A stretch of DNA of 63,530 bases, filler included. It is 7 parts of 7 records of this genome, joined end to end, with 100 filler letters (N's around TTAATTAATTAA, not from the genome) between each part and the next. Parts side by side here need not be neighbours in the genome. Positions count along the whole stretch, not along the records: positions 39,495 to 58,177 come from SRR31156797_9279; 6 more parts are not named here. The stretch is one strand, 5' to 3'. The translations under genes and the position numbers were made by a program. Below are positions 1 through 63,530 of the stretch, piece after piece; within the stretch, counting starts at the first letter, position 1, and each line of letters opens with the position of its first letter. The notes under the pieces were generated by a model. It was not told the origin of the DNA, did no database searches, and saw nothing but the letters and a program-made list of their open reading frames with translations.

Positions 1-822
1 TTCTACATACATTCTAAGCTCTGTATGATATTTTTGGATTTCATCTAATCCTTGCTCAAGAAGCATATTACACGCTTTCTCCGCTGCTATCATAATTGGA
101 ATAGCCGGAGTAAATGGCGTTTCATGTTTCTCTCTAAGGAATTTAATTGCTTTCTTAAGGTCAAAGTAGTATTTTGGTAAATTTGACTCGTACATTGCTT
201 TTTCTGCTCTTTTACTAAGTGCTATAAAGCTAAGTCCAGGAGGTAGTAAGAAACCTTTTTGACTTCCTGCTATTGCACAGTCAACTCTCCACTCATCAAA
301 TTTAAACTCATTAACTACCATTCCACTGATACAATCAACTACGAATAGTGTTTGAGTGTTTTCAGTTAATTTTCCTAACTCTTTTAGATTATTTAAAACA
401 CCTGTTGATGTTTCACTATATTGTACGAATAATCCTTTTACATCTTCCTCTTCAGCTAATACTTGTTTTACTTGTTCCAGATCATAAGTAGTTCCCCACT
501 CATACTCAAGTTCAATTACTTCTAATCCGTAAGTTTCGCAGATTTCTACGAATCTTTTTCCAAAGTTACCTACATTAATTACAATAACTTTGTCTTTTTT
601 AGAAAAAAGATTTACAACTGCTGCTTCCATTCCACCTGTTCCAGAACTTGTCAGCGTCATTACTCTATGTTTAGTTTCAAATATTCTCTTTAGTGAATCC
701 CCCATACGAATAATCATGTTATGAAAATCTTCAGCTCTGTGATGGATAAGATCCATTCCCATTATTTCTCTTATTTCCTCAGGTACATTAGTTGGACCCG
801 GTGTGATAAGTAGTTTTGACAT
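1..822 (-). CDS. Class-V PLP aminotransferase (alanine-glyoxylate/serine-pyruvate family), 3' end outside window
   Basis: Not in the ORF track. Manual translation from ATG 822 gives MSKLLITPGPTNVPEE...TSSGTGGMEAA...GNFGKRF; later GSQKG PLP-lysine motif; GAGGTG RBS upstream. Confidence 0.9.
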   Translation of the reverse strand, partial: MSKLLITPGPTNVPEEIREIMGMDLIHHRAEDFHNMIIRMGDSLKRIFETKHRVMTLTSSGTGGMEAAVVNLFSKKDKVIVINVGNFGKRFVEICETYGLEVIELEYEWGTTYDLEQVKQVLAEEEDVKGLFVQYSETSTGVLNNLKELGKLTENTQTLFVVDCISGMVVNEFKFDEWRVDCAIAGSQKGFLLPPGLSFIALSKRAEKAMYESNLPKYYFDLKKAIKFLREKHETPFTPAIPIMIAAEKACNMLLEQGLDEIQKYHTELRMYVE

Positions 823-1008
823 TCAATTCACCTCACTAATTTTATATAAATTCTTAATTTTTTTTAAGATTTAGATATACTTTTTGTATTTTGATATATC
901 ATACACTATTTACTAAAAATTGGCAAGAGGAGTTTTCGATTTTTTGGTATTGTTGTAGCTATTTTTCGAACGATGTCTGTCTGAGAGCTATCTTACATAA
1001 TTTCAATT

Positions 1009-2442
1009 TTACTCCTTTAATTCCAAATAATCGTTTATGCTCTCCTCTAAAATTTTAGTACCCACTTCTATATCAGAGATTGATGCAGAAGCAAAACTAA
1101 TACGAATATAGTTACTCATATCTCCACGGAACTGAAATAAACTCCCGGGTAAAAACAATATACCTTTTATTATTGCTATTTGATAAAGTTTCTCACAATT
1201 CATCCATTCAGGAAGTCTTATCCAAAAAAACATTCCTCCATCATTTAGATTTTTTATCTCTATTCTCTTAATATTATTTAATTTATTTTTCATAAAATCA
1301 TATCTCACATTTAGAATGTTTCGTATTTTATCCAAATGATCTTGCAGATAATTCTGAGATAAATAATAATGAAATGCCCTCTGATTAAGTCCGGAACCTG
1401 AAATATCTGATATATATTTTAGATCCACAGCTGATTTGATTAATTTACTTGGAAGTATCATAAATGCAAGCCTCAGACCCGGCATGAATATTTTTGAAAA
1501 ACTCTTAATAAAAATTACTCTTTCTTCATCATTTATCTCTTTAAGTTTTAATTCCTTACTTTCATAAGCTTTCAAAGTCAGTTGCTGCTTCTCATTATTA
1601 AATTGAATCTCACTCATCGAATCATCTTCTATTACATAAAATTCATATTTTCTGGCTAAATTCAGTAATCTCTTTTTCTTTTCTTCACTCCAACAAACAC
1701 CTGTAGGATTATGAAAATTAATCATAGAATAAAGAAATTTTATTTTCCCCTCTCTTTTTAGAAAAGTTTCAAGCTTCTCCAGATTAATCCCATCTTTTTC
1801 TATTGGAAAGGAAACTATGTGTGCTCCATATTTTTTAAAAATAGAAACTGCACTAAGATATGTAGGCTCCTCTACAACAACTACATCTCCGGGATTAATA
1901 AGCATTTTCCCGCTAATATCTATTGCCTGCTGTGCACCTGAAGCTATCTGAATATTTTCTGATTTTGAATTTATCTGCTGTTTCTCCAGATAATTTACTA
2001 TCTCTTCTCGAAGTGGTTCATAACCTTTAGGATTCTGATATGAAAAAAGTTCTCCTCCATCTCTGTCTAATACAAAATTTAATGACTCCTTGAACTCCTT
2101 AAGTGGGAATAATTCAGCTGATGGTGTAGCGTCAGAAAAATTTATTGCATCTTCTCTTTTTGTTTTATTTATTACTACAACTCCGTTATCTGAATGTATC
2201 TTTTCACCTGATATATATGTACCGCTTCCCTTTACTTTATATAAGTAACCTCTTGATTCTAATAAATCATACGCCTTTACAATTGTTGACGGATTAACTG
2301 ATAAAATCTCAGCACTTTTTCTAATTGGAGGAAGTTTTTGATCTTTTTTTAACTCTCCACTCTCTATCATCTCTTTTATTTTTTCAAATAATTGAATATA
2401 TAACTTTTTCTCAATATTTTTTAATAGATTAAAATTAAACAT
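1009..2442 (-). CDS. pdxR: MocR/GabR-family PLP-dependent regulator (PdxR-like)
   Basis: N-terminal GntR wHTH (LPPIRKSAEILSVNPSTIVKAY) plus aminotransferase-like domain (HNPTG, EDD, SFSK..PGLR); divergent from pdxST. Confidence 0.85.
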   Translation of the reverse strand: MFNFNLLKNIEKKLYIQLFEKIKEMIESGELKKDQKLPPIRKSAEILSVNPSTIVKAYDLLESRGYLYKVKGSGTYISGEKIHSDNGVVVINKTKREDAINFSDATPSAELFPLKEFKESLNFVLDRDGGELFSYQNPKGYEPLREEIVNYLEKQQINSKSENIQIASGAQQAIDISGKMLINPGDVVVVEEPTYLSAVSIFKKYGAHIVSFPIEKDGINLEKLETFLKREGKIKFLYSMINFHNPTGVCWSEEKKKRLLNLARKYEFYVIEDDSMSEIQFNNEKQQLTLKAYESKELKLKEINDEERVIFIKSFSKIFMPGLRLAFMILPSKLIKSAVDLKYISDISGSGLNQRAFHYYLSQNYLQDHLDKIRNILNVRYDFMKNKLNNIKRIEIKNLNDGGMFFWIRLPEWMNCEKLYQIAIIKGILFLPGSLFQFRGDMSNYIRISFASASISDIEVGTKILEESINDYLELKE

Positions 2443-2480
2443 TTTTAAGCACTCCTATATTTACAAATATAATCAATCAT

Positions 2481-2608
2481 AAATTGTATCGTTACAATTT
2501 TAGTTTTATCAAATTGACTTCACTTCATTTTTCAATGTAGAATATTAAAAACTAAAATACCAAACAAATTAAAACAATACAATTATAGCATATTGTATCG
2601 TAAAAATT
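2481..2608. promoter_or_regulatory. Putative PdxR operator sites
   Basis: Palindrome AAATTGTA-tcgt-TACAATTT (2481-2500), with imperfect copies at about 2567-2584 and 2591-2608 in the pdxR/pdxS intergenic region. Confidence 0.6.
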
Positions 2609-2732
2609 AAAAATAACTGTATATGACTATTTTTTTTAATAATCTTTAGTCAAGTTAATACAGATTATTTTTCTAAACAAAGTCAGATCAAAGCATTTTG
2701 ACTTATAAAAATAATTTAAGGAGAGTATATTT

Positions 2733-3614
2733 ATGGAGAATAAGAGAGATGAATTAAACAAGAATTTAGCACAAATGTTAAAAGGCGGAGTAATAATGGA
2801 TGTAATAAATGCTGAACAGGCTAAAATAGCTGAAGAAGCTGGAGCTTGTGCTGTTATGGCTCTTGAGAGAGTCCCCGCTGATATAAGGGCTGCCGGTGGA
2901 GTTTCTAGAATGTCTGACCCTAAAATGATCAAAGAGATACAGGAAGCCGTATCAATTCCTGTTATGGCGAAAGTTAGAATCGGTCACTTTGTTGAAGCGC
3001 AAATCCTTGAAGCAATTCAGATAGATTACATAGATGAAAGTGAAGTATTAACACCTGCTGATGACAAACTTCATATAGACAAGTCAAAATTTAATGTTCC
3101 ATTCGTTTGCGGTGCTAAAAACCTGGGAGAAGCACTAAGAAGAATCGCAGAAGGTGCGTCAATGATAAGAACCAAAGGCGAGCCGGGAACAGGAGATGTA
3201 GTAGAAGCTGTTAAGCATATGAGAATGATGAGTGGTGAAATCAGAAGAATTCAATCACTTACTACAGATGAACTTTATAATACAGCAAAAGAGTTAGGTG
3301 CTCCTGTTGATTTAGTAAAATATGTACATGAGCATGGTAAACTACCTGTCGTTAATTTTGCTGCCGGTGGAGTTGCAACTCCGGCTGATGCCGCGATGAT
3401 GATGCAGTTAGGTTGCGACGGAGTATTTGTCGGTTCGGGAATCTTTAAATCAGGAGATCCAAAAAAGAGAGCTGCTGCTATTGTTAAGGCTGTCACTCAC
3501 TATAATAACCCTCATATCTTAGCTGAAGTTTCTGAAGATATAGGTGAAGCTATGGTTGGTATCGGTATCCATACACTTAGAGATGAAGAAAAAATGTCTG
3601 AAAGAGGCTGGTAA
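2733..3614 (+). CDS. pdxS: PLP synthase lyase subunit
   Basis: [37 protein letters not shown] motifs. Confidence 0.98.
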
Positions 3615-3654
3615 AAAAAAGATTTTTCGAGAATATACGGAAAGAGAGGATAAT

Positions 3655-4221
3655 ATGAAAATTGGTGTTCTGGCATTACAGGGAGCATTTGAGGAACATA
3701 TTAAAGTGATAAAAAAATTAGGTGAAGAAACAGTTGAAGTAAGAAGTGTCGAAGATATTGAGACAATAGATGGCTTAATCCTTCCAGGTGGCGAAAGCAC
3801 GGCAATTGGAAAACTTCTAATTGAATTTAACTTAAGTGAAATTCTTATGAATAAAATTAAAGGTGGATTACCGGTATTTGGTACCTGTGCAGGTATGATC
3901 CTTCTAGCTAAAGAGATATTAAATGATGATAAACTTCATCTACCGCTTATGGATATCTCTGTATTAAGAAATGCTTATGGCAGGCAATTGGGAAGTTTCT
4001 ATTGCGAAACAGCTGTAAAAGGAGTTGCCGAAGATATTAAAATGACCTTCATTAGAGCTCCATATATTGAAAAAATTAGTAATAACGTTGAAATATTAGC
4101 ACGTGTAGAAGGACATATTGTTGCTGCTAAACAGGCTAATATGTTAGTTACATCATTCCATCCTGAAGTTACTGATGATAACAGAATTCATGAGTATTTT
4201 ATCAATATGTGTAAAAAATAG
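3655..4221 (+). CDS. pdxT: PLP synthase glutaminase subunit
   Basis: [25 protein letters not shown]; start moved to ATG 3655 (GAGAGG RBS). Confidence 0.97.
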
Positions 4222-4332
4222 TTACGATTATTAGTATAATATTTGCAAAAATACAAACTATTTTAAAGGAAAAAAGTGCTTTCTTTTGAAAAATACCTTA
4301 TTGGGTTAATCCTATGAAATAGAGGTGTTATC

Positions 4333-5798
4333 ATGAAAAAGTTAATCTTAATTATAATGAGTTTCTTAATATTCAATATTATGAGTTTTAGTGATAATAG
4401 TACTCGTATCTATTTTGAGCTCGAAAACCTAAGAACTGAAGATTCAATAATACTTGTGATCAATCCAAAAGATGGACAGATTATTGAATCAAGTAATGGT
4501 GCAAAAGCTTTTTATGGCTATGATAATCTTAAAAAAATGAACATAACTGATATTAATATTCTTTCCGAAAAAGAAGTTAAAGCCGAAATGAACAAAGTCA
4601 GCAGAGGTCATAAAAACTACTTTCATTTTAGACATAAACTTGCAAATAAGAATATCAGAGATGTATATGTAAACTCATATAGAATGTTTTGTAATAATAA
4701 TCTGGTTCTGGTATCAACAATTCGTGATGTTACCGAGGAAGTTATCACTGCAAGAAATGCTGATATCCTTAGATACTCTATAATAACTATATTATTAATT
4801 GCAGTAATATCTATCACTTTATTATTTTTAAAGGCTTTTTACAGTGAAAAAAGATATATTGAGCTCTTTGAAAATATGCTTGAAGCATTTGCACTTCATG
4901 AGATGATCTTTGATAAAGATGGTAATCCGGTTGATTATAAATTTTTATCTATCAATCCTTATTTTGAAAAACTAACAGGATTAAAAAAAGAGAATATAGT
5001 TGGAAAAACCGTTAAAGAAGCTCTTCCCGGTACAGAAGATTACTGGATTAAAGCGTATGGAAAAGTTGTTAAAAATAAAGAACCTTTGTATTATGAAAAC
5101 TACTCTCAGGAGTTAGGGAAACATTTTAGCTGTTACGCTTTTTCCCCATATAAAAATAAATTCGTAGTAGTTTTCTCCGATGTAACTAAAGAAAAAAGAT
5201 TACAAAATGAACTGGAAGCTGAAAAAGAAAAACTACAGGAGCAAAAGGAAAGAGCTGAAATGTTAGCAGTTCATGATTCTCTAACTAATCTTCCAAACAG
5301 AAGGTTACTTCAAGACAGAGTTGAAAACTCTATACTTTTCGCTAAAAGAAATAAAACTAAATTAGCTATCTGTGTACTTGACATCGATGATTTTAAGCAA
5401 GTTAATGATAAATATGGACACTTAATCGGAGATGAAGTTTTAAAACTGGTAGCAGTTAGATCAAAGCAATCTCTCAGAGAGTATGACACTATCTCCAGAA
5501 TCGGTGGAGATGAATTTGTACTACTCATTACTAATTTTATTAGCGAAGAGCAATGTGAACATATCGTTGAAAGACTTCTAATCTCAAATAATAAAGTTAT
5601 GAAATTTGATGATTTGACAGTTCAAACTACTTTTAGTATAGGGGTTGCACTCTATCCCGAGCATGGCTCAACTTATAAAGAGCTTGTTAAAAATGCAGAT
5701 ACGGCATTATATGAAGCCAAGCGTAACGGTAAAAACAAATGCCTGTTTTATAACAATGACTTTGATTATAAATCAACAACCCACGCCGCAAGCGGACG
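4333..5798 (+). CDS. Membrane PAS/PAS diguanylate cyclase (no stop before contig end)
   Basis: Signal-like N-terminus, PAS, TM, PAS, HDSLTNLPNRR, RxxD I-site (REYD), GGDEF. Confidence 0.9.
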
Positions 5799-5898
5799 NN
5801 NNNNNNNNNNNNNNNNNNNNNNNNNNNNNNNNNNNNNNNNNNTTAATTAATTAANNNNNNNNNNNNNNNNNNNNNNNNNNNNNNNNNNNNNNNNNNNN
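5799..5898. other. Artificial contig spacer
   Basis: 44 N + TTAATTAATTAA (stops in all frames) + 44 N. Confidence 0.98.
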
Positions 5899-6514
5899 CG
5901 ATCTGATTATCAGCGATGTGATGATGCCTGGTATAGATGGCTTTGAATTGGCACGAAAGTTAAAAGGAGATATTCGTACTTCGCATATTCCAATTGTTTT
6001 GCTTACGGCAAAAAGCGGCGAAGAAAATGAATATGAAGGATTGCGAACAGGGGCCGATTATTACATTGAGAAGCCTTTCTTGCCACATATCTTATCAAAA
6101 ATTGTTGAGAACATCCTAAATACCAGAAAGAGCCTTATCGACAGGTTTAAATCCGATGTGTCAATGCTTCCAACCGATGTGGCGGTTTCCGAGTCGGATA
6201 AAGAACTTATTGAACGGATAACTGCTTTAATACAAAACAATATTGATATTCCAAACCTCGATGTTTCGTTTATTGTAAACGAAATTGGGATCAGCCGCTC
6301 ATTACTGCACACCAAACTCAAAAAATTAACCGATTGTTCGGCAACCGAATTTATTCGTTCAATTCGTTTGCGGGAAGCCGTTAAGCTAATTGCCGATGGG
6401 AAATGCAATATCTCGGAGGCAGCCTACCGTACTGGTTTTTCAAGCCCGGCTTATTTTAGCCGAAGATTCAAAGAATATTTCGGTGTTACTCCAAAGGCAT
6501 ATTTCGAGAAATAG
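5899..6514 (+). CDS. C-terminal receiver + AraC HTH of a Bacteroidota hybrid two-component system (5' partial)
   Basis: DLIISDVMMPGIDG...LLTAK...GADYYIEKPF, followed by AraC HTH (ISEAAYRTGFSSPAYFSRRFK); precedes susC. Confidence 0.9.
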
Positions 6515-6696
6515 TTTAACTGTTCCTGGGTTTTTCTCCAATCTGCAGAGCTTCTTGGTAAGAACTTTTAGGTTTGACCTATTGTTTACTCAATGTATAC
6601 CTTTTGTGTCAATGTTCTATTGAATTCTGTTTTTTTAAGTCGTATTGTTATCTGGCGTGAGTGTAATTGTTAGATAATCAGATGAATAGATGCGGG

Positions 6697-6728
6697 TTGA
6701 CATTTGTGTAAGTTTCCTGAACATCCGT
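6697..6728 (+). promoter_or_regulatory. Possible HTCS binding direct repeat
   Basis: ACATttGT (6700) and ACATccGT (6721), 21 bp apart, upstream of susC. Confidence 0.3.
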
Positions 6729-7008
6729 TATGGCCGGATTTTGGCATTTCCGGTTACTTGCAAATAGCGAATTTGGAAAAATGGTTTATAGCCGGCTTTC
6801 ATTAAAATTCACTAACCTAATTTTCATTTAACCAAAAATATTTGCTTATGAAAAAGATCTAGTCATTCAACAACGGAGTTTTTTAACCGGGTATAGAAAA
6901 TCACGGTTTTCAAAAATCAACAAAATCTATAAGAGATATATTAATCTATTTTCTGTCGCTTAAGTTCAACCGCGGCAGCAGTAATTTCTAAATTAAAAAC
7001 GATGTGAA

Positions 7009-10000
7009 ATGAAATCTATTCTAACAAGAAAGACACAAGTATTTTTCTATGTATTACTTCTAACTTTCTTTCCTGTTCTGGTATTTGGGCAAACCAAACA
7101 AATAAGCGGAACAATTACGGATGTTGAAGGTAATACAATTCCTGGTGCTACAATTATGGTGGTTGGTAGCGCAACGGGTACCGTATCCGACATTGACGGT
7201 ATTTACACCCTAAATGTGGAGCAAGGCGCAACTTTAAGCTTTTCTTACATTGGCTTTAAAACCCAGCAAATTGTGGTTGAAAGCCAATCAACTATTGATG
7301 TTACCATGGACATTGATGCAATTGGTATCGACGAGGTGGTAGCCATTGGTTACGGCACGCAGCGTAAAGGCGATGTAACCAGTGCTGTTGCAAGTGTTAA
7401 AGCTGAAGACTTTTCGGTTGGTAAAATTGGCGATGCAGCCGAATTGGTAAAAGGTAAAGTTGCTGGTTTAAGCATTACAAAATCATCGGGTGATCCGAAC
7501 GAAAACTCAAGCATTATGCTTCGTGGTATTACTACGATTATGGGTAGTGTTTCGCCTTTGGTTTTGGTTGATGGTATTGAAGGTTCGTTAACTACGGTTG
7601 CCCCGGAGAACATTGCGTCTATTGATGTGTTAAAAGATGCATCGGCTGCAGCAATTTATGGTACACGAGGTGCCAATGGGGTTATTATTATCACCACAAA
7701 AACCGGTAAACGCGATTCCGAAGCTTCAGCAACTTATTCAAGCTACGTTTCTTTATCAGAGTGGTATAAAACATCGGAATTTATGGATACCCATGATGTA
7801 ATTTACGGATTAACCAATTTTGAGTACGAAGGTTACGATACCGATTGGTTAGAAGCAATTACAAGAAAAGCAGGTTATACGCAAAATCACTCGCTTAACC
7901 TAACAGGAGGAACTAAAACTTCAACCTACTCGGCAAATGTTACTTACTCGGATGAAGAAGGGATTATGCGTAAGAGTGACAGCGAAGACATAAAAGCGCA
8001 ATTGGATTTTAGCCAATATGCCTTAAATGACATGTTAAAGTTTAATGTAAATGTTTTGTATTCAACACACAAGCATACCTTAAATGAAAATAAATATGCT
8101 TACCGCCAGGCGGTAATTCGTAATCCTTCATCTCCTGTTTACAACGAAGATGGTTCGTATAACGAAGATTTTAACCTTTTTCAATATTATAACCCACGTG
8201 CTATTCAGGATGAACTTATTGGTGATGAACGAACGCAATACGCAAGGGTTACCGGTAACATTACTTTTGAACCCATTAAAGGTTGGAAAACCAATTTAAT
8301 GGTATCTCGAAAGGAAATAGAAACAGAAGGTCAAAAATACCTTACAAGTGATTATTTCTCCTTGGCAACTGCCGGTGTGCGTGGTAGTGCCTCTAAATGG
8401 TCAAACAATACACGTAGCGATAACCTGGAATTAACATCTAAGTATGATTTCACAAAAAACAATCATCGCGTAACTGCTTTGGCAGGATATAGTTATTTAT
8501 ATAATGTTTACGATGGATTTAGTGCAGGAAACTCGGAGTTTCCTTCTGAATCTTATCTATACAATAATTTAAGCCAGGGATTATATTTAACAGATGAAGA
8601 TCATACAGCAAGTATGGGATCATATAAGAACGATAATCACCTTATTGGTTTCTTCGGTCGTGTAAGTTATGGTTACGACAACCGCTACAATGCCATGTTT
8701 AGTGTGCGCCGCGAAGGTTCTTCTAAGTTTGGAGAAAATAACAAATGGGGAACATTTCCTTCTGCTTCTGTAGGTTGGACCATTAGCAACGAGTCGTTTA
8801 TGGATGATGTAACCTGGTTAGAGAATCTAAAACTTCGTGCGGGATATGGGGTTACCGGTGTTATACCAAATGATCCTTATATGTCACTAACAACTTTTGA
8901 CTACGATACATGGGGAAAACATCTTAGTAAGGATGGAGACTGGACACCTTCTTTAAAAGTTGATCAGAATCCAAATCCAAATTTGAAATGGGAAACAACA
9001 CGAGAAGTGAATATTGGTTTAGACTGGGCTGTTTTTAATGGCCGTATTAATGGTGCAATTGATGTTTACTCTAAAAAGACTGTTGATTTGTTGTACGATT
9101 ATGCAGTTCCTGTTCCTCCTAATATGTATAATATTACTACTGCCAACGTAGGAGAGATGCAAAATGAAGGTATTGAGTTTATGTTGAATGCGATTGCAGT
9201 TCAAACGAACGATTTTGAGTGGAATACTACTTTAACATTATCTCATAATAGAAACGAATTGTTAAGCTTATCGAACGATTTATATGAAACTGATAATTTT
9301 CAGGAAGTTGGTGGTGTAAGCGATCCTATTTCTGTTGCAACACATGCAATGGAAGTTGGAAAACCTTTGGGAGACTTCTGGGGTTTACGTTCGATAGGTG
9401 TTAGCAAAGATGGTTTTGTATTAGTTGAGGTTTATGATGAAGAAACCGATACCTGGTCGGCCAAAGAATTTGATACTAAATACAATGTAAAAGCAAACCG
9501 TCAACGTTTAGGTAATGGTCTTCCACAGGTTTATGCAGGCTGGAACAATACTTTCCGTTATAAAAACTTCGATTTAAGCCTTCAGTTTACAGGTCAATTT
9601 GGCTTCGATATTTTAAATGTTCAACGTAGTTTTTACGAGAACAATTCAATTGCTTATAACCGCTTAAAGATTGCGGCTGATTTACATCCTGCAATTGATG
9701 CAAGTGGTGCTCCTGTAATGGATACTGAAACAGGAGAGCAAATGATGGTGAAACTAGCTAACTCAATGTCTCAAGGTGTTTGGAGTGATCACATAGAAAA
9801 AGGAGACTTCGTAAAACTTACTAATGCTACTTTGGGTTATACTTTCCCTTTAAAAGGAAAAGTAAGGGATTTAGTAAACGATTTACGAGTGTATGTGTCG
9901 GGGCAAAACCTATTCTGCATAACTGGTTATTCAGGGCTCGATCCTGAGGTTTCAAACTACTTTTTGGCTCCCGGTATCGATGATCGCGATAAATACCCAA

Positions 10001-10041
10001 CCATTCGTTCATACACTTTTGGTTTATCTGTTAACTTTTAA
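7009..10041 (+). CDS. susC: SusC/RagA TonB-dependent transporter
   Basis: Signal peptide, VVAIGYG, LKDASAAAIYGTRGANGVIIITTK, NPNLKWE, C-terminal F. Confidence 0.96.
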   Translation: MKSILTRKTQVFFYVLLLTFFPVLVFGQTKQISGTITDVEGNTIPGATIMVVGSATGTVSDIDGIYTLNVEQGATLSFSYIGFKTQQIVVESQSTIDVTMDIDAIGIDEVVAIGYGTQRKGDVTSAVASVKAEDFSVGKIGDAAELVKGKVAGLSITKSSGDPNENSSIMLRGITTIMGSVSPLVLVDGIEGSLTTVAPENIASIDVLKDASAAAIYGTRGANGVIIITTKTGKRDSEASATYSSYVSLSEWYKTSEFMDTHDVIYGLTNFEYEGYDTDWLEAITRKAGYTQNHSLNLTGGTKTSTYSANVTYSDEEGIMRKSDSEDIKAQLDFSQYALNDMLKFNVNVLYSTHKHTLNENKYAYRQAVIRNPSSPVYNEDGSYNEDFNLFQYYNPRAIQDELIGDERTQYARVTGNITFEPIKGWKTNLMVSRKEIETEGQKYLTSDYFSLATAGVRGSASKWSNNTRSDNLELTSKYDFTKNNHRVTALAGYSYLYNVYDGFSAGNSEFPSESYLYNNLSQGLYLTDEDHTASMGSYKNDNHLIGFFGRVSYGYDNRYNAMFSVRREGSSKFGENNKWGTFPSASVGWTISNESFMDDVTWLENLKLRAGYGVTGVIPNDPYMSLTTFDYDTWGKHLSKDGDWTPSLKVDQNPNPNLKWETTREVNIGLDWAVFNGRINGAIDVYSKKTVDLLYDYAVPVPPNMYNITTANVGEMQNEGIEFMLNAIAVQTNDFEWNTTLTLSHNRNELLSLSNDLYETDNFQEVGGVSDPISVATHAMEVGKPLGDFWGLRSIGVSKDGFVLVEVYDEETDTWSAKEFDTKYNVKANRQRLGNGLPQVYAGWNNTFRYKNFDLSLQFTGQFGFDILNVQRSFYENNSIAYNRLKIAADLHPAIDASGAPVMDTETGEQMMVKLANSMSQGVWSDHIEKGDFVKLTNATLGYTFPLKGKVRDLVNDLRVYVSGQNLFCITGYSGLDPEVSNYFLAPGIDDRDKYPTIRSYTFGLSVNF

Positions 10042-10052
10042 AATGGAGAAAA

Positions 10053-11034
10053 ATGAAATTTTTAAATAAAATATTATTAAGTTTTACCGTAATTGGTTTA
10101 TTAACAACCGGGGCTTGTACCGATTTAGATGAAACGGTTTACGATAAACTAACCGATGAATCAATTGATGTAACCGATCCCGAGATTGTTGGTTATATGA
10201 TGGGAGAAGCCTATGCGCAGTTCCGCTTTTTGTATTGGGGCTGGAATGGGTACTTTGATGTCAACGAAGAATGTACCGATACCTATATGACCCCTAAACG
10301 GATTGGCCATGGTTGGGGCGATTTATACATTAATATGCACAAACATACTTGGACTTCAAGCCAGGGGCATATCGACCCATTGTGGTATTATGCCTATGTT
10401 GGGATTGGTTATACCAATAAAGCCTTAGATGTATTGCCGGAAGAAGGTTCCGATCAAGCTGAAATGCGTTTCTTACGCGCACTAAACTATTACGTATTAT
10501 TAGATGCCTTCCGTAACGTACCTCTGGAAACGACACAGGATCTTGACCCTGGTTACCTTCCGGAGCAAGCTGGCGCACAGGAAGTTTTTGATTTCTGTGA
10601 AACAGAATTGTTGGCAATAAAAGACGAGTTGGGAACAGAGAAAAACCACGGTTATGCAAACCGTTATGCTGCAGCAATGGTATTGGCCAAGCTTTACCTG
10701 AACTACAATGCGTATTTTAATACCAGCGACAATACCTGGTACGAAAAAGCATTAGAACAAGTTAATGAAGTTATTAACGACGGAGGTTATCAATTGGCGC
10801 CCAATTACCTTGATAATTTTAAAGCAGATATTTCAAGTTCTCCTGAGGTTATTTTTGCTATTCCTTTGGATAAAACAAATGCATCGCATAATTATTTGGT
10901 AAATAAATGTTTGGTTGGTGCCGGGGCTCAGGCCTATGGTTATTCTGGTTCGCCATGGAATGGAAGCTGTGCTATACCTCAGTTTATAGAAAGCTACCAG
11001 GAAGGTGACCAACGTTTAACCGATACCTGGACAG
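10053..11034 (+). CDS. susD: SusD/RagB lipoprotein (3' partial)
   Basis: Lipobox TGAC, EMRFLRALNYY, LAKLYLN; follows susC. Confidence 0.93.
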
Positions 11035-11134
11035 NNNNNNNNNNNNNNNNNNNNNNNNNNNNNNNNNNNNNNNNNNNNTTAATTAATTAANNNNNNNNNN
11101 NNNNNNNNNNNNNNNNNNNNNNNNNNNNNNNNNN
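11035..11134. other. Artificial contig spacer
   Basis: N44-TTAATTAATTAA-N44. Confidence 0.98.
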
Positions 11135-12032
11135 AGGTGAAAACAAAGCCGATCAGGTTCAATTCCCGCCATGCCCTGTGCCAGGCAATGCCGACGATGC
11201 CGAGATTGAGCAGGGCGTAATAGGAAAAAAGCGCCACATGGCTGCCGCTGCCGGTGGACATCAATACAGGGGCGAGAAACCCGCCGATGATGCCGGATAC
11301 GGCCAGGGCCCTGGCATCCTGGAGCACGGCAAGAATACCGGACAGAATCACCAGGCAGAGCATGACGGCAAAGGAGAAACCGTGGGGGAGAAAATGGTAG
11401 AACCTTGCTGCGGCATAGACGGTGAGATACAGCACCCCGACCCCGCAGCCCTGGAGGAGCATGGCGTAGATCTTCCTGCGCGCCCTCAGACGCCAGCCGG
11501 CCCCAAGCAGGCCGAGGCCGCCGAGGACCACCCCGACCAGGCGGAACTCGATGGGAATGATGGCGCGCTGGGCCGCATATTTGAGCAGAAAGGCGAAGCC
11601 GAAAAAGAGAACGATCACGCCGATCTTGGTGACCACATTACCGGTGGTGAAAAACGTCTTCAGGTATTGTCCCAGCCGGGCGGTCATTCCCGGGGGGGTG
11701 TCCTTGCCTTTTTGGGGGCTTTGGCGGGGCGCGGCCACGGGGTCTGCAACAACGGGAGAGGCCTTTTCCCGGACAGGCAGGGACACCTCCAGGGGCTGGA
11801 TGGCGGGAGAAACAGGGGATTGGGCCCCGGGCTCGGCAGAAGCCTTGGCCGGGGGGGCTTTTTCCTGTGGCGTCGTGGCCGTTTTGCTCTTTTCTAGGCT
11901 TGCGATGCGCTTGCGCAGGGCAAAGATCTCAGCGGCCATGAGCCCCAGGGCCAGGCCGAAGAACCAGCCAAAATTTCGAAAGGCCACGGCTCCCATTAGC
12001 CAGCCAATACCGCCTAAAACCAGATATATCAT
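11135..12032 (-). CDS. DUF2339-family membrane protein (3' partial)
   Basis: N-terminal TM, Pro-rich linker, GNVVTKIGVIVLFFGFAFLLKYA, GGFLAPVL, multiple TMs. Confidence 0.85.
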
Positions 12033-12067
12033 GGGTAACTCTCTTTTTTTGGGGGGGTATGGACCGT

Positions 12068-12538
12068 TTATATTTCCGTCAACGGTCCGGATTGTTTGCC
12101 AGTCATGCTTTGAATCTCTATCTTGATCACAGCCGTTCCCTTGATTGACTTTTCCGGGAACAGGAAGGGTTGGTCCGAATATTGAGCCATGATGATATCG
12201 AGGGCTTTTTGCTTATCCCCCTGGTCTTCAAGGAAAAATGCTTTGCCAAAGCCAATGACACTCTGGTATTTCATGCTCCATTTGCAACCACTTTCGCCTT
12301 CGACGACTTCCGTGCTTGAATCAAATTCAAAACACAGGTTCGGATTCTTCTTGAGGATATCGATTTTTTTGCCTTTCAAAGCCCCATGAACATAGAGGGT
12401 CTCATCTTTGTATCCAAAGCAGAGGGGAACAATGTATGGCATATTGTCATCGGACAATCCAATGCGGCAAACGGTTGATTTGTGAATAACGGCCTCAATT
12501 TCAGACTTGTCAGTGATCTCTTTCTCTTTTCTTCTCAT
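12068..12538 (-). CDS. Pyridoxamine 5'-phosphate oxidase-like / NimA-family flavoprotein
   Basis: MRRKEKEI...PYIVPL..GY...HGA..GKK...NPNLCFE...YQSVIGFG...MTGK. Confidence 0.9.
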   Translation of the reverse strand: MRRKEKEITDKSEIEAVIHKSTVCRIGLSDDNMPYIVPLCFGYKDETLYVHGALKGKKIDILKKNPNLCFEFDSSTEVVEGESGCKWSMKYQSVIGFGKAFFLEDQGDKQKALDIIMAQYSDQPFLFPEKSIKGTAVIKIEIQSMTGKQSGPLTEI

Positions 12539-12981
12539 GGTCGTTGTTTTCCTTTACCCTTGACCGATTCCGGCTGTTCAATTACGCCGAATAAGGCCTG
12601 GAGGTTTTCTGACAACCCGGTGTCCTGGTACCGGATTTTGTTGAAACTGGGCCGCTGTTCCCGCTGCTCTGACATTTCAGAAGCGATGGATGCCATGGCG
12701 CTGGACGGGACACTCAAAATTTTATACGAGTGACCGGATCGATCGGACGAGCTGCATGAATGAACCTGGCCGGGATTGATGATGAATATCTCATTTTCTG
12801 CGATTTGGGCGGCACCGCCGGGGAGGGTGATGATTCTTTTGCCCTGTTCAACGATGCCGATGATGTAGGTCTTATGGATGTGACGGCGGAATTCATTGGT
12901 GATATGCCGTCCTGATATGGCTTCGATGCCGGATGCAAAAGGGAGATGGCATGATTTTATACTTTCATTGTTATTTTTCAT
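12535..12981 (-). pseudogene. AraC ligand-binding domain lacking the HTH (probably truncated)
   Basis: FRRHIHKTYIIG...INPGQVHSC is an AraC N-terminal cupin; only 148 aa, and the frame runs into the next gene's RBS. Confidence 0.6.
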
Positions 12982-13065
12982 TCAGCCACCCCCTTTATTC
13001 ATTGACCTTTCCTATACCATGGCGGGAAGGAATATGGCAAGCAGGGGGCAGCTTTTTTCGAACTC

Positions 13066-15510
13066 CTACTGCTGTGCAGGCGGTTGCGGCTCTCTTCCGA
13101 CCCCATAGTTGTATATCAAATGATCCAATACATATAACTGATTATATGCCAGTTTCCCAAATTGTATGCCTCGTCTTTTTTTGATCACCGGATGGTCCGA
13201 ATGTGAATCCTCAGGCAGTTCCAGATCCGAAACGATTTTACAGGGCACTTTATCCAAAAGAATCCCCTCGTCGACGATGTTTATGGCCAACTCGTCGAAA
13301 TTCCGGTGGAAACCCGCAACGTCATCAGACTGGATGGCGATCCCGCCCCAACTGATATCAACGATTTTGTATCTCTCTATGGGATCGGATTTGGCGATGG
13401 CAACAGCCTTCTCTTTTATATTGAACCGTTCATTCTGCCTGCGTTCGATGGTTTTATGATCCAGGACTTTTCTGATGATTTTGGATAAATCTATCATGGT
13501 GACGGGTTTCAGGGCAAAGGCGTTGATACCGATTGCCTTTGTTTTTTCCTCTGAGATATATTGGTTATACCCGCTGCAAAGAATAATCGGCATGTCCGGC
13601 CGTATTGCCCTCAGTTTTTCAGCCAGCTGATAGCCTGTCATTTCCGGCATTGTCATATCCGTAATAAAAAGATCAAAGTAATCCGGGGCGGTGCGAAACT
13701 CTTCCAATGCCCTTTTACTGCTGGTTCGCGCGGTCACCTTATACCCCAGTTTTTCCAGTATCTGGCGTTCCAGCTCCACGATTTCTTCCTCATCATCAAC
13801 AAGGAAAATCCTTTCACTTCCTGTTGGCAACGGCTCAAAGGGGGCAACGCCGCTGACCTCAAATTCCTTTTTTTCAAAAGCCGGGAAGTAGATATCAAAT
13901 GTCGAGCCTTTTCCCGGTTTACTGGATACGGTGATTGAACCATCATGATTGGTTATTATGCCATGGACTATGGCAAGCCCCATCCCGGTTCCTTTTCCTG
14001 CCTGCTTGGTCGTATAGTAGGGCTCAAAAATTTTCTCCTGATTATCAGAAGGAATCCCATGACCTGAATCCTCTACGGACAGCTTGACATATTTCCCTGG
14101 TTTCAATTCTGTATGGGATATGGATTGCTCTTTGGTTACCTCTTCATCTGTCAGGCCTACCCGAATAACCCCCATGTTATTTTCTATGGCTTGTGCGGCG
14201 TTTATGCATAAATTGTAGATCACCTGATACATCTGTGTGGCGTCGGCGATTACCTTTGAATCCGAATGAATCTCCAGATGAAGATTGATTGTTGACGGCA
14301 AAGATGCCGCAAGCAATTTTATGGCCTCTTTTATCACTGAACGTATTTTAATCGGTTTGAATACCTGATTTGTCTGGCGGCTGAATGTAAGTATTTGATG
14401 TATCAGGTTTTTTGCGCGGCTGCAGGCTTGATGCGTTTTTTTCAGGTATGGAATGATCGCGTTGTCTTTATTTGATTTTAACATCGCAAGATCGGTATAT
14501 CCCATGATAGCGAACAATATGTTGTTGAAGTCATGGGCGATCCCTCCTGCCAATGTCCCGATTGATTCTATCTTTTGTAATTGCCTGAGATTGCCCTCCA
14601 GTTGTTTCTCTGCCGTTATATCCCGGAATGCAAAAACCGCCCCGGTTATTCTCCCTTTCATATCCCGGATGGGCGACCCGGTATATGCGATGATCCGTTC
14701 GGTGCCATCCCTGGAAATAAGGATGCCATCCATGGCGTTGCTTATAATGCCCCCGGACTCGATTATGGTTTTCGCAAGATTCGTATAGCGTTTACGGCTC
14801 TTTGCATCGATGATGTTCAAGACGTCGGACAGGGGGGTGCCCATCGCCTTGCTCCTGGACCAGCCCACAAGGTTTTCCGCCGCATGGTTCAAGAAGGTTA
14901 TTTTTCCTTCCAGGTCGGTAGCGATTACAGCATCTCCAATGGATCGAAGGGTTATTTTCAATCGCTCTTTTTCTTCCATCAGTTTTTTATTGACGTCCAT
15001 GATTTCCCTGGACCGGGATTCGACCAATCCTTCCAGGTTCTCTTTGTGATTAACCAATTCCCGTTGCATATAAATCCGGTCGCTCACATCCTCCATGGCA
15101 AGGAGGATGAATTTGTCAAGACCGGCTTCCCTGCTTAACCGGCGGGCGTTTATATGCATTACCCGTTTACCGATATACTTGAAATCATGCTCAACTTCGA
15201 AATTCTCAAATACGGCATCATGGGTAAGGACTTGTCTCAGTAAATCGCGCAATTGGGGTATATCCCATTGTCGATTTCCAAGGTCGAATAAAAAACGGCC
15301 CTCGGTTTCGTTAGGGTCTGCTTTGAACGTCTTGTAAAAAGATTGATTGGCAAAGGCGACTTTTAAATTAGACGCCAGCACCAGCAAAGGTTCCCGGACC
15401 GTGTTGACAATATCATCTGCAAATAGTTTCAGCCGATAGTGCCCGAGGCGTTTATCGTTTGTTACCTTTGCCCTTTTTTTTTCGTCTTTGGAGGATCGTT
15501 TCTCTGCCAT
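13066..15510 (-). CDS. PAS-PAS hybrid histidine kinase/receiver with C-terminal PilZ-like domain
   Basis: GGIAHDFNN H-box, NLCINA, DSGHG, YTTK..GKGTGMGL, receiver (VDDE, DMTMP, KP), then RRQNER and DISWGG. Confidence 0.9.
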   Translation of the reverse strand: MAEKRSSKDEKKRAKVTNDKRLGHYRLKLFADDIVNTVREPLLVLASNLKVAFANQSFYKTFKADPNETEGRFLFDLGNRQWDIPQLRDLLRQVLTHDAVFENFEVEHDFKYIGKRVMHINARRLSREAGLDKFILLAMEDVSDRIYMQRELVNHKENLEGLVESRSREIMDVNKKLMEEKERLKITLRSIGDAVIATDLEGKITFLNHAAENLVGWSRSKAMGTPLSDVLNIIDAKSRKRYTNLAKTIIESGGIISNAMDGILISRDGTERIIAYTGSPIRDMKGRITGAVFAFRDITAEKQLEGNLRQLQKIESIGTLAGGIAHDFNNILFAIMGYTDLAMLKSNKDNAIIPYLKKTHQACSRAKNLIHQILTFSRQTNQVFKPIKIRSVIKEAIKLLAASLPSTINLHLEIHSDSKVIADATQMYQVIYNLCINAAQAIENNMGVIRVGLTDEEVTKEQSISHTELKPGKYVKLSVEDSGHGIPSDNQEKIFEPYYTTKQAGKGTGMGLAIVHGIITNHDGSITVSSKPGKGSTFDIYFPAFEKKEFEVSGVAPFEPLPTGSERIFLVDDEEEIVELERQILEKLGYKVTARTSSKRALEEFRTAPDYFDLFITDMTMPEMTGYQLAEKLRAIRPDMPIILCSGYNQYISEEKTKAIGINAFALKPVTMIDLSKIIRKVLDHKTIERRQNERFNIKEKAVAIAKSDPIERYKIVDISWGGIAIQSDDVAGFHRNFDELAINIVDEGILLDKVPCKIVSDLELPEDSHSDHPVIKKRRGIQFGKLAYNQLYVLDHLIYNYGVGREPQPPAQQ

Positions 15511-15648
15511 TGGATAAGGCCCCCGTCAACTTGAATTTCATGGCTGGGCTCTGCTGGAAAAGCACCCCAACCTATTAATTATATAAGATATCCTTGGCTG
15601 TGTCAACGGGCAGCCTTCTTTGATGACTATGAATTTGCAGGACCTGTC

Positions 15649-16041
15649 CTAGGCCATGGCAGGAAAGAATTTGGCAGCCAGGACCAGGCCGTTTTTTCCG
15701 GCCCGGACCATATGGTTTTCCCCCTTTGGGATGACCGCCATCTTCCCTGGATGGTAATTAAATTTTTTGTCCATGAGCCGGCATGACCCCTCCCCTTCAA
15801 GAACTTCATGCAGTTCCAATTGATTTTCATGGCAATGGTTCTCAAGGGTGCAGTCCGGGGCAATCTTAACCAGGTGGGAGCTGAAATGACCGCTCGTATC
15901 CGCGCCTTTTATCATGAGCTTGAGATACACGCCTTTAAATTGCGGATGTTCCACCCACTCTGCGTCTGAGATCTTCTCTGAACGGTCTGTGTAATGAACG
16001 GTTCCATTGGCAATGTCTGTCGAGATTTTTTGGGTTTCCAT
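15649..16041 (-). CDS. Cupin domain protein
   Basis: HCHENQLELHEV...IPKGENH cupin motifs. Confidence 0.85.
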   Translation of the reverse strand: METQKISTDIANGTVHYTDRSEKISDAEWVEHPQFKGVYLKLMIKGADTSGHFSSHLVKIAPDCTLENHCHENQLELHEVLEGEGSCRLMDKKFNYHPGKMAVIPKGENHMVRAGKNGLVLAAKFFPAMA

Positions 16042-16173
16042 TGAAAATTCTCCTTTTACAAAAGTTTGATTGATTGTTGTCCGGTTTTTGATAAAGGAGA
16101 ATAATCAATGGGAGTGATAAAAGATTGTATGATCTTGCTGTTTTGACCAATGGGTGGGCTTTTTGCTACAGCC

Positions 16174-17079
16174 CTACAGCCCCAATTTATCCAGCAACGG
16201 TTTTTCATAGACGTCACTCTCGGCGGGGTAACGTAAGTCTTTTACACCATTTTGTTTTGCCAGAGCCCAGAGGATGCTTTCGCCTGCCGGCAGTCCCATG
16301 GGCGTCATGGCGTAAACGGGATCCTCGTATGCTTCTTCCGGTGAGATGATTGTCCACCCCTTTGATTTGAACATTGCGATGATGTCAGGCAAAAATGCCG
16401 CATTAATCGCTTTGGTATGCAGAAGGAGAACGTGCTTTACGCTTCGCTGGAGGACCTGTTCAGATAAAGCGTCGTAGTAAGTGGCCCGATTCCACAAATG
16501 ATTTAGATACGCAATGCGAAACTGGGATGGATCGTCGTCAGGGTGGCTTGCGCGCCACGCCAGATAGCGTTTATTGTAGTACCAGTCACTGGCATCGATG
16601 CTCACAGCTCCCGATTTGTATCCGTGGTCCGTTAGCCAGGTTCTGAATCCGTCGCGCTTGGATACCGTGTCTCCCTCTTTTAGATATGGAAAACGCAGGC
16701 GTTTGGTCCAACCGGGCATGTCTTTTAGCAGCGTTTCGTTTCTTTCTGTTTCGGTGATGAATTGTTCCAGCGTCGTCTGCTTCGAGCACAAATTGGGATG
16801 GGAATACGTGTGGTTGCCAACAGCGTGGCCTGCCTTGCCCCAGTCTCTCACCAAGTCGAGACCCGCCGGGCTGTCGACCCGTTTCCCGGCGGGAAACAGG
16901 ATTGACTTGATCTGCGCGTTTGACAAGGCTTCCAAAATGGACGAGTTCCACGAAGACGCCAGGGGTTGTGTCCGTGGATCCAGGCCGTCGTCAAACGATA
17001 ACGCTATACTTTGGGCATGACTGATGGACGTTAGTTTAAATAACAGAGCTAAACATAATATAAACAGATGTTTTTTCAT
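16174..17079 (-). CDS. Secreted polysaccharide deacetylase (CE4/NodB)
   Basis: Signal peptide, SFDDG, GNHTYSH, RFPYL, LLLH. Confidence 0.9.
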   Translation of the reverse strand: MKKHLFILCLALLFKLTSISHAQSIALSFDDGLDPRTQPLASSWNSSILEALSNAQIKSILFPAGKRVDSPAGLDLVRDWGKAGHAVGNHTYSHPNLCSKQTTLEQFITETERNETLLKDMPGWTKRLRFPYLKEGDTVSKRDGFRTWLTDHGYKSGAVSIDASDWYYNKRYLAWRASHPDDDPSQFRIAYLNHLWNRATYYDALSEQVLQRSVKHVLLLHTKAINAAFLPDIIAMFKSKGWTIISPEEAYEDPVYAMTPMGLPAGESILWALAKQNGVKDLRYPAESDVYEKPLLDKLGL

Positions 17080-17395
17080 TTTATTTCTAATTTTTTCCTT
17101 GTTTAATTTTTATATGCAATAGTGGGGACGGAAACTCCCAGCCCATCCTCAGATGATTTGCCTGTTATTTTAACCCCTAACGGTATAATGGTGTTGGGTG
17201 CTACTAAATAAATAAGCTACTCCTAAGAAAATGGTATGTCAAGAAAAAGGCTATGGTTTGTTTGATATCGGGATTCTCAAGGTCCTTGGCGTGATTGAGG
17301 ATGCGTGGTGTGACACCTGGTTCGGGCAATACATTGACAGGCTCGGGGAATTCCCCTATAACAACGGAGCTGATGGGAAATTGAAGGAGAAGCAC

Positions 17396-17737
17396 GTGAG
17401 TAACATGAATGACATGAAATCCCCAAACCGGATCGAAGCATGCGGCCTGAATGCCGTTGTGACGGTCCTTGTTCTGTGGATCATGGGCCTTCTCGCACTG
17501 CACGCCATTGTGCCCGGACATTCAGGACAGGGGGGACCGGAAACGATTCTCCAGGCCGCCAATGGCCTGGACGACGGGGATGAATCGGAAGATTGCCATG
17601 GGGCATTGCCGTCCCTGGATTTTCCCGATACCGGCTCTCCGGTTGTCACAGGATTTGTCGTCTGTCCGCAAAAAAAACGTTTCCAGCCCTTTGAAGCCGG
17701 GTCTTTTCATCTTGCACACGCCCCACCCACGTCCTGA
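17396..17737 (+). CDS. Small membrane-anchored/secreted protein ending in HAPP (candidate arrest peptide)
   Basis: AAGGAG RBS then GTG 17396; hydrophobic VVTVLVLWIMGLLALHAIV; C-terminus FHLAHAPPTS*. Confidence 0.5.
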   Translation: MSNMNDMKSPNRIEACGLNAVVTVLVLWIMGLLALHAIVPGHSGQGGPETILQAANGLDDGDESEDCHGALPSLDFPDTGSPVVTGFVVCPQKKRFQPFEAGSFHLAHAPPTS

Positions 17738-17912
17738 TCTGCCCTGTTCAATAGACAAACGTGACACCGTCCTGACGGAACTCCCGTGATCCCATACTGG
17801 TATTGGCTTCCAGCGCCTTGGCAACCACGGCTTGCCGGCGATCTTTCACGGTCAATGGATGATGGTGGAAAAATGAAGAGATTGTTGTAAAGTAAGTGAA
17901 AAGGAATAAAAA

Positions 17913-18056
17913 ATGACAACGTTGGAAAAACTTTTTGAAAATAACAGGAAATGGTCCCGTGAGATGTCCCAAGCACATGAGGGCTTTTTTGAAAAACTCT
18001 CCCACCAGCAGAAACCGGAATACCTGTGGATCGGCTGTTCGGACAGTCGGGTGCCG
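17913..18056 (+). CDS. can: Beta-carbonic anhydrase (3' partial)
   Basis: LFENNRKW...QKPEYLWIGCSDSRVP. Confidence 0.93.
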
Positions 18057-18156
18057 NNNNNNNNNNNNNNNNNNNNNNNNNNNNNNNNNNNNNNNNNNNN
18101 TTAATTAATTAANNNNNNNNNNNNNNNNNNNNNNNNNNNNNNNNNNNNNNNNNNNN
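18057..18156. other. Artificial contig spacer
   Basis: N44-TTAATTAATTAA-N44. Confidence 0.98.
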
Positions 18157-18191
18157 GCACGGATTGCATTAGCCAATTGTTTGCGATTCAT
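18157..18191 (-). CDS. tkt: Transketolase N-terminus (partial)
   Basis: Reverse strand reads MNRKQLANAIR(A), a typical transketolase start, just downstream of tal. Confidence 0.8.
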
Positions 18192-18260
18192 AGTCGTTAC
18201 TCGGTTAAGTTTTAGTATTACTGCGAACAGAGTCGATTCTGTTCAAATAGGATAGGGTAG

Positions 18261-18290
18261 AAAAAACGAAGCGAGTTTTCACTCGCTTCG
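18261..18290 (-). terminator. Intrinsic terminator-like hairpin between tal and tkt
   Basis: Stem CGAAGCGAGT/ACTCGCTTCG followed by a T-run on the minus strand. Confidence 0.75.
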
Positions 18291-18303
18291 GTTAAATTTG
18301 TGA

Positions 18304-19254
18304 TTAAAGCTTCGCTTCGATCATCGTTTCAAGTTTGCCCTGGTCGATAGCGAAGTTACGAATGCCTTCAGCAAGCTTCTCAACGGCCATCGCATCTTGG
18401 TTGTGTTCCCATAGGAATTCGGCGTGTGTCATTGCTGCTGGACGCTCTTTGCTGCCCTTAGAATCAACAAGTTTCTCAACCACTTCACCTTCAGCTGCTT
18501 CTAGTTCAGCAAGAAGGGCTGGAGCAATCGTTAGGCGGTCACAACCCGCGAGTTCAAGAATTTCACCGATGTTGCGGAAGCTCGCACCCATTACAACCGT
18601 GTTGTAGCCGAACTCTTTATAGTAGTTGTAGATAGTCGATACAGATAGAACACCTGGATCTTCCTGAGCTTCAAAATCACGACCTTCTTTCGCTTTGTAC
18701 CAGTCCATGATGCGGCCAACGAATGGAGAAATTAGGAACACGCCAGCTTCAGCACACGCACGCGCTTGAGCAAATGAGAATAGAAGCGTTAGGTTACAGT
18801 TGATGCCTTCTTTTTCCAGAACTTCAGCTGCACGGATGCCTTCCCAAGTAGAAGCCAGTTTAATCAGAATACGATCGTTAGTGATGCCAGCATCGTTGTA
18901 CATTTTGATAAGTTGACGAGCTTTTGCAATGCTGCCTTCAGTATCGTAAGAAAGACGAGCATCGACTTCAGTAGAAATACGACCTGGAATGGTTTTTAGG
19001 ATTTCTTTACCGATGTTTACAGCCAGCATGTCACAAGTGTCTTGTACTTGTTGAGCTTTGTCGTTGCTTTGCGCTTTCGCGTACTCGATCGCTTGATCGA
19101 TAAGCGGTGCGTACTCAGCAATTTGAGCTGCTTTAAGAATTAGAGAAGGGTTAGTTGTTGCATCTTCTGGTTGGTACTTTTTGATTGCTTCAATTTCACC
19201 AGTGTCTGCTACAACGGTAGTCAGTTTACGAAGTTGCTCTAATTTGTTGCTCAT
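18304..19254 (-). CDS. tal: Transaldolase
   Basis: [45 protein letters not shown]; start moved to 19254. Confidence 0.98.
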
Positions 19255-19409
19255 TTCGATCGTCCTATTTCTCGTTTTCTCGTTGGGCATCGCTTGCCTT
19301 TCAACAAGATAGTGGCTTGGCATTCGAGTGATTAAAGGAACAGTGTAGCTTCTTTATCACTACTTATATGCCCTTTAACACCATTCTACTAATCGTATGT
19401 TTCAGTTAG

Positions 19410-19695
19410 CGAACATTTGTTTTGAACATTTGTTCGTTAGTTGAGTAAATGATGGGTTCATATTTATCTGAACTGGTAAAAATGTCAATCGAGATTTGCC
19501 GTTTATGGCGACTTAAATCAATTATTTTTTACTTATGTTCACCGCATAAAATAAAAAAACGTTTGCGCAAGCCTTGTAAAACGTAATTTCACCGTTTTAT
19601 CTCTCAAAAACGGCGTGAGAATATGTAATTGTTGTGAGCAATTGTTGCATGTGTGAAGGTGTATAGCATATGCTAGGTCAATGAGCGGATGTTCA
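19410..19695. promoter_or_regulatory. Candidate SorC-family operator boxes
   Basis: cGAACAtttGTTtt (19410), TGAACAttTGTTCg (19423), TGAGCAatTGTTgc (19635), TGAGCggaTGTTCA (19682) between divergent tal and the regulator. Confidence 0.55.
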
Positions 19696-19738
19696 GCATT
19701 TGATATATTGCCTTCAATTTCACCGAAAAGAGTCGACG

Positions 19739-20737
19739 ATGAATAGTTCACCACCAGAAATCTCTCTAGAAAATACTGACTTACTTACGGAAGTCTCCGT
19801 TGCTTATTATCAAGATGGCGCAACGCAGGAAGAGATATCCAAGAAGTTTTCAATTTCACGAGCCAAAGTAGGGCGTTTGTTAAAGCAAGCTCGTGATGAA
19901 GGTATTGTTGAGATAACGGTGAAGTATCATCCAGTATTCAGTGCCAAGATTGAACAGCGTCTGATTGAACGTTTTGGGGTTAAGCGAGCGTTGGTAGCTT
20001 TAGATCAGCCGAGTGAAGAACAACAGCGTCAGCAAGTGGCGGGTTTAGTCTCACACTACTTAACCAATACTTTAAAAAACGGCATGGTGGTAAGTGTTGG
20101 TCAAGGGCGCAACGTCTCAGCGGTTGCTCACCATGTTGGTGTGATTACGCCTCGTGACTGTAAGTTTGTCTGCGGTATTGGCGGTATTCACCCTCGAGGA
20201 GGGATGTTTAATGCCGATCATATCTGTCGACAACTTGCCAAGAAATATGGTGGTTCATCAGAAACGCTCTACGCACCCGCTTATGCAGAGAATAGAGAGC
20301 AGAAACTTGCCTTTATGCAGAATGCCACCGTAAAGCAAACGCTCGATCTTGCACGTAAAGCTGATATGGCACTAGTGGGTATTGGCGATATGAGTGAAAA
20401 CAGCTATATGGTTGACCTTGGTTGGTTTACCGCTGAAGAAGTGGTGCAATCTCGTTTACAGCAAGGCGTGGTCGGTGATTTTGCGGGGCACGATTTTTTT
20501 AATGTGAAAGGTGAGATTGCCAATACGGTTATGAATGACCGTGTGATCGGGTTAAGTATTGATGAGTTTCGAGTGGTTTCTGAAGTGGTGGCGATTGCCG
20601 CTGAAAATAGTAAACCTTTGGCGCTGCTTGGCGCTTTACGCACAGGGGCAATTGATGTCATCGCGACCAGTGTCAGTAATGCTTTAACGGTATTAAACCT
20701 TGATGAACAGATGAGCGGTATCGCGGCAGACGAATAA
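19739..20737 (+). CDS. SorC/DeoR-family sugar-binding transcriptional regulator
   Basis: AYYQDGATQEEI...ISRAKVGRLLKQARDEGIVEI HTH plus sugar-binding domain (VGIG, GALRTG). Confidence 0.93.
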   Translation: MNSSPPEISLENTDLLTEVSVAYYQDGATQEEISKKFSISRAKVGRLLKQARDEGIVEITVKYHPVFSAKIEQRLIERFGVKRALVALDQPSEEQQRQQVAGLVSHYLTNTLKNGMVVSVGQGRNVSAVAHHVGVITPRDCKFVCGIGGIHPRGGMFNADHICRQLAKKYGGSSETLYAPAYAENREQKLAFMQNATVKQTLDLARKADMALVGIGDMSENSYMVDLGWFTAEEVVQSRLQQGVVGDFAGHDFFNVKGEIANTVMNDRVIGLSIDEFRVVSEVVAIAAENSKPLALLGALRTGAIDVIATSVSNALTVLNLDEQMSGIAADE

Positions 20738-20750
20738 TCTATAAACATTT

Positions 20751-20773
20751 AGGAGGCGACAGCCTCCTTTTTT
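20751..20773 (+). terminator. Intrinsic terminator
   Basis: AGGAGGC-gaca-GCCTCCT followed by T-run. Confidence 0.8.
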
Positions 20774-21072
20774 CTACACTGAGTCATCAAGCTACACATT
20801 AACCGATCAAGCATCTGTTTTCGATAATAAACTCACACAGTCAGTTCGTGTATTAATTGAACAATTTCCCATTGTGGGCGCAGTATCACGACTAATTTTT
20901 AAACACCCTCAGATTTGCCCATCAAACTCTCATTTCATTGATTGCTGTATTGCTATTTTCGGATATCCATTTCATAACAATGTAGAAACATTTTATCTAA
21001 GTCACTATCGCGCAACCGGCTTTTGCGTGTACTTGGGTATCAAGGATATAACAATATGCGAAAGGAGCACTT

Positions 21073-22002
21073 ATGTATCAGAAACTAAGGAATGGTCTGT
21101 TGGCTGCAGTGATGGCGGTTTCCCTACCGGCTATGGCTGAAAACTATACCATTGGTACGGGTAGTCAAAGTGGTACTTATTATCCATTAGGCGGAATACT
21201 GGCAAAAATTTGGAGTGAAAACTTGCCAGATTTTAATATGCGAGCAGAGGTAACTGCCGCTTCGGTTGAAAATACGATTAAGGTTTCAACCAATAAGCAG
21301 CTTGCCGGTATTGCTCAGGGTAATGTGGTATTACAAGCGTCGAATGGTACCAAGCCATTCCCAGCCAAAATGGACGTTTCAGTATTATTCTCGCTTTATC
21401 CGAATGTTGTTCAATTTATTGTTCCCGCCAAGTCAGACATTAAATCTATCGCTGATTTAAAAGGTAAACGCATCTCTCTAGGCGCTCCTGGTTCTGGTAC
21501 TCGTGTCAGTTCAGTCAATATATTAAATACACTGGGCATTACCGAAGATGACATTAAAGCTCAGTCACTGAATTACACTGCGACAACCAGTGCACTGGCC
21601 AATAATCAGATAGATGCGGGTGTTATTGTGGGCAGCTTGGGCGTGGGTGCGATCACTGAGCTTGCGTTGACTCGTGATATTCGCATTTTGAGCTTCAGCG
21701 ATGAAGAGTTGGCAAAAATTGCGCAAGACTACCCATCGTATATCGAAATCGATGTCCCTGCGGACTCCTACAATAAGGTTCCAGCGTTTAAAGCGCCTGC
21801 GGTATGGAACGTCTTGGTAGTAAACAAAAATATGAGTGAAGACATGGCTTACAACATGACTAAAGTCGCGTTTGAGAACATGGACAAAATTCGTCAAGTG
21901 ATCAGCGTGACAAAGTTTACCACTATTGAAAATATGACTAAGTTGCAAGGCATTTCTTTACATCCAGGTGCCGAGAAATATCGTAAAGAACAGATGAAGT
22001 AA
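21073..22002 (+). CDS. TAXI-family TRAP solute-binding protein
   Basis: Signal peptide, IGTGSQSGTYYPLG, ASVEN, GAPGSG, LHPGA. Confidence 0.93.
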   Translation: MYQKLRNGLLAAVMAVSLPAMAENYTIGTGSQSGTYYPLGGILAKIWSENLPDFNMRAEVTAASVENTIKVSTNKQLAGIAQGNVVLQASNGTKPFPAKMDVSVLFSLYPNVVQFIVPAKSDIKSIADLKGKRISLGAPGSGTRVSSVNILNTLGITEDDIKAQSLNYTATTSALANNQIDAGVIVGSLGVGAITELALTRDIRILSFSDEELAKIAQDYPSYIEIDVPADSYNKVPAFKAPAVWNVLVVNKNMSEDMAYNMTKVAFENMDKIRQVISVTKFTTIENMTKLQGISLHPGAEKYRKEQMK

Positions 22003-22020
22003 CGAGACTTTGTTAGTTCA

Positions 22021-22050
22021 AAGCGTTCTCAAATGAATTGAGGACGCTTT
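22021..22050 (+). terminator. Intercistronic hairpin
   Basis: AAGCGTTCTCA...TGAGGACGCTT between binding protein and permease. Confidence 0.5.
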
Positions 22051-22092
22051 ATTTCGCTTAAAGACATAAAGTAATGTTACATGGAGTATGCG

Positions 22093-23994
22093 ATGAGTGA
22101 AGTTCATCCTAGTAACCAAAAAATTACTAATCTCATTCTGACGATAGCCGCGTTTGCGGCTATCGTTTTATCTATTTTTCAAGTCTGGCAGGGGATCCAA
22201 GCAAACTTATCCGCGCCCGTATTTCGGCCTATCCATGTCAGTTGGGTACTGGCACTAGTTTTCTTATCCTACCCACTGTTCAGTGATAGACAGCCATTTC
22301 CTGTCTATGTAACGGGACGGGTTATCGACTTTATTTTTGTTATCGCGACTTGCTGGGCATCGACGCAAATTGCCTTGTTCGATTACGATGATATTAGCTT
22401 CTTGCTAGAAGGGTTAGGTTCGGTAGAACAAGCTGCGGGTATTGTTCTTATCGTTCTTTTACTCGAAGCGACGCGCAGAACTGTCGGGCTTGTTATGGTG
22501 CTGATTGCAGTACTGTTTCTAGTTTACGCTATGTTTGGTGATGCGCTACCCGATAACGTCGCGAGTAAAGGTTTCAGTGTCGAAGAAATTATTCGTTTCC
22601 ACATCTATTCCACCAATGGGGTTTATGGAGCGCCACTGGCTATCGCTGCTGGCGTGGTGTTTATGTTTGTCCTGTTTGGCGCGTTTTTGCAAGTGACAGG
22701 TGCGGGGCAGTTTTTCATTGATATGGCGTTTTCGGTGGCAGGTAAGTACCGTGGTGGTCCGGCGAAAGCCAGTGTTATCGCTTCGGCCGCACTAGGTTCG
22801 ATTTCCGGCTCTGCTATTGCCAATACGGTAACAACAGGGGCTTTGACCATCCCAATGATGAAAAAATTGGGTTACAAGTCGGAACAAGCGGCGGGTATTG
22901 AAGCTGCCGCGTCAACGGGTGGGCAGATCATGCCGCCTGTTATGGGAGCGGGGGCGTTCGTCATGGCCCAGTTTACCGGTATCCCATACAGTGACATTCT
23001 GCTGGTTTCTATTGCACCCGCCATTCTCTATTTCGCCTGTACTTTGCTTTACGTTCATCTAATGGCCTGTAAGTTAAACTTACAAGGAATGTCTGAGACG
23101 GAAAAAGTGGTTGCTGTGATTAAAAACGGCTGGCATTTTCTTGTTCCGCTGATCTTGATAACGGTGTTGCTCATGATGAGTTACTCGCCAGTGTTGGTTG
23201 GTGTAGTGGGTTGTGTAGCAATACTGCTGGCTGCAATGACTCGTAAGCACAGTCGTATCACGCTAAAGCTGTTTTTTGAAGGCTTAAAAGAAGGCGCTCT
23301 GCTTGCGTTACCTATCTCTGTTGCCTGTGCCACCGCAGGTATTGTCGTCGGTGTGGTAGGTCAAACAGGAATTGGACTGCAGTTTACTCAGTTTCTTATC
23401 GCCATGTCGGGCGGCCATTTATGGTCGGCATTGGCACTGATTGCAATCGCGGCCGTAGTGCTTGGAATGGGGTTGCCAGTGACTGCGGCTTATATTGTAT
23501 TATCCATTATGGCTGTACCTGCATTGATGGATTTTGGTCTCGGTTTATTAACTGCCCATATGATTGTGTTCTGGCTCTCTCAAACCTCTAACGTGACGCC
23601 ACCCATTGCATTAGCCGCATTTGCTGGTGCTGGTATAGCGAATGCCTCACCCATGCGTTCAGCAGTACAAGCATTTAAGCTGGCACAGGGATTTTTCTTG
23701 ATTCCGGCTATGATGGCATTTTCAGGTTTGATTTGGATTGAAGGAGAACCCACTCACTTTGTGATTGGTGTTATTTCAACCATTAGTCTGTTTGTCGCAT
23801 TCGCTGGCGGAATAGAAGGGCGTCTCTTTTCACCATTGAAACAGTGGCAACGTGCGGTGCTATTAGTCATGGCGCTTGGGGTGCTGTTTATGTCTGACAT
23901 TTATCGATTAGCTGCACTCGCGATTATTGTTGTTATCTGTTTGCTTAACTTTAAACAGGGCGAAGAGGTTATCTCGGATCGGGAAACCTCTTAA
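22093..23994 (+). CDS. TRAP fused permease (4TM/12TM, TAXI type)
   Basis: LEATRR, GGPAK, ISGSAIAN, ASTGGQIMPPVMGAGAF, TPP; start could be 22081 or 22093. Confidence 0.93.
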   Translation: MSEVHPSNQKITNLILTIAAFAAIVLSIFQVWQGIQANLSAPVFRPIHVSWVLALVFLSYPLFSDRQPFPVYVTGRVIDFIFVIATCWASTQIALFDYDDISFLLEGLGSVEQAAGIVLIVLLLEATRRTVGLVMVLIAVLFLVYAMFGDALPDNVASKGFSVEEIIRFHIYSTNGVYGAPLAIAAGVVFMFVLFGAFLQVTGAGQFFIDMAFSVAGKYRGGPAKASVIASAALGSISGSAIANTVTTGALTIPMMKKLGYKSEQAAGIEAAASTGGQIMPPVMGAGAFVMAQFTGIPYSDILLVSIAPAILYFACTLLYVHLMACKLNLQGMSETEKVVAVIKNGWHFLVPLILITVLLMMSYSPVLVGVVGCVAILLAAMTRKHSRITLKLFFEGLKEGALLALPISVACATAGIVVGVVGQTGIGLQFTQFLIAMSGGHLWSALALIAIAAVVLGMGLPVTAAYIVLSIMAVPALMDFGLGLLTAHMIVFWLSQTSNVTPPIALAAFAGAGIANASPMRSAVQAFKLAQGFFLIPAMMAFSGLIWIEGEPTHFVIGVISTISLFVAFAGGIEGRLFSPLKQWQRAVLLVMALGVLFMSDIYRLAALAIIVVICLLNFKQGEEVISDRETS

Positions 23995-24030
23995 GTCTTT
24001 CCCCCTACAATTGGACAGTGCTCGTCCCTA

Positions 24031-24076
24031 GTTTTGCCAGTAGAAGCCCTGCTTTGAGGGGATCTACTGGCAAACT
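24031..24076. terminator. Hairpin between convergent genes
   Basis: TTTGCCAGTAGA...TCTACTGGCAAA inverted repeat. Confidence 0.7.
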
Positions 24077-24084
24077 TAAACGTT

Positions 24085-24921
24085 TTACGAAGCAGTATGG
24101 ATAGGAAGGTCTACATTGGCTCCCCATTCGGTCCAAGAGCCGTCGTAAACGGCAAGATTCTCATAACCGCAAAGTAAGGCGGCCAGCAGCACGATACACG
24201 CCGTGACACCTGAGCCACAGCTAAACAAATATTCGTCGGATTCTTTATTCAACGCGTTGTTAAGAATAGCGGCTAACTCATTGGTTGGTTTTAACTTGTG
24301 ACCATCCATTAAATCCGCAAAAGGCACGCAATAGGAGTTAGGGATGTGCCCACTGCGTAGCCCCGGACGAGGTTCTTCAACTTTAGAGAGAAAGCGCGCT
24401 AATGATCGAGCGTCAATGGTCAGGCTTTTCTCATCTTCGATTTTGGCTTTTACGTATTCAGCGTCGACAAAATAGTTCGGTTGGAGTTTGCCTGAAAAGT
24501 CGCCTTTCGTTTCTGGAGTTGTATAGTCACTAGTGACGGCGTAACCTTGGTTTTTCCACTCGGTTAGCCCGCCATTCAATATATAAACTTGGTTATGACC
24601 GAAAGCTTTAAACATCCACCAGGCGCGAGGAGATGCAAAAGTCCCGCTGTTGTCATAGACCACGATGGTTGAATCGTTATTAATACCGAGCTCTTGAGCT
24701 AACTGAGTAAAACGAGCTTCGCTCGGCATCATGTGCGGTAGCGATGACTCGATATCACAGAAGTCTTTGTCATAATCGAATCTGCGTGCTCCGGGGATTT
24801 TATTGGTCCAATCCTTATCTGTTTCGGAGGGGATTTGAAATACGAGGCTACTGTCTAAGATGATAAGACGAGGGTCTTCGAGGCGTTCAGCAAGCCATTG
24901 GGGCGAAACAAGTGGTGACAT
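24085..24921 (-). CDS. sseA: Two-domain rhodanese / 3-mercaptopyruvate sulfurtransferase
   Basis: IPGA, SPRAWW, GHIP, CGSGVTAC, YDGSWTEW. Confidence 0.92.
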   Translation of the reverse strand: MSPLVSPQWLAERLEDPRLIILDSSLVFQIPSETDKDWTNKIPGARRFDYDKDFCDIESSLPHMMPSEARFTQLAQELGINNDSTIVVYDNSGTFASPRAWWMFKAFGHNQVYILNGGLTEWKNQGYAVTSDYTTPETKGDFSGKLQPNYFVDAEYVKAKIEDEKSLTIDARSLARFLSKVEEPRPGLRSGHIPNSYCVPFADLMDGHKLKPTNELAAILNNALNKESDEYLFSCGSGVTACIVLLAALLCGYENLAVYDGSWTEWGANVDLPIHTAS

Positions 24922-25003
24922 TCAATCAATCCTTTTGCAGTTCACTTGAGTTTAATACCAATCTACATAAGCTAACTTATATAGATTGGTATAAGTTACT
25001 TAA

Positions 25004-25303
25004 TTATGGGCAAGAAATAAAACGATAGTGAGTGTCTGATTTGTCTGAGGTGATTATTTCTATGGTAATGTTTTCTCCAGTCTCACACTCGGCCGTAAAT
25101 GGCACATTGATTAACTGCTTGCCGGTTATCGCTGATTGGATGAGAAAATAGCGTCGCTGCCCGTCGAGTGATTGGACAAGCGTATTTTCTGTTAAATTGA
25201 CTTGGATACGACGTATAGTGTTATCTGGTCGCAGCGTTAATAGTGCAGCCAGTACTAACGTAAGTAGTATCAGAAGTAGGGTTAACTTTTTTGCAGATGA
25301 CAT
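25004..25303 (-). CDS. Small membrane-anchored hypothetical protein
   Basis: N-terminal TM; starts 4 nt after moeB stop on the same strand. Confidence 0.65.
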   Translation of the reverse strand: MSSAKKLTLLLILLTLVLAALLTLRPDNTIRRIQVNLTENTLVQSLDGQRRYFLIQSAITGKQLINVPFTAECETGENITIEIITSDKSDTHYRFISCP

Positions 25304-25307
25304 AAGA

Positions 25308-26060
25308 TTAATGACTACAGGTAGGGCAGTCTGCTTGTTTCATTAACTTCATCTCTCGCCACGACATGCTCATTGCATCCAGCATCAGTATCTTACCTTC
25401 AATAGGTTGCCCCAGTTTTGCTAACACCTTAATGGCTTCCATTGCCTGAACGGCACCGATAATGCCGACGACGGGCGCCATGACGCCCGCTTCAACACAC
25501 GACAAGGCGTTACTGCCAAATAAGGCGCTTAGGCATTCATAACATGGTGCTTGCGTATCGTGATAAGTAAAAACGCTTACTTGACCTTCCATGCGTATAG
25601 CAGCGCCGGAGACCAACGGGGTTTGGGTTTGATAGCAAAGGTGATTGAGTTGATTGCGCGTTTCAACGTTATCGCTGGCGTCTAAAACTAAATCATGCTG
25701 TTCAATCAAACACTGTAGGTCTGTATCGTTTAGCCTTTGTGCGACAGTCTCTACTTTTATCTCAGGATTGAGCTCTCTAAGTGCCTGCGCTGCCGATTCA
25801 ACTTTCGGTTTACCGATATCGGCATCATGATGCAACACCTGACGTTGAAGGTTGGATAACTCAACCACGTCATCGTCGATCAGCGTCATATGGCCAATAC
25901 CGGCGGTGGCTAAATACTGGCTCGAGGCGCAACCTAAGCCTCCTGCGCCAAGGATAAGCACAGAAGCTTGCTTGAGAGCTTCTTGTCCCTCAAAGTCGAA
26001 AGACTTAAGAATGATCTGGCGGTTGTAACGCAGCATCTCTGCATCGCTAAGGATTTCCAT
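25308..26060 (-). CDS. moeB: Molybdopterin-synthase adenylyltransferase
   Basis: RYNRQI, GAGGLG, SNLQRQ, two CxxC motifs. Confidence 0.96.
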   Translation of the reverse strand: MEILSDAEMLRYNRQIILKSFDFEGQEALKQASVLILGAGGLGCASSQYLATAGIGHMTLIDDDVVELSNLQRQVLHHDADIGKPKVESAAQALRELNPEIKVETVAQRLNDTDLQCLIEQHDLVLDASDNVETRNQLNHLCYQTQTPLVSGAAIRMEGQVSVFTYHDTQAPCYECLSALFGSNALSCVEAGVMAPVVGIIGAVQAMEAIKVLAKLGQPIEGKILMLDAMSMSWREMKLMKQADCPTCSH

Positions 26061-26068
26061 TGCTGTAC

Positions 26069-27304
26069 CTAGTATAACGTTGCATTAAACAGTTGGATGT
26101 TGACGGTTTCACCCGCTTCAACGCGGCCTCGTTCGCGCTCTAGAACCACAAAGCAGTTTGCTAGGCTCATAGAGCGGAAAGCACCTGAACTCTGGTTTCC
26201 GGTCGTTTCGACGATAAATTTACCATCTTCGATAGAATAAATGCCGCGTTGATAATCCGTTCTTCCCGGAGCCTTCTTAAATGCCGTGCGTGTAATGGCA
26301 GGGATAGATTCCGGTGCTTTCCATTGTGTATGTCCAGCCAGCTTTGCCAGCATTGGTTGCACTAATACATACATGGTTAAAACCGCAGATACGGGATTAC
26401 CCGGCAAGCCGCAAAACCAAGCGTCATTTAATGAGCCGAAGGCGAAAGGTTTTCCGGGTTTTACTGCCAGTTTCCAAAAGCCAATTTGTCCCACTTCATT
26501 CAAGATATCTTTTGTATAATCGGCTTCACCTACGCTCACTCCGCCCGAAGTGACCACAACATCCGCAAGCTCGCTGGCTTTTTCGAATGTCTCTTTCAAC
26601 GTTTCAGGACAATCAGGGATGATCCCCAGATCAATGGGATCGCAACCAAAGTTCTTAATCAGGGGTTTAATGCCGTAACGGTTGCTGTCGTAGATTTCTC
26701 CGGCTTTCAGCTCAGAACCTAAAGGCTTAAGTTCATCTCCGGTCGAAAAAAATGCGACTTTGGGTTTGCGAAAAACCGTGACCTGACTAACCCCTAATGT
26801 TGCGATCATCGGGATGTCACGAGGCGTTAATCGAGCGCCTTTGGTCAGGACGATATCGTTCTGGCGAATATCATCACCTGTTGGGCGGATATTGTTGTTT
26901 GGTTTAACTTGAGTGGTGGTAAACACAACGCCTTCATCGGTTACGGTTGCTTGCTCTTGCATAATCACCGCGTCGCAGCCTGTTGGGATCTGTGCGCCGG
27001 TCATAATGCGTACACAGCTCATTGCGGGCCATTCACCTTGGAAAGGTTGCCCGGCAAATGATTTACCAGCGATGGGTAAGGGTTGGTTGGTTGATAGTTC
27101 AGCAATTCTCACCGCGTAACCGTCCATTGCTGAATTATCAAACGGAGGCACATTGATTGGAGAGAGAATGTCTTCTGCGAGTACAAAGCCTATAGCGTCG
27201 GCAAGTGGGAGTTGAAGAGTGGTTTCGATTGGTTTAACGCTATCCAGCATTTTTTCTAAAGCTTGTTCTAGGGGCATTAAGCCCGGAGCATCACAGCAGC
27301 CCAT
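26069..27304 (-). CDS. moeA: Molybdopterin molybdotransferase
   Basis: SAMDGYA, STGDEL, SGGVSVG, KPGKP, LPGNP. Confidence 0.97.
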   Translation of the reverse strand: MGCCDAPGLMPLEQALEKMLDSVKPIETTLQLPLADAIGFVLAEDILSPINVPPFDNSAMDGYAVRIAELSTNQPLPIAGKSFAGQPFQGEWPAMSCVRIMTGAQIPTGCDAVIMQEQATVTDEGVVFTTTQVKPNNNIRPTGDDIRQNDIVLTKGARLTPRDIPMIATLGVSQVTVFRKPKVAFFSTGDELKPLGSELKAGEIYDSNRYGIKPLIKNFGCDPIDLGIIPDCPETLKETFEKASELADVVVTSGGVSVGEADYTKDILNEVGQIGFWKLAVKPGKPFAFGSLNDAWFCGLPGNPVSAVLTMYVLVQPMLAKLAGHTQWKAPESIPAITRTAFKKAPGRTDYQRGIYSIEDGKFIVETTGNQSSGAFRSMSLANCFVVLERERGRVEAGETVNIQLFNATLY

Positions 27305-27467
27305 TCTGTATTCCTGTTATAATTTATTATTCGTTTAACTCTAACATAGTAGGGCGATTTGCCTAGACCTTGATAGTCATTGCCCCCTACAAATTAGGGG
27401 TGTAATTATGTAAGAATCCGAGTATCCTTGTCAGCCATCCGAAAGGGGTAAAGTAAGAGGAATGTGA

Positions 27468-28124
27468 ATGTCATCAGGTCTTAGCGAATCAGCGAAGTTA
27501 GTAAAAGATGCGCTAGAAAGCCGTGGTTTGGAAACGCCAATGCAACCAAATACGGTTAGTCGTGAAGAGAAGAAAGAGAAAATTGAGGGGCACATGCGTG
27601 AGATCCTTAATTTACTTGGCCTTGATCTGACAGATGATAGCTTGGAAGAAACGCCACAACGTATTGCCAAAATGTACGTAGACGAAATTTTTTCTGGGCT
27701 GGATTACAGTAACTTCCCGAAAATCACTGTGATTGAAAACAAAATGAACGTGAGTGAAATGGTGAAGGTGAAAGACATTACCGTAACCAGTACTTGTGAA
27801 CATCATTTAGTGACAATTGATGGTAAAGCGGCTGTCGCGTATATCCCTCGAGGCAAGATTATTGGCCTTTCAAAAATCAACCGTATTGTTCGCTTTTTTG
27901 CTCAGCGTCCTCAGGTTCAAGAGCGTATGACGCAGCAAATTTTGGTTGCACTGCAAGCGCTATTGGAATCAGACGATGTGGCAGTCACCATCGATGCGAC
28001 TCACTATTGCGTGAAATCCCGTGGTGTGATGGATGCGACCAGTGAGACGACCACAACAGCACTGGGCGGGATTTTTAAATCTAACCCAGCGACTCGAGCT
28101 GAGTTTCTTCACGGACTACGTTGA
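27468..28124 (+). CDS. folE: GTP cyclohydrolase I
   Basis: [33 protein letters not shown]. Confidence 0.98.
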
Positions 28125-28144
28125 TCTTGCAAAATTTTAAATAG

Positions 28145-28170
28145 AAAAGCGCCGAAAACGGCGCTTTTTT
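28145..28170. terminator. Bidirectional intrinsic terminator
   Basis: AAAAGCGCCG-aaaa-CGGCGCTTTT between convergent folE and msrAB. Confidence 0.85.
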
Positions 28171-28192
28171 GCGTTTTGGATTATCAATAAGT

Positions 28193-29320
28193 TTAGTTAA
28201 ACAGTGAAAGCCATTCCCCGTAACCCTCATCTTGCATTTTATCGACCGGGATAAAGCGCATCGCAGCTGAATTCATGCAGTATCTTAGTCCCGTAGGAGC
28301 AGGGCCGTCGGTAAACACGTGACCCAAATGAGAGTCGGCAAATCGGCTTCTAACTTCGGTACGCGTATAGAACAGCTTGTCGTCTTCTCGAGTAACAATA
28401 TAGGCAGAGTTAATCGGTTTGGTAAAACTAGGCCATCCAGTGCCTGATTTGTACTTATCGGTGGATGAAAACAAGGGCTCGCCTGAAACGATATCGACAT
28501 AAATACCTGGCTGCTTGTTGTCCCAATACTCGTTTTGGAATGCACGTTCTGTCCCTTCTTCTTGGGTGACGTAGTACTGCATTTCAGTGAGGTTTGCCTT
28601 TATTGCATCGTCAGATGGACGTTGATAAGTCTTAACACTATCCAGTGCTTTTTTCTTGTCGATGATTTCCCGTAATTTCATGGGATTATCTTCACGGTCT
28701 TCACCGAAGATTTTATCTAAGTACTGGTCACGGCCTGAAGCATAACGGTAGTAGTTGTATCGGATCTTATTGGTTTTGTAGTAATCCTGATGATAGTCTT
28801 CAGCTACCCAAAATTTGCTGAATTTGATCAGTTCAGTTTTAAGCGGCTTTTGGAAAATACCCGATTGTTCGATCTCCGCCATGAAGCGTGTTGCGATCTG
28901 TTTTTGCTCTTCATTATGGTAGAAAATCGCCGGGCGATACTGATTTCCTCGATCGACAAATGAGCCTTGGTCGTCAGTAGGGTCAATGTGGCGGAAAAAC
29001 TGGTCAAGCACTTGTTCGTAACTGACCTGACTCGGATCGAACGTGACTTGTACCACCTCAATATGGCCAGTTTTACCTGAAGAGACCTGACGATACTCAG
29101 GATTTTCTACGTGTCCACCAGAATATCCTGATACCACATCAATCACCCCTGACAGCTTCTCCATATCGGATTCTGTACACCAGAAACATCCCCCAGCGAG
29201 AGTGGCGATTTCTGTGCTAGCCGCTTCAGTTTTATTCATTTCGCTTTTTGCATGGCTCAATGAAAAAAACGACAGGGGAATTGCCGCGAATAGCAGCAAA
29301 ATAATCGTTAAGCGTTTCAT
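28193..29320 (-). CDS. msrAB: Exported bifunctional methionine sulfoxide reductase MsrA/MsrB
   Basis: Signal peptide, GGCFWC (MsrA), GWPSF and RYCMNS (MsrB). Confidence 0.95.
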
Positions 29321-29564
29321 GGCTGTTCCTTACTCGTTTTTATAATGGCTATATAATCAGAAAGGCACAGGCACAAAAAAATTTCAAATTTATCAATAAA
29401 AGATATTTTTTCCTCGACCATGACAACCGTTTGAAAACTATTCCTTTCCCTTAATTAACTTCCTATAAAACTATATTGCGGGTGGTCAAGGTAGCTCGCC
29501 AACTCATTATTATTTACTAATATAAAACTCAATAGGAGATGGTAAGTAGTGGAAGGGCATAATA

Positions 29565-30864
29565 ATGAATATCAACAATACGATGAAATTAGTTTTCGGG
29601 GTTATTGGTGCTGGAATAGTTATTAGTATTTTTACTGTGTATCAACTTAATGGGTTATTGCAAAAAGTGGATGATATGGCACAAGTCCGCTATCAGTCAT
29701 ATCAAGCGGCTGACGAGTTGCGCCAGAGTTCTGATGATCTCACCCGTTTAGGGCGTACTTATGTCATAACTGGTGATGAATCATACGAAAAAATGTACAT
29801 GGATATTTTGGCGATCCGAAATGGGGATAAGCCCAGACCAGAGCAATATCACACCATCTATTGGGATTTGGTTCTGAATTACGGAGATAAGCCAAAACCT
29901 GACGGTAGGTCTATCTCGTTGCAGAAAATGATGCAGGACTTGGGCTTCACTGATGTGGAATTTAACTTATTGAAAGAAGCGCAACAAAATTCAGACGCAC
30001 TGGTGAATATGGAAGTGCGTGCGATGAATGCGGTTAAAGGGTTATATCCAGATAGTGCGGGTAACTACACGGTCAAAGGCGACCCTGATTTTGCGATGGC
30101 AGCCCAGTTGCTCCACAGCAAAGAATACCATCGCGAAAAAGCAAAAATCATGGCTCCGATTGATAAGTTCTTTACCGAGTTAGAAGGACGTACCGACATG
30201 CAGTTCGTCACTGCGGCAGACCAAGTTCGGAACATGGTGTTACTGGGAAATGCAGCGCTGGTGGCTGTATGTGTTATCGCTTTCATCGGATACGTTGTTG
30301 TGAACCGCAAAGTCGTTAAACCGATTGATGGTATGGCGAGCTTGTTGAAGCAAGTCGATGATCAGTCCAACTTGACGTTGAGAGTTGATGAAAACAGAAA
30401 CAACGAGCTTGGCATTATTGGTACTACGATTAATAAAGTTTTAATCAGTTACGGTAAAACCATCAGCAAGATAAATCAGGTTAACGCAACGATCTCACAA
30501 ATATCTGCTTCGATTGAGTCCATTACGCAAAAGAACATAGGGTTGGCGAGTCAGCAGAACCAAGAAATGGAAATGGCAGCAACCGCAATGGAAGAAATGA
30601 CCGCGGCATTATCCAGTGTGTCTGAAAGCACAAACATGGCTGAAGAGCATGCAGCAAGTGCAGAAAATGAAGCCTCGACCAGCAAAACGGTATTCGATAA
30701 GACTACTGGAGAGTTTGATGAGCTTCAGGGAGAGTTCACCAATACATCGCAAATTATCGAGCAACTGGCTGAAGAGTCGACCAATGTTGGCAATGTACTT
30801 GATGTTATTAAAGCGATTGCGGAACAAACTAACTTACTCGCACTCAACGCTGCGATTGAGGCGG
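29565..30864 (+). CDS. Methyl-accepting chemotaxis protein (3' partial)
   Basis: TM-sensor-TM-HAMP, IAEQTNLLALNAAIEA. Confidence 0.95.
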
Positions 30865-30964
30865 NNNNNNNNNNNNNNNNNNNNNNNNNNNNNNNNNNNN
30901 NNNNNNNNTTAATTAATTAANNNNNNNNNNNNNNNNNNNNNNNNNNNNNNNNNNNNNNNNNNNN
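30865..30964. other. Artificial contig spacer
   Basis: N44-TTAATTAATTAA-N44. Confidence 0.98.
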
Positions 30965-31183
30965 AAATAAGAGTTTGAAGGTATTTAAATGTTAAATATC
31001 TCACATGTCCCTCCTAATTGTGCTATTATACATTCCAGATAAAGCCTATCATTTTTTAAATAACAACCGGTTGCACAAATAACCAACTAGAATAATTCGT
31101 AATTGATTTTAAAAATTACAGAAGTACATAAATATAATAATCACGTTTACACTAGTAATTCTGGTGTATTGGGTGGAAAGGAA

Positions 31184-34100
31184 ATGGTTGCAAGCACTCT
31201 TAATGATGGACAATTAAAAGCAGTGACTTACACAGAAGGACCGCTCCTTATCCTTGCTGGTCCCGGTTCAGGGAAGACACTTACCATAAGCGAGAAAGTA
31301 GTTGATCTTATAGACAATGGAATCTCAGCTGAGAGAATACTGGCGCTGACGTTCTCAGAGAAGGCAGCCGGTGAGATGCAGGAAAGGATTGAAAAGCAAA
31401 TAGGCATCGGCAGTGGAATTAGTGTCTCTACCTTCCATTCCTTCTGCAATGAATTGATAAGGCAATTCCCACTGGATATGGGTATCAGCTATGGAACCCG
31501 ACTTATCTCAAAAGAGCATTCTCATGTATGGGGTATCAGGAATATCGATGCCTTTGCATTTGAGAATCTTACCATACCACCGGTTCCATATGACCTGATA
31601 ACAAGTCTGATGGAAGGTGTATCTCAATTCCAGGACCATCTAATAGACCCTGACGAGCTCAAGAATTATGTTGATAAAAGACTATCAGATCCTTTAATTG
31701 ATGATGAAGAAAAGGATAAGCTTCTGAAAATGGCTGACCTTGAAAGATTCTACAGACATTATCAGGAGTATAAATGGAACAATAATTTTGTGGATTATGA
31801 TGACATGATTGCCATGGCCTGCTCTCTTCTTGAGAAGAACAACGTCGTCAAGAATGTTGTGAAGAGCAGGTACGATTACATTCTGGTAGATGAGTTTCAG
31901 GATACGAATTATGCACAATTGCATCTTGTGCACCTGCTTGCCGATGATGGAAAACTAACATGCGTTGCAGATGATGACCAGTGTATCTATCGTTTTAGAG
32001 GTGCATACCTTTCCAATATCAAACAACTGAACGACCATTATTCTGACCTTGAGAAAGTAGCTCTGGAAGTGAATTACCGCTCTACCAATCAGATAGTCGA
32101 GCTATCCAAACAACTAGTATCCTGCAATCCCGAAAGAGAAGTCAAAGACTTCAAGGCCCATAATGGTGATGGAGAACTTGTTAAGGTTGTGAAGGCACCA
32201 GATGATGACAGCGAAGCTGAGTGGGTGGCCAATGAGATTAAGAGACTTGCTAATGAAGAAGGTCTTGATTATCAGGACATCTACATACTCACCAGGAAGC
32301 GTGCAGATGGAGAGAAATTCAGCGATGCTTTGAAAGCAATGATGATTCCAGTGGAATATGTAGGCTCATTGCAATTAAGTGATTTTCCGGTCATCCAGGA
32401 TGCTCTGGCTTATATGAAATTGCTAGCAGATCCTTTCAATAATGGTGTTTCTTTCGCAAAGGTCCTTTTCAGGGAAGGTGTTACAGAGCATAACCTGCAG
32501 AAAATAAATCTACAGGCACTTCAGGTGAAGAAGACTGATCCCACACAAGGTGATGGGATATACTCTGTTCTACTAAACGAGATAGATAATATTGATATAA
32601 CACAGGCAGAGCTTGTAAAATCCATCCTTTCTCGTATTGAGGAAGTCATAAGTTACAAGAAGAATCATCTTCCTTCTGATACAGTAAAGTATCTTTTGAC
32701 CCAAAAAACAGACCTGTATCGATCTCAGCTTGCTAGGAATGATGATCATTCCAGACGTAACATCAAGTTGCTAAACTCACTTGTCCAGATGGTGGCTGAC
32801 CTTGAGCTTGTGGATGGGGGCTCAGAATTTGAGGCTGTCATGGAGCATCTGGCTCTTGTATTCAATATGGATATTGATGAGGGTGAGGCCAGTGAGGACA
32901 ATACTGTAAAAGCAATGACTATCCATCAGTCCAAGGGTAAGGAGGCAAGGGTTGTCTTTGTGTGTGACCTTGCAGCCCGGCATCTTCCATTACAGCATAG
33001 GAGAAAACCGTTCACAGTACCATCGGATATGGCAAAAGGTGTTCAGAGGAACGCTGATGAGAAAGAATTGCATCTGGAAGAGGAGCGCAGGCTTGCATAT
33101 GTTGCCATGACACGTGCAAAGGAAAAGCTGTACCTCGTCTTTCCAGAAAAATATGCTGCTAATGTGAATCCTTCCAAACCGAGCCAGTTCCTTACCGAGA
33201 TAGATTATGAGAATAATCCACTTATTGAGTTAATTGAAGCATGCAAGTCAGGCGTTTACCATGGCCCCATCAGTGTTTCGCTCCTACAGAGGAAGAAGGA
33301 AGAGTACGAGAACCTTGTGAGCATGTATGCCAGACAAGGACAGCTCGATCAGGCCTTAGAGTCCATTGTTGTGCTGGCACAATTAAAGGAACTGGAAATG
33401 AATGGCAATCTTTCAGCCTTTGACCTTGGTTCTTTCCTGAAGGTCTCCCCGCTGGAACCTGCCGAACTGGATGACCTGGTGGACGGAAAGGTCCCTCCGC
33501 TTGTTGATCAGAATATGCGTTTCTCGGCTTCCAAAATAAAAGAATATATGGACTGTCCTCTGAAGTTCAAGTATAATTCCGTGCTTCGCATACCCACTCC
33601 ACAGAAAGGATATTTCAACGTGGGAACCAGTGTGCATGGTGTCTATGAGGAAATGATAAGGCAGAAGATGCAGGGCAAGAATCCTTCAGTTGCTGAGGCA
33701 AAAACCATGCTTAATGACACATGGGATGGTTCAGCCTACACTTCAATAACCCGTGAACAGCAGGAAAAAAGCAAGATAGAAAATATGCTTGACATCTGGT
33801 TCGATTTTGAGAAGAACAATTCCAATGAAACTATAGATGTTGAACAGTGGTTCGATCTGGAACTGGAAGGCAATCATTTTGTGGGTTCCATTGACCGTAT
33901 CGACAAAACTCCTGATGACGAGTATATCATCATCGACTACAAAACCGGCAAGACCCCTCTAAGCAAAAAGAAGATGAAAGAGGATGTGCAGCTGGCTCTT
34001 TATTGTCTGGCAGTTAAAGAGAAGTACGGGAAGTTGCCTGTGCAGGCGGGACATTTCTATGTGCATCCTGAACTGAGTGATATGAGACTAGTTGATGTTG

Positions 34101-34243
34101 TTGAGGGGGAGGTTGATGCTGTGGTTTATAGGGTTAAAGAGGCTGTTGCAGGGATATTGAGTGAGGAGTTTGAGGTTGGTGAGCAGCCGAATTGTCGTTT
34201 TTGTGATTATGGAGAGATTTGCGAATTGAGGAATAAAAAATGA
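31184..34243 (+). CDS. UvrD/PcrA-like SF1 helicase fused to a PD-(D/E)XK nuclease with 4-Cys Fe-S staple
   Basis: AGPGSGKT, DEFQD, QCIYRFRGA, NYRS, TIHQSKGKE, YVAMTRA; C-terminal DCPLKF...IDRID...IIDYKTG...QLALY...CRFCDYGEIC; start moved to ATG 31184. Confidence 0.9.
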   Translation: MVASTLNDGQLKAVTYTEGPLLILAGPGSGKTLTISEKVVDLIDNGISAERILALTFSEKAAGEMQERIEKQIGIGSGISVSTFHSFCNELIRQFPLDMGISYGTRLISKEHSHVWGIRNIDAFAFENLTIPPVPYDLITSLMEGVSQFQDHLIDPDELKNYVDKRLSDPLIDDEEKDKLLKMADLERFYRHYQEYKWNNNFVDYDDMIAMACSLLEKNNVVKNVVKSRYDYILVDEFQDTNYAQLHLVHLLADDGKLTCVADDDQCIYRFRGAYLSNIKQLNDHYSDLEKVALEVNYRSTNQIVELSKQLVSCNPEREVKDFKAHNGDGELVKVVKAPDDDSEAEWVANEIKRLANEEGLDYQDIYILTRKRADGEKFSDALKAMMIPVEYVGSLQLSDFPVIQDALAYMKLLADPFNNGVSFAKVLFREGVTEHNLQKINLQALQVKKTDPTQGDGIYSVLLNEIDNIDITQAELVKSILSRIEEVISYKKNHLPSDTVKYLLTQKTDLYRSQLARNDDHSRRNIKLLNSLVQMVADLELVDGGSEFEAVMEHLALVFNMDIDEGEASEDNTVKAMTIHQSKGKEARVVFVCDLAARHLPLQHRRKPFTVPSDMAKGVQRNADEKELHLEEERRLAYVAMTRAKEKLYLVFPEKYAANVNPSKPSQFLTEIDYENNPLIELIEACKSGVYHGPISVSLLQRKKEEYENLVSMYARQGQLDQALESIVVLAQLKELEMNGNLSAFDLGSFLKVSPLEPAELDDLVDGKVPPLVDQNMRFSASKIKEYMDCPLKFKYNSVLRIPTPQKGYFNVGTSVHGVYEEMIRQKMQGKNPSVAEAKTMLNDTWDGSAYTSITREQQEKSKIENMLDIWFDFEKNNSNETIDVEQWFDLELEGNHFVGSIDRIDKTPDDEYIIIDYKTGKTPLSKKKMKEDVQLALYCLAVKEKYGKLPVQAGHFYVHPELSDMRLVDVVEGEVDAVVYRVKEAVAGILSEEFEVGEQPNCRFCDYGEICELRNKK

Positions 34244-34449
34244 ATTTCATTTTAGGTTCATTTATAAGTGATAATATGATACTGGCAAGAGGCACTAAAT
34301 ATAGATATGTAGAAGGCATGGCTCGCAAATATGTTAAAATGAATTAGTCTTTTGATTATTTCTTGATGAAAATGAGTTGGAAAACTATAAATTTTGATAA
34401 ATTCGAAAAGTCATAATCTAATGAAAATAATATGTGTTTGGGAATTAGC

Positions 34450-35016
34450 ATGAATTTCGAGGAAAGATTGGAGCAACTAAAAGATGAACTCCAAAAGGAT
34501 GATTTTTTGAAAGCAAGAGGTCTTGGAAATGAAATTCCTTTCTGGATATTCGATTATCCGGCAGATAAAGAGCTTCTTATGAGAAATACTGTTGACAAAA
34601 TAGTTACAGGTCTTGCTAAAGAGTCCATTAATGTACTTAATATTGATCTGTATGATATGTGCCTTGAAATATTGCAGCAGATACCCGAAGAGAAGATAAT
34701 TGCACTTGAGAAAAAGAGAGGTTCGGACGCACTGCTCAAAAAGCTGAAACTCATGCTGAAACCGGATGTTCTTAGAAATGCAATTATGACAAAAGTTGAA
34801 GATGCAGGAGATTCAGATATTGTTTTTTTAACTGGTGCCGGAAAAGCATGGCCAATGATAAGATCACATTCAATCCTGAACAACCTGCAGCCAGTATTTG
34901 ATAAAACCCCACTTGTTTTATTTTATCCAGGGGAATATAGTGAATTTGACCTGAGCTTATTTGGAAAACTGAGTGCTAAAAATTATTACAGAGCTTTCAG
35001 ACTTATCAACATTTAA
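34450..35016 (+). CDS. brxB: BREX protein BrxB (DUF1788)
   Basis: GLGNEIPFWIFDYP, GKAWPMIRSHSILNNLQ, FYPGEY, NYYRAF. Confidence 0.92.
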   Translation: MNFEERLEQLKDELQKDDFLKARGLGNEIPFWIFDYPADKELLMRNTVDKIVTGLAKESINVLNIDLYDMCLEILQQIPEEKIIALEKKRGSDALLKKLKLMLKPDVLRNAIMTKVEDAGDSDIVFLTGAGKAWPMIRSHSILNNLQPVFDKTPLVLFYPGEYSEFDLSLFGKLSAKNYYRAFRLINI

Positions 35017-35038
35017 TGACTTTTAATGAGTGTTTATT

Positions 35039-38000
35039 ATGATCAATGGAATCAAAATTGAAGACCTTTTCCTGAAAGATGTTAAGAGAAACATCAATGG
35101 AGTTATTAAGGTCGATCAGGATGATGAAGCAAGCATCTACACAGAGCTTGATGAATATGTTGTGACCAAAGAATCAAGGGAGCATTTTGATAGATTCTTC
35201 ACAAGATATCACAATGCTACACAGGAACCCACTGATAAGATCGGGATTTGGGTCTCAGGTTTTTTTGGTTCCGGTAAATCTCATTTTATAAAGATACTGT
35301 CATATTTGATGGAAAACAAGACCATTAATGGGAAGACATCTCTTGATTTCTTCAAGGAGAAAATTGAAGATCCTCTTATTTTTGATAACATTGAGAGATC
35401 AGTCAATTATGGTACAAAGGATGTAATCCTGTTCAATATCGATTCCAAAGCAAGCACTGTTGATAGGGACAACGAGCTCATTGTCAATGTGATGATGCGG
35501 GCCTTTAATGAAAAGAGAGGCTACTACAGGGATGTGTTCTGGATTGCTGAGATGGAGGAAGATCTGGACAATAAAGGTCTTTTCAGCTCATTTAAGGAAG
35601 AGTTCCTGAAAATAAACGGTGACCCCTGGGAGGACAGGAGAAGTAGTTATGCTTTTGAGTATGATGATGTCGTTGATGCTCTGGTAAATTGTGGATACCA
35701 GAGCAGGGATGCATGTGAAAAACTCTTCGAAAATGATGGGGTAGCATATCATTTTGATGTTGAGAAATTTGCTGAGAAACTAAAAAAATACTGCGATTCT
35801 AAAGGAAATGACCACCAGATCATTTTCCTTATAGATGAGATAGGACAATACATAGGTGAGAATAGTGAGCTAATGCTGAATCTTCAGAGCATTGTTGAAG
35901 AGCTTGGTACCAAACTTCATGGTAAAGCATGGGTGATCGTTACATCACAGGCTGATATTGACTTGATCACTCAGGAGAAAGTGAAAGCTTATGACTTCTC
36001 TAAGATCCAGGGGCGTTTTGATACCCGTTTGAGCCTTTCCAGTGCCAATGTGGATGAGGTTATCAAAAGAAGGATCCTTGCAAAGAAGGAAGATTATAAG
36101 GATACGCTTTCAGTTTATTTTGATGAAAAACAGACTATACTTAAAAACCTGTTATCTTTCTCAAACGGTACAGCACAGATGAAGTTGTATTCGGGATCAG
36201 ATGACTTCACTAATGTCTATCCGTTTGTTCCATACCAGTTCATTATCTTGCAGAAAGTGTTCGATCAGATTAGGCAGACCGGTTATACCGGAAAACATCT
36301 TGCAAAAGGTGAGAGGTCTTTGCTCAATGCTTTCAAGGAAGCAACTGAGAAGTACTGCGATGATGGAATTGGTATTCTTGTGCCTTTCTCTTCTTTTTAT
36401 AGTACAGTGGAAAACTTCCTTGATCCTATCATTAAACGTACAATCAAACAGGCGGAAGAGAATGATGTTTTGAACAGTGAAGACTGTGACCTATTAAAAA
36501 TACTGTTCATGATACGCCATGTGGCCGATGTCCAGCCAAACCTTGAGAACCTAGTGGCATTGTCTGTTTCAAGTGTTGATGAGGATAAGCTTGAGCTTAA
36601 GAAGAGAGTTGCTGAATCTCTGAAGAAGCTGGAAGGACAGACACTTATCAATAAATCAGGGGATAGCTACTCTTTCCTGACCAATGAGGAACAGGAGATC
36701 AACAGGGAGATCAAGAATCTTGATGTCGATAGACATTTGATCCTTGATGATATTTTCAAGGTTGTTTTTGAGTCAAATGATATCTGTCCTAAGAACAGTA
36801 AATATGTTTTTAACAAAGTACTTGATGACAAGATCAAGCCCATAAACAACGCAGACATTACGGTCAAGTTCCTGACACCACTTTCTGATGAGCTCACAAG
36901 AGGTAGCGGACAAAGGACCCTTCATGGAGACAATCTGAGCAATATAGACTCTACTGATACGCTGCTTTTCATATTCCCCGAAAAGAGCGAGTTCGTGGAT
37001 ATGGTGAGAAAGTACCTGAAGATTAACAAGTATCTCACTCAGAACAGCTCAAGGTCTAACAATGAGATCCTTCACAGAATACTGCTTGATAAGACACAGG
37101 AAATGGAGAGGCTTAAGGAGTCTGCTGTTAAGTCTATTTATGAAGGAGCTTCTGAGTCGAGGATATTCATCCATGGTAAGGAAGTAACAAGTATCGGTAA
37201 CAAGAACCCTAAGGACAGGGTTAAGGAAGGTCTTGTCATCCTTTTTGAGAATGTGTTCAGTAAGGAAGGATATGTTACGAGAGATTTTGATTCCGATACA
37301 GACGTGTTGCGTGTTCTTAGGTCGGATGATCTTGAGAAATTTGGTTTCGGTAAATCTGAGGTCAATAAAAGAGCCTTGAAAGAGATCCTTGATTATGTGG
37401 AAATTCGTACCGAAAAGAACGATAATGTCATTTTGAAGGAGATTAAGAACAGGTTCTCAGGGAAACCTTATGGCTGGAAGGATATGACAATATCTGGTCT
37501 TGTGGCGACCCTTTTTGCAGCTGAGGATATTAAACTGAGATACCAGAAAACAACACTTCAGGGGAATCCTGAGGAAATTGCCAGATATCTTACGAGGAAG
37601 GATGATGCTGAACGTGTAATCCTTGAGATCCGTAAGCCTGCAGGAATGGAGACAATCAATAATGTCAAGTCGGTACTTCGGGATGTGTTCGAGAAGACGG
37701 CTATTCCTGATAAGGAGAAGGACCTTTTCGATCGTTGTCATGAGATACTTACCGATGAGATGAGAAGTATTGACAAGATCGCAGGAAAGTATGCTGAAGA
37801 GAAACGCTATCCTGGAGTGAAAGATATTGGAGTCTACGATCAATTCCTGAAAGAGGTATTGAGCATTACTGATCCTTCTCAGTTCCTTGGAAAGATATCA
37901 GATGACAAAGACACCCTTACAGAGCTGAAAGAAAAGGTAAGCCCTGTGATGAGATTCTTTGGCAGCCCGCAGGTAGATATTTTTAGAAAGGTTGCGAGGA

Positions 38001-38590
38001 AGATAGATTCCTTCAAGAGAAACGAACAGTTCCTTGATCCTGATGGAAGATTCGCCATTAAAGAGATTGAAAGAATACTGGACCTTGATGAACCATATTC
38101 CGAGATCAAGAACCTAAAGGGACATGAGCTCACCATTGAGAGTTCACTTAGAACAAGCCTTGACAATCTAAAAGAGAAGTTCTTTGATAAGCTTAATACT
38201 GCTAAAACTGAGGTAGAGGATGAACTTAACCAGCATTCGACACTATCCAATGAATTCAAACTCTCTGTGATGATATCTTTTGAGAAGGTTGAGGTTGCTG
38301 TTACATCTTCAGATGAATGTTCGTTTGTGAAGCTTCAGCTTGATAGGATCGATGGCGACCAAAGAATCGCTTTTGATGAGATCAATAAACAGTTGCATGT
38401 CATTAAAGAACCTCCTGCCGAAGGTGGCGATGAACCGGTTGCACCCCCTGTTCGTGGAACAACGATGCTGGAACCTACAGTATTCCGTTCTGTGAGTGTT
38501 ATAAGAACAGAAGAAGACCTTAATACATACATCGAGTCGTTGCGTGCAAAACTTAGTGCTATCCTTAAGGACAGCAATATCAAGGTGTGA
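35039..38590 (+). CDS. brxC: BREX P-loop ATPase BrxC
   Basis: RNINGVIKV, ELDEYVVT, GFFGSGKSH, LIDEIGQY, KIQGRF, YPFVPYQF, GERS, PYGW. Confidence 0.95.
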   Translation: MINGIKIEDLFLKDVKRNINGVIKVDQDDEASIYTELDEYVVTKESREHFDRFFTRYHNATQEPTDKIGIWVSGFFGSGKSHFIKILSYLMENKTINGKTSLDFFKEKIEDPLIFDNIERSVNYGTKDVILFNIDSKASTVDRDNELIVNVMMRAFNEKRGYYRDVFWIAEMEEDLDNKGLFSSFKEEFLKINGDPWEDRRSSYAFEYDDVVDALVNCGYQSRDACEKLFENDGVAYHFDVEKFAEKLKKYCDSKGNDHQIIFLIDEIGQYIGENSELMLNLQSIVEELGTKLHGKAWVIVTSQADIDLITQEKVKAYDFSKIQGRFDTRLSLSSANVDEVIKRRILAKKEDYKDTLSVYFDEKQTILKNLLSFSNGTAQMKLYSGSDDFTNVYPFVPYQFIILQKVFDQIRQTGYTGKHLAKGERSLLNAFKEATEKYCDDGIGILVPFSSFYSTVENFLDPIIKRTIKQAEENDVLNSEDCDLLKILFMIRHVADVQPNLENLVALSVSSVDEDKLELKKRVAESLKKLEGQTLINKSGDSYSFLTNEEQEINREIKNLDVDRHLILDDIFKVVFESNDICPKNSKYVFNKVLDDKIKPINNADITVKFLTPLSDELTRGSGQRTLHGDNLSNIDSTDTLLFIFPEKSEFVDMVRKYLKINKYLTQNSSRSNNEILHRILLDKTQEMERLKESAVKSIYEGASESRIFIHGKEVTSIGNKNPKDRVKEGLVILFENVFSKEGYVTRDFDSDTDVLRVLRSDDLEKFGFGKSEVNKRALKEILDYVEIRTEKNDNVILKEIKNRFSGKPYGWKDMTISGLVATLFAAEDIKLRYQKTTLQGNPEEIARYLTRKDDAERVILEIRKPAGMETINNVKSVLRDVFEKTAIPDKEKDLFDRCHEILTDEMRSIDKIAGKYAEEKRYPGVKDIGVYDQFLKEVLSITDPSQFLGKISDDKDTLTELKEKVSPVMRFFGSPQVDIFRKVARKIDSFKRNEQFLDPDGRFAIKEIERILDLDEPYSEIKNLKGHELTIESSLRTSLDNLKEKFFDKLNTAKTEVEDELNQHSTLSNEFKLSVMISFEKVEVAVTSSDECSFVKLQLDRIDGDQRIAFDEINKQLHVIKEPPAEGGDEPVAPPVRGTTMLEPTVFRSVSVIRTEEDLNTYIESLRAKLSAILKDSNIKV

Positions 38591-38595
38591 TCTTT

Positions 38596-39394
38596 GTGGA
38601 TAAAAAAAGCATAGAGGTATTCTCAAACACTGTAAGGGACAAACTCCTTCAGGAGATCAAGAACCAGGCATTTAATCTCGGGATTACCCCAGAGGCCATA
38701 CTCCCTGTGGACACAACCGCTGAAGATGCTATTGTGATCGGTGGCAAGGTCTTCAAAAAGGAGATCATGCAGCAACGCAAACAACTCGTCAGAACGGTAG
38801 AGGAAAAAGGCTATGATCAGGTAATGGATGAGGTCACATATACCTGGTTCAACCGTTTTGTAGCCCTTAAGTTCATGGAGTCAAACTCATACCTCCCTGT
38901 AAAGGTATTCTCCCCCGAAGACCCGACCGACCACGAGCCGGAAATCTTCAGCAAAGCAACATCCATAGATTTTCTCGATCTTGACAGGATAAAGATCCTC
39001 GACCTTAAAACAGACAACAAGGACGATGAACTTTACAGATACCTGATCCTTTCCACCTGCAACTACCTCAACAAGATCATGCCCTTCCTGTTCGAGCATA
39101 TCGAGGACTACACCGAACTCCTCCTCCCTACAAACCTTCTACACACTGATTCCATTATCCACGACCTGAACAGCATTATTCCGGAGGAAGACTGGCGTGA
39201 AGTCGAGGTCATCGGTTGGATCTATCAGGATTATGTTAACCCAAGAAAGGACAATGTGTTCAAAGACCTAAAAAAGAACATAAAGATCAGCAAAGAGAAC
39301 ATCCCTGCAGCTACGCAGCTTTTTACACCGAAGTGGATTGTCAAGTACATGGTGGAGAATTCCCTAGGTCGTCTCTGGCTTGAATCAAATCCAA
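38596..39394 (+). CDS. pglX: BREX adenine methyltransferase PglX (3' partial)
   Basis: YTWFNRFVALKFME, EVIGWIYQ, IPAATQLFTPKWIVKYMVENSLGRLW; GTG start after AGGTG. Confidence 0.92.
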
Positions 39395-39494
39395 NNNNNN
39401 NNNNNNNNNNNNNNNNNNNNNNNNNNNNNNNNNNNNNNTTAATTAATTAANNNNNNNNNNNNNNNNNNNNNNNNNNNNNNNNNNNNNNNNNNNN
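39395..39494. other. Artificial contig spacer
   Basis: N44-TTAATTAATTAA-N44. Confidence 0.98.
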
Positions 39495-39522
39495 TATTGA
39501 TATGGCCATGGCCATATCAATA
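39495..39522. repeat. Perfect 28-bp palindrome at contig start
   Basis: TATTGATATGGCCA|TGGCCATATCAATA. Confidence 0.9.
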
Positions 39523-39618
39523 ATCCAACCTATTACAAAAAGTTATTCAACAACCATGACAGCCTCTAAGTAGGAAACTTGTGCTAAGGGCATAGTTGAT
39601 TACTTTTTTCAGCATTTT

Positions 39619-39660
39619 TTTGTTGACAAATAATTTGACTTTAGCAATATTGTCGACAAT
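39619..39660. promoter_or_regulatory. Putative GntR (FadR-type) operators
   Basis: TTTGTTGACAAA (39619-39630) and perfect ATTGTCGACAAT (39649-39660) upstream of gntR; first box contains TTGACA. Confidence 0.7.
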
Positions 39661-39729
39661 TGAAAGAATAGACAACTGTACAAATCATAAATAAACATCT
39701 TTTGGATTTTGCCGGAAGCGGAGGGCCTT

Positions 39730-40380
39730 ATGCGAATCTTGGGTGTAACTCAAAGCGTGGTTGAGCATCTGCGGGACAAGATCATTACGGGTGAATTGGG
39801 TGCGGGAGAGAAACTCAGCGAGATGGCGTTATCCTCTCAGCTCGGCATCAGCCGGGCGCCCCTGCGTGAGGCGTTTCGTGTCCTCGAAGAGGGGCAATTG
39901 GTGGTTATGGTACCCCGAAAGGGATGTTATGTGGCGGGTATCTCTGTGGCGGATTTCAAGGAACTCTACCAGGCAAGGGAGATGGTCGAATGCTTTTGCG
40001 TGGATTTGATCAAAGAAAAAAAAATAAAGGATTTCCGAGGCATTGAACAAGCCTTGGAGGTCTGTTCCCATACCCCCTTCCCTCCCCACGATGATCGCCG
40101 GAAGAAACTGGACTATTTGAAGGTCTTTGCCGGGTTTCACGAAAAGCTGGTGGAAACCGCCGGAAACAAACAACTCATTCACATTTATGGAAGAATCAGT
40201 CTGAACTTGGCTCGATATCAGTTCATGTACGCCTATCTCCCCGGCCTGACCCATAACTCCCAGTCAGGGCACATGGAGCTCTTGAATCTGATCAAGGAGG
40301 GGGAGAATGTGAAGGCAAAAAGCCTTCTGCGGACCCACATCAAGGAGTTTGTCAAGCTGGTGGAGCCGATGATCTCTTGA
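39730..40380 (+). CDS. GntR/FCD-family transcriptional regulator
   Basis: GEKLSE...LGISRAPLREA HTH, FHEKL FCD domain; ATG 39730 after GGAGG (alternative TTG 39709). Confidence 0.92.
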   Translation: MRILGVTQSVVEHLRDKIITGELGAGEKLSEMALSSQLGISRAPLREAFRVLEEGQLVVMVPRKGCYVAGISVADFKELYQAREMVECFCVDLIKEKKIKDFRGIEQALEVCSHTPFPPHDDRRKKLDYLKVFAGFHEKLVETAGNKQLIHIYGRISLNLARYQFMYAYLPGLTHNSQSGHMELLNLIKEGENVKAKSLLRTHIKEFVKLVEPMIS

Positions 40381-40463
40381 CCTATGAAAATCTGGGACGA
40401 ATGCGTTGGTTCATTCTGTGAAGTCGGAGTGTGTTTGTAAGAGGGAAGAAAGGGTCGGAGATC

Positions 40464-41018
40464 ATGGAAGAGATCCGTTTTCATGGCAGGGGAGGTCAAG
40501 GGGCTGTTATTGCCTCGTGGATTCTGGGCTATGGCTTTTTCCTGGAGGGGAAGCATGCTCAGGCATTTCCTACCTTTGGCGCGGAAAGAAGGGGTGCTCC
40601 GGTTGAGGCGTTTGTTCGAATGGATGATTCATTTGTCAATCTTCGAAGCAAGGTGGTCAAACCCCATCATGTGATTGTAATGGGGGACAAATTGGTTCGG
40701 TTTGTTGACGTGACGGCCGGAATTCAAGAAGGGGGATTGGTTCTGATAAACAGCAGCAAGGGTCCAGAGGAATTTGGCAGTTTAAAAGGCAAATTCCGGG
40801 TCAAAACCATGGACGTAAATTCGGTGGCGGAAAAAAACGGGCTTGGTGCCAAAACCAGTCCCTTTATTAATACACCCATCCTTGGAGCGTTTTTGGGGTT
40901 CACCGGGTTGGTAAGGCAGGAAAACATTATTGCAGGTATTCGGAAATTTATTTTAACCCGGCCGGAAAGCAATATTGAGGCGTTCCAGGAGGCCTACTCG
41001 CTTGCGAAAGGCGCATAG
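40464..41018 (+). CDS. 2-oxoacid:acceptor oxidoreductase gamma subunit
   Basis: EIRFHGRGGQG, FGAERRGAPV. Confidence 0.93.
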   Translation: MEEIRFHGRGGQGAVIASWILGYGFFLEGKHAQAFPTFGAERRGAPVEAFVRMDDSFVNLRSKVVKPHHVIVMGDKLVRFVDVTAGIQEGGLVLINSSKGPEEFGSLKGKFRVKTMDVNSVAEKNGLGAKTSPFINTPILGAFLGFTGLVRQENIIAGIRKFILTRPESNIEAFQEAYSLAKGA

Positions 41019-41077
41019 GACAAGATTGTGGACGTGTAATAATCGCCATTGGGCGACAGCAAAATAAGAGAAAAAAC

Positions 41078-42721
41078 ATGCTGGAGATCTTAGAGTCCTC
41101 ATATACAAAAGATAGGAAGCGCCCCAAACACTCTATTGTAGACTTCCCCATTTCCCAAGGAGATACCTCTTCGAATCTTACCGGTTCATGGAGAACTCTC
41201 CTGCCGGTTTTTCAAGAGGGTCTGGCTCCTTGCGCCGAGGCATGTCCCGCTAATAATGACATTCCAAAACAGATGGGTCTGGTTCGCCAAGGGAAACTGA
41301 GTGAGGCATTGAACATCATTCGGGAAAACAATCCCCTTCCGGCGGTTTGCGGTCGGGTTTGCCCCCATTTCTGTGAGGAGAGCTGTAATCGGGGTGAATT
41401 TGATGAATCGGTGAGCATCCGTATTGTGGAACGATTCATTGGCGATTACGGGCTCGATATCCCCCACCAAAAAAAGACGGATAACATCAAAGGAAAGGTC
41501 GCTGTGGTTGGAAGCGGACCGGCAGGTTTGTCGGCGTCGTATTTTTTGGCCAGGCAGGGAGTGGTTGTGGATCTATACGAACGGGAAGCCAGGGCCGGAG
41601 GCCTCCTTCGCCATGGGATTCCCGAGTATCGGCTGCCCAGGAATGTGCTGGACCGCGAGATCGAAAACATTTTTGCACTTGGCATTAACTTTCTGAATGA
41701 AAGGTCTATTGGAGTTGAAGATCTGGCAATACTGAAAGAAAAGTATGATTTCGTATTTTATTCTCCCGGTTTGTGGGGTCGAAACATTCCCCAATGGGGG
41801 TATTCGGGGAAGAGCGTATTCGACGGCTTGAATGTACTCAAGGAGATTCATGAAGGTAATACTCCGCCCCTGGGAAAAAGGGTTGCCGTTGTGGGTGGTG
41901 GTAGCACGGCCATGGACGTAGCCCGGGTATTGAGGCGATTTGGCAAGGAGGTAACCATTTTTTACCGTCGAACCTTGGCCGAATCCCCGGCTTTTATCGA
42001 TGAAATCCAAGAGACCATTGAAGAAGAAATTCAAATTCTGGAAAAAAAAGGGATCACACACATTGAGGACCGGCAAGATGGTTCTTTGTTAATGGAGATT
42101 CAGGGAGTTCTAACAAGATCAGACGGAAAAATTTTTCATAGGGGCGAAAAGACCCACACCATTGTTGATAGTGTAGTCGCGGCGGTTGGACAGATACCGG
42201 AAACGGGTTTTGAAAAAGATACGAAGGTTTTTCTCGGGGGTGACTATGAAACAGGCGAAGGGACCGTGGTACATGCCATTGCCTCCGGGAAGAAGGGTGC
42301 ATTTGCAATTCTGGAAAGAATGGGTGCCCTGAACAAAGGTGAAACGGATGAATCCTCTGGGAAAGCTGGTGGGCCGCCCACCCATAAAATCGTCGGCTAC
42401 CAGGATCTTAGCACTGTTTATTTCAGAAGAAGCAATCGGTTGATGCCGAACAAGCGATACTGGGAGAAGCGAACCCGCAATTTTTTTGAGATAGAATCGC
42501 AGGTCTCCAAAGAAACCATATTTTCCGAGGCCGATCGTTGCTTTCGTTGCGGGACTTGTACCTTGTGCGAAACCTGTTGGTACTTTTGTCCCGACGGATG
42601 TGTCACCAAAAACCTGAACGAACCTCAACCGATCCATTTCGATACGGATTTTTGCAAAGGGTGTGCCGTCTGCTCCGTAGTATGCCCTCGGGGATGTATT
42701 ACCATGGTGGAAGAGCAATGA
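41078..42721 (+). CDS. POR delta-like ferredoxin fused with GltD/NfnB-like FAD/NAD(P) oxidoreductase
   Basis: PorD-like NLTGSWR start, CAEACP/CGRVCP..CE..C, GSGPAG, GIPEYRL, GGGSTA..YRR, C-terminal 2x[4Fe-4S]. Confidence 0.85.
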   Translation: MLEILESSYTKDRKRPKHSIVDFPISQGDTSSNLTGSWRTLLPVFQEGLAPCAEACPANNDIPKQMGLVRQGKLSEALNIIRENNPLPAVCGRVCPHFCEESCNRGEFDESVSIRIVERFIGDYGLDIPHQKKTDNIKGKVAVVGSGPAGLSASYFLARQGVVVDLYEREARAGGLLRHGIPEYRLPRNVLDREIENIFALGINFLNERSIGVEDLAILKEKYDFVFYSPGLWGRNIPQWGYSGKSVFDGLNVLKEIHEGNTPPLGKRVAVVGGGSTAMDVARVLRRFGKEVTIFYRRTLAESPAFIDEIQETIEEEIQILEKKGITHIEDRQDGSLLMEIQGVLTRSDGKIFHRGEKTHTIVDSVVAAVGQIPETGFEKDTKVFLGGDYETGEGTVVHAIASGKKGAFAILERMGALNKGETDESSGKAGGPPTHKIVGYQDLSTVYFRRSNRLMPNKRYWEKRTRNFFEIESQVSKETIFSEADRCFRCGTCTLCETCWYFCPDGCVTKNLNEPQPIHFDTDFCKGCAVCSVVCPRGCITMVEEQ

Positions 42722-43857
42722 GCAAAGATATGATGACGGGCAGCGATGCCGTTGCATTGGGGGTTCAATTGTCTAAACCTGATGCAATTTTTGCTTACCC
42801 CATTACACCCCAAACCCATATTGTTGAAGCCCTGTCCGAAATAGCCCCCTCGTGGGGATGCCGATTTGTCAATGTGGAATCGGAATTTTCGGCAATCGCT
42901 TCCTGTCTCGGCGCCGTTTCCGCGGGGAGCCGGTCTTTTACCGCCACCTCCTCCCATGGCCTTTTGTTGATGCATGAGTTCCTTCACTGGTTTGCGGGAG
43001 CGCGAATGCCATTGGTGATGGTGAACGCAAACCGGGCGGTTGGATCCCCTTGGAACATCTGGACGGATCAGTCGGACAGCCTCTCCCAGAGGGATACCGG
43101 TTGGTTGCAGATCTACTGTGAAACCTGTCAGGAAGCTCTGGATACGGTCATTCAAGGATATTACCTCTCGGAGAAGCTTCTTCTTCCGGTGATGGTGATG
43201 ATTGATGGTTTTATCCTTTCCCACACCATGGAAGAGGTGGATGTCCATGAGCAACACAAGGCCGATCTTTTTTTGCCGCCTTATGAGGCCCAATTCAAGC
43301 TGGATGTGGATCATCCGCACTCCTTCGGCAATGCGGCCCTCCCGAATGATTATTACCGGCTTCGTAAGGCGATTCAGGGCACGTTTACCAGTAGCTTTGA
43401 GGTTTTGAGCGATTGTCACAACCTATTTGAAGATATCTTCGGTACACCCTACGATCTCATAGAAACCTATCGGTGCGATGATGCAGAGACCCTCTTTCTG
43501 GGTGGCGGTGCGTTGGTGGGAACCACTCGCGTGGCTGTTGACAGGATGCGTGAAAGGGGGTTGAAAGTTGGACTTATCAAGCTGCGTGTTTTTCGCCCCT
43601 TTCCCAAAAAAGTGCTGCAGAAAGTCATACGCGGGGACCAGACCGTTATTGTTTTGAATCGGGCCGTTTCTTACGGCGCCCAGGGGACCCTGACCCAGGA
43701 ACTCCGTTCCGCGTTTTATAATGTTGAAGACAAGCCTGACATCTACGACGTCATTATAAGCCTGGGCGGAAAAGAAGTTTTCCCCGAAACCCTCATGGGG
43801 ATCTGTGAGGAAATAAAGGGCAACCCGGCCTTTAAGGATGAAATGATATGGCGCTGA
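42718..43857 (+). CDS. 2-oxoacid:acceptor oxidoreductase alpha subunit
   Basis: AYPITPQT, VESEFSA, TATSSHG; ATGA overlap with previous gene. Confidence 0.93.
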   Translation: MSKDMMTGSDAVALGVQLSKPDAIFAYPITPQTHIVEALSEIAPSWGCRFVNVESEFSAIASCLGAVSAGSRSFTATSSHGLLLMHEFLHWFAGARMPLVMVNANRAVGSPWNIWTDQSDSLSQRDTGWLQIYCETCQEALDTVIQGYYLSEKLLLPVMVMIDGFILSHTMEEVDVHEQHKADLFLPPYEAQFKLDVDHPHSFGNAALPNDYYRLRKAIQGTFTSSFEVLSDCHNLFEDIFGTPYDLIETYRCDDAETLFLGGGALVGTTRVAVDRMRERGLKVGLIKLRVFRPFPKKVLQKVIRGDQTVIVLNRAVSYGAQGTLTQELRSAFYNVEDKPDIYDVIISLGGKEVFPETLMGICEEIKGNPAFKDEMIWR

Positions 43858-44750
43858 TCGGAGAAAACGGCGGGAAGTTAACGATACCCGGGGATGAATA
43901 TGTCAGTGGCGGAAATGTGGGGTGCCCGGGGTGCGGGGCGGTTCTCGGGATGCGGCATGTGCTCAAGATCATGGGCAAGAGAACCATTGTCGTTATGCCG
44001 GCTTCCTGCTGGGGCATCATCGCGGGCCCGTTCCCTTTCACGGCCCTGAAGGTGCCCCTTTTGCATACACCCTTCGCGGCAGGGGCCGCATGTGCGGCCG
44101 GGGTCAGGCAGGCTTTGGACCGCCAGAGGCGCAAGGGTATTACGGTCATGGTGTGGGCAGGCGACGGCGGCACATTTGATATCGGTTTACAGGCCCTGTC
44201 ATCTACTGCCGAAAGGGGTGAGGATTTCATTTACGTTTGCTATGACAACGAAGCCTACATGAACACCGGAATTCAGCGCAGTTCGGCAACCCCCGGAGAT
44301 GCCTGGACAACAACGACTCCGGAAGGGAAAAGCCGTTTTAAAAAAGATATATTTGAGATCGTTCGCGCCCATCGCCCTTCCTACGCCGCAAGCGCCGTGG
44401 TAACCCATCCCGCCGACTTTCAGATGAAGTTCCAAAAAGCCAAGGGCAAAAAGGGATTCCGCTTTATTCATCTTTTGTCCGCCTGCCCCGCCGGATGGCG
44501 GATCCCCTCGGAGCATTCCATTGAATCAATGCGCCTTGCGGTGGAGTCGGGAATTTTTCCTTTAATGGAAACGGACGAGGAGGGGGAAGCAAGATTAACC
44601 TATTATCCCGAAAAACTGATCCCGGCCGCCGAATATCTGAGCTTTCAGGGTCGATTCAAGCAGTTGTCAAAATCTCAGGTTAAAGGGATTCAAGACTCAG
44701 CTGAAAAGCGAATGAGGAAGCTGGGGCATCAAGGAGGTGGGAGGGGGTAG
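43848..44750 (+). CDS. 2-oxoacid:acceptor oxidoreductase beta (TPP) subunit
   Basis: GCPGCG, AGDGG...DNEAYMNTG. Confidence 0.94.
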   Translation: MALIGENGGKLTIPGDEYVSGGNVGCPGCGAVLGMRHVLKIMGKRTIVVMPASCWGIIAGPFPFTALKVPLLHTPFAAGAACAAGVRQALDRQRRKGITVMVWAGDGGTFDIGLQALSSTAERGEDFIYVCYDNEAYMNTGIQRSSATPGDAWTTTTPEGKSRFKKDIFEIVRAHRPSYAASAVVTHPADFQMKFQKAKGKKGFRFIHLLSACPAGWRIPSEHSIESMRLAVESGIFPLMETDEEGEARLTYYPEKLIPAAEYLSFQGRFKQLSKSQVKGIQDSAEKRMRKLGHQGGGRG

Positions 44751-44844
44751 AAGAGAAAATCCGTATGCGCCTTAATATTTGGCCGTTTCGAATATGGCAC
44801 CTGGTTTATGGCCGGTATTATTTAAATCCACAAGGAGGTATTCT

Positions 44845-46266
44845 ATGACGACAGATGGTAGAGAAGGACAGATTGTATCCGTACTGGAAGGGATTGTCGG
44901 AAAGAATCATGTCACAACCAGTATCTTTGAGAAGCTTAAAGAGTCTCTGGATCCCTTTCCATATCATGCAAACCGGGAAAACCTTCCGCTTGCCGTTGTT
45001 CTGCCGGAGACCGCGGAGCATATTTCAGAGATCCTTCAGTATGCAAACCGGGAAAAGATCCCGGTATTTGTTCGCGGATCCGGTACCCAGCTTGCCGGAT
45101 CATCCCGGCCCCACACACCGGGGATCATGATCAATACCGCCAGAATGACAAGCTTTGAGATCATGGAGGAGTATGGCTTTTTTGAGTCGGGCCCCGGAGT
45201 TCGGGTTGACGATGCCGGAAATATGCTGGGTGAAAAGGGGTGGTTTTTACCCATCTGGCCGGGTAGTCGCGTTATCGCCAGTATGGGGGGCGTTATTTCC
45301 AACAACACCAGTGGTCACATTATCGATGCCGCAATGGGGCGGATCTCCGATTATGTGTATGGTCTGGAGGTGGTGTTACCAACCGGTGAAATCATCGAGA
45401 CCGGCACGAGAGGGCTTCGAAAAGTGGGGGGGACGGATTTGACCAAGATGTTTGTTGGTGGAGACGGCATGATGGGCATTGTGACCAAAATTCGTATGCG
45501 CCTCCTTCCCGTCGCCCGGCAGTCCTACGGCATCGCCATTTTTAAAGATCTCAAACCGATTGCCAGAGGTGTGAAGCGGATGTATTTGGAAAAGGCGCCG
45601 CCGCCCCTCTTCATGGAATTCATGGATCATAATGTCTCGACCATTGCCTATCAAATCAAGGAAATGGCGCCGCCCCCCGGACCGGTGGTATTTTTTGTGG
45701 CAGTGGGGCAGGACGAGGAAGAGGCGGGCAAAAAAATGAAGCGGGTTATGAAGATTTTCCAAGGGGAAAATCCTGTGGAGGCCCGGGCTATCTCGGATAT
45801 TGAGGAGTGGAAAAAACTGTGGGTCGCGCGTGAAGTAATTGCACCGTACCTCATGAACAAACTCCAGGGAAAGCTCATTGCCGTCGAACTGGTGGCCAAC
45901 CTCAAGGATTTGGAGGAGGCCATGGAGGCAGGGGCACGATTTAACGAGGGCATTCCCTACCTCGAAGACCTCACCAACTACTATTTCGGCCACATCGGGG
46001 CTTTAACCATGCACCCTACTTTTGTACTGCCTCCGGATTTTAACGATGAGATCATGCGCGAGATCAACAAACGCCAGTTTGAAAAAGAAGCTGATTTTAA
46101 TCTCAAGTACAATACCTGCGGCGGTGAATGGGGACAGTTTTCCAAAAGGACCCCGTTTTTCATCCGGCGCTATGGGGATGCGGCTTATGAGCTGGTGAAG
46201 AGAATGAAGGCAGCCTTTGATCCGAACAATATTTTGAATCCGGGAATCCTGGAAGGGTACCGATAA
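44845..46266 (+). CDS. GlcD/LctD-like FAD-binding 2-hydroxyacid dehydrogenase
   Basis: RGSGT, GLEVVLPTGE, DLTKMFVG.DG..GIVT, FDPNNILNPG; AAGGAGG RBS. Confidence 0.88.
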   Translation: MTTDGREGQIVSVLEGIVGKNHVTTSIFEKLKESLDPFPYHANRENLPLAVVLPETAEHISEILQYANREKIPVFVRGSGTQLAGSSRPHTPGIMINTARMTSFEIMEEYGFFESGPGVRVDDAGNMLGEKGWFLPIWPGSRVIASMGGVISNNTSGHIIDAAMGRISDYVYGLEVVLPTGEIIETGTRGLRKVGGTDLTKMFVGGDGMMGIVTKIRMRLLPVARQSYGIAIFKDLKPIARGVKRMYLEKAPPPLFMEFMDHNVSTIAYQIKEMAPPPGPVVFFVAVGQDEEEAGKKMKRVMKIFQGENPVEARAISDIEEWKKLWVAREVIAPYLMNKLQGKLIAVELVANLKDLEEAMEAGARFNEGIPYLEDLTNYYFGHIGALTMHPTFVLPPDFNDEIMREINKRQFEKEADFNLKYNTCGGEWGQFSKRTPFFIRRYGDAAYELVKRMKAAFDPNNILNPGILEGYR

Positions 46267-46299
46267 TATCTTCAAAATGTGTTTAAAGGAGGAAAAGTC

Positions 46300-47766
46300 A
46301 TGAGTGGCCAAGATATTACGAGGATTTTCAGTGAGTTTGTAAATAAAACTCGATTCTCCGATCTCCCCAAGGAGGTTGTGGAACAGACCAAGGATTACAT
46401 ACTGGATTGTATCGGATGCACCATGGGGAGCTATGGGGTACCCGAGGGAATCCAAATTGAGAAAATGGGCAAGGAATTCGGGAGCGGAACCGAGGGCACC
46501 ATCGTGGTCAACGGCCATAAAACGTCCGCTACCGCCGCCGCGTACGTCAACTGTAAGCTTTGCAATTTTATCGATGCGGATGAAACCCTTTACAATTACT
46601 ACCATATCGGGGGGGTTCCCTTTTACGCGGCTTTGCATGCCGCCGAGAAGGTCAATGCCACCGGCGAGGACCTTATTACGGCCGTGGCCCTGGGATATGA
46701 ATTCTCCTATCGTTTCTGCCAAAACTATGCCTTGCTGACAATCAACGATAAGGGCGGTACGGACATTGCGAAGGCCTCGGGCTTCGGCTTTAACTCCATT
46801 GCTGCGGCCGTGGCAGCGGCCAAGGTGCTCAAATTTGACGTGGAAGGGATCCGGCAAGCCATGGGCGCTGCCGGTTATTACACGGCCGTTCCCCTTATCT
46901 CCAAATGGCTTTACACGAAGCCGTTGGGAAACCTGAAGTACCAGGATATGGGCTGGTTCGCTTTTACGGGTCTGCTTTCGGCGCTTTTCGCAAGGGATGG
47001 TTATACGGGAGATCCGTGCATTGTGGACGACTACGGAGAATATAGCTTCTGGAAAGCGTTCGGCATGCTGGAATTTGATTTTGACGCCATGGTGAAAGAC
47101 ATGGGCGACAAATGGGGCATCATGGAAATGGGTATCAAGCCGTATCCCTGCTGTCGCTGGTTTCACACGCCAATCCATATGTTGAAGACCATGATGAAAA
47201 AGGAAGGGTTGGGGCCTGATGATATTGATGCCGTCACCATGAAGGTCCATCCTGCCGTGGCCAAGAGCGAGCTGTTTGTAAGTGTTAGTAAATGGCACGA
47301 CTGGGAACGGAAAGACGCGGTTCATGCCCAGTACAGCGCCGGGTACTGTTTGGCTTGCGCGGCATATGATATCCCGGTGGGTCCCCAGTGGCAACTGCCG
47401 GAAACTTTGATAAATCCTCAACTGCTGGCGTTCAGCAAAAAGGTAACCTCCGTGAAGGACGAAAAGTGCGAGCAGAAAATGATTGCCTATCTGAATTCCG
47501 ATCAGCCAAAGGGCAAATTAATGACCCAAGTGCATTACACACTGGAGGTGACATCGGGGAAGGGCACGTTTACGGACACGGCCGAATATATCTATGGCGA
47601 CACCTATGACCCGGATCATTGCCTTAGCCGTGATGAGCTGAAACAAAAATTCAGAGGGAATAGCTCTGCGGTACTGGACGCAAAGACCATGAACAGGATC
47701 ATTGATGCCGTTTACGGCCTTGATGCTTATGCCTCTGTTGCTGAATTTACAGCTTTGTTCCAATAA
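46300..47766 (+). CDS. MmgE/PrpD-family protein
   Basis: ILDCIG, AAYVN, GEDLITAVALGYE, KPYPCCRW.H, ELKQKF. Confidence 0.9.
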   Translation: MSGQDITRIFSEFVNKTRFSDLPKEVVEQTKDYILDCIGCTMGSYGVPEGIQIEKMGKEFGSGTEGTIVVNGHKTSATAAAYVNCKLCNFIDADETLYNYYHIGGVPFYAALHAAEKVNATGEDLITAVALGYEFSYRFCQNYALLTINDKGGTDIAKASGFGFNSIAAAVAAAKVLKFDVEGIRQAMGAAGYYTAVPLISKWLYTKPLGNLKYQDMGWFAFTGLLSALFARDGYTGDPCIVDDYGEYSFWKAFGMLEFDFDAMVKDMGDKWGIMEMGIKPYPCCRWFHTPIHMLKTMMKKEGLGPDDIDAVTMKVHPAVAKSELFVSVSKWHDWERKDAVHAQYSAGYCLACAAYDIPVGPQWQLPETLINPQLLAFSKKVTSVKDEKCEQKMIAYLNSDQPKGKLMTQVHYTLEVTSGKGTFTDTAEYIYGDTYDPDHCLSRDELKQKFRGNSSAVLDAKTMNRIIDAVYGLDAYASVAEFTALFQ

Positions 47767-47864
47767 AAGGCTAATTCACCGCCAGGTTTATCCGCCGGGA
47801 CGGAACTTTTCGCAGGTTTCTCCGGCCGGATGATGCCCCACGCGAATAATTCTTGGAGGTTATC

Positions 47865-49055
47865 ATGACTGAACTCGATGATGTGACCAAACAATTGATG
47901 GATGATATTGAGGAGAGAACCCGGAAGTGCTGGAACTGTAATTTCTGCATGTCCGTCTGTCCTGTTTTTAAAAATACCTACGGATTTTACAGCCGCGGCG
48001 GTTCCGGTCTAACCCAGTCTCTTTATTATGCCATACGGTGGAGTCTGTTTGACGGGCCGGAAAAGGAAGAACTCATGCACAATGTCTTCCGCTGCACCAC
48101 TTGTAACGCGTGTGTCAACAGATGCAGTGACTTGAGCGCCGGGATTCCCCTCATGGAAATCATGGAACGGGGTCGAAAACTGCTTGTGGAAAAGTCCATC
48201 GGACCCATGCCCGACCAGCGCAAGGTCCTGGAGTCCATCTATATGTACGGCAATCCCTATAACCAGGCCCGGGAGAAACGCCTGGAATGGTTGAAGGATC
48301 TCAAGGTTAAAATGCTTCCCGCTGAAAAGGCCGAGGTTATTCTCTTTGTGGGTTGCTCCACCAGTTACGAGCCGGCACTTCAGGATGTGGGCCGTTCCTT
48401 GGTGAAGCTGCTTCAGTTTTTGAAGATGGATTTCGGCATACTGGAAGAAGAAAAATGCAGTGCGGAAACGGTCATCAGACTGGGCGACGAGGTGCTCTTT
48501 GAGGAGTTGTCCGGGGAGAATGCGGCGGTATTCAAAGAAACCGGCGCCAAGACGATTGTGACGATCAGTCCCCATGATTTCAATACATTCACACAGGATT
48601 ATGAATCCTTGAAGGATCATTTTGAAATCAAACATTACACGGAATTTCTGGCTGAAAAACTGGACGGAAAAGAGATTGAATTCAAAAGCGGAATAGACGC
48701 CGACGTAACCTACCAGGACCCGTGCTATCTTTCAAAACATCACGGAATAATGGAAGCGCCCAGAAATCTCCTCAAAGCCGTGCCGAAGCTAAATCTGGTG
48801 GATATGAAATTAAGCGGAAGGGACAACCTTTGCTGTGGTGGTGGAGGCGGCCGTATGTTTACGGAGATCCAAGAAGAAGAGAGACTTTCGGACATGCGTG
48901 TGGGACAGGCGCTGGAGGTGGATGCGGGAATCATCGCCACGGCCTGCCCGTGGTGTCATATGATGCTGGACAATGCGGTTCGGGATCTCAAGATGGATGA
49001 GAAAATAAAGGTTATGGATGTTTCCGAGCTCTTAGTCGAGGCATTGGGCCTTTGA
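47865..49055 (+). CDS. GlcF/HdrD-like Fe-S protein (CCG domain)
   Basis: Two CxxCxxCxxxC motifs, YQDPCYL, CCGGGGG, TACPWC. Confidence 0.9.
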   Translation: MTELDDVTKQLMDDIEERTRKCWNCNFCMSVCPVFKNTYGFYSRGGSGLTQSLYYAIRWSLFDGPEKEELMHNVFRCTTCNACVNRCSDLSAGIPLMEIMERGRKLLVEKSIGPMPDQRKVLESIYMYGNPYNQAREKRLEWLKDLKVKMLPAEKAEVILFVGCSTSYEPALQDVGRSLVKLLQFLKMDFGILEEEKCSAETVIRLGDEVLFEELSGENAAVFKETGAKTIVTISPHDFNTFTQDYESLKDHFEIKHYTEFLAEKLDGKEIEFKSGIDADVTYQDPCYLSKHHGIMEAPRNLLKAVPKLNLVDMKLSGRDNLCCGGGGGRMFTEIQEEERLSDMRVGQALEVDAGIIATACPWCHMMLDNAVRDLKMDEKIKVMDVSELLVEALGL

Positions 49056-49104
49056 GTTTGTAAACTGCCATAACATCGTGATTTTTAAAATGAGGAGGAG
49101 AGGC

Positions 49105-49437
49105 GTGAAACACGTAAATTATCTTGATGTAAAAGAGGAGAAAATCAGTGAGGGGGGCGCACATGGTGTCTCGCTTCGCACTGTCATCGGTGAGGCGGAC
49201 GGGGCCCCCAATTTTTTTATGCGGGTGATTCGCTTGGAAGCCGGTGCCGCGACCCCCAGCCACAACCATCCATGGGAACATGAGGTGTTTATTACCAGCG
49301 GAACGGGAACCGTCGAGGTTGAAGGTAAAACGACCCGTCTTAAGCAGGGGGATGTGGTCTATATTCCTCCCGATGCGGAACACTGCTTTCAGACAACCGA
49401 GCCAATGGAGATGATCTGAATTATTCCCAAGGTATAA
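49105..49437 (+). CDS. TM1459-like cupin, probable selenoprotein (UGA 49417-49419 read as Sec)
   Basis: GAPNFFMR, HNHPWEHE, EH; readthrough gives MEMI-U-IIPKV-TAA, matching family FLC(L/I)IPK. Confidence 0.8.
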
Positions 49438-49457
49438 CTGGCATCTGGATGATGCAA
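49420..49457 (+). promoter_or_regulatory. Candidate bacterial SECIS element
   Basis: Hairpin GCATC-TGGAT-GATGC (49441-49455); loop G lies 28 nt after the UGA. Confidence 0.55.
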
Positions 49458-49574
49458 GAGATTTTGGATGGAAATCTATGACGTGTTCAGTGATGCCATA
49501 TTATAGGCGTCGAAGAAAGGGGGGGTGAAGATAAAACATGGCATTAGAAACCGGGAATAAAGGAGGAAATTACA

Positions 49575-50606
49575 GTGGGCAAGATGAATTCTTACGAGAG
49601 GGTTATGGCCTGCTTTGCGGGGGAAAAGCCGGATAGGGTGCCGGTTGTTCCGATCGTAAGGGAGTGGTGCTGCAAGCAGGCCGGCATACGGTTTTCCGAC
49701 ACAATGGATAATGTGGAGAAGCATGTCTATTCTCAATATTACTGTGCCAAGACCTTCGGATATGACGCGGTCTATGACTTAATCGGCGTTCATGCCGAGT
49801 CGGAAGCCATGGGTTGCAAAGTGAAGTACGGAGATGGCTACATGCCGATGATCGAGGACACGGCCATCAAGAATTACGAGGATGATCTTCCAAAAATGAG
49901 GCTGTTAAATCCTTACAAGGATGGTCGTCTGCCGTTAATCCTGGAAGGTATTTCGAGGTTGAAGGAATTGTGTGCGGGAGAGATCCCCGTAATAGGATAT
50001 GTTCAGTGCCCATTTCGTCACGCGGCTATGATGAGGGGAGCTGAACATCTCATGAAAGATATTTACAAAGATGAAGAAAATGCCAGGAAACTTCTGGAAA
50101 TCGCCACGCGAAGTCAAATGGTATGGGGTGTGGCGGTGGCACAGGCAGGCGCGGATATTGTGCTTCTTTCAGATCCTACATCATCAGGGGATGCCGTTTC
50201 CGTTAAGACTTATGAGGAATGGGGCCTCCCCTATACCCGGAAGGTGCTCAAAGCCATAAAAGACACGGGTGTCAAAACACTCTTACATATGTGCGGAAAC
50301 ACGTCGGACCGTCTCGAAATTCTTGCATGCACCGGAGTTGACGGTTTGAGTTTAGACGCAAAAGTTGATATGGGGTTTGCCAGGGAGACCATGGGCGCTG
50401 AATATCTCCTCATGGGCAATGTGGAACCGACCGATCCGTTGAGCCTGGGCAAACCTGAAACCGTTTATGAACATTCGAAAAAGCTCATTGAACAGACCGG
50501 CAAAGAGGGACATTTTTTCCTGAGCGGGGGGTGCCTCATTTCGGATATTGCACCTTCAGTCAATATGGAGACTATGATCAAGGCAGGGCATGAAGCTGTC
50601 TATTGA
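49575..50606 (+). CDS. MtaA/CmuA (UroD superfamily) protein
   Basis: ERV..PDRVPV, SEAMGC, SDP, LHMCG, GNV.P, GGC (Zn ligands HxC...C). Confidence 0.88.
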   Translation: MGKMNSYERVMACFAGEKPDRVPVVPIVREWCCKQAGIRFSDTMDNVEKHVYSQYYCAKTFGYDAVYDLIGVHAESEAMGCKVKYGDGYMPMIEDTAIKNYEDDLPKMRLLNPYKDGRLPLILEGISRLKELCAGEIPVIGYVQCPFRHAAMMRGAEHLMKDIYKDEENARKLLEIATRSQMVWGVAVAQAGADIVLLSDPTSSGDAVSVKTYEEWGLPYTRKVLKAIKDTGVKTLLHMCGNTSDRLEILACTGVDGLSLDAKVDMGFARETMGAEYLLMGNVEPTDPLSLGKPETVYEHSKKLIEQTGKEGHFFLSGGCLISDIAPSVNMETMIKAGHEAVY

Positions 50607-50672
50607 TTTTGCCATGCTTATCGGTTTTCGTTTAGTAGAACAATGTAATCTTTCAAATTGAAGGGGGATCGT

Positions 50673-51707
50673 ATGGAAATGAAAAGAACATGTAAGAAAC
50701 TCGTGATGATTTCGGGAATACTGTTGTTAGCCTTAGGGCTTGTCGCGGGAGTGCATGCCGAGGACAAAGAGAAGGTTTATGAAATGAAGACCGGTTATGT
50801 GGGTCCTCCGAAAATGATGGGTGGGTATCGTGGCACTTTTTATCTTGATGAGGAAATATTCGCCCGAACCGGTGGACACGTGAAATTGATTCCCCTTATC
50901 GGGAAAAACCGCGAAAACCTTAATAAAGTAGTATCCGGTGTTCATCAAGCTGACTATGACGGAACGTCCATCTATGCAAATATTGCCGAGCCGGTCTGGA
51001 CCATCCTCGATATGCCTTTCATCTGGACCAATTATGATCGGATCAACAAGTTCAGGAACAGCAAATTATTTGATCCCATTCGGAAGGCCCTGGACAAAAA
51101 AGGGTTGGAGGTCCTGGCGATAACCTGTTACGGCATCTGGGATTTCCAGACGCTGAATACGCCGGCCGATACCCTGGATGAGCTGAAAAAACTCAAATAC
51201 CGGATCAGCGGCACCAATACACATATCCAGACAATGAAGCTTCTCGGAATAAAATCCCAAATGATCCCGTTCCCGGAGGTGTACGCGTTGTTGAAACAGA
51301 ATGTCCTGGATGGGACCATCATTTCCGCGGATGGTGTAAACTTAGGTAAATGGAACGAATTGCTCAAATACTATATTAATTTCCCCGTGTTCAATGGATG
51401 GCTGATCTTTTCCGCCAATAAGAAATGGATGGACAGTTTGCCCAAGGAATATGCGGATATTATCAGGGATGCAGCAAAAAAAATGGAAGAGCGTGAAGTT
51501 TTACAACAGCGATATCGAGACGAATACGTTGAAGCGCAATTTAAGGCCAAGGGCATGACCTTCATTGAGATGGCCCCGGGTGAAATCGCAAAGGCAAAAA
51601 AACTCGTCATGCCTATTTATGAGGAATTTGCTTCTCGTAAGGGTGTGGGTAAGGACTATTTCAATAGTGTAATGGAATTGATCGGGGAGGAATTGAGGAT
51701 TAAGTAG
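50673..51707 (+). CDS. dctP: TRAP DctP solute-binding protein
   Basis: Signal peptide, LDMPF, LKYR (conserved Arg), PFPEVYALL..NVLDG. Confidence 0.88.
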   Translation: MEMKRTCKKLVMISGILLLALGLVAGVHAEDKEKVYEMKTGYVGPPKMMGGYRGTFYLDEEIFARTGGHVKLIPLIGKNRENLNKVVSGVHQADYDGTSIYANIAEPVWTILDMPFIWTNYDRINKFRNSKLFDPIRKALDKKGLEVLAITCYGIWDFQTLNTPADTLDELKKLKYRISGTNTHIQTMKLLGIKSQMIPFPEVYALLKQNVLDGTIISADGVNLGKWNELLKYYINFPVFNGWLIFSANKKWMDSLPKEYADIIRDAAKKMEEREVLQQRYRDEYVEAQFKAKGMTFIEMAPGEIAKAKKLVMPIYEEFASRKGVGKDYFNSVMELIGEELRIK

Positions 51708-51759
51708 GTTTTTGTTCGGCCATGAAAACTTTCTCATGGTTGTCATAAAGAAGAACCTG

Positions 51760-51796
51760 TCTCCTTGGCACCTTGAAAGATGAGGTGCCAAGGAGA
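51760..51796 (+). terminator. 14-bp stem-loop after dctP
   Basis: TCTCCTTGGCACCT...AGGTGCCAAGGAGA; no T-tract, so likely an mRNA-stabilising or processing hairpin. Confidence 0.6.
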
Positions 51797-51875
51797 TAAA
51801 CCTAACTTAAAAAATAATCAGCAGACCTCTGTCCCTTTCAAACAGAGCCTGGTCAGATGCTGGATGGAGTTTTAA

Positions 51876-52394
51876 ATGGGTGCCTCCCGAAAAAACATAC
51901 TGAAACGCTTGAGCGACGGGCTTGCTTATATTGAAGATTTTTCGCTCGGGATTATTCTTATTGTTATTGTAGCGCTTATTTTTGGCAACGTATTTTCAAG
52001 ATTTATTCTTGGAAAACCGTATGCCTGGCCTGACGAGATCGCAAAGTTTCTCCATGTCATCGGCATCTATATCGGCGTCGCCGTAGCAAGCAGGAAAAAT
52101 ACCCATCTGAAGATTGATTTGGTGCCTCAATACTTTCCCGGGACGAAAAAGGCATATGGCGTTATTGCTCCCATTGGAGGCGTGATTTTTAGCACGATCT
52201 TTGTGTGCCTTTCTTATCAATTCTTTGCCTTTGAACGTATGATGTTGGATAGAAGCTGGGTCACTTCTGTGCCCATCTGGGTCATTGCGCTGGTCATTTT
52301 GATATCGGGTATCATGATTTTCATAAGAGAGGTCGAGAGGCTTATCAATTCCGTTTTTAGTTTAAGGGCTAAACCGGAAAAGTCTGAAATCTGA
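51876..52394 (+). CDS. dctQ: TRAP small permease
   Basis: 4 TMs, VFSRF..WPDE, HLKID. Confidence 0.9.
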   Translation: MGASRKNILKRLSDGLAYIEDFSLGIILIVIVALIFGNVFSRFILGKPYAWPDEIAKFLHVIGIYIGVAVASRKNTHLKIDLVPQYFPGTKKAYGVIAPIGGVIFSTIFVCLSYQFFAFERMMLDRSWVTSVPIWVIALVILISGIMIFIREVERLINSVFSLRAKPEKSEI

Positions 52395-52404
52395 GGAGGA
52401 TCAA

Positions 52405-53700
52405 ATGGAGGGACTAGTTGTTTTTGGGGGGATGCTTATTCTGTTTTTTCTGGGTATCCCAATCGGGTTCTCTTTGTTCATGATAACGTTTGTTGCCTTC
52501 TCCTTTTTTACCGATATTCCGCTCATCGCCATGGCTCAGGCCATCCTGGCGAAATTGGATTCTTATCCCCTCTTGTGTGTTGTGTTTTTCATTCTCACCG
52601 GAAACCTCATGGTGAGAGGAAAGACCTCCGGTAAGTTGGTTGAATTGACCAACTCCATGCTTGGATACATTCCGGGCGGGCTAGGCATAGTAGGGGTATC
52701 GGCTTCCGCCATGTTTGGGGCCATATCGGGCTCCGCCACAGCCACCCTGGTTGCCATTGGCGGCATTATGATGCCTTCAATGATCAAGGAGGGATACAAT
52801 GATCAGGACAGCGTGGGACTCATGACGAATGCGGGAATGCTGGGGATCATTATGCCCCCAAGTGTTCCGCTGATCATATATGCCCTCCTGGCGGGGACTT
52901 CCGTGGGAAAAGTGTTTGCCGCGGGGTTTCTGCCCTGCATGTTGATCGTTGTCATTTTCTCTCTCTACGTATGGTTAAGCGCTCGAAAGAACAAGTACGC
53001 CTGTCTCGAATTCGTGGGAATCGGGCCGTACCTGAAAAGGGTTCTAGGGTCGTTTTACAGGGCCGTGCCCGCCTTGTCGATTCCCCTGGTTATTTTTATC
53101 GGGATTTTCGGCGGGATCTTTTCAGCCACTGAGGCGGGCGCCATTTCCGTCCTGATGGCTTTTGGAATTGAATTCTTTCTCTACAGGGGCGTTTCACTGA
53201 AGCTGGCTTGGGATACCATTCTCGAGTCCTTTATGGTTACGGCTACTTTTCTCATTATAGTGGCCGCGGCATCCACGTTTGGCGATTATCTGACGCTTCA
53301 GCAGATTCCGGTTCGACTGACCGAAGCAGCCATGAAGTACATCCATTCCCCGATTGTTTTCCTTCTGTTTATCAATTTTTCTTTTCTGATCTGCGGAATG
53401 TTCTTGGATGTTCTATCTGCGATCATTCTTTTGACGCCCATCGTGATCCCTATCGTGAATGGGTTTGGGATTGATCCAATCCATTTCGGCATCCTGGTGG
53501 TTGTGAATCTGGGAATCGGATACGTGACGCCGCCGGTGGGGATCAACCTCTTTGTAAGCTCGAGCATTATGAAAAAGACGTTGCCGGAAGTAATTTCCGC
53601 GAGTTTACCCTATTTTATTCTGAGTTTGTTTGCACTGATCATCATAACCTATTGGCCGGATCTGAGTCTTTGGATTCCACGCTTGATATACGGGTCATAG
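52405..53700 (+). CDS. dctM: TRAP large permease
   Basis: FGAISGS, IMPPS, ATEAG, GIDPIHFG, TPPVG. Confidence 0.95.
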   Translation: MEGLVVFGGMLILFFLGIPIGFSLFMITFVAFSFFTDIPLIAMAQAILAKLDSYPLLCVVFFILTGNLMVRGKTSGKLVELTNSMLGYIPGGLGIVGVSASAMFGAISGSATATLVAIGGIMMPSMIKEGYNDQDSVGLMTNAGMLGIIMPPSVPLIIYALLAGTSVGKVFAAGFLPCMLIVVIFSLYVWLSARKNKYACLEFVGIGPYLKRVLGSFYRAVPALSIPLVIFIGIFGGIFSATEAGAISVLMAFGIEFFLYRGVSLKLAWDTILESFMVTATFLIIVAAASTFGDYLTLQQIPVRLTEAAMKYIHSPIVFLLFINFSFLICGMFLDVLSAIILLTPIVIPIVNGFGIDPIHFGILVVVNLGIGYVTPPVGINLFVSSSIMKKTLPEVISASLPYFILSLFALIIITYWPDLSLWIPRLIYGS

Positions 53701-53771
53701 GGGTTTCATCGATTTATCTTGCTGACCCAAAGTCCATAGGATGATGTCATACATTAAAGGGAGATAGGTCT

Positions 53772-54263
53772 ATGCCAGAAAGAAATCTTTTAGATGGCAA
53801 GAAAATTCTCATCGTGGATGATGAGACTGACATATTGGAGACGCTGGAAGATATCCTGACCATGTGCGAAGTGGCCACCGCTTCCAGTTTTAATGAGGCC
53901 GAAGCGCTTTTGAAAACCCGATACTTTGACATTGCCGTCTTGGATATTATGGGGGTTAATGGCTACGAACTGCTCAAAATTGCAAAAAAAAAGGGGGTGA
54001 TGTCGATTATTCTGACGGCCCATGCACTCACGCCCGATAACCTCATGAAGTCTTTCAACCAAGGGGCGGACTCCTATGTGCCTAAAGATAAGATCGCCGA
54101 TATAACCACCTTCTTGGAGGATATCCTGGAAGCCAGGCAACAGGGAAAACATTTATGGGGACGCTGGTTTGAACGGTTTGCGTCATTTTTTGAAAAGAAA
54201 TTTGGTCCTGAGTGGCAAGCAGAGAACAAGGACTTCTTGAAAAATCTCCAGTATCGCATCTGA
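53772..54263 (+). CDS. Single-domain response regulator
   Basis: VDDE, LDIMG, LTAH, VPK. Confidence 0.88.
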   Translation: MPERNLLDGKKILIVDDETDILETLEDILTMCEVATASSFNEAEALLKTRYFDIAVLDIMGVNGYELLKIAKKKGVMSIILTAHALTPDNLMKSFNQGADSYVPKDKIADITTFLEDILEARQQGKHLWGRWFERFASFFEKKFGPEWQAENKDFLKNLQYRI

Positions 54264-54293
54264 TCCCTAATAAGGTTCCAAGGTAAAATACGC

Positions 54294-54668
54294 ATGGCTT
54301 CTTATACCAACAATCTTGATCTCAGTGAGATTTTCCCCCTCATATTAGATACCGTACCCGTTGGGATTACGTTGATCGATACGGAAGGACGAATGTTATA
54401 CTTTAATCGGTATGCCGCCGAAATCCTTGATCGTAAACCCGAATATTTAGGCCGAAATATTCGACGGTGTCATAAAGAATCGGAGAGTATTGTTAAAATC
54501 GACCGTATATTAGAAGAATTTAAAAGAGGTGAATGCTCTGAGTTTTACTATGAGGCAAGCCGTGCGGGGACGGATTTTGCCGTTACGGTTCGGCCGTTGA
54601 AAAAACAAGGTCGGCTGCTCGGATGCATTCACAGCGTTGTGATAAAGAGTAAGAAACCGGGAGGTTAA
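54294..54668 (+). CDS. Stand-alone PAS domain protein
   Basis: ILDTVPVGITLID.EG..LYFN...LGRNIRRCH. Confidence 0.8.
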   Translation: MASYTNNLDLSEIFPLILDTVPVGITLIDTEGRMLYFNRYAAEILDRKPEYLGRNIRRCHKESESIVKIDRILEEFKRGECSEFYYEASRAGTDFAVTVRPLKKQGRLLGCIHSVVIKSKKPGG

Positions 54669-54675
54669 GTCTAAA

Positions 54676-55449
54676 GTGGACATTATCGTTTGCATCAAAC
54701 AGACATTTGATTCGGAGGCAAGAATTCTTCTGGATCCGGAAGGCCTTATTGACGAAAGTGCGGTCAAATTTGTTGTTAATCCCTTCGATGAGTACGCGGT
54801 AGAAGAGGCCATTTTGTTAACGGAGAAATATGGCGGACAAGTTACGGTTGTTTCTGCAAGCCCGCAGGATCCCTCACAGGCGTTTCGTCAATGTCTGGCC
54901 ATGGGCGCGGGCCGTGCTGTGTGGCTGGACTGCGGCGGGGCCGATTTTGCCGATTCCCATATCTGTGCCGAGGTATTGGGGAAGTGGCTGAAGACAGAGG
55001 ATTATGATCTGATCTTTTGCGGTAAGGAGGCCATTGACGACGGGATGTCGGAATTGCCGTCCCGACTGGCCGAGATATTGGACTTGCCACAGGTTAATGC
55101 GGTGTCCTCGCTTAATGTTGAGAACGGAAAAGCAACGGCCAGAAGGGATATCGAGGGGGGATACGAGGTGATAGATGTGAATATCCCCTTCCTTCTGTCA
55201 GCCCAAAAAGGATTGAATGACCCTCGATATCCCTCCATGCGTCGCATTTTGCAGGCGAAGAAAATAAAAATCGAAAAGATCACATTGGAAGATCTGGGCG
55301 TGGCGGCAGAAGACCTGGTCCCTTTTGTAACGGTAGCGGAATATATTATTCCGGAAGCAAGGGAGGGAGGAAAAATTTTGAATGGTACGCACCGGGAGGC
55401 TGTTGCTGAATTATTCAGGGCATTTAAAGACGAGAGAAAACTGATTTAA
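54676..55449 (+). CDS. etfB: Electron transfer flavoprotein beta
   Basis: IVCIKQ, NPFDEYAVEEA, AMGA, PRYPS. Confidence 0.95.
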   Translation: MDIIVCIKQTFDSEARILLDPEGLIDESAVKFVVNPFDEYAVEEAILLTEKYGGQVTVVSASPQDPSQAFRQCLAMGAGRAVWLDCGGADFADSHICAEVLGKWLKTEDYDLIFCGKEAIDDGMSELPSRLAEILDLPQVNAVSSLNVENGKATARRDIEGGYEVIDVNIPFLLSAQKGLNDPRYPSMRRILQAKKIKIEKITLEDLGVAAEDLVPFVTVAEYIIPEAREGGKILNGTHREAVAELFRAFKDERKLI

Positions 55450-55464
55450 TGCGTGGAGTGAATT

Positions 55465-56427
55465 ATGTCTATTTTGGTTTTTGCAGAACAGCGGGAAAAC
55501 AGGATCCGTAAGGCTGCAATAGAGGCTGTAAGCAAGGGAAGAGAACTGGCAGATATTTTAGGCGAAAAGATAATGGTTTTGCTGATTGGAAGCGGCGTTT
55601 CCGATCTGGTGGATGAGATCAAGACATATGGCCCCCATGAAATCCATGTGGCTGACAGCCCGGATCTGTCGCTCTATCAAACCGAAACCTATGCCCGGGC
55701 GTTGGATGAAATGGTCATGAAAATGAATCCACGGCTGGTCCTCATGGCACATTCCGTGATGGCCAAGGATCTCGCACCAAGGGTTGCACAGCGGGTTGGT
55801 TCAGGTCTGCTGACCGATTGCGTGGATATCCTGCTGGATAACGGGGACATATCGTTTGTGAGACCTATTTATGCGGGGAAGGCTCTGGCCCGAATGAAAA
55901 TAACCACACCCATACAATTCGTTACCTTACGCTCCAATATCTTCCCGGCTGAGAAGGCATCAAATGAAACAGAGGTTCGGGAATTGGATGTGACCATAAA
56001 AGTTCCCCGGGCCAAGACCATGGAACTGGATATACCTACCGATCAGGGTCCTGAATTGACGGAGGCGGATATTATTGTGTCCGGCGGCCGAGGCCTGGGA
56101 GATGCGGAAGGTTTTGCACTTATTGAGAAACTGGCAGGACTCTTTGGTGGTGCTGTTGGAGCTTCGAGGAGCGCAGTTGACGCCGGGTGGAAGGGTCATC
56201 AGCATCAGGTGGGCCAGACCGGAAAGGTGGTAAGCCCGAATCTCTATATTGCTTTGGGAATTTCGGGTGCCATTCAACACATTGCCGGTATGGGAACCTC
56301 CAAATGTATTGTTGCCGTGAACCAGGACCCTGAGGCCAACATTTTTAACCTAGCTGATTATGGTATTGTGGGGGACCTTTATGAAGTGGCGCCAATAATG
56401 ATTGATCAGTTGGAGACATTGAGCTGA
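55465..56427 (+). CDS. etfA: Electron transfer flavoprotein alpha
   Basis: VSGGRG, GASR, QVGQTGK, GISGAIQH. Confidence 0.96.
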   Translation: MSILVFAEQRENRIRKAAIEAVSKGRELADILGEKIMVLLIGSGVSDLVDEIKTYGPHEIHVADSPDLSLYQTETYARALDEMVMKMNPRLVLMAHSVMAKDLAPRVAQRVGSGLLTDCVDILLDNGDISFVRPIYAGKALARMKITTPIQFVTLRSNIFPAEKASNETEVRELDVTIKVPRAKTMELDIPTDQGPELTEADIIVSGGRGLGDAEGFALIEKLAGLFGGAVGASRSAVDAGWKGHQHQVGQTGKVVSPNLYIALGISGAIQHIAGMGTSKCIVAVNQDPEANIFNLADYGIVGDLYEVAPIMIDQLETLS

Positions 56428-56636
56428 TAGCTCAAGATTAGATTTTTTCGACCCGCATGCGGACGTCGTTTCCTAAAAAATCCCGGGAAAGTACTTCTCC
56501 CTCATTATGCTTGATCACTTTTTGGATTTTTTCCAGCTTTTCCCGTTCAAGGATGAATCCAAAAGATTCTCCCCTGTGAAGTATCCTCAGACATAGAGCT
56601 ACGTCCTGGTAGGCACGTCAGCAATCGCCCCTGTAA

Positions 56637-57593
56637 TCAATCCAATCCGTTTTTTTTGTCATATGCCAGGTCCTTTGAAGATATCAGCAGAAAATCGCAC
56701 AGGGCCCTGCAAAGGGGCGAAGAGATCCTTCTTTTGTCCCTGATCAGATAAAAGCTGCGGTGCATGGAAAGATTTTCAATCCTCAAGGTTTTCAGTACAC
56801 CTGAATCCAATTCGGTTTCCAGGGCACGCGAAGAAAGGATAGAAACACCTAAGCCCGACTTGATACCTTCTTTGACTGCGGTGGATGTGCCCAAACGGGC
56901 GACCGCTTTAAAGGAACTCACCCCTCTTGTCCCGTTGGCCCGTAGGTACTTGTCAAAGATTTTAAAGGTTCCCGACCCAGATTCCCGAAATATAAAGGGC
57001 TCTTCAAACAGCGCCTCCAAGGGAATCGTTTCCCTGTCGGCCCACCGATGTTGGAAGGGGATGGCCAATACCAGTTCATCCGCCCAAAGCTTTTGACAGA
57101 TCAGTCTTTTTTTTGTGGTTTTGGAACCGATAACGCCCAGTTCAAGACCGCCGTTTAAAACCTTTGATTCAATGTTCACGGAATCAGCCACGGACAGATT
57201 GACGGAGACCGATGGATATTCCCGGCAGAAAAGCCCGAGAATTCTTGGAAGAATATATTCGCCGGGGATGGTACTGCCGCCCAAGCGGATATCACCCCGT
57301 TTGACCCCCATGAACTCCTGCATTTCAAGGCATGCCGTTTTTTTCATATCCAGAAGCAAAACAGCATGTTTGTACAGCAATTCTCCGGCCTTGGTGGGCG
57401 TAATTTCCCTTCCGAGCCGATCCAGGAGTCGAACGCCGACCATTTTTTCAAGGGTTGCAATCCGTTCGCTGACGGAGGCCTGTGCCAGAAAAACAACCTT
57501 GGCGGCTTTTGAAAAGCTTTTCAGGTCAACGATTTTCACGAAAATTTCAAGCTGGCGCAGGTCAAAATCAATGGAAAACATTGAATTATCCAT
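56637..57593 (-). CDS. LysR regulator (CysL-like; resembles the selenium-metabolism-associated group)
   Basis: LRQLEIF...SFSKAA..FLAQASVS, GSTIPGEYILP, RESGSGT; start uncertain. Confidence 0.88.
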   Translation of the reverse strand: MDNSMFSIDFDLRQLEIFVKIVDLKSFSKAAKVVFLAQASVSERIATLEKMVGVRLLDRLGREITPTKAGELLYKHAVLLLDMKKTACLEMQEFMGVKRGDIRLGGSTIPGEYILPRILGLFCREYPSVSVNLSVADSVNIESKVLNGGLELGVIGSKTTKKRLICQKLWADELVLAIPFQHRWADRETIPLEALFEEPFIFRESGSGTFKIFDKYLRANGTRGVSSFKAVARLGTSTAVKEGIKSGLGVSILSSRALETELDSGVLKTLRIENLSMHRSFYLIRDKRRISSPLCRALCDFLLISSKDLAYDKKNGLD

Positions 57594-57597
57594 TGAT

Positions 57598-58177
57598 TTA
57601 GAGGTATGAAAACCAGTAGTCTTCAATCATTTTGAAATTTTTCGCCACGGCATCACGACCCGATACCACATCCCCATGTCCGGTCAGCAGAAGGGATACG
57701 TCAAGACGCGATATCCTTTGAATGCTCTCTTTGAGCTCCTGCCCGTTTCCACCGGGAAGATCCGTTCTGCCGATTCCCTGGTTGAACACCACATCGCCCG
57801 TGAAAAGTATTTTTTTGTCCGGCTGGTAGAGACAGATGGAACCGGGCGAATGCCCCGGTGTGTGGATCACCTGAAACACCTGGTCGCCGATAACGAGATC
57901 CCCTTCCTCCAGAAGGATGTCCGGTTCGAAATCGGAAATGCCCAATGCTTCCCCATAATGGGGGGCAACGGATTTAATGAATGCATTTTCGGCTTCATGA
58001 AGGGCAATGAGGGTATGGGTGTTTTCAAATATCCTGACCCCCTCCATATGGTCGGGGTGCCCGTGGGTAATGATGACCATGTTCATGTCTTCAGGGGTGA
58101 GGGATAGCCGGGATAGTTCGTCCCGAACATGGCTGAAAAGATGATAGTGGCCCGGATCCAAAAGGATTTTCTTTTCC
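57598..58177 (-). CDS. MBL-fold metallo-hydrolase (5' partial)
   Basis: THGHPDH, HTPGHSPGS, TGD, GRTDLPGG, GHG. Confidence 0.92.
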
Positions 58178-58277
58178 NNNNNNNNNNNNNNNNNNNNNNN
58201 NNNNNNNNNNNNNNNNNNNNNTTAATTAATTAANNNNNNNNNNNNNNNNNNNNNNNNNNNNNNNNNNNNNNNNNNNN
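58178..58277. other. Artificial contig spacer
   Basis: N44-TTAATTAATTAA-N44. Confidence 0.98.
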
Positions 58278-58314
58278 CTCCGGCTCGTTTTGCTACATCA
58301 TCCATACTGGCCAT
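58278..58314 (-). CDS. LacI-family regulator N-terminus (partial)
   Basis: Reverse strand reads MASMDDVAKRAG, a LacI HTH start. Confidence 0.8.
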
Positions 58315-58372
58315 ACGACAAAGTTTTAGTTAAAGTTTAATCTGATCGTTAATATTATAAATCGAGCTGCAA

Positions 58373-58396
58373 TGTAAACGTTTTCATCCAAATATA
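58373..58396 (-). promoter_or_regulatory. LacI-type operator next to Bacteroidota -7 element of the lacI gene
   Basis: TGTAAACGTTTTCA (58373-58386); TATATTTG on the minus strand (58389-58396). Confidence 0.7.
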
Positions 58397-58570
58397 AAAA
58401 TTTTTAACCTGTTTTTATCAGCACACGCAAACACCCCCTCACCTCTCCAACCACATGTTCACACTGACTACAAGCACGTTACAAAATATTCACATCAAAA
58501 AAAAAGAAAAAAAAACATTCCCATTTAATTTTTGATTTTTTGGGAGAATTTAAAATAATTATACAAAAAC

Positions 58571-58611
58571 AATGATAACGTTTACATTTACGCAAAATCT
58601 TTCTAATTTTG
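58571..58611 (+). promoter_or_regulatory. LacI-type operator overlapping the GH operon promoter
   Basis: AATGATAACGTTTACATT (58571-58588); -7 element TAATTTTG (58604-58611). Confidence 0.7.
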
Positions 58612-58631
58612 AAAGCTAAAATAAACCAATA

Positions 58632-61600
58632 ATGCTATTTAAGGGATATCATATAATTACTTTTCTTGCTTTTTTTTTAGTTCTTGCCAATTCATGCAAG
58701 AAAGCAGATCAGCAGAAACCGGAGTCCAACAGTACCATAAGTTATTCTAGTTTTATTTCACCACAAAATGATTTTCGATCTCACCCTTTTTATTCGATAA
58801 ATGATTCGCTAACCGAAGAAGAAATCAGCAGACAAATCAAAGACTTTAAACAAGCTGGTTTTGGTGGTTTCTATTTACATAGCCGATCTGGATTGATTAC
58901 AGAATTCCTGGGAGATGACTGGTGGAAAATAATGCAGGCCTCGGTTAATGCAGCTAATGAAGTTGATTTGCGCTGCATGTTTTACGACGAAGATAAATGG
59001 CCAAGTGGTTTTGCCGGTGGAATTGTCCCCCGCATAAGCGAAGATTATCGTTCGAAATGTTTGGCACGTTTAGCAAAAACCACCCAACTACCTGCCGGAG
59101 CAGAAATAATTGGCAGTGATAGTTTATATAACTATGTAATGTTTACGATGCAAATGGGATGGGACATTTTTAACGGAACCTGTTACGTTGATCTTTTCAA
59201 TCCCCAAGCGGTTCAGGCGTTTATTAATGTATCCTATAAACCCTATGTTGAAAAATATAAATCTTCAATTTCTACTTATACCCCTGCAATATTTTCTGAT
59301 GAGCCGCATGTTCACGCCAGGTATTTTGAAAAAAAAACACCGAACCTCGGAACACTTTCCTATTCACCTTGGCTAGAAAAGAAATTCCAGGAGCTGTACG
59401 GTTATTCTCTTCGCGATAACCTTAGCCTTCTATTTGAGGAAAAGGAAAATTGGCGAGAAGTAAGGATGCACTACTATCGTGCAAAGGCACTTACTTTTGA
59501 AGAGAGTTATACCAAACAATTAGCAGAATTTTGTGGCACTAACGGATTCGAATATACCGGACATTATTTAGCAGAAGATGTTATGCACAAAATTCGCGAC
59601 CGGGCAGCCAACACCATGCTTCATTACCGAAGCATGCAACAACCGGGCATAGACCTGCTTGGCCTTTCTATCGACAAAAAATTGATTACCGGCCGCAACC
59701 TGAGCAGCGTTGCCAATCAATATGGTAAGCAAAAGAGACTAAGCGAACTTTTTGGTATTAGCGGACAGAATATGAACTTTGAAGACCGCAAATGGCTGGC
59801 AGGCTGGCATAGTATCCTTGGCATTAACCACTTTTGTCCGCACCTTACACTATACAGCATGGCAGGGCACCGAAAACGCGATTATCCGCCCACTTTTTCG
59901 TATCAACAGCCCTACTGGAATTACAACAAAAAAATTGAAGATTATTTGGGACGCATTGCCTATGCATCTTCCGTTGGAAAATATGCACCACAAATTCTGG
60001 TAATTAGCCCATTGGAAAGTGCCTATATTAAGGGCCGTGAGGATGGTGAATTTACCAGTGGTATGTTAAGCGTACTTGGAGATTTACAAGCTGCGCATTA
60101 TGATTACGATATTGGAGACGAACAAATTTTGGCTGACACAGCATACCTTAATGGTAGTAATTTGGTTGTTGGCGAGATGAGCTATCAACATATTATCCTT
60201 CCAGACATGATTTCGATTCGCGAAAGCTCCATTAATCTAATACTGGAGTTGCAAAAAAAAGGAGGATTGATTTTTAATACCGGACGTTTTCCCGTGTACG
60301 TTGACGGAAAAGAAAACAAACAAAAGCTGGATGAGCTAAAACAACACGTTATTCTGGCAGCAGATAAAGATCTGGAAACAACACTTGTTAAATATATTAA
60401 TCCTCACGTAAAATTAACAGGTAAAGAAGCCAAAAAGATTTGGATCCAAAGCCGTATTGTTAGAGATGGAAAACTAATCCAGTTTTACAACAGCTCCAGA
60501 ACCTCAACCATACGTTTTAATGTAACTGCAGAATTCAACCAGGGCAATACCGTTTTATGGGAACCATCAGAAATAAAATGTTATTCGCTTTCTGCAAACA
60601 AAAAAGGAGGTTATACGCTTGAACTTAAACCCTCTTCAAATATTTGGATAACTTCGGGTAGCCTAAGTAAAGATGCAGTTGTTTCAGGAGAATACCAACT
60701 TCCCCAATCAACGAAAGAAGAGTTGGTATTAAAAAATAATTGGAAAGGCAATCGACTAAATCCAAATGCCCTTACACTGGATTTTGCCAGATATTCAATC
60801 AATGGGGGAAATACGTTTAGTAAAGAAGAACCAGTAATCGGAATTTTCAGCCGTTTAGCTGATCAAAATTATAATGGAGATTTAATTTTGGATTATTCAA
60901 TTAAGGTTGATGCGATTCCGAAAGATTGTCAATTGGTAATAGAACAACCAAACATGTATTCTTCCATTCAGGTTAATAAAAAACAAGTACATTTCGATAA
61001 AAACAAACATTACCTTGACCGTACTTTTAAGAGCAAAACTATTTCTGGTTTGTTAAAAGAAGGAACCAACACCATTGAGTTAAAAGTGGATTTTAAAGCT
61101 CCTCAACCGTTAAGCTCCGATCCCCAAAAAAGATACGGAACTGAAATTGAAAGTATTTACCTAACCGGAGACTTTGCAGTTACCGGAACGGATGAAAAAG
61201 AAACTTATACCACACAGCGTAACCGAGCCGGTGATTTTCAACAGCGACCGGTTCATCAATTTTCAGATTTTGTAATTACTTCAGAAAAAGAAACCTTTAA
61301 TGGTAACCTGACAGTAGAGGGGTACCCGTTTTATGCCGGAAGTTTTGAGTTGATCCAAACTTTCGAGATGCAAAATATGAGTCCTGAGAAAGAATATTTC
61401 CTCGAACTATCCAATTGTGAAGCGATAACTTCAGTAATAGAAATAAATGGTCAGGTTGTTGATACTCTGGCCTGGGCACCTTTTAAAACAAAAATAACCG
61501 GGCATTTAATACAAGGTAAAAATGAGGTAAAAATAATCCTGGTAAATTCATTAAGAAACCTGCTTGGACCGCATCACCATAAGGGAGGCGAGCTAATAAA

Positions 61601-61775
61601 GGTTGGTCCCAAAAGTTTTACAGGCTCTGGTGGTTTCCCTGATGGTCGGGGAGAAAAAGATTGGTACGATCGTAGAAAAACAGGAGAGAAAACGGCAATT
61701 TGGACTGATACTTATAACCACATACCATTTGGGTTCATCGAAAATATTAGAATAACTTCTTCAAAAAATAAATAA
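58632..61775 (+). CDS. GH106-like (alpha-L-rhamnosidase-like) lipoprotein glycoside hydrolase
   Basis: Lipobox ANSC, GFGGFYLH, YDEDKWPSG.AGG, FSDEP, PGID, SE.FG, KRDYPP. Confidence 0.75.
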   Translation: MLFKGYHIITFLAFFLVLANSCKKADQQKPESNSTISYSSFISPQNDFRSHPFYSINDSLTEEEISRQIKDFKQAGFGGFYLHSRSGLITEFLGDDWWKIMQASVNAANEVDLRCMFYDEDKWPSGFAGGIVPRISEDYRSKCLARLAKTTQLPAGAEIIGSDSLYNYVMFTMQMGWDIFNGTCYVDLFNPQAVQAFINVSYKPYVEKYKSSISTYTPAIFSDEPHVHARYFEKKTPNLGTLSYSPWLEKKFQELYGYSLRDNLSLLFEEKENWREVRMHYYRAKALTFEESYTKQLAEFCGTNGFEYTGHYLAEDVMHKIRDRAANTMLHYRSMQQPGIDLLGLSIDKKLITGRNLSSVANQYGKQKRLSELFGISGQNMNFEDRKWLAGWHSILGINHFCPHLTLYSMAGHRKRDYPPTFSYQQPYWNYNKKIEDYLGRIAYASSVGKYAPQILVISPLESAYIKGREDGEFTSGMLSVLGDLQAAHYDYDIGDEQILADTAYLNGSNLVVGEMSYQHIILPDMISIRESSINLILELQKKGGLIFNTGRFPVYVDGKENKQKLDELKQHVILAADKDLETTLVKYINPHVKLTGKEAKKIWIQSRIVRDGKLIQFYNSSRTSTIRFNVTAEFNQGNTVLWEPSEIKCYSLSANKKGGYTLELKPSSNIWITSGSLSKDAVVSGEYQLPQSTKEELVLKNNWKGNRLNPNALTLDFARYSINGGNTFSKEEPVIGIFSRLADQNYNGDLILDYSIKVDAIPKDCQLVIEQPNMYSSIQVNKKQVHFDKNKHYLDRTFKSKTISGLLKEGTNTIELKVDFKAPQPLSSDPQKRYGTEIESIYLTGDFAVTGTDEKETYTTQRNRAGDFQQRPVHQFSDFVITSEKETFNGNLTVEGYPFYAGSFELIQTFEMQNMSPEKEYFLELSNCEAITSVIEINGQVVDTLAWAPFKTKITGHLIQGKNEVKIILVNSLRNLLGPHHHKGGELIKVGPKSFTGSGGFPDGRGEKDWYDRRKTGEKTAIWTDTYNHIPFGFIENIRITSSKNK

Positions 61776-62974
61776 TGAAAAGAACAATCTTAGTTATTAT
61801 AGCCGGTCTGTTATCCCTATTCATTTTATCCTGTTCTTCCCCATCAAAAAAAACACAAAAAACGGAGAATACAGTTTCTGAAAAGTGGAGTATAAAAATG
61901 GCCGATGCCGTTATGCAACGATACGATACTTTGGCCTATTACAATGGACGAACACGAGCCGGCTGGTCATATGATGTATCTCTTTTGGGAGCAGCAATCT
62001 ATAAATTGGGTGACCAGGATCCAAAATACAAAGCCTATCTAAAAACATTTATCGATATGTTGGTTGACGAGGACGGACATATTGAGCGGTATGATATGGA
62101 AAAATATAATATCGACCTGATTCGTCCTGCTACCTGTTTGCTAACCTTGGCAAACGACACGAAAGAAGAGAAGTATAAAAAGGCAATCCCACAGTTTGTG
62201 GAACAAATGAAAAACCACCCAAAAACCAATACTGGAGGTTACTGGCATAAAAAACGCTACCCCTGGCAAATGTGGTTAGACGGCTTATACATGGGATGTC
62301 CATTTCTTGCCCAATATGCAAAAGAATATAATGAGCCTGAATGGTTTGATGAGGTTGCACACGAATTTATTCTGGCTTACGAAAATACTGTTGATCCCAA
62401 CACTGGCCTGTTATACCATGCCTGGGACGAAAGCCATGAGCAACGCTGGAGTAATTCTGAAACCGGACAATCTCCGCATTTCTGGAGTCGTGCGATGGGT
62501 TGGTATGTAATGGCCATTGTTGATGTACTCGATTATTTACCTGAAGACCACCCAAAACGTGGTGAAATGATCGATATCCTCAAAAAAACATTGGATGCTT
62601 TAATTCGTGTTCGGGATGAAAAAACCGGTGTTTGGTACCAGGTTTTAAACATGGCAGGAAAAGAGCAAAACTATACCGAAGGTTCAGGAACAGCCATGTA
62701 CATCTATGCCATGGCTAAAAGTGCAAAAAAAGGCTATCTAGACAAATCATACCTCGAACTGGCAAATTCGGCATTCGATGATATGATAGATACTTTTATT
62801 ATTACCGATGAAGACGGACTGATCAGCATGGTAAATATTTGTGGAAGTTGTGGTCTTGGAGGTAATCCGTATCGCGATGGTTCGTATAACTATTATGTAA
62901 CCGAAAAAATTGTTAAAAACGACACCAAAGGTGTTGGGCCATTTATACTTGCGGCAATCGAGCTCGACCGCTAA
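61775..62974 (+). CDS. GH105 unsaturated glycuronyl (rhamnogalacturonyl) hydrolase, lipoprotein
   Basis: Lipobox LSC, YNID, GGYWHK.RYPWQMWLDGLYM, YHAWDE, WSRAMGW. Confidence 0.92.
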   Translation: MKRTILVIIAGLLSLFILSCSSPSKKTQKTENTVSEKWSIKMADAVMQRYDTLAYYNGRTRAGWSYDVSLLGAAIYKLGDQDPKYKAYLKTFIDMLVDEDGHIERYDMEKYNIDLIRPATCLLTLANDTKEEKYKKAIPQFVEQMKNHPKTNTGGYWHKKRYPWQMWLDGLYMGCPFLAQYAKEYNEPEWFDEVAHEFILAYENTVDPNTGLLYHAWDESHEQRWSNSETGQSPHFWSRAMGWYVMAIVDVLDYLPEDHPKRGEMIDILKKTLDALIRVRDEKTGVWYQVLNMAGKEQNYTEGSGTAMYIYAMAKSAKKGYLDKSYLELANSAFDDMIDTFIITDEDGLISMVNICGSCGLGGNPYRDGSYNYYVTEKIVKNDTKGVGPFILAAIELDR

Positions 62975-62986
62975 ACTTATAAAATC

Positions 62987-63530
62987 ATGTTCACTGAAAA
63001 CCTAAATACCTGGACTGCTGTTTTCTTGATGTTTTTTAGTACCAATGCTCTTTTTGCTGAAAGTAATAAAATCCTGATAAGCGAGTTTATGGCTATTAAC
63101 AACAAAACCATAAACGATGAAGATGGAGACGATAGCGATTGGCTGGAATTATATAATCCTGGCGATGAAGCTATTAACTTAAACGGTTGGTACCTTACCG
63201 ACAAAGCAGATAATCTGACAAAATGGGAAATTCCAGACATTACGCTAAATGCAGGCGAATACCTATTGATTTTTGCTTCGGAAAAAAAACGCGATAACCC
63301 GGATAGTGAACTACATACCAATTTTAAGTTATCTGGTTCAGGGGAGTTTTTAGCAATAGTTGAATCGGATGGAAGTACCATATCGCATTCGTATGGCGAC
63401 AGCTACCCATCGCAACGCGAAGATATATCGTATGGATTATACCAGGGACAAACGATCTATTTTTCAGATCCTACCCCAGGTTATGAGAATGTTCTGGGCG
63501 ATGTGGTTCAAGCTCCGCAATTTTCAAAAA
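62987..63530 (+). CDS. Secreted lamin-tail-domain protein (often CotH-associated), 3' partial
   Basis: Not in the ORF track. MFTENL...ILISEFMAIN..DEDGDDSDWLELYN...LNGWYLTD...HTNFKL...PTPG. Confidence 0.85.
   Translation, partial: MFTENLNTWTAVFLMFFSTNALFAESNKILISEFMAINNKTINDEDGDDSDWLELYNPGDEAINLNGWYLTDKADNLTKWEIPDITLNAGEYLLIFASEKKRDNPDSELHTNFKLSGSGEFLAIVESDGSTISHSYGDSYPSQREDISYGLYQGQTIYFSDPTPGYENVLGDVVQAPQFSK

Follow-up and report, generated by a model that had tools for sequence, protein, structure and literature searches.

A TM1459-type cupin with a probable selenocysteine codon near its C-terminus and a SECIS-like hairpin past the stop codon

The gene described here encodes a small cupin and lies on the + strand of a window of 63,530 nucleotides (the whole stretch of DNA that was analysed, seven joined parts with filler between them included). 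It belongs to a cluster of genes on the same strand. The first part of the cluster encodes GntR, 2-oxoacid:ferredoxin oxidoreductase subunits, a GltD-like flavoprotein, a GlcD-like FAD oxidase and MmgE/PrpD, and it continues with a 4Fe-4S/CCG protein, the cupin, a URO-D protein, TRAP DctPQM, a response regulator, a PAS protein, EtfB and EtfA. The features at and around the cupin gene are collected in Table 1.

Table 1. Coordinates of the cupin gene, its proposed recoding signals and the neighbouring genes, counted along the window
Feature	Position	Strand	Basis
FAD-linked oxidase (GlcD-like)	44779-46266	+	Pfam
MmgE/PrpD	46279-47766	+	Pfam
4Fe-4S/CCG-domain protein	47853-49055	+	Pfam
Shine-Dalgarno-like GAGGAGGAG	49092-49100	+	Read in sequence, ahead of GTG start 49105
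Cupin coding sequence, 110 codons and TAA, with UGA as putative Sec at codon 105	49105-49437	+	Pfam, TM1459 match, AlphaFold2, Foldseek
In-frame TGA, proposed Sec codon, residue 105	49417-49419	+	TGA/Cys column in homologues; faces TM1459 Cys106
I-I-P-K-V (ATT ATT CCC AAG GTA) and true stop TAA (49435-49437)	49420-49437	+	Codon conservation
SECIS-like hairpin, wholly past the stop codon	49438-49458	+	Stems 49441-45/49451-55, loop UGGAU 49446-50
URO-D family protein, downstream of the cupin	49575-50606	+	Pfam
TRAP transporter DctP/Q/M	50658-53700	+	Pfam

An earlier note on this DNA had claimed that the reading frame of the cupin does not end at the TGA at 49417 and runs on to a TAA, and this is confirmed: when the TGA is translated as U, the product of 49105-49437 ends in EPMEMI-U-IIPKV. 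The start was placed at GTG 49105 and not at the upstream GTG 49078 because homologous proteins begin with MKH[IV]NYLD in the alignment. The protein of the window carries a Cupin_2 domain (PF07883) with an E-value of 2.5e-17 and 62.8 bits (cut-off 27.2) in Pfam. Gene callers and NCBI give 104 amino acid products, so the proposed C-terminus is missed by annotation pipelines just as the note had expected, and the name given by NCBI to a truncated homologue of 104 amino acids is simply 'cupin domain-containing protein'.

TGA is an ordinary stop elsewhere in the window, where it terminates 16 of the 53 ORFs kept by our script, so the TGA at 49417 is not explained by an alternative genetic code. 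Every TGA-ended ORF of the window was also inspected as a candidate for a second selenoprotein gene, and no convincing in-frame TGA was found. The only long in-frame continuation runs from the response-regulator ORF at 53772-54263 (TGA at 54261-54263) into the PAS ORF at 54294-54668. An AAGG is located about 10 nt ahead of the ATG of the PAS ORF at 54294, and because of this the two ORFs are read as what are probably two genes.

The closest solved structure is TM1459 of Thermotoga maritima (5wsd/1vj2), which HMMER matches over query residues 7-109 with an E-value of 1.6e-18. The alignment runs straight through the UGA, with MEMI[U]IIPK facing EFLCLIPK and the UGA opposite Cys106. The three TM1459 motifs given in the note (APNF.MR, H.HPWEHE and FLCLIPK) are found in the same alignment as APNFVMR, HSHPWEHE and EFLCLIPK. 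An AlphaFold2 model of the window protein with Cys in place of Sec has a mean pLDDT of 96.2; in it residues 101-108 belong to the last beta-strand, which a stop at residue 104 would be predicted to halve. Foldseek searches with this model give TM1459 chains as the top matches (TM 0.91, rmsd about 1.5 Å, 36% identity).

TM1459 is a common scaffold for artificial metalloenzymes, and to our knowledge no native reaction has been established for any TM1459-type cupin. In TM1459 the manganese is bound by H52, H54, H58 and H92, and Cys106 lines the active-site cavity with its SH group 3.14 Å from the ligand His58 and 2.91 Å from Arg39 (PMC5031596); the note's description of this Cys as lying near the 4-His metal site thus agrees with the published structure. 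The corresponding residues in the window protein align with the four His and Arg39 of TM1459, and in an alignment of 33 sequences H53, H55, H59 and R40 never vary and H93 is kept in at least 90%. The activities described for TM1459, alkene cleavage and those of artificial metalloenzymes, are non-native and independent of Cys106, and variants that end at residue 107 fold and are active in non-native alkene cleavage (PMC5031596). A shortened cupin product is for this reason not to be called non-functional outright. There is no mention of C106 or cysteine in PMC10074404.

Comparisons with homologous genes show that the position of the UGA is occupied by one of only two kinds of codon. Species-representative genomes contain at least 556 homologous stretches, and the codon was read in the best 80 of them: 24 have TGA in this column, 56 have TGY (Cys), and none encodes another residue there. 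The window comes in addition to these, making 25 TGA loci. A search of a protein collection gave 34 matches, 32 of which were aligned after two fragments (P0030 and P0033) had been left out. Twenty-three of the 32 proteins stop exactly ahead of the UGA column and the remaining nine have Cys there. One protein cluster at 90% identity contains both 110 amino acid Cys forms and 104 amino acid forms. The expectation that homologues would have Cys opposite the UGA has thus been borne out, with Cys or TGA in all 80 loci and Cys106 of TM1459 in the same column.

The sequence beyond the UGA is conserved as well. In all 24 TGA loci the TGA is followed in frame by [LMVIA]-I-P-[KRQNH], the same motif that follows Cys in the Cys forms; on the protein side [LVM]-I-P follows Cys in eight of the nine Cys-form proteins, the tail of the ninth (P0028) being divergent. 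A real stop is found four to six codons past the TGA in the 21 loci of Thermodesulfobacteriota type and in two of the three loci of Dehalococcoidia type, while the frame is longer in the third (L031). The note had also asked for conservation of IIPK after the UGA, and in the homologues [LMVIA]-I-P is kept at the codon level with third-position changes only. In a DNA alignment of 22 sequences, the window included, positions 1 and 2 of the Ile and Pro codons after the TGA are invariant and the third positions are variable. Read from the alignment, this pattern is the signature of translated sequence. In three of the loci (L014, L023 and L026) the terminal stop is also TGA, about 15-18 nt after the proposed Sec codon. 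These loci thus have two TGAs five to six codons apart and one hairpin, and only the first TGA is at the spacing seen in the family.

The hairpin past the UGA is present as the note had described it. Its core, GCATC/TGGAT/GATGC, occupies 49441-49455 with its first base as the 22nd base after the UGA, and two further pairs across a 1x1 mismatch extend it to the limits given in Table 1. The spacing from the UGA to the loop is 26 nt. The predicted free energy is -7.4 kcal/mol with the extension and -5.4 kcal/mol for the uninterrupted core of 5 bp, which is among the weakest in the family. Taken alone the window hairpin is unremarkable: 5 of 200 shuffled sequences fold equally well, and its context of 76 nt has a z-score of -0.93. 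The case for a SECIS element therefore rests on comparison with relatives.

In those relatives the hairpin is kept, with compensatory changes, after the TGA in 21 other genomes. The UGA-to-loop spacing is 24-28 nt in the 21 TGA loci of Thermodesulfobacteriota type and the window. When these 22 sequences are aligned on the loop, the loop GG is invariant and seven of the eight pairs have changed on both sides (47 cells). Paired cells make up 89.8% of the alignment compared with 68.8% in shuffled alignments, none of 500 of which reach the observed value, and with 21-60% when the 3' partners are slid. RNAalifold independently predicts the identical helix in the TGA sequences.

A published model of bacterial SECIS elements has a loop of 3-9 nt with a G among its first two bases, a stem of 4-16 bp and a distance of 16-37 nt from the UGA, and sets an energy threshold of -7.5 kcal/mol (PMC13188914). 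The window hairpin agrees with this geometry in its UGGAU loop, its stem of 5 bp (7 bp with the mismatch) and its spacing, and with the extension it falls short of the energy threshold by 0.1 kcal/mol, a threshold that 19 of the 25 TGA loci reach. The note had described bacterial SECIS elements as small and G-containing loops shortly after the UGA, a description that the hairpin fits both in this geometry and in its covariation among TGA relatives. In a uniform scan a hairpin with the model geometry is present in all 25 TGA loci, the window included, and when an energy of -6 kcal/mol or better is required it is found in 23 of the 25 TGA loci compared with 4 of the 56 Cys loci. One of these four Cys loci, with a TGC codon (L011:1883-1927), has the same UGGAU hairpin 27 nt downstream at -8.9 kcal/mol, and this looks like a fossil SECIS from a recent change of Sec to Cys.

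Directly 3' of the SECIS-like hairpin in the window there is a second hairpin at 49459-49477, with stems AGAUUUU/GAAAUCU and loop GGAUG. It again displays UGGAU, now 46 nt from the UGA and beyond the range of 16-37 nt, and it was not seen in the downstream sequences of the relatives.

The machinery for Sec insertion was searched for in ten genomes with a TGA form (tRNA-Sec and SelB) and in five of them for SelA. A tRNA-Sec scoring 70-77 bits is present in nine of the ten genomes, SelB above the curated cut-off in eight of ten and SelA above the cut-off in five of five. Two of the metagenome-assembled genomes of the first five relatives have no SelB above the cut-off and one of these also has no strong tRNA-Sec, while both have SelA. 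At the same thresholds E. coli and M. jannaschii are the only control genomes with matches. A search of the whole window for RNA genes gave neither a tRNA nor an Rfam family at the gathering score. That the window's organism inserts selenium is something we infer from these relatives.

The weakness of the SECIS-like hairpin in the window raises the question of whether the UGA is always read in the same way. Sec insertion in bacteria competes with release factor 2. The UGA might then be read as Sec only partly or in a selenium-dependent manner, and the form of 104 residues might serve a separate purpose, perhaps as a protein that is inactive or has a changed activity. The truncated TM1459 variants, which do fold, fit this idea. 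However, the invariance of Cys or Sec in 80 of 80 loci argues that a product without this residue has no native activity, and we regard such a double role as unlikely.

Rather less probable still is that the TGA is a real stop, the cupin a protein of 104 residues, and the hairpin a 3' element of another kind, such as a terminator or a structure that stabilises the mRNA. The annotated products of that length, the ordinary use of TGA as a stop in the window, the alkene-cleaving activity of TM1459 cut at residue 107 and the modest appearance of the window hairpin when taken alone all fit this explanation. It leaves unexplained, however, why an in-frame [LMVIA]-I-P with third-position changes follows the TGA in every one of the TGA loci, why the loop GG never varies and why the hairpin goes with TGA and seldom with Cys. 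The last beta-strand would moreover be split in the model. In the relatives the hairpin is not followed by a U run, which argues against a terminator.

That the window copy is a selenoprotein gene decaying after loss of Sec decoding, or that a TGY was turned into TGA by faulty sequencing or assembly, is barely credible. Most relatives have a stronger hairpin, but in the window the IIPKV tail, the stop and the hairpin are undamaged, the same TGA is found in 24 other assemblies, and a separate Logan assembly has the TGA in a contig of 41 kb (word depth 37) with 0 differences over 48900-49700, although this public run is possibly the source sample.

The reading preferred here is the one proposed in the note, namely that the UGA at 49417, placed exactly at the conserved Cys, encodes Sec. 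It is supported by the alternation of TGA and Cys, the codon conservation of the tail, the covarying hairpin linked to TGA and the Sec machinery in relatives, and from these sequence comparisons we put its probability at roughly 0.87.

A maximum-likelihood tree was constructed from 81 rows and 106 columns with the UGA column left out, and many of its forks are unresolved. The TGA forms fall into two well-separated groups, a Thermodesulfobacteriota clade and a Dehalococcoidia group. The former comprises 27 rows, 22 with TGA (the window included) and five with Cys, and has an SH-aLRT value of 99. At least six changes between TGA and Cys are required by the tree, and the starred branches force at least two of them. 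The three Dehalococcoidia TGA loci (L031, L073 and L074) have a different hairpin 21 nt after the UGA with the loop GUU, GUC or GUUG, and the stems differ among the three by compensatory changes. The Dehalococcoidia forms would thus appear to represent a second, independent origin with a SECIS type of its own.

The genes around the cupin vary among relatives. The order GlcD-like, MmgE/PrpD, CCG, cupin and TRAP is common to three of the 16 relatives examined (L001, L004 and L014), and at the place of the window's URO-D gene these three have a second cupin of 136 amino acids (L001:4994-5401, L004:6426-6833 and L014:6407-6814). Neighbours in other relatives include PPDK-like and GAPDH-like genes, transketolase and ARMT1, aldehyde:ferredoxin oxidoreductase, and a radical SAM protein. 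A single shared gene context that would name the substrate was considered and rejected, as only these three of the 16 have the operon of the window. The differing neighbourhoods indicate that the cupin family is not bound to one pathway.

Other parts of the window have contents of their own. A SusC-like TonB-dependent receptor with CarboxypepD_reg is followed by a SusD-like protein at 7009-11087, a pair that is unexpected beside a cupin grouping with Thermodesulfobacteriota. The region at 31103-39450 encodes a UvrD/PD-(D/E)XK helicase-nuclease, brxB and brxC (BREX) and an ORF with no Pfam match, and judged by these genes it is part of a phage-defence island. An ORF of 1047 amino acids at 58632-61772, directly upstream of a GH88 glycoside hydrolase, has no Pfam family at E <= 1e-5.

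The following mechanism can be proposed for the locus. The coding sequence would give a TM1459-type (Cupin_2) metalloprotein of 110 residues, in which the UGA would be decoded by SelB and tRNA-Sec under the direction of the UGGAU-loop hairpin located beyond the true stop. Sec105 would take the place of the family's invariant Cys in the last beta-strand, lining the substrate cavity next to a metal-binding His and the invariant Arg. The Cys or Sec may be catalytic, as a nucleophile or a redox-active residue activated by the Arg and the metal. A small carboxylate could be the substrate; the adjacent TRAP transporter would bring it into the cell, and the products of the nearby genes for MmgE/PrpD, GlcD-like/CCG and 2-oxoacid:ferredoxin oxidoreductase would process it.

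Sec nearly always substitutes for a Cys that is catalytic, redox-active or nucleophilic. The alternation of Sec and Cys therefore marks Cys106 of TM1459 as the functional residue of the native reaction, which gives a concrete handle on the natural function of TM1459. In its widest form, the proposal is that the Cys or Sec serves in the native reaction either as catalytic nucleophile or as a redox partner to the metal, and that the Sec forms are the first selenium-using metal-dependent cupin enzymes, acting in anaerobic carboxylate catabolism and having arisen at least twice, each time with a SECIS type of its own. This is a tentative proposal, and as a whole we consider it somewhat more doubtful than probable.

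The cupin is among the largest metalloenzyme folds, and if the UGA is indeed read as Sec this fold joins the list of selenoprotein families. A systematic annotation error would also be corrected, in that calls of 104 amino acids miss the last half-strand and the key residue. The hairpins of the two groups would provide two natural and very small SECIS elements located wholly past the stop codon, which is useful for the design of recombinant selenoproteins.

The mechanism of Sec insertion is itself well known, and what may be new is the protein family. Table 1 of a catalogue from 2026, which covers 119 families and subfamilies of prokaryotic selenoproteins (PMC13188914), has no cupin and no PF07883 entry, and TM1459-type Sec cupins would be a selenoprotein family absent from that table. 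NCBIfam release 20 has no selenoprotein model matching the window cupin. Its best match there is another cupin, (R)-mandelonitrile lyase (NF049940), with an E-value of 1e-10 over residues 31-104; the window protein is not a member of this family, scoring 41.5 bits where 140 are required. Likewise there is no cupin, TM1459 or quercetin entry in the four supplement files of deep-Sep, and no selenium-containing cupin among the titles and abstract starts in a literature search that lay outside subscription journals. The claim of novelty does not extend to the protein list of BSepDB, which could include such a cupin.

Compared with TM1459, the window protein is alike in fold, length, the 4-His site, the Arg of APNF.MR and the C-terminal strand with C-[LIV]-I-P-K. 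It differs in having a UGA and a SECIS-like hairpin where TM1459 has Cys106, and it is 5-8 residues shorter at the C-terminus.

Among selenoproteins, the nearest parallels in gene layout are SaoC (NF040734), KCU-star (NF033934) and UXX-star, in which the UGA either coincides with the end of the frame or precedes the true stop by a few codons, as it does in the window. Next comes untranslated RNA that folds into a short, perfect stem whose loop contains G, and these proteins too appear shortened in databases (PMC13188914; 10.1101/2022.07.06.499078). In SaoC the order is UGA-UAG and then a stem of 7 bp closed by a GGU loop, with a similar layout in the 'star' families (10.1101/2022.07.06.499078). 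By analogy, a SECIS element wholly past the stop codon, as predicted here, is not without precedent, SaoC and the 'star' families providing it. The folds of these proteins are unrelated to the cupin, and they have CU, GxGU or similar motifs whereas the cupin would have a single Sec within a beta-strand of a barrel that binds metal.

In active-site chemistry the comparison is with FdhA (Mo/W-Se) and the [NiFeSe] hydrogenases, in which Sec replaces Cys at the metal site of an anaerobe's metalloenzyme (PMC13188914), as it would in the window cupin. In those enzymes the selenium is bound to the metal, whereas the thiol of TM1459 is in the second sphere, next to a His ligand and not on the metal itself.
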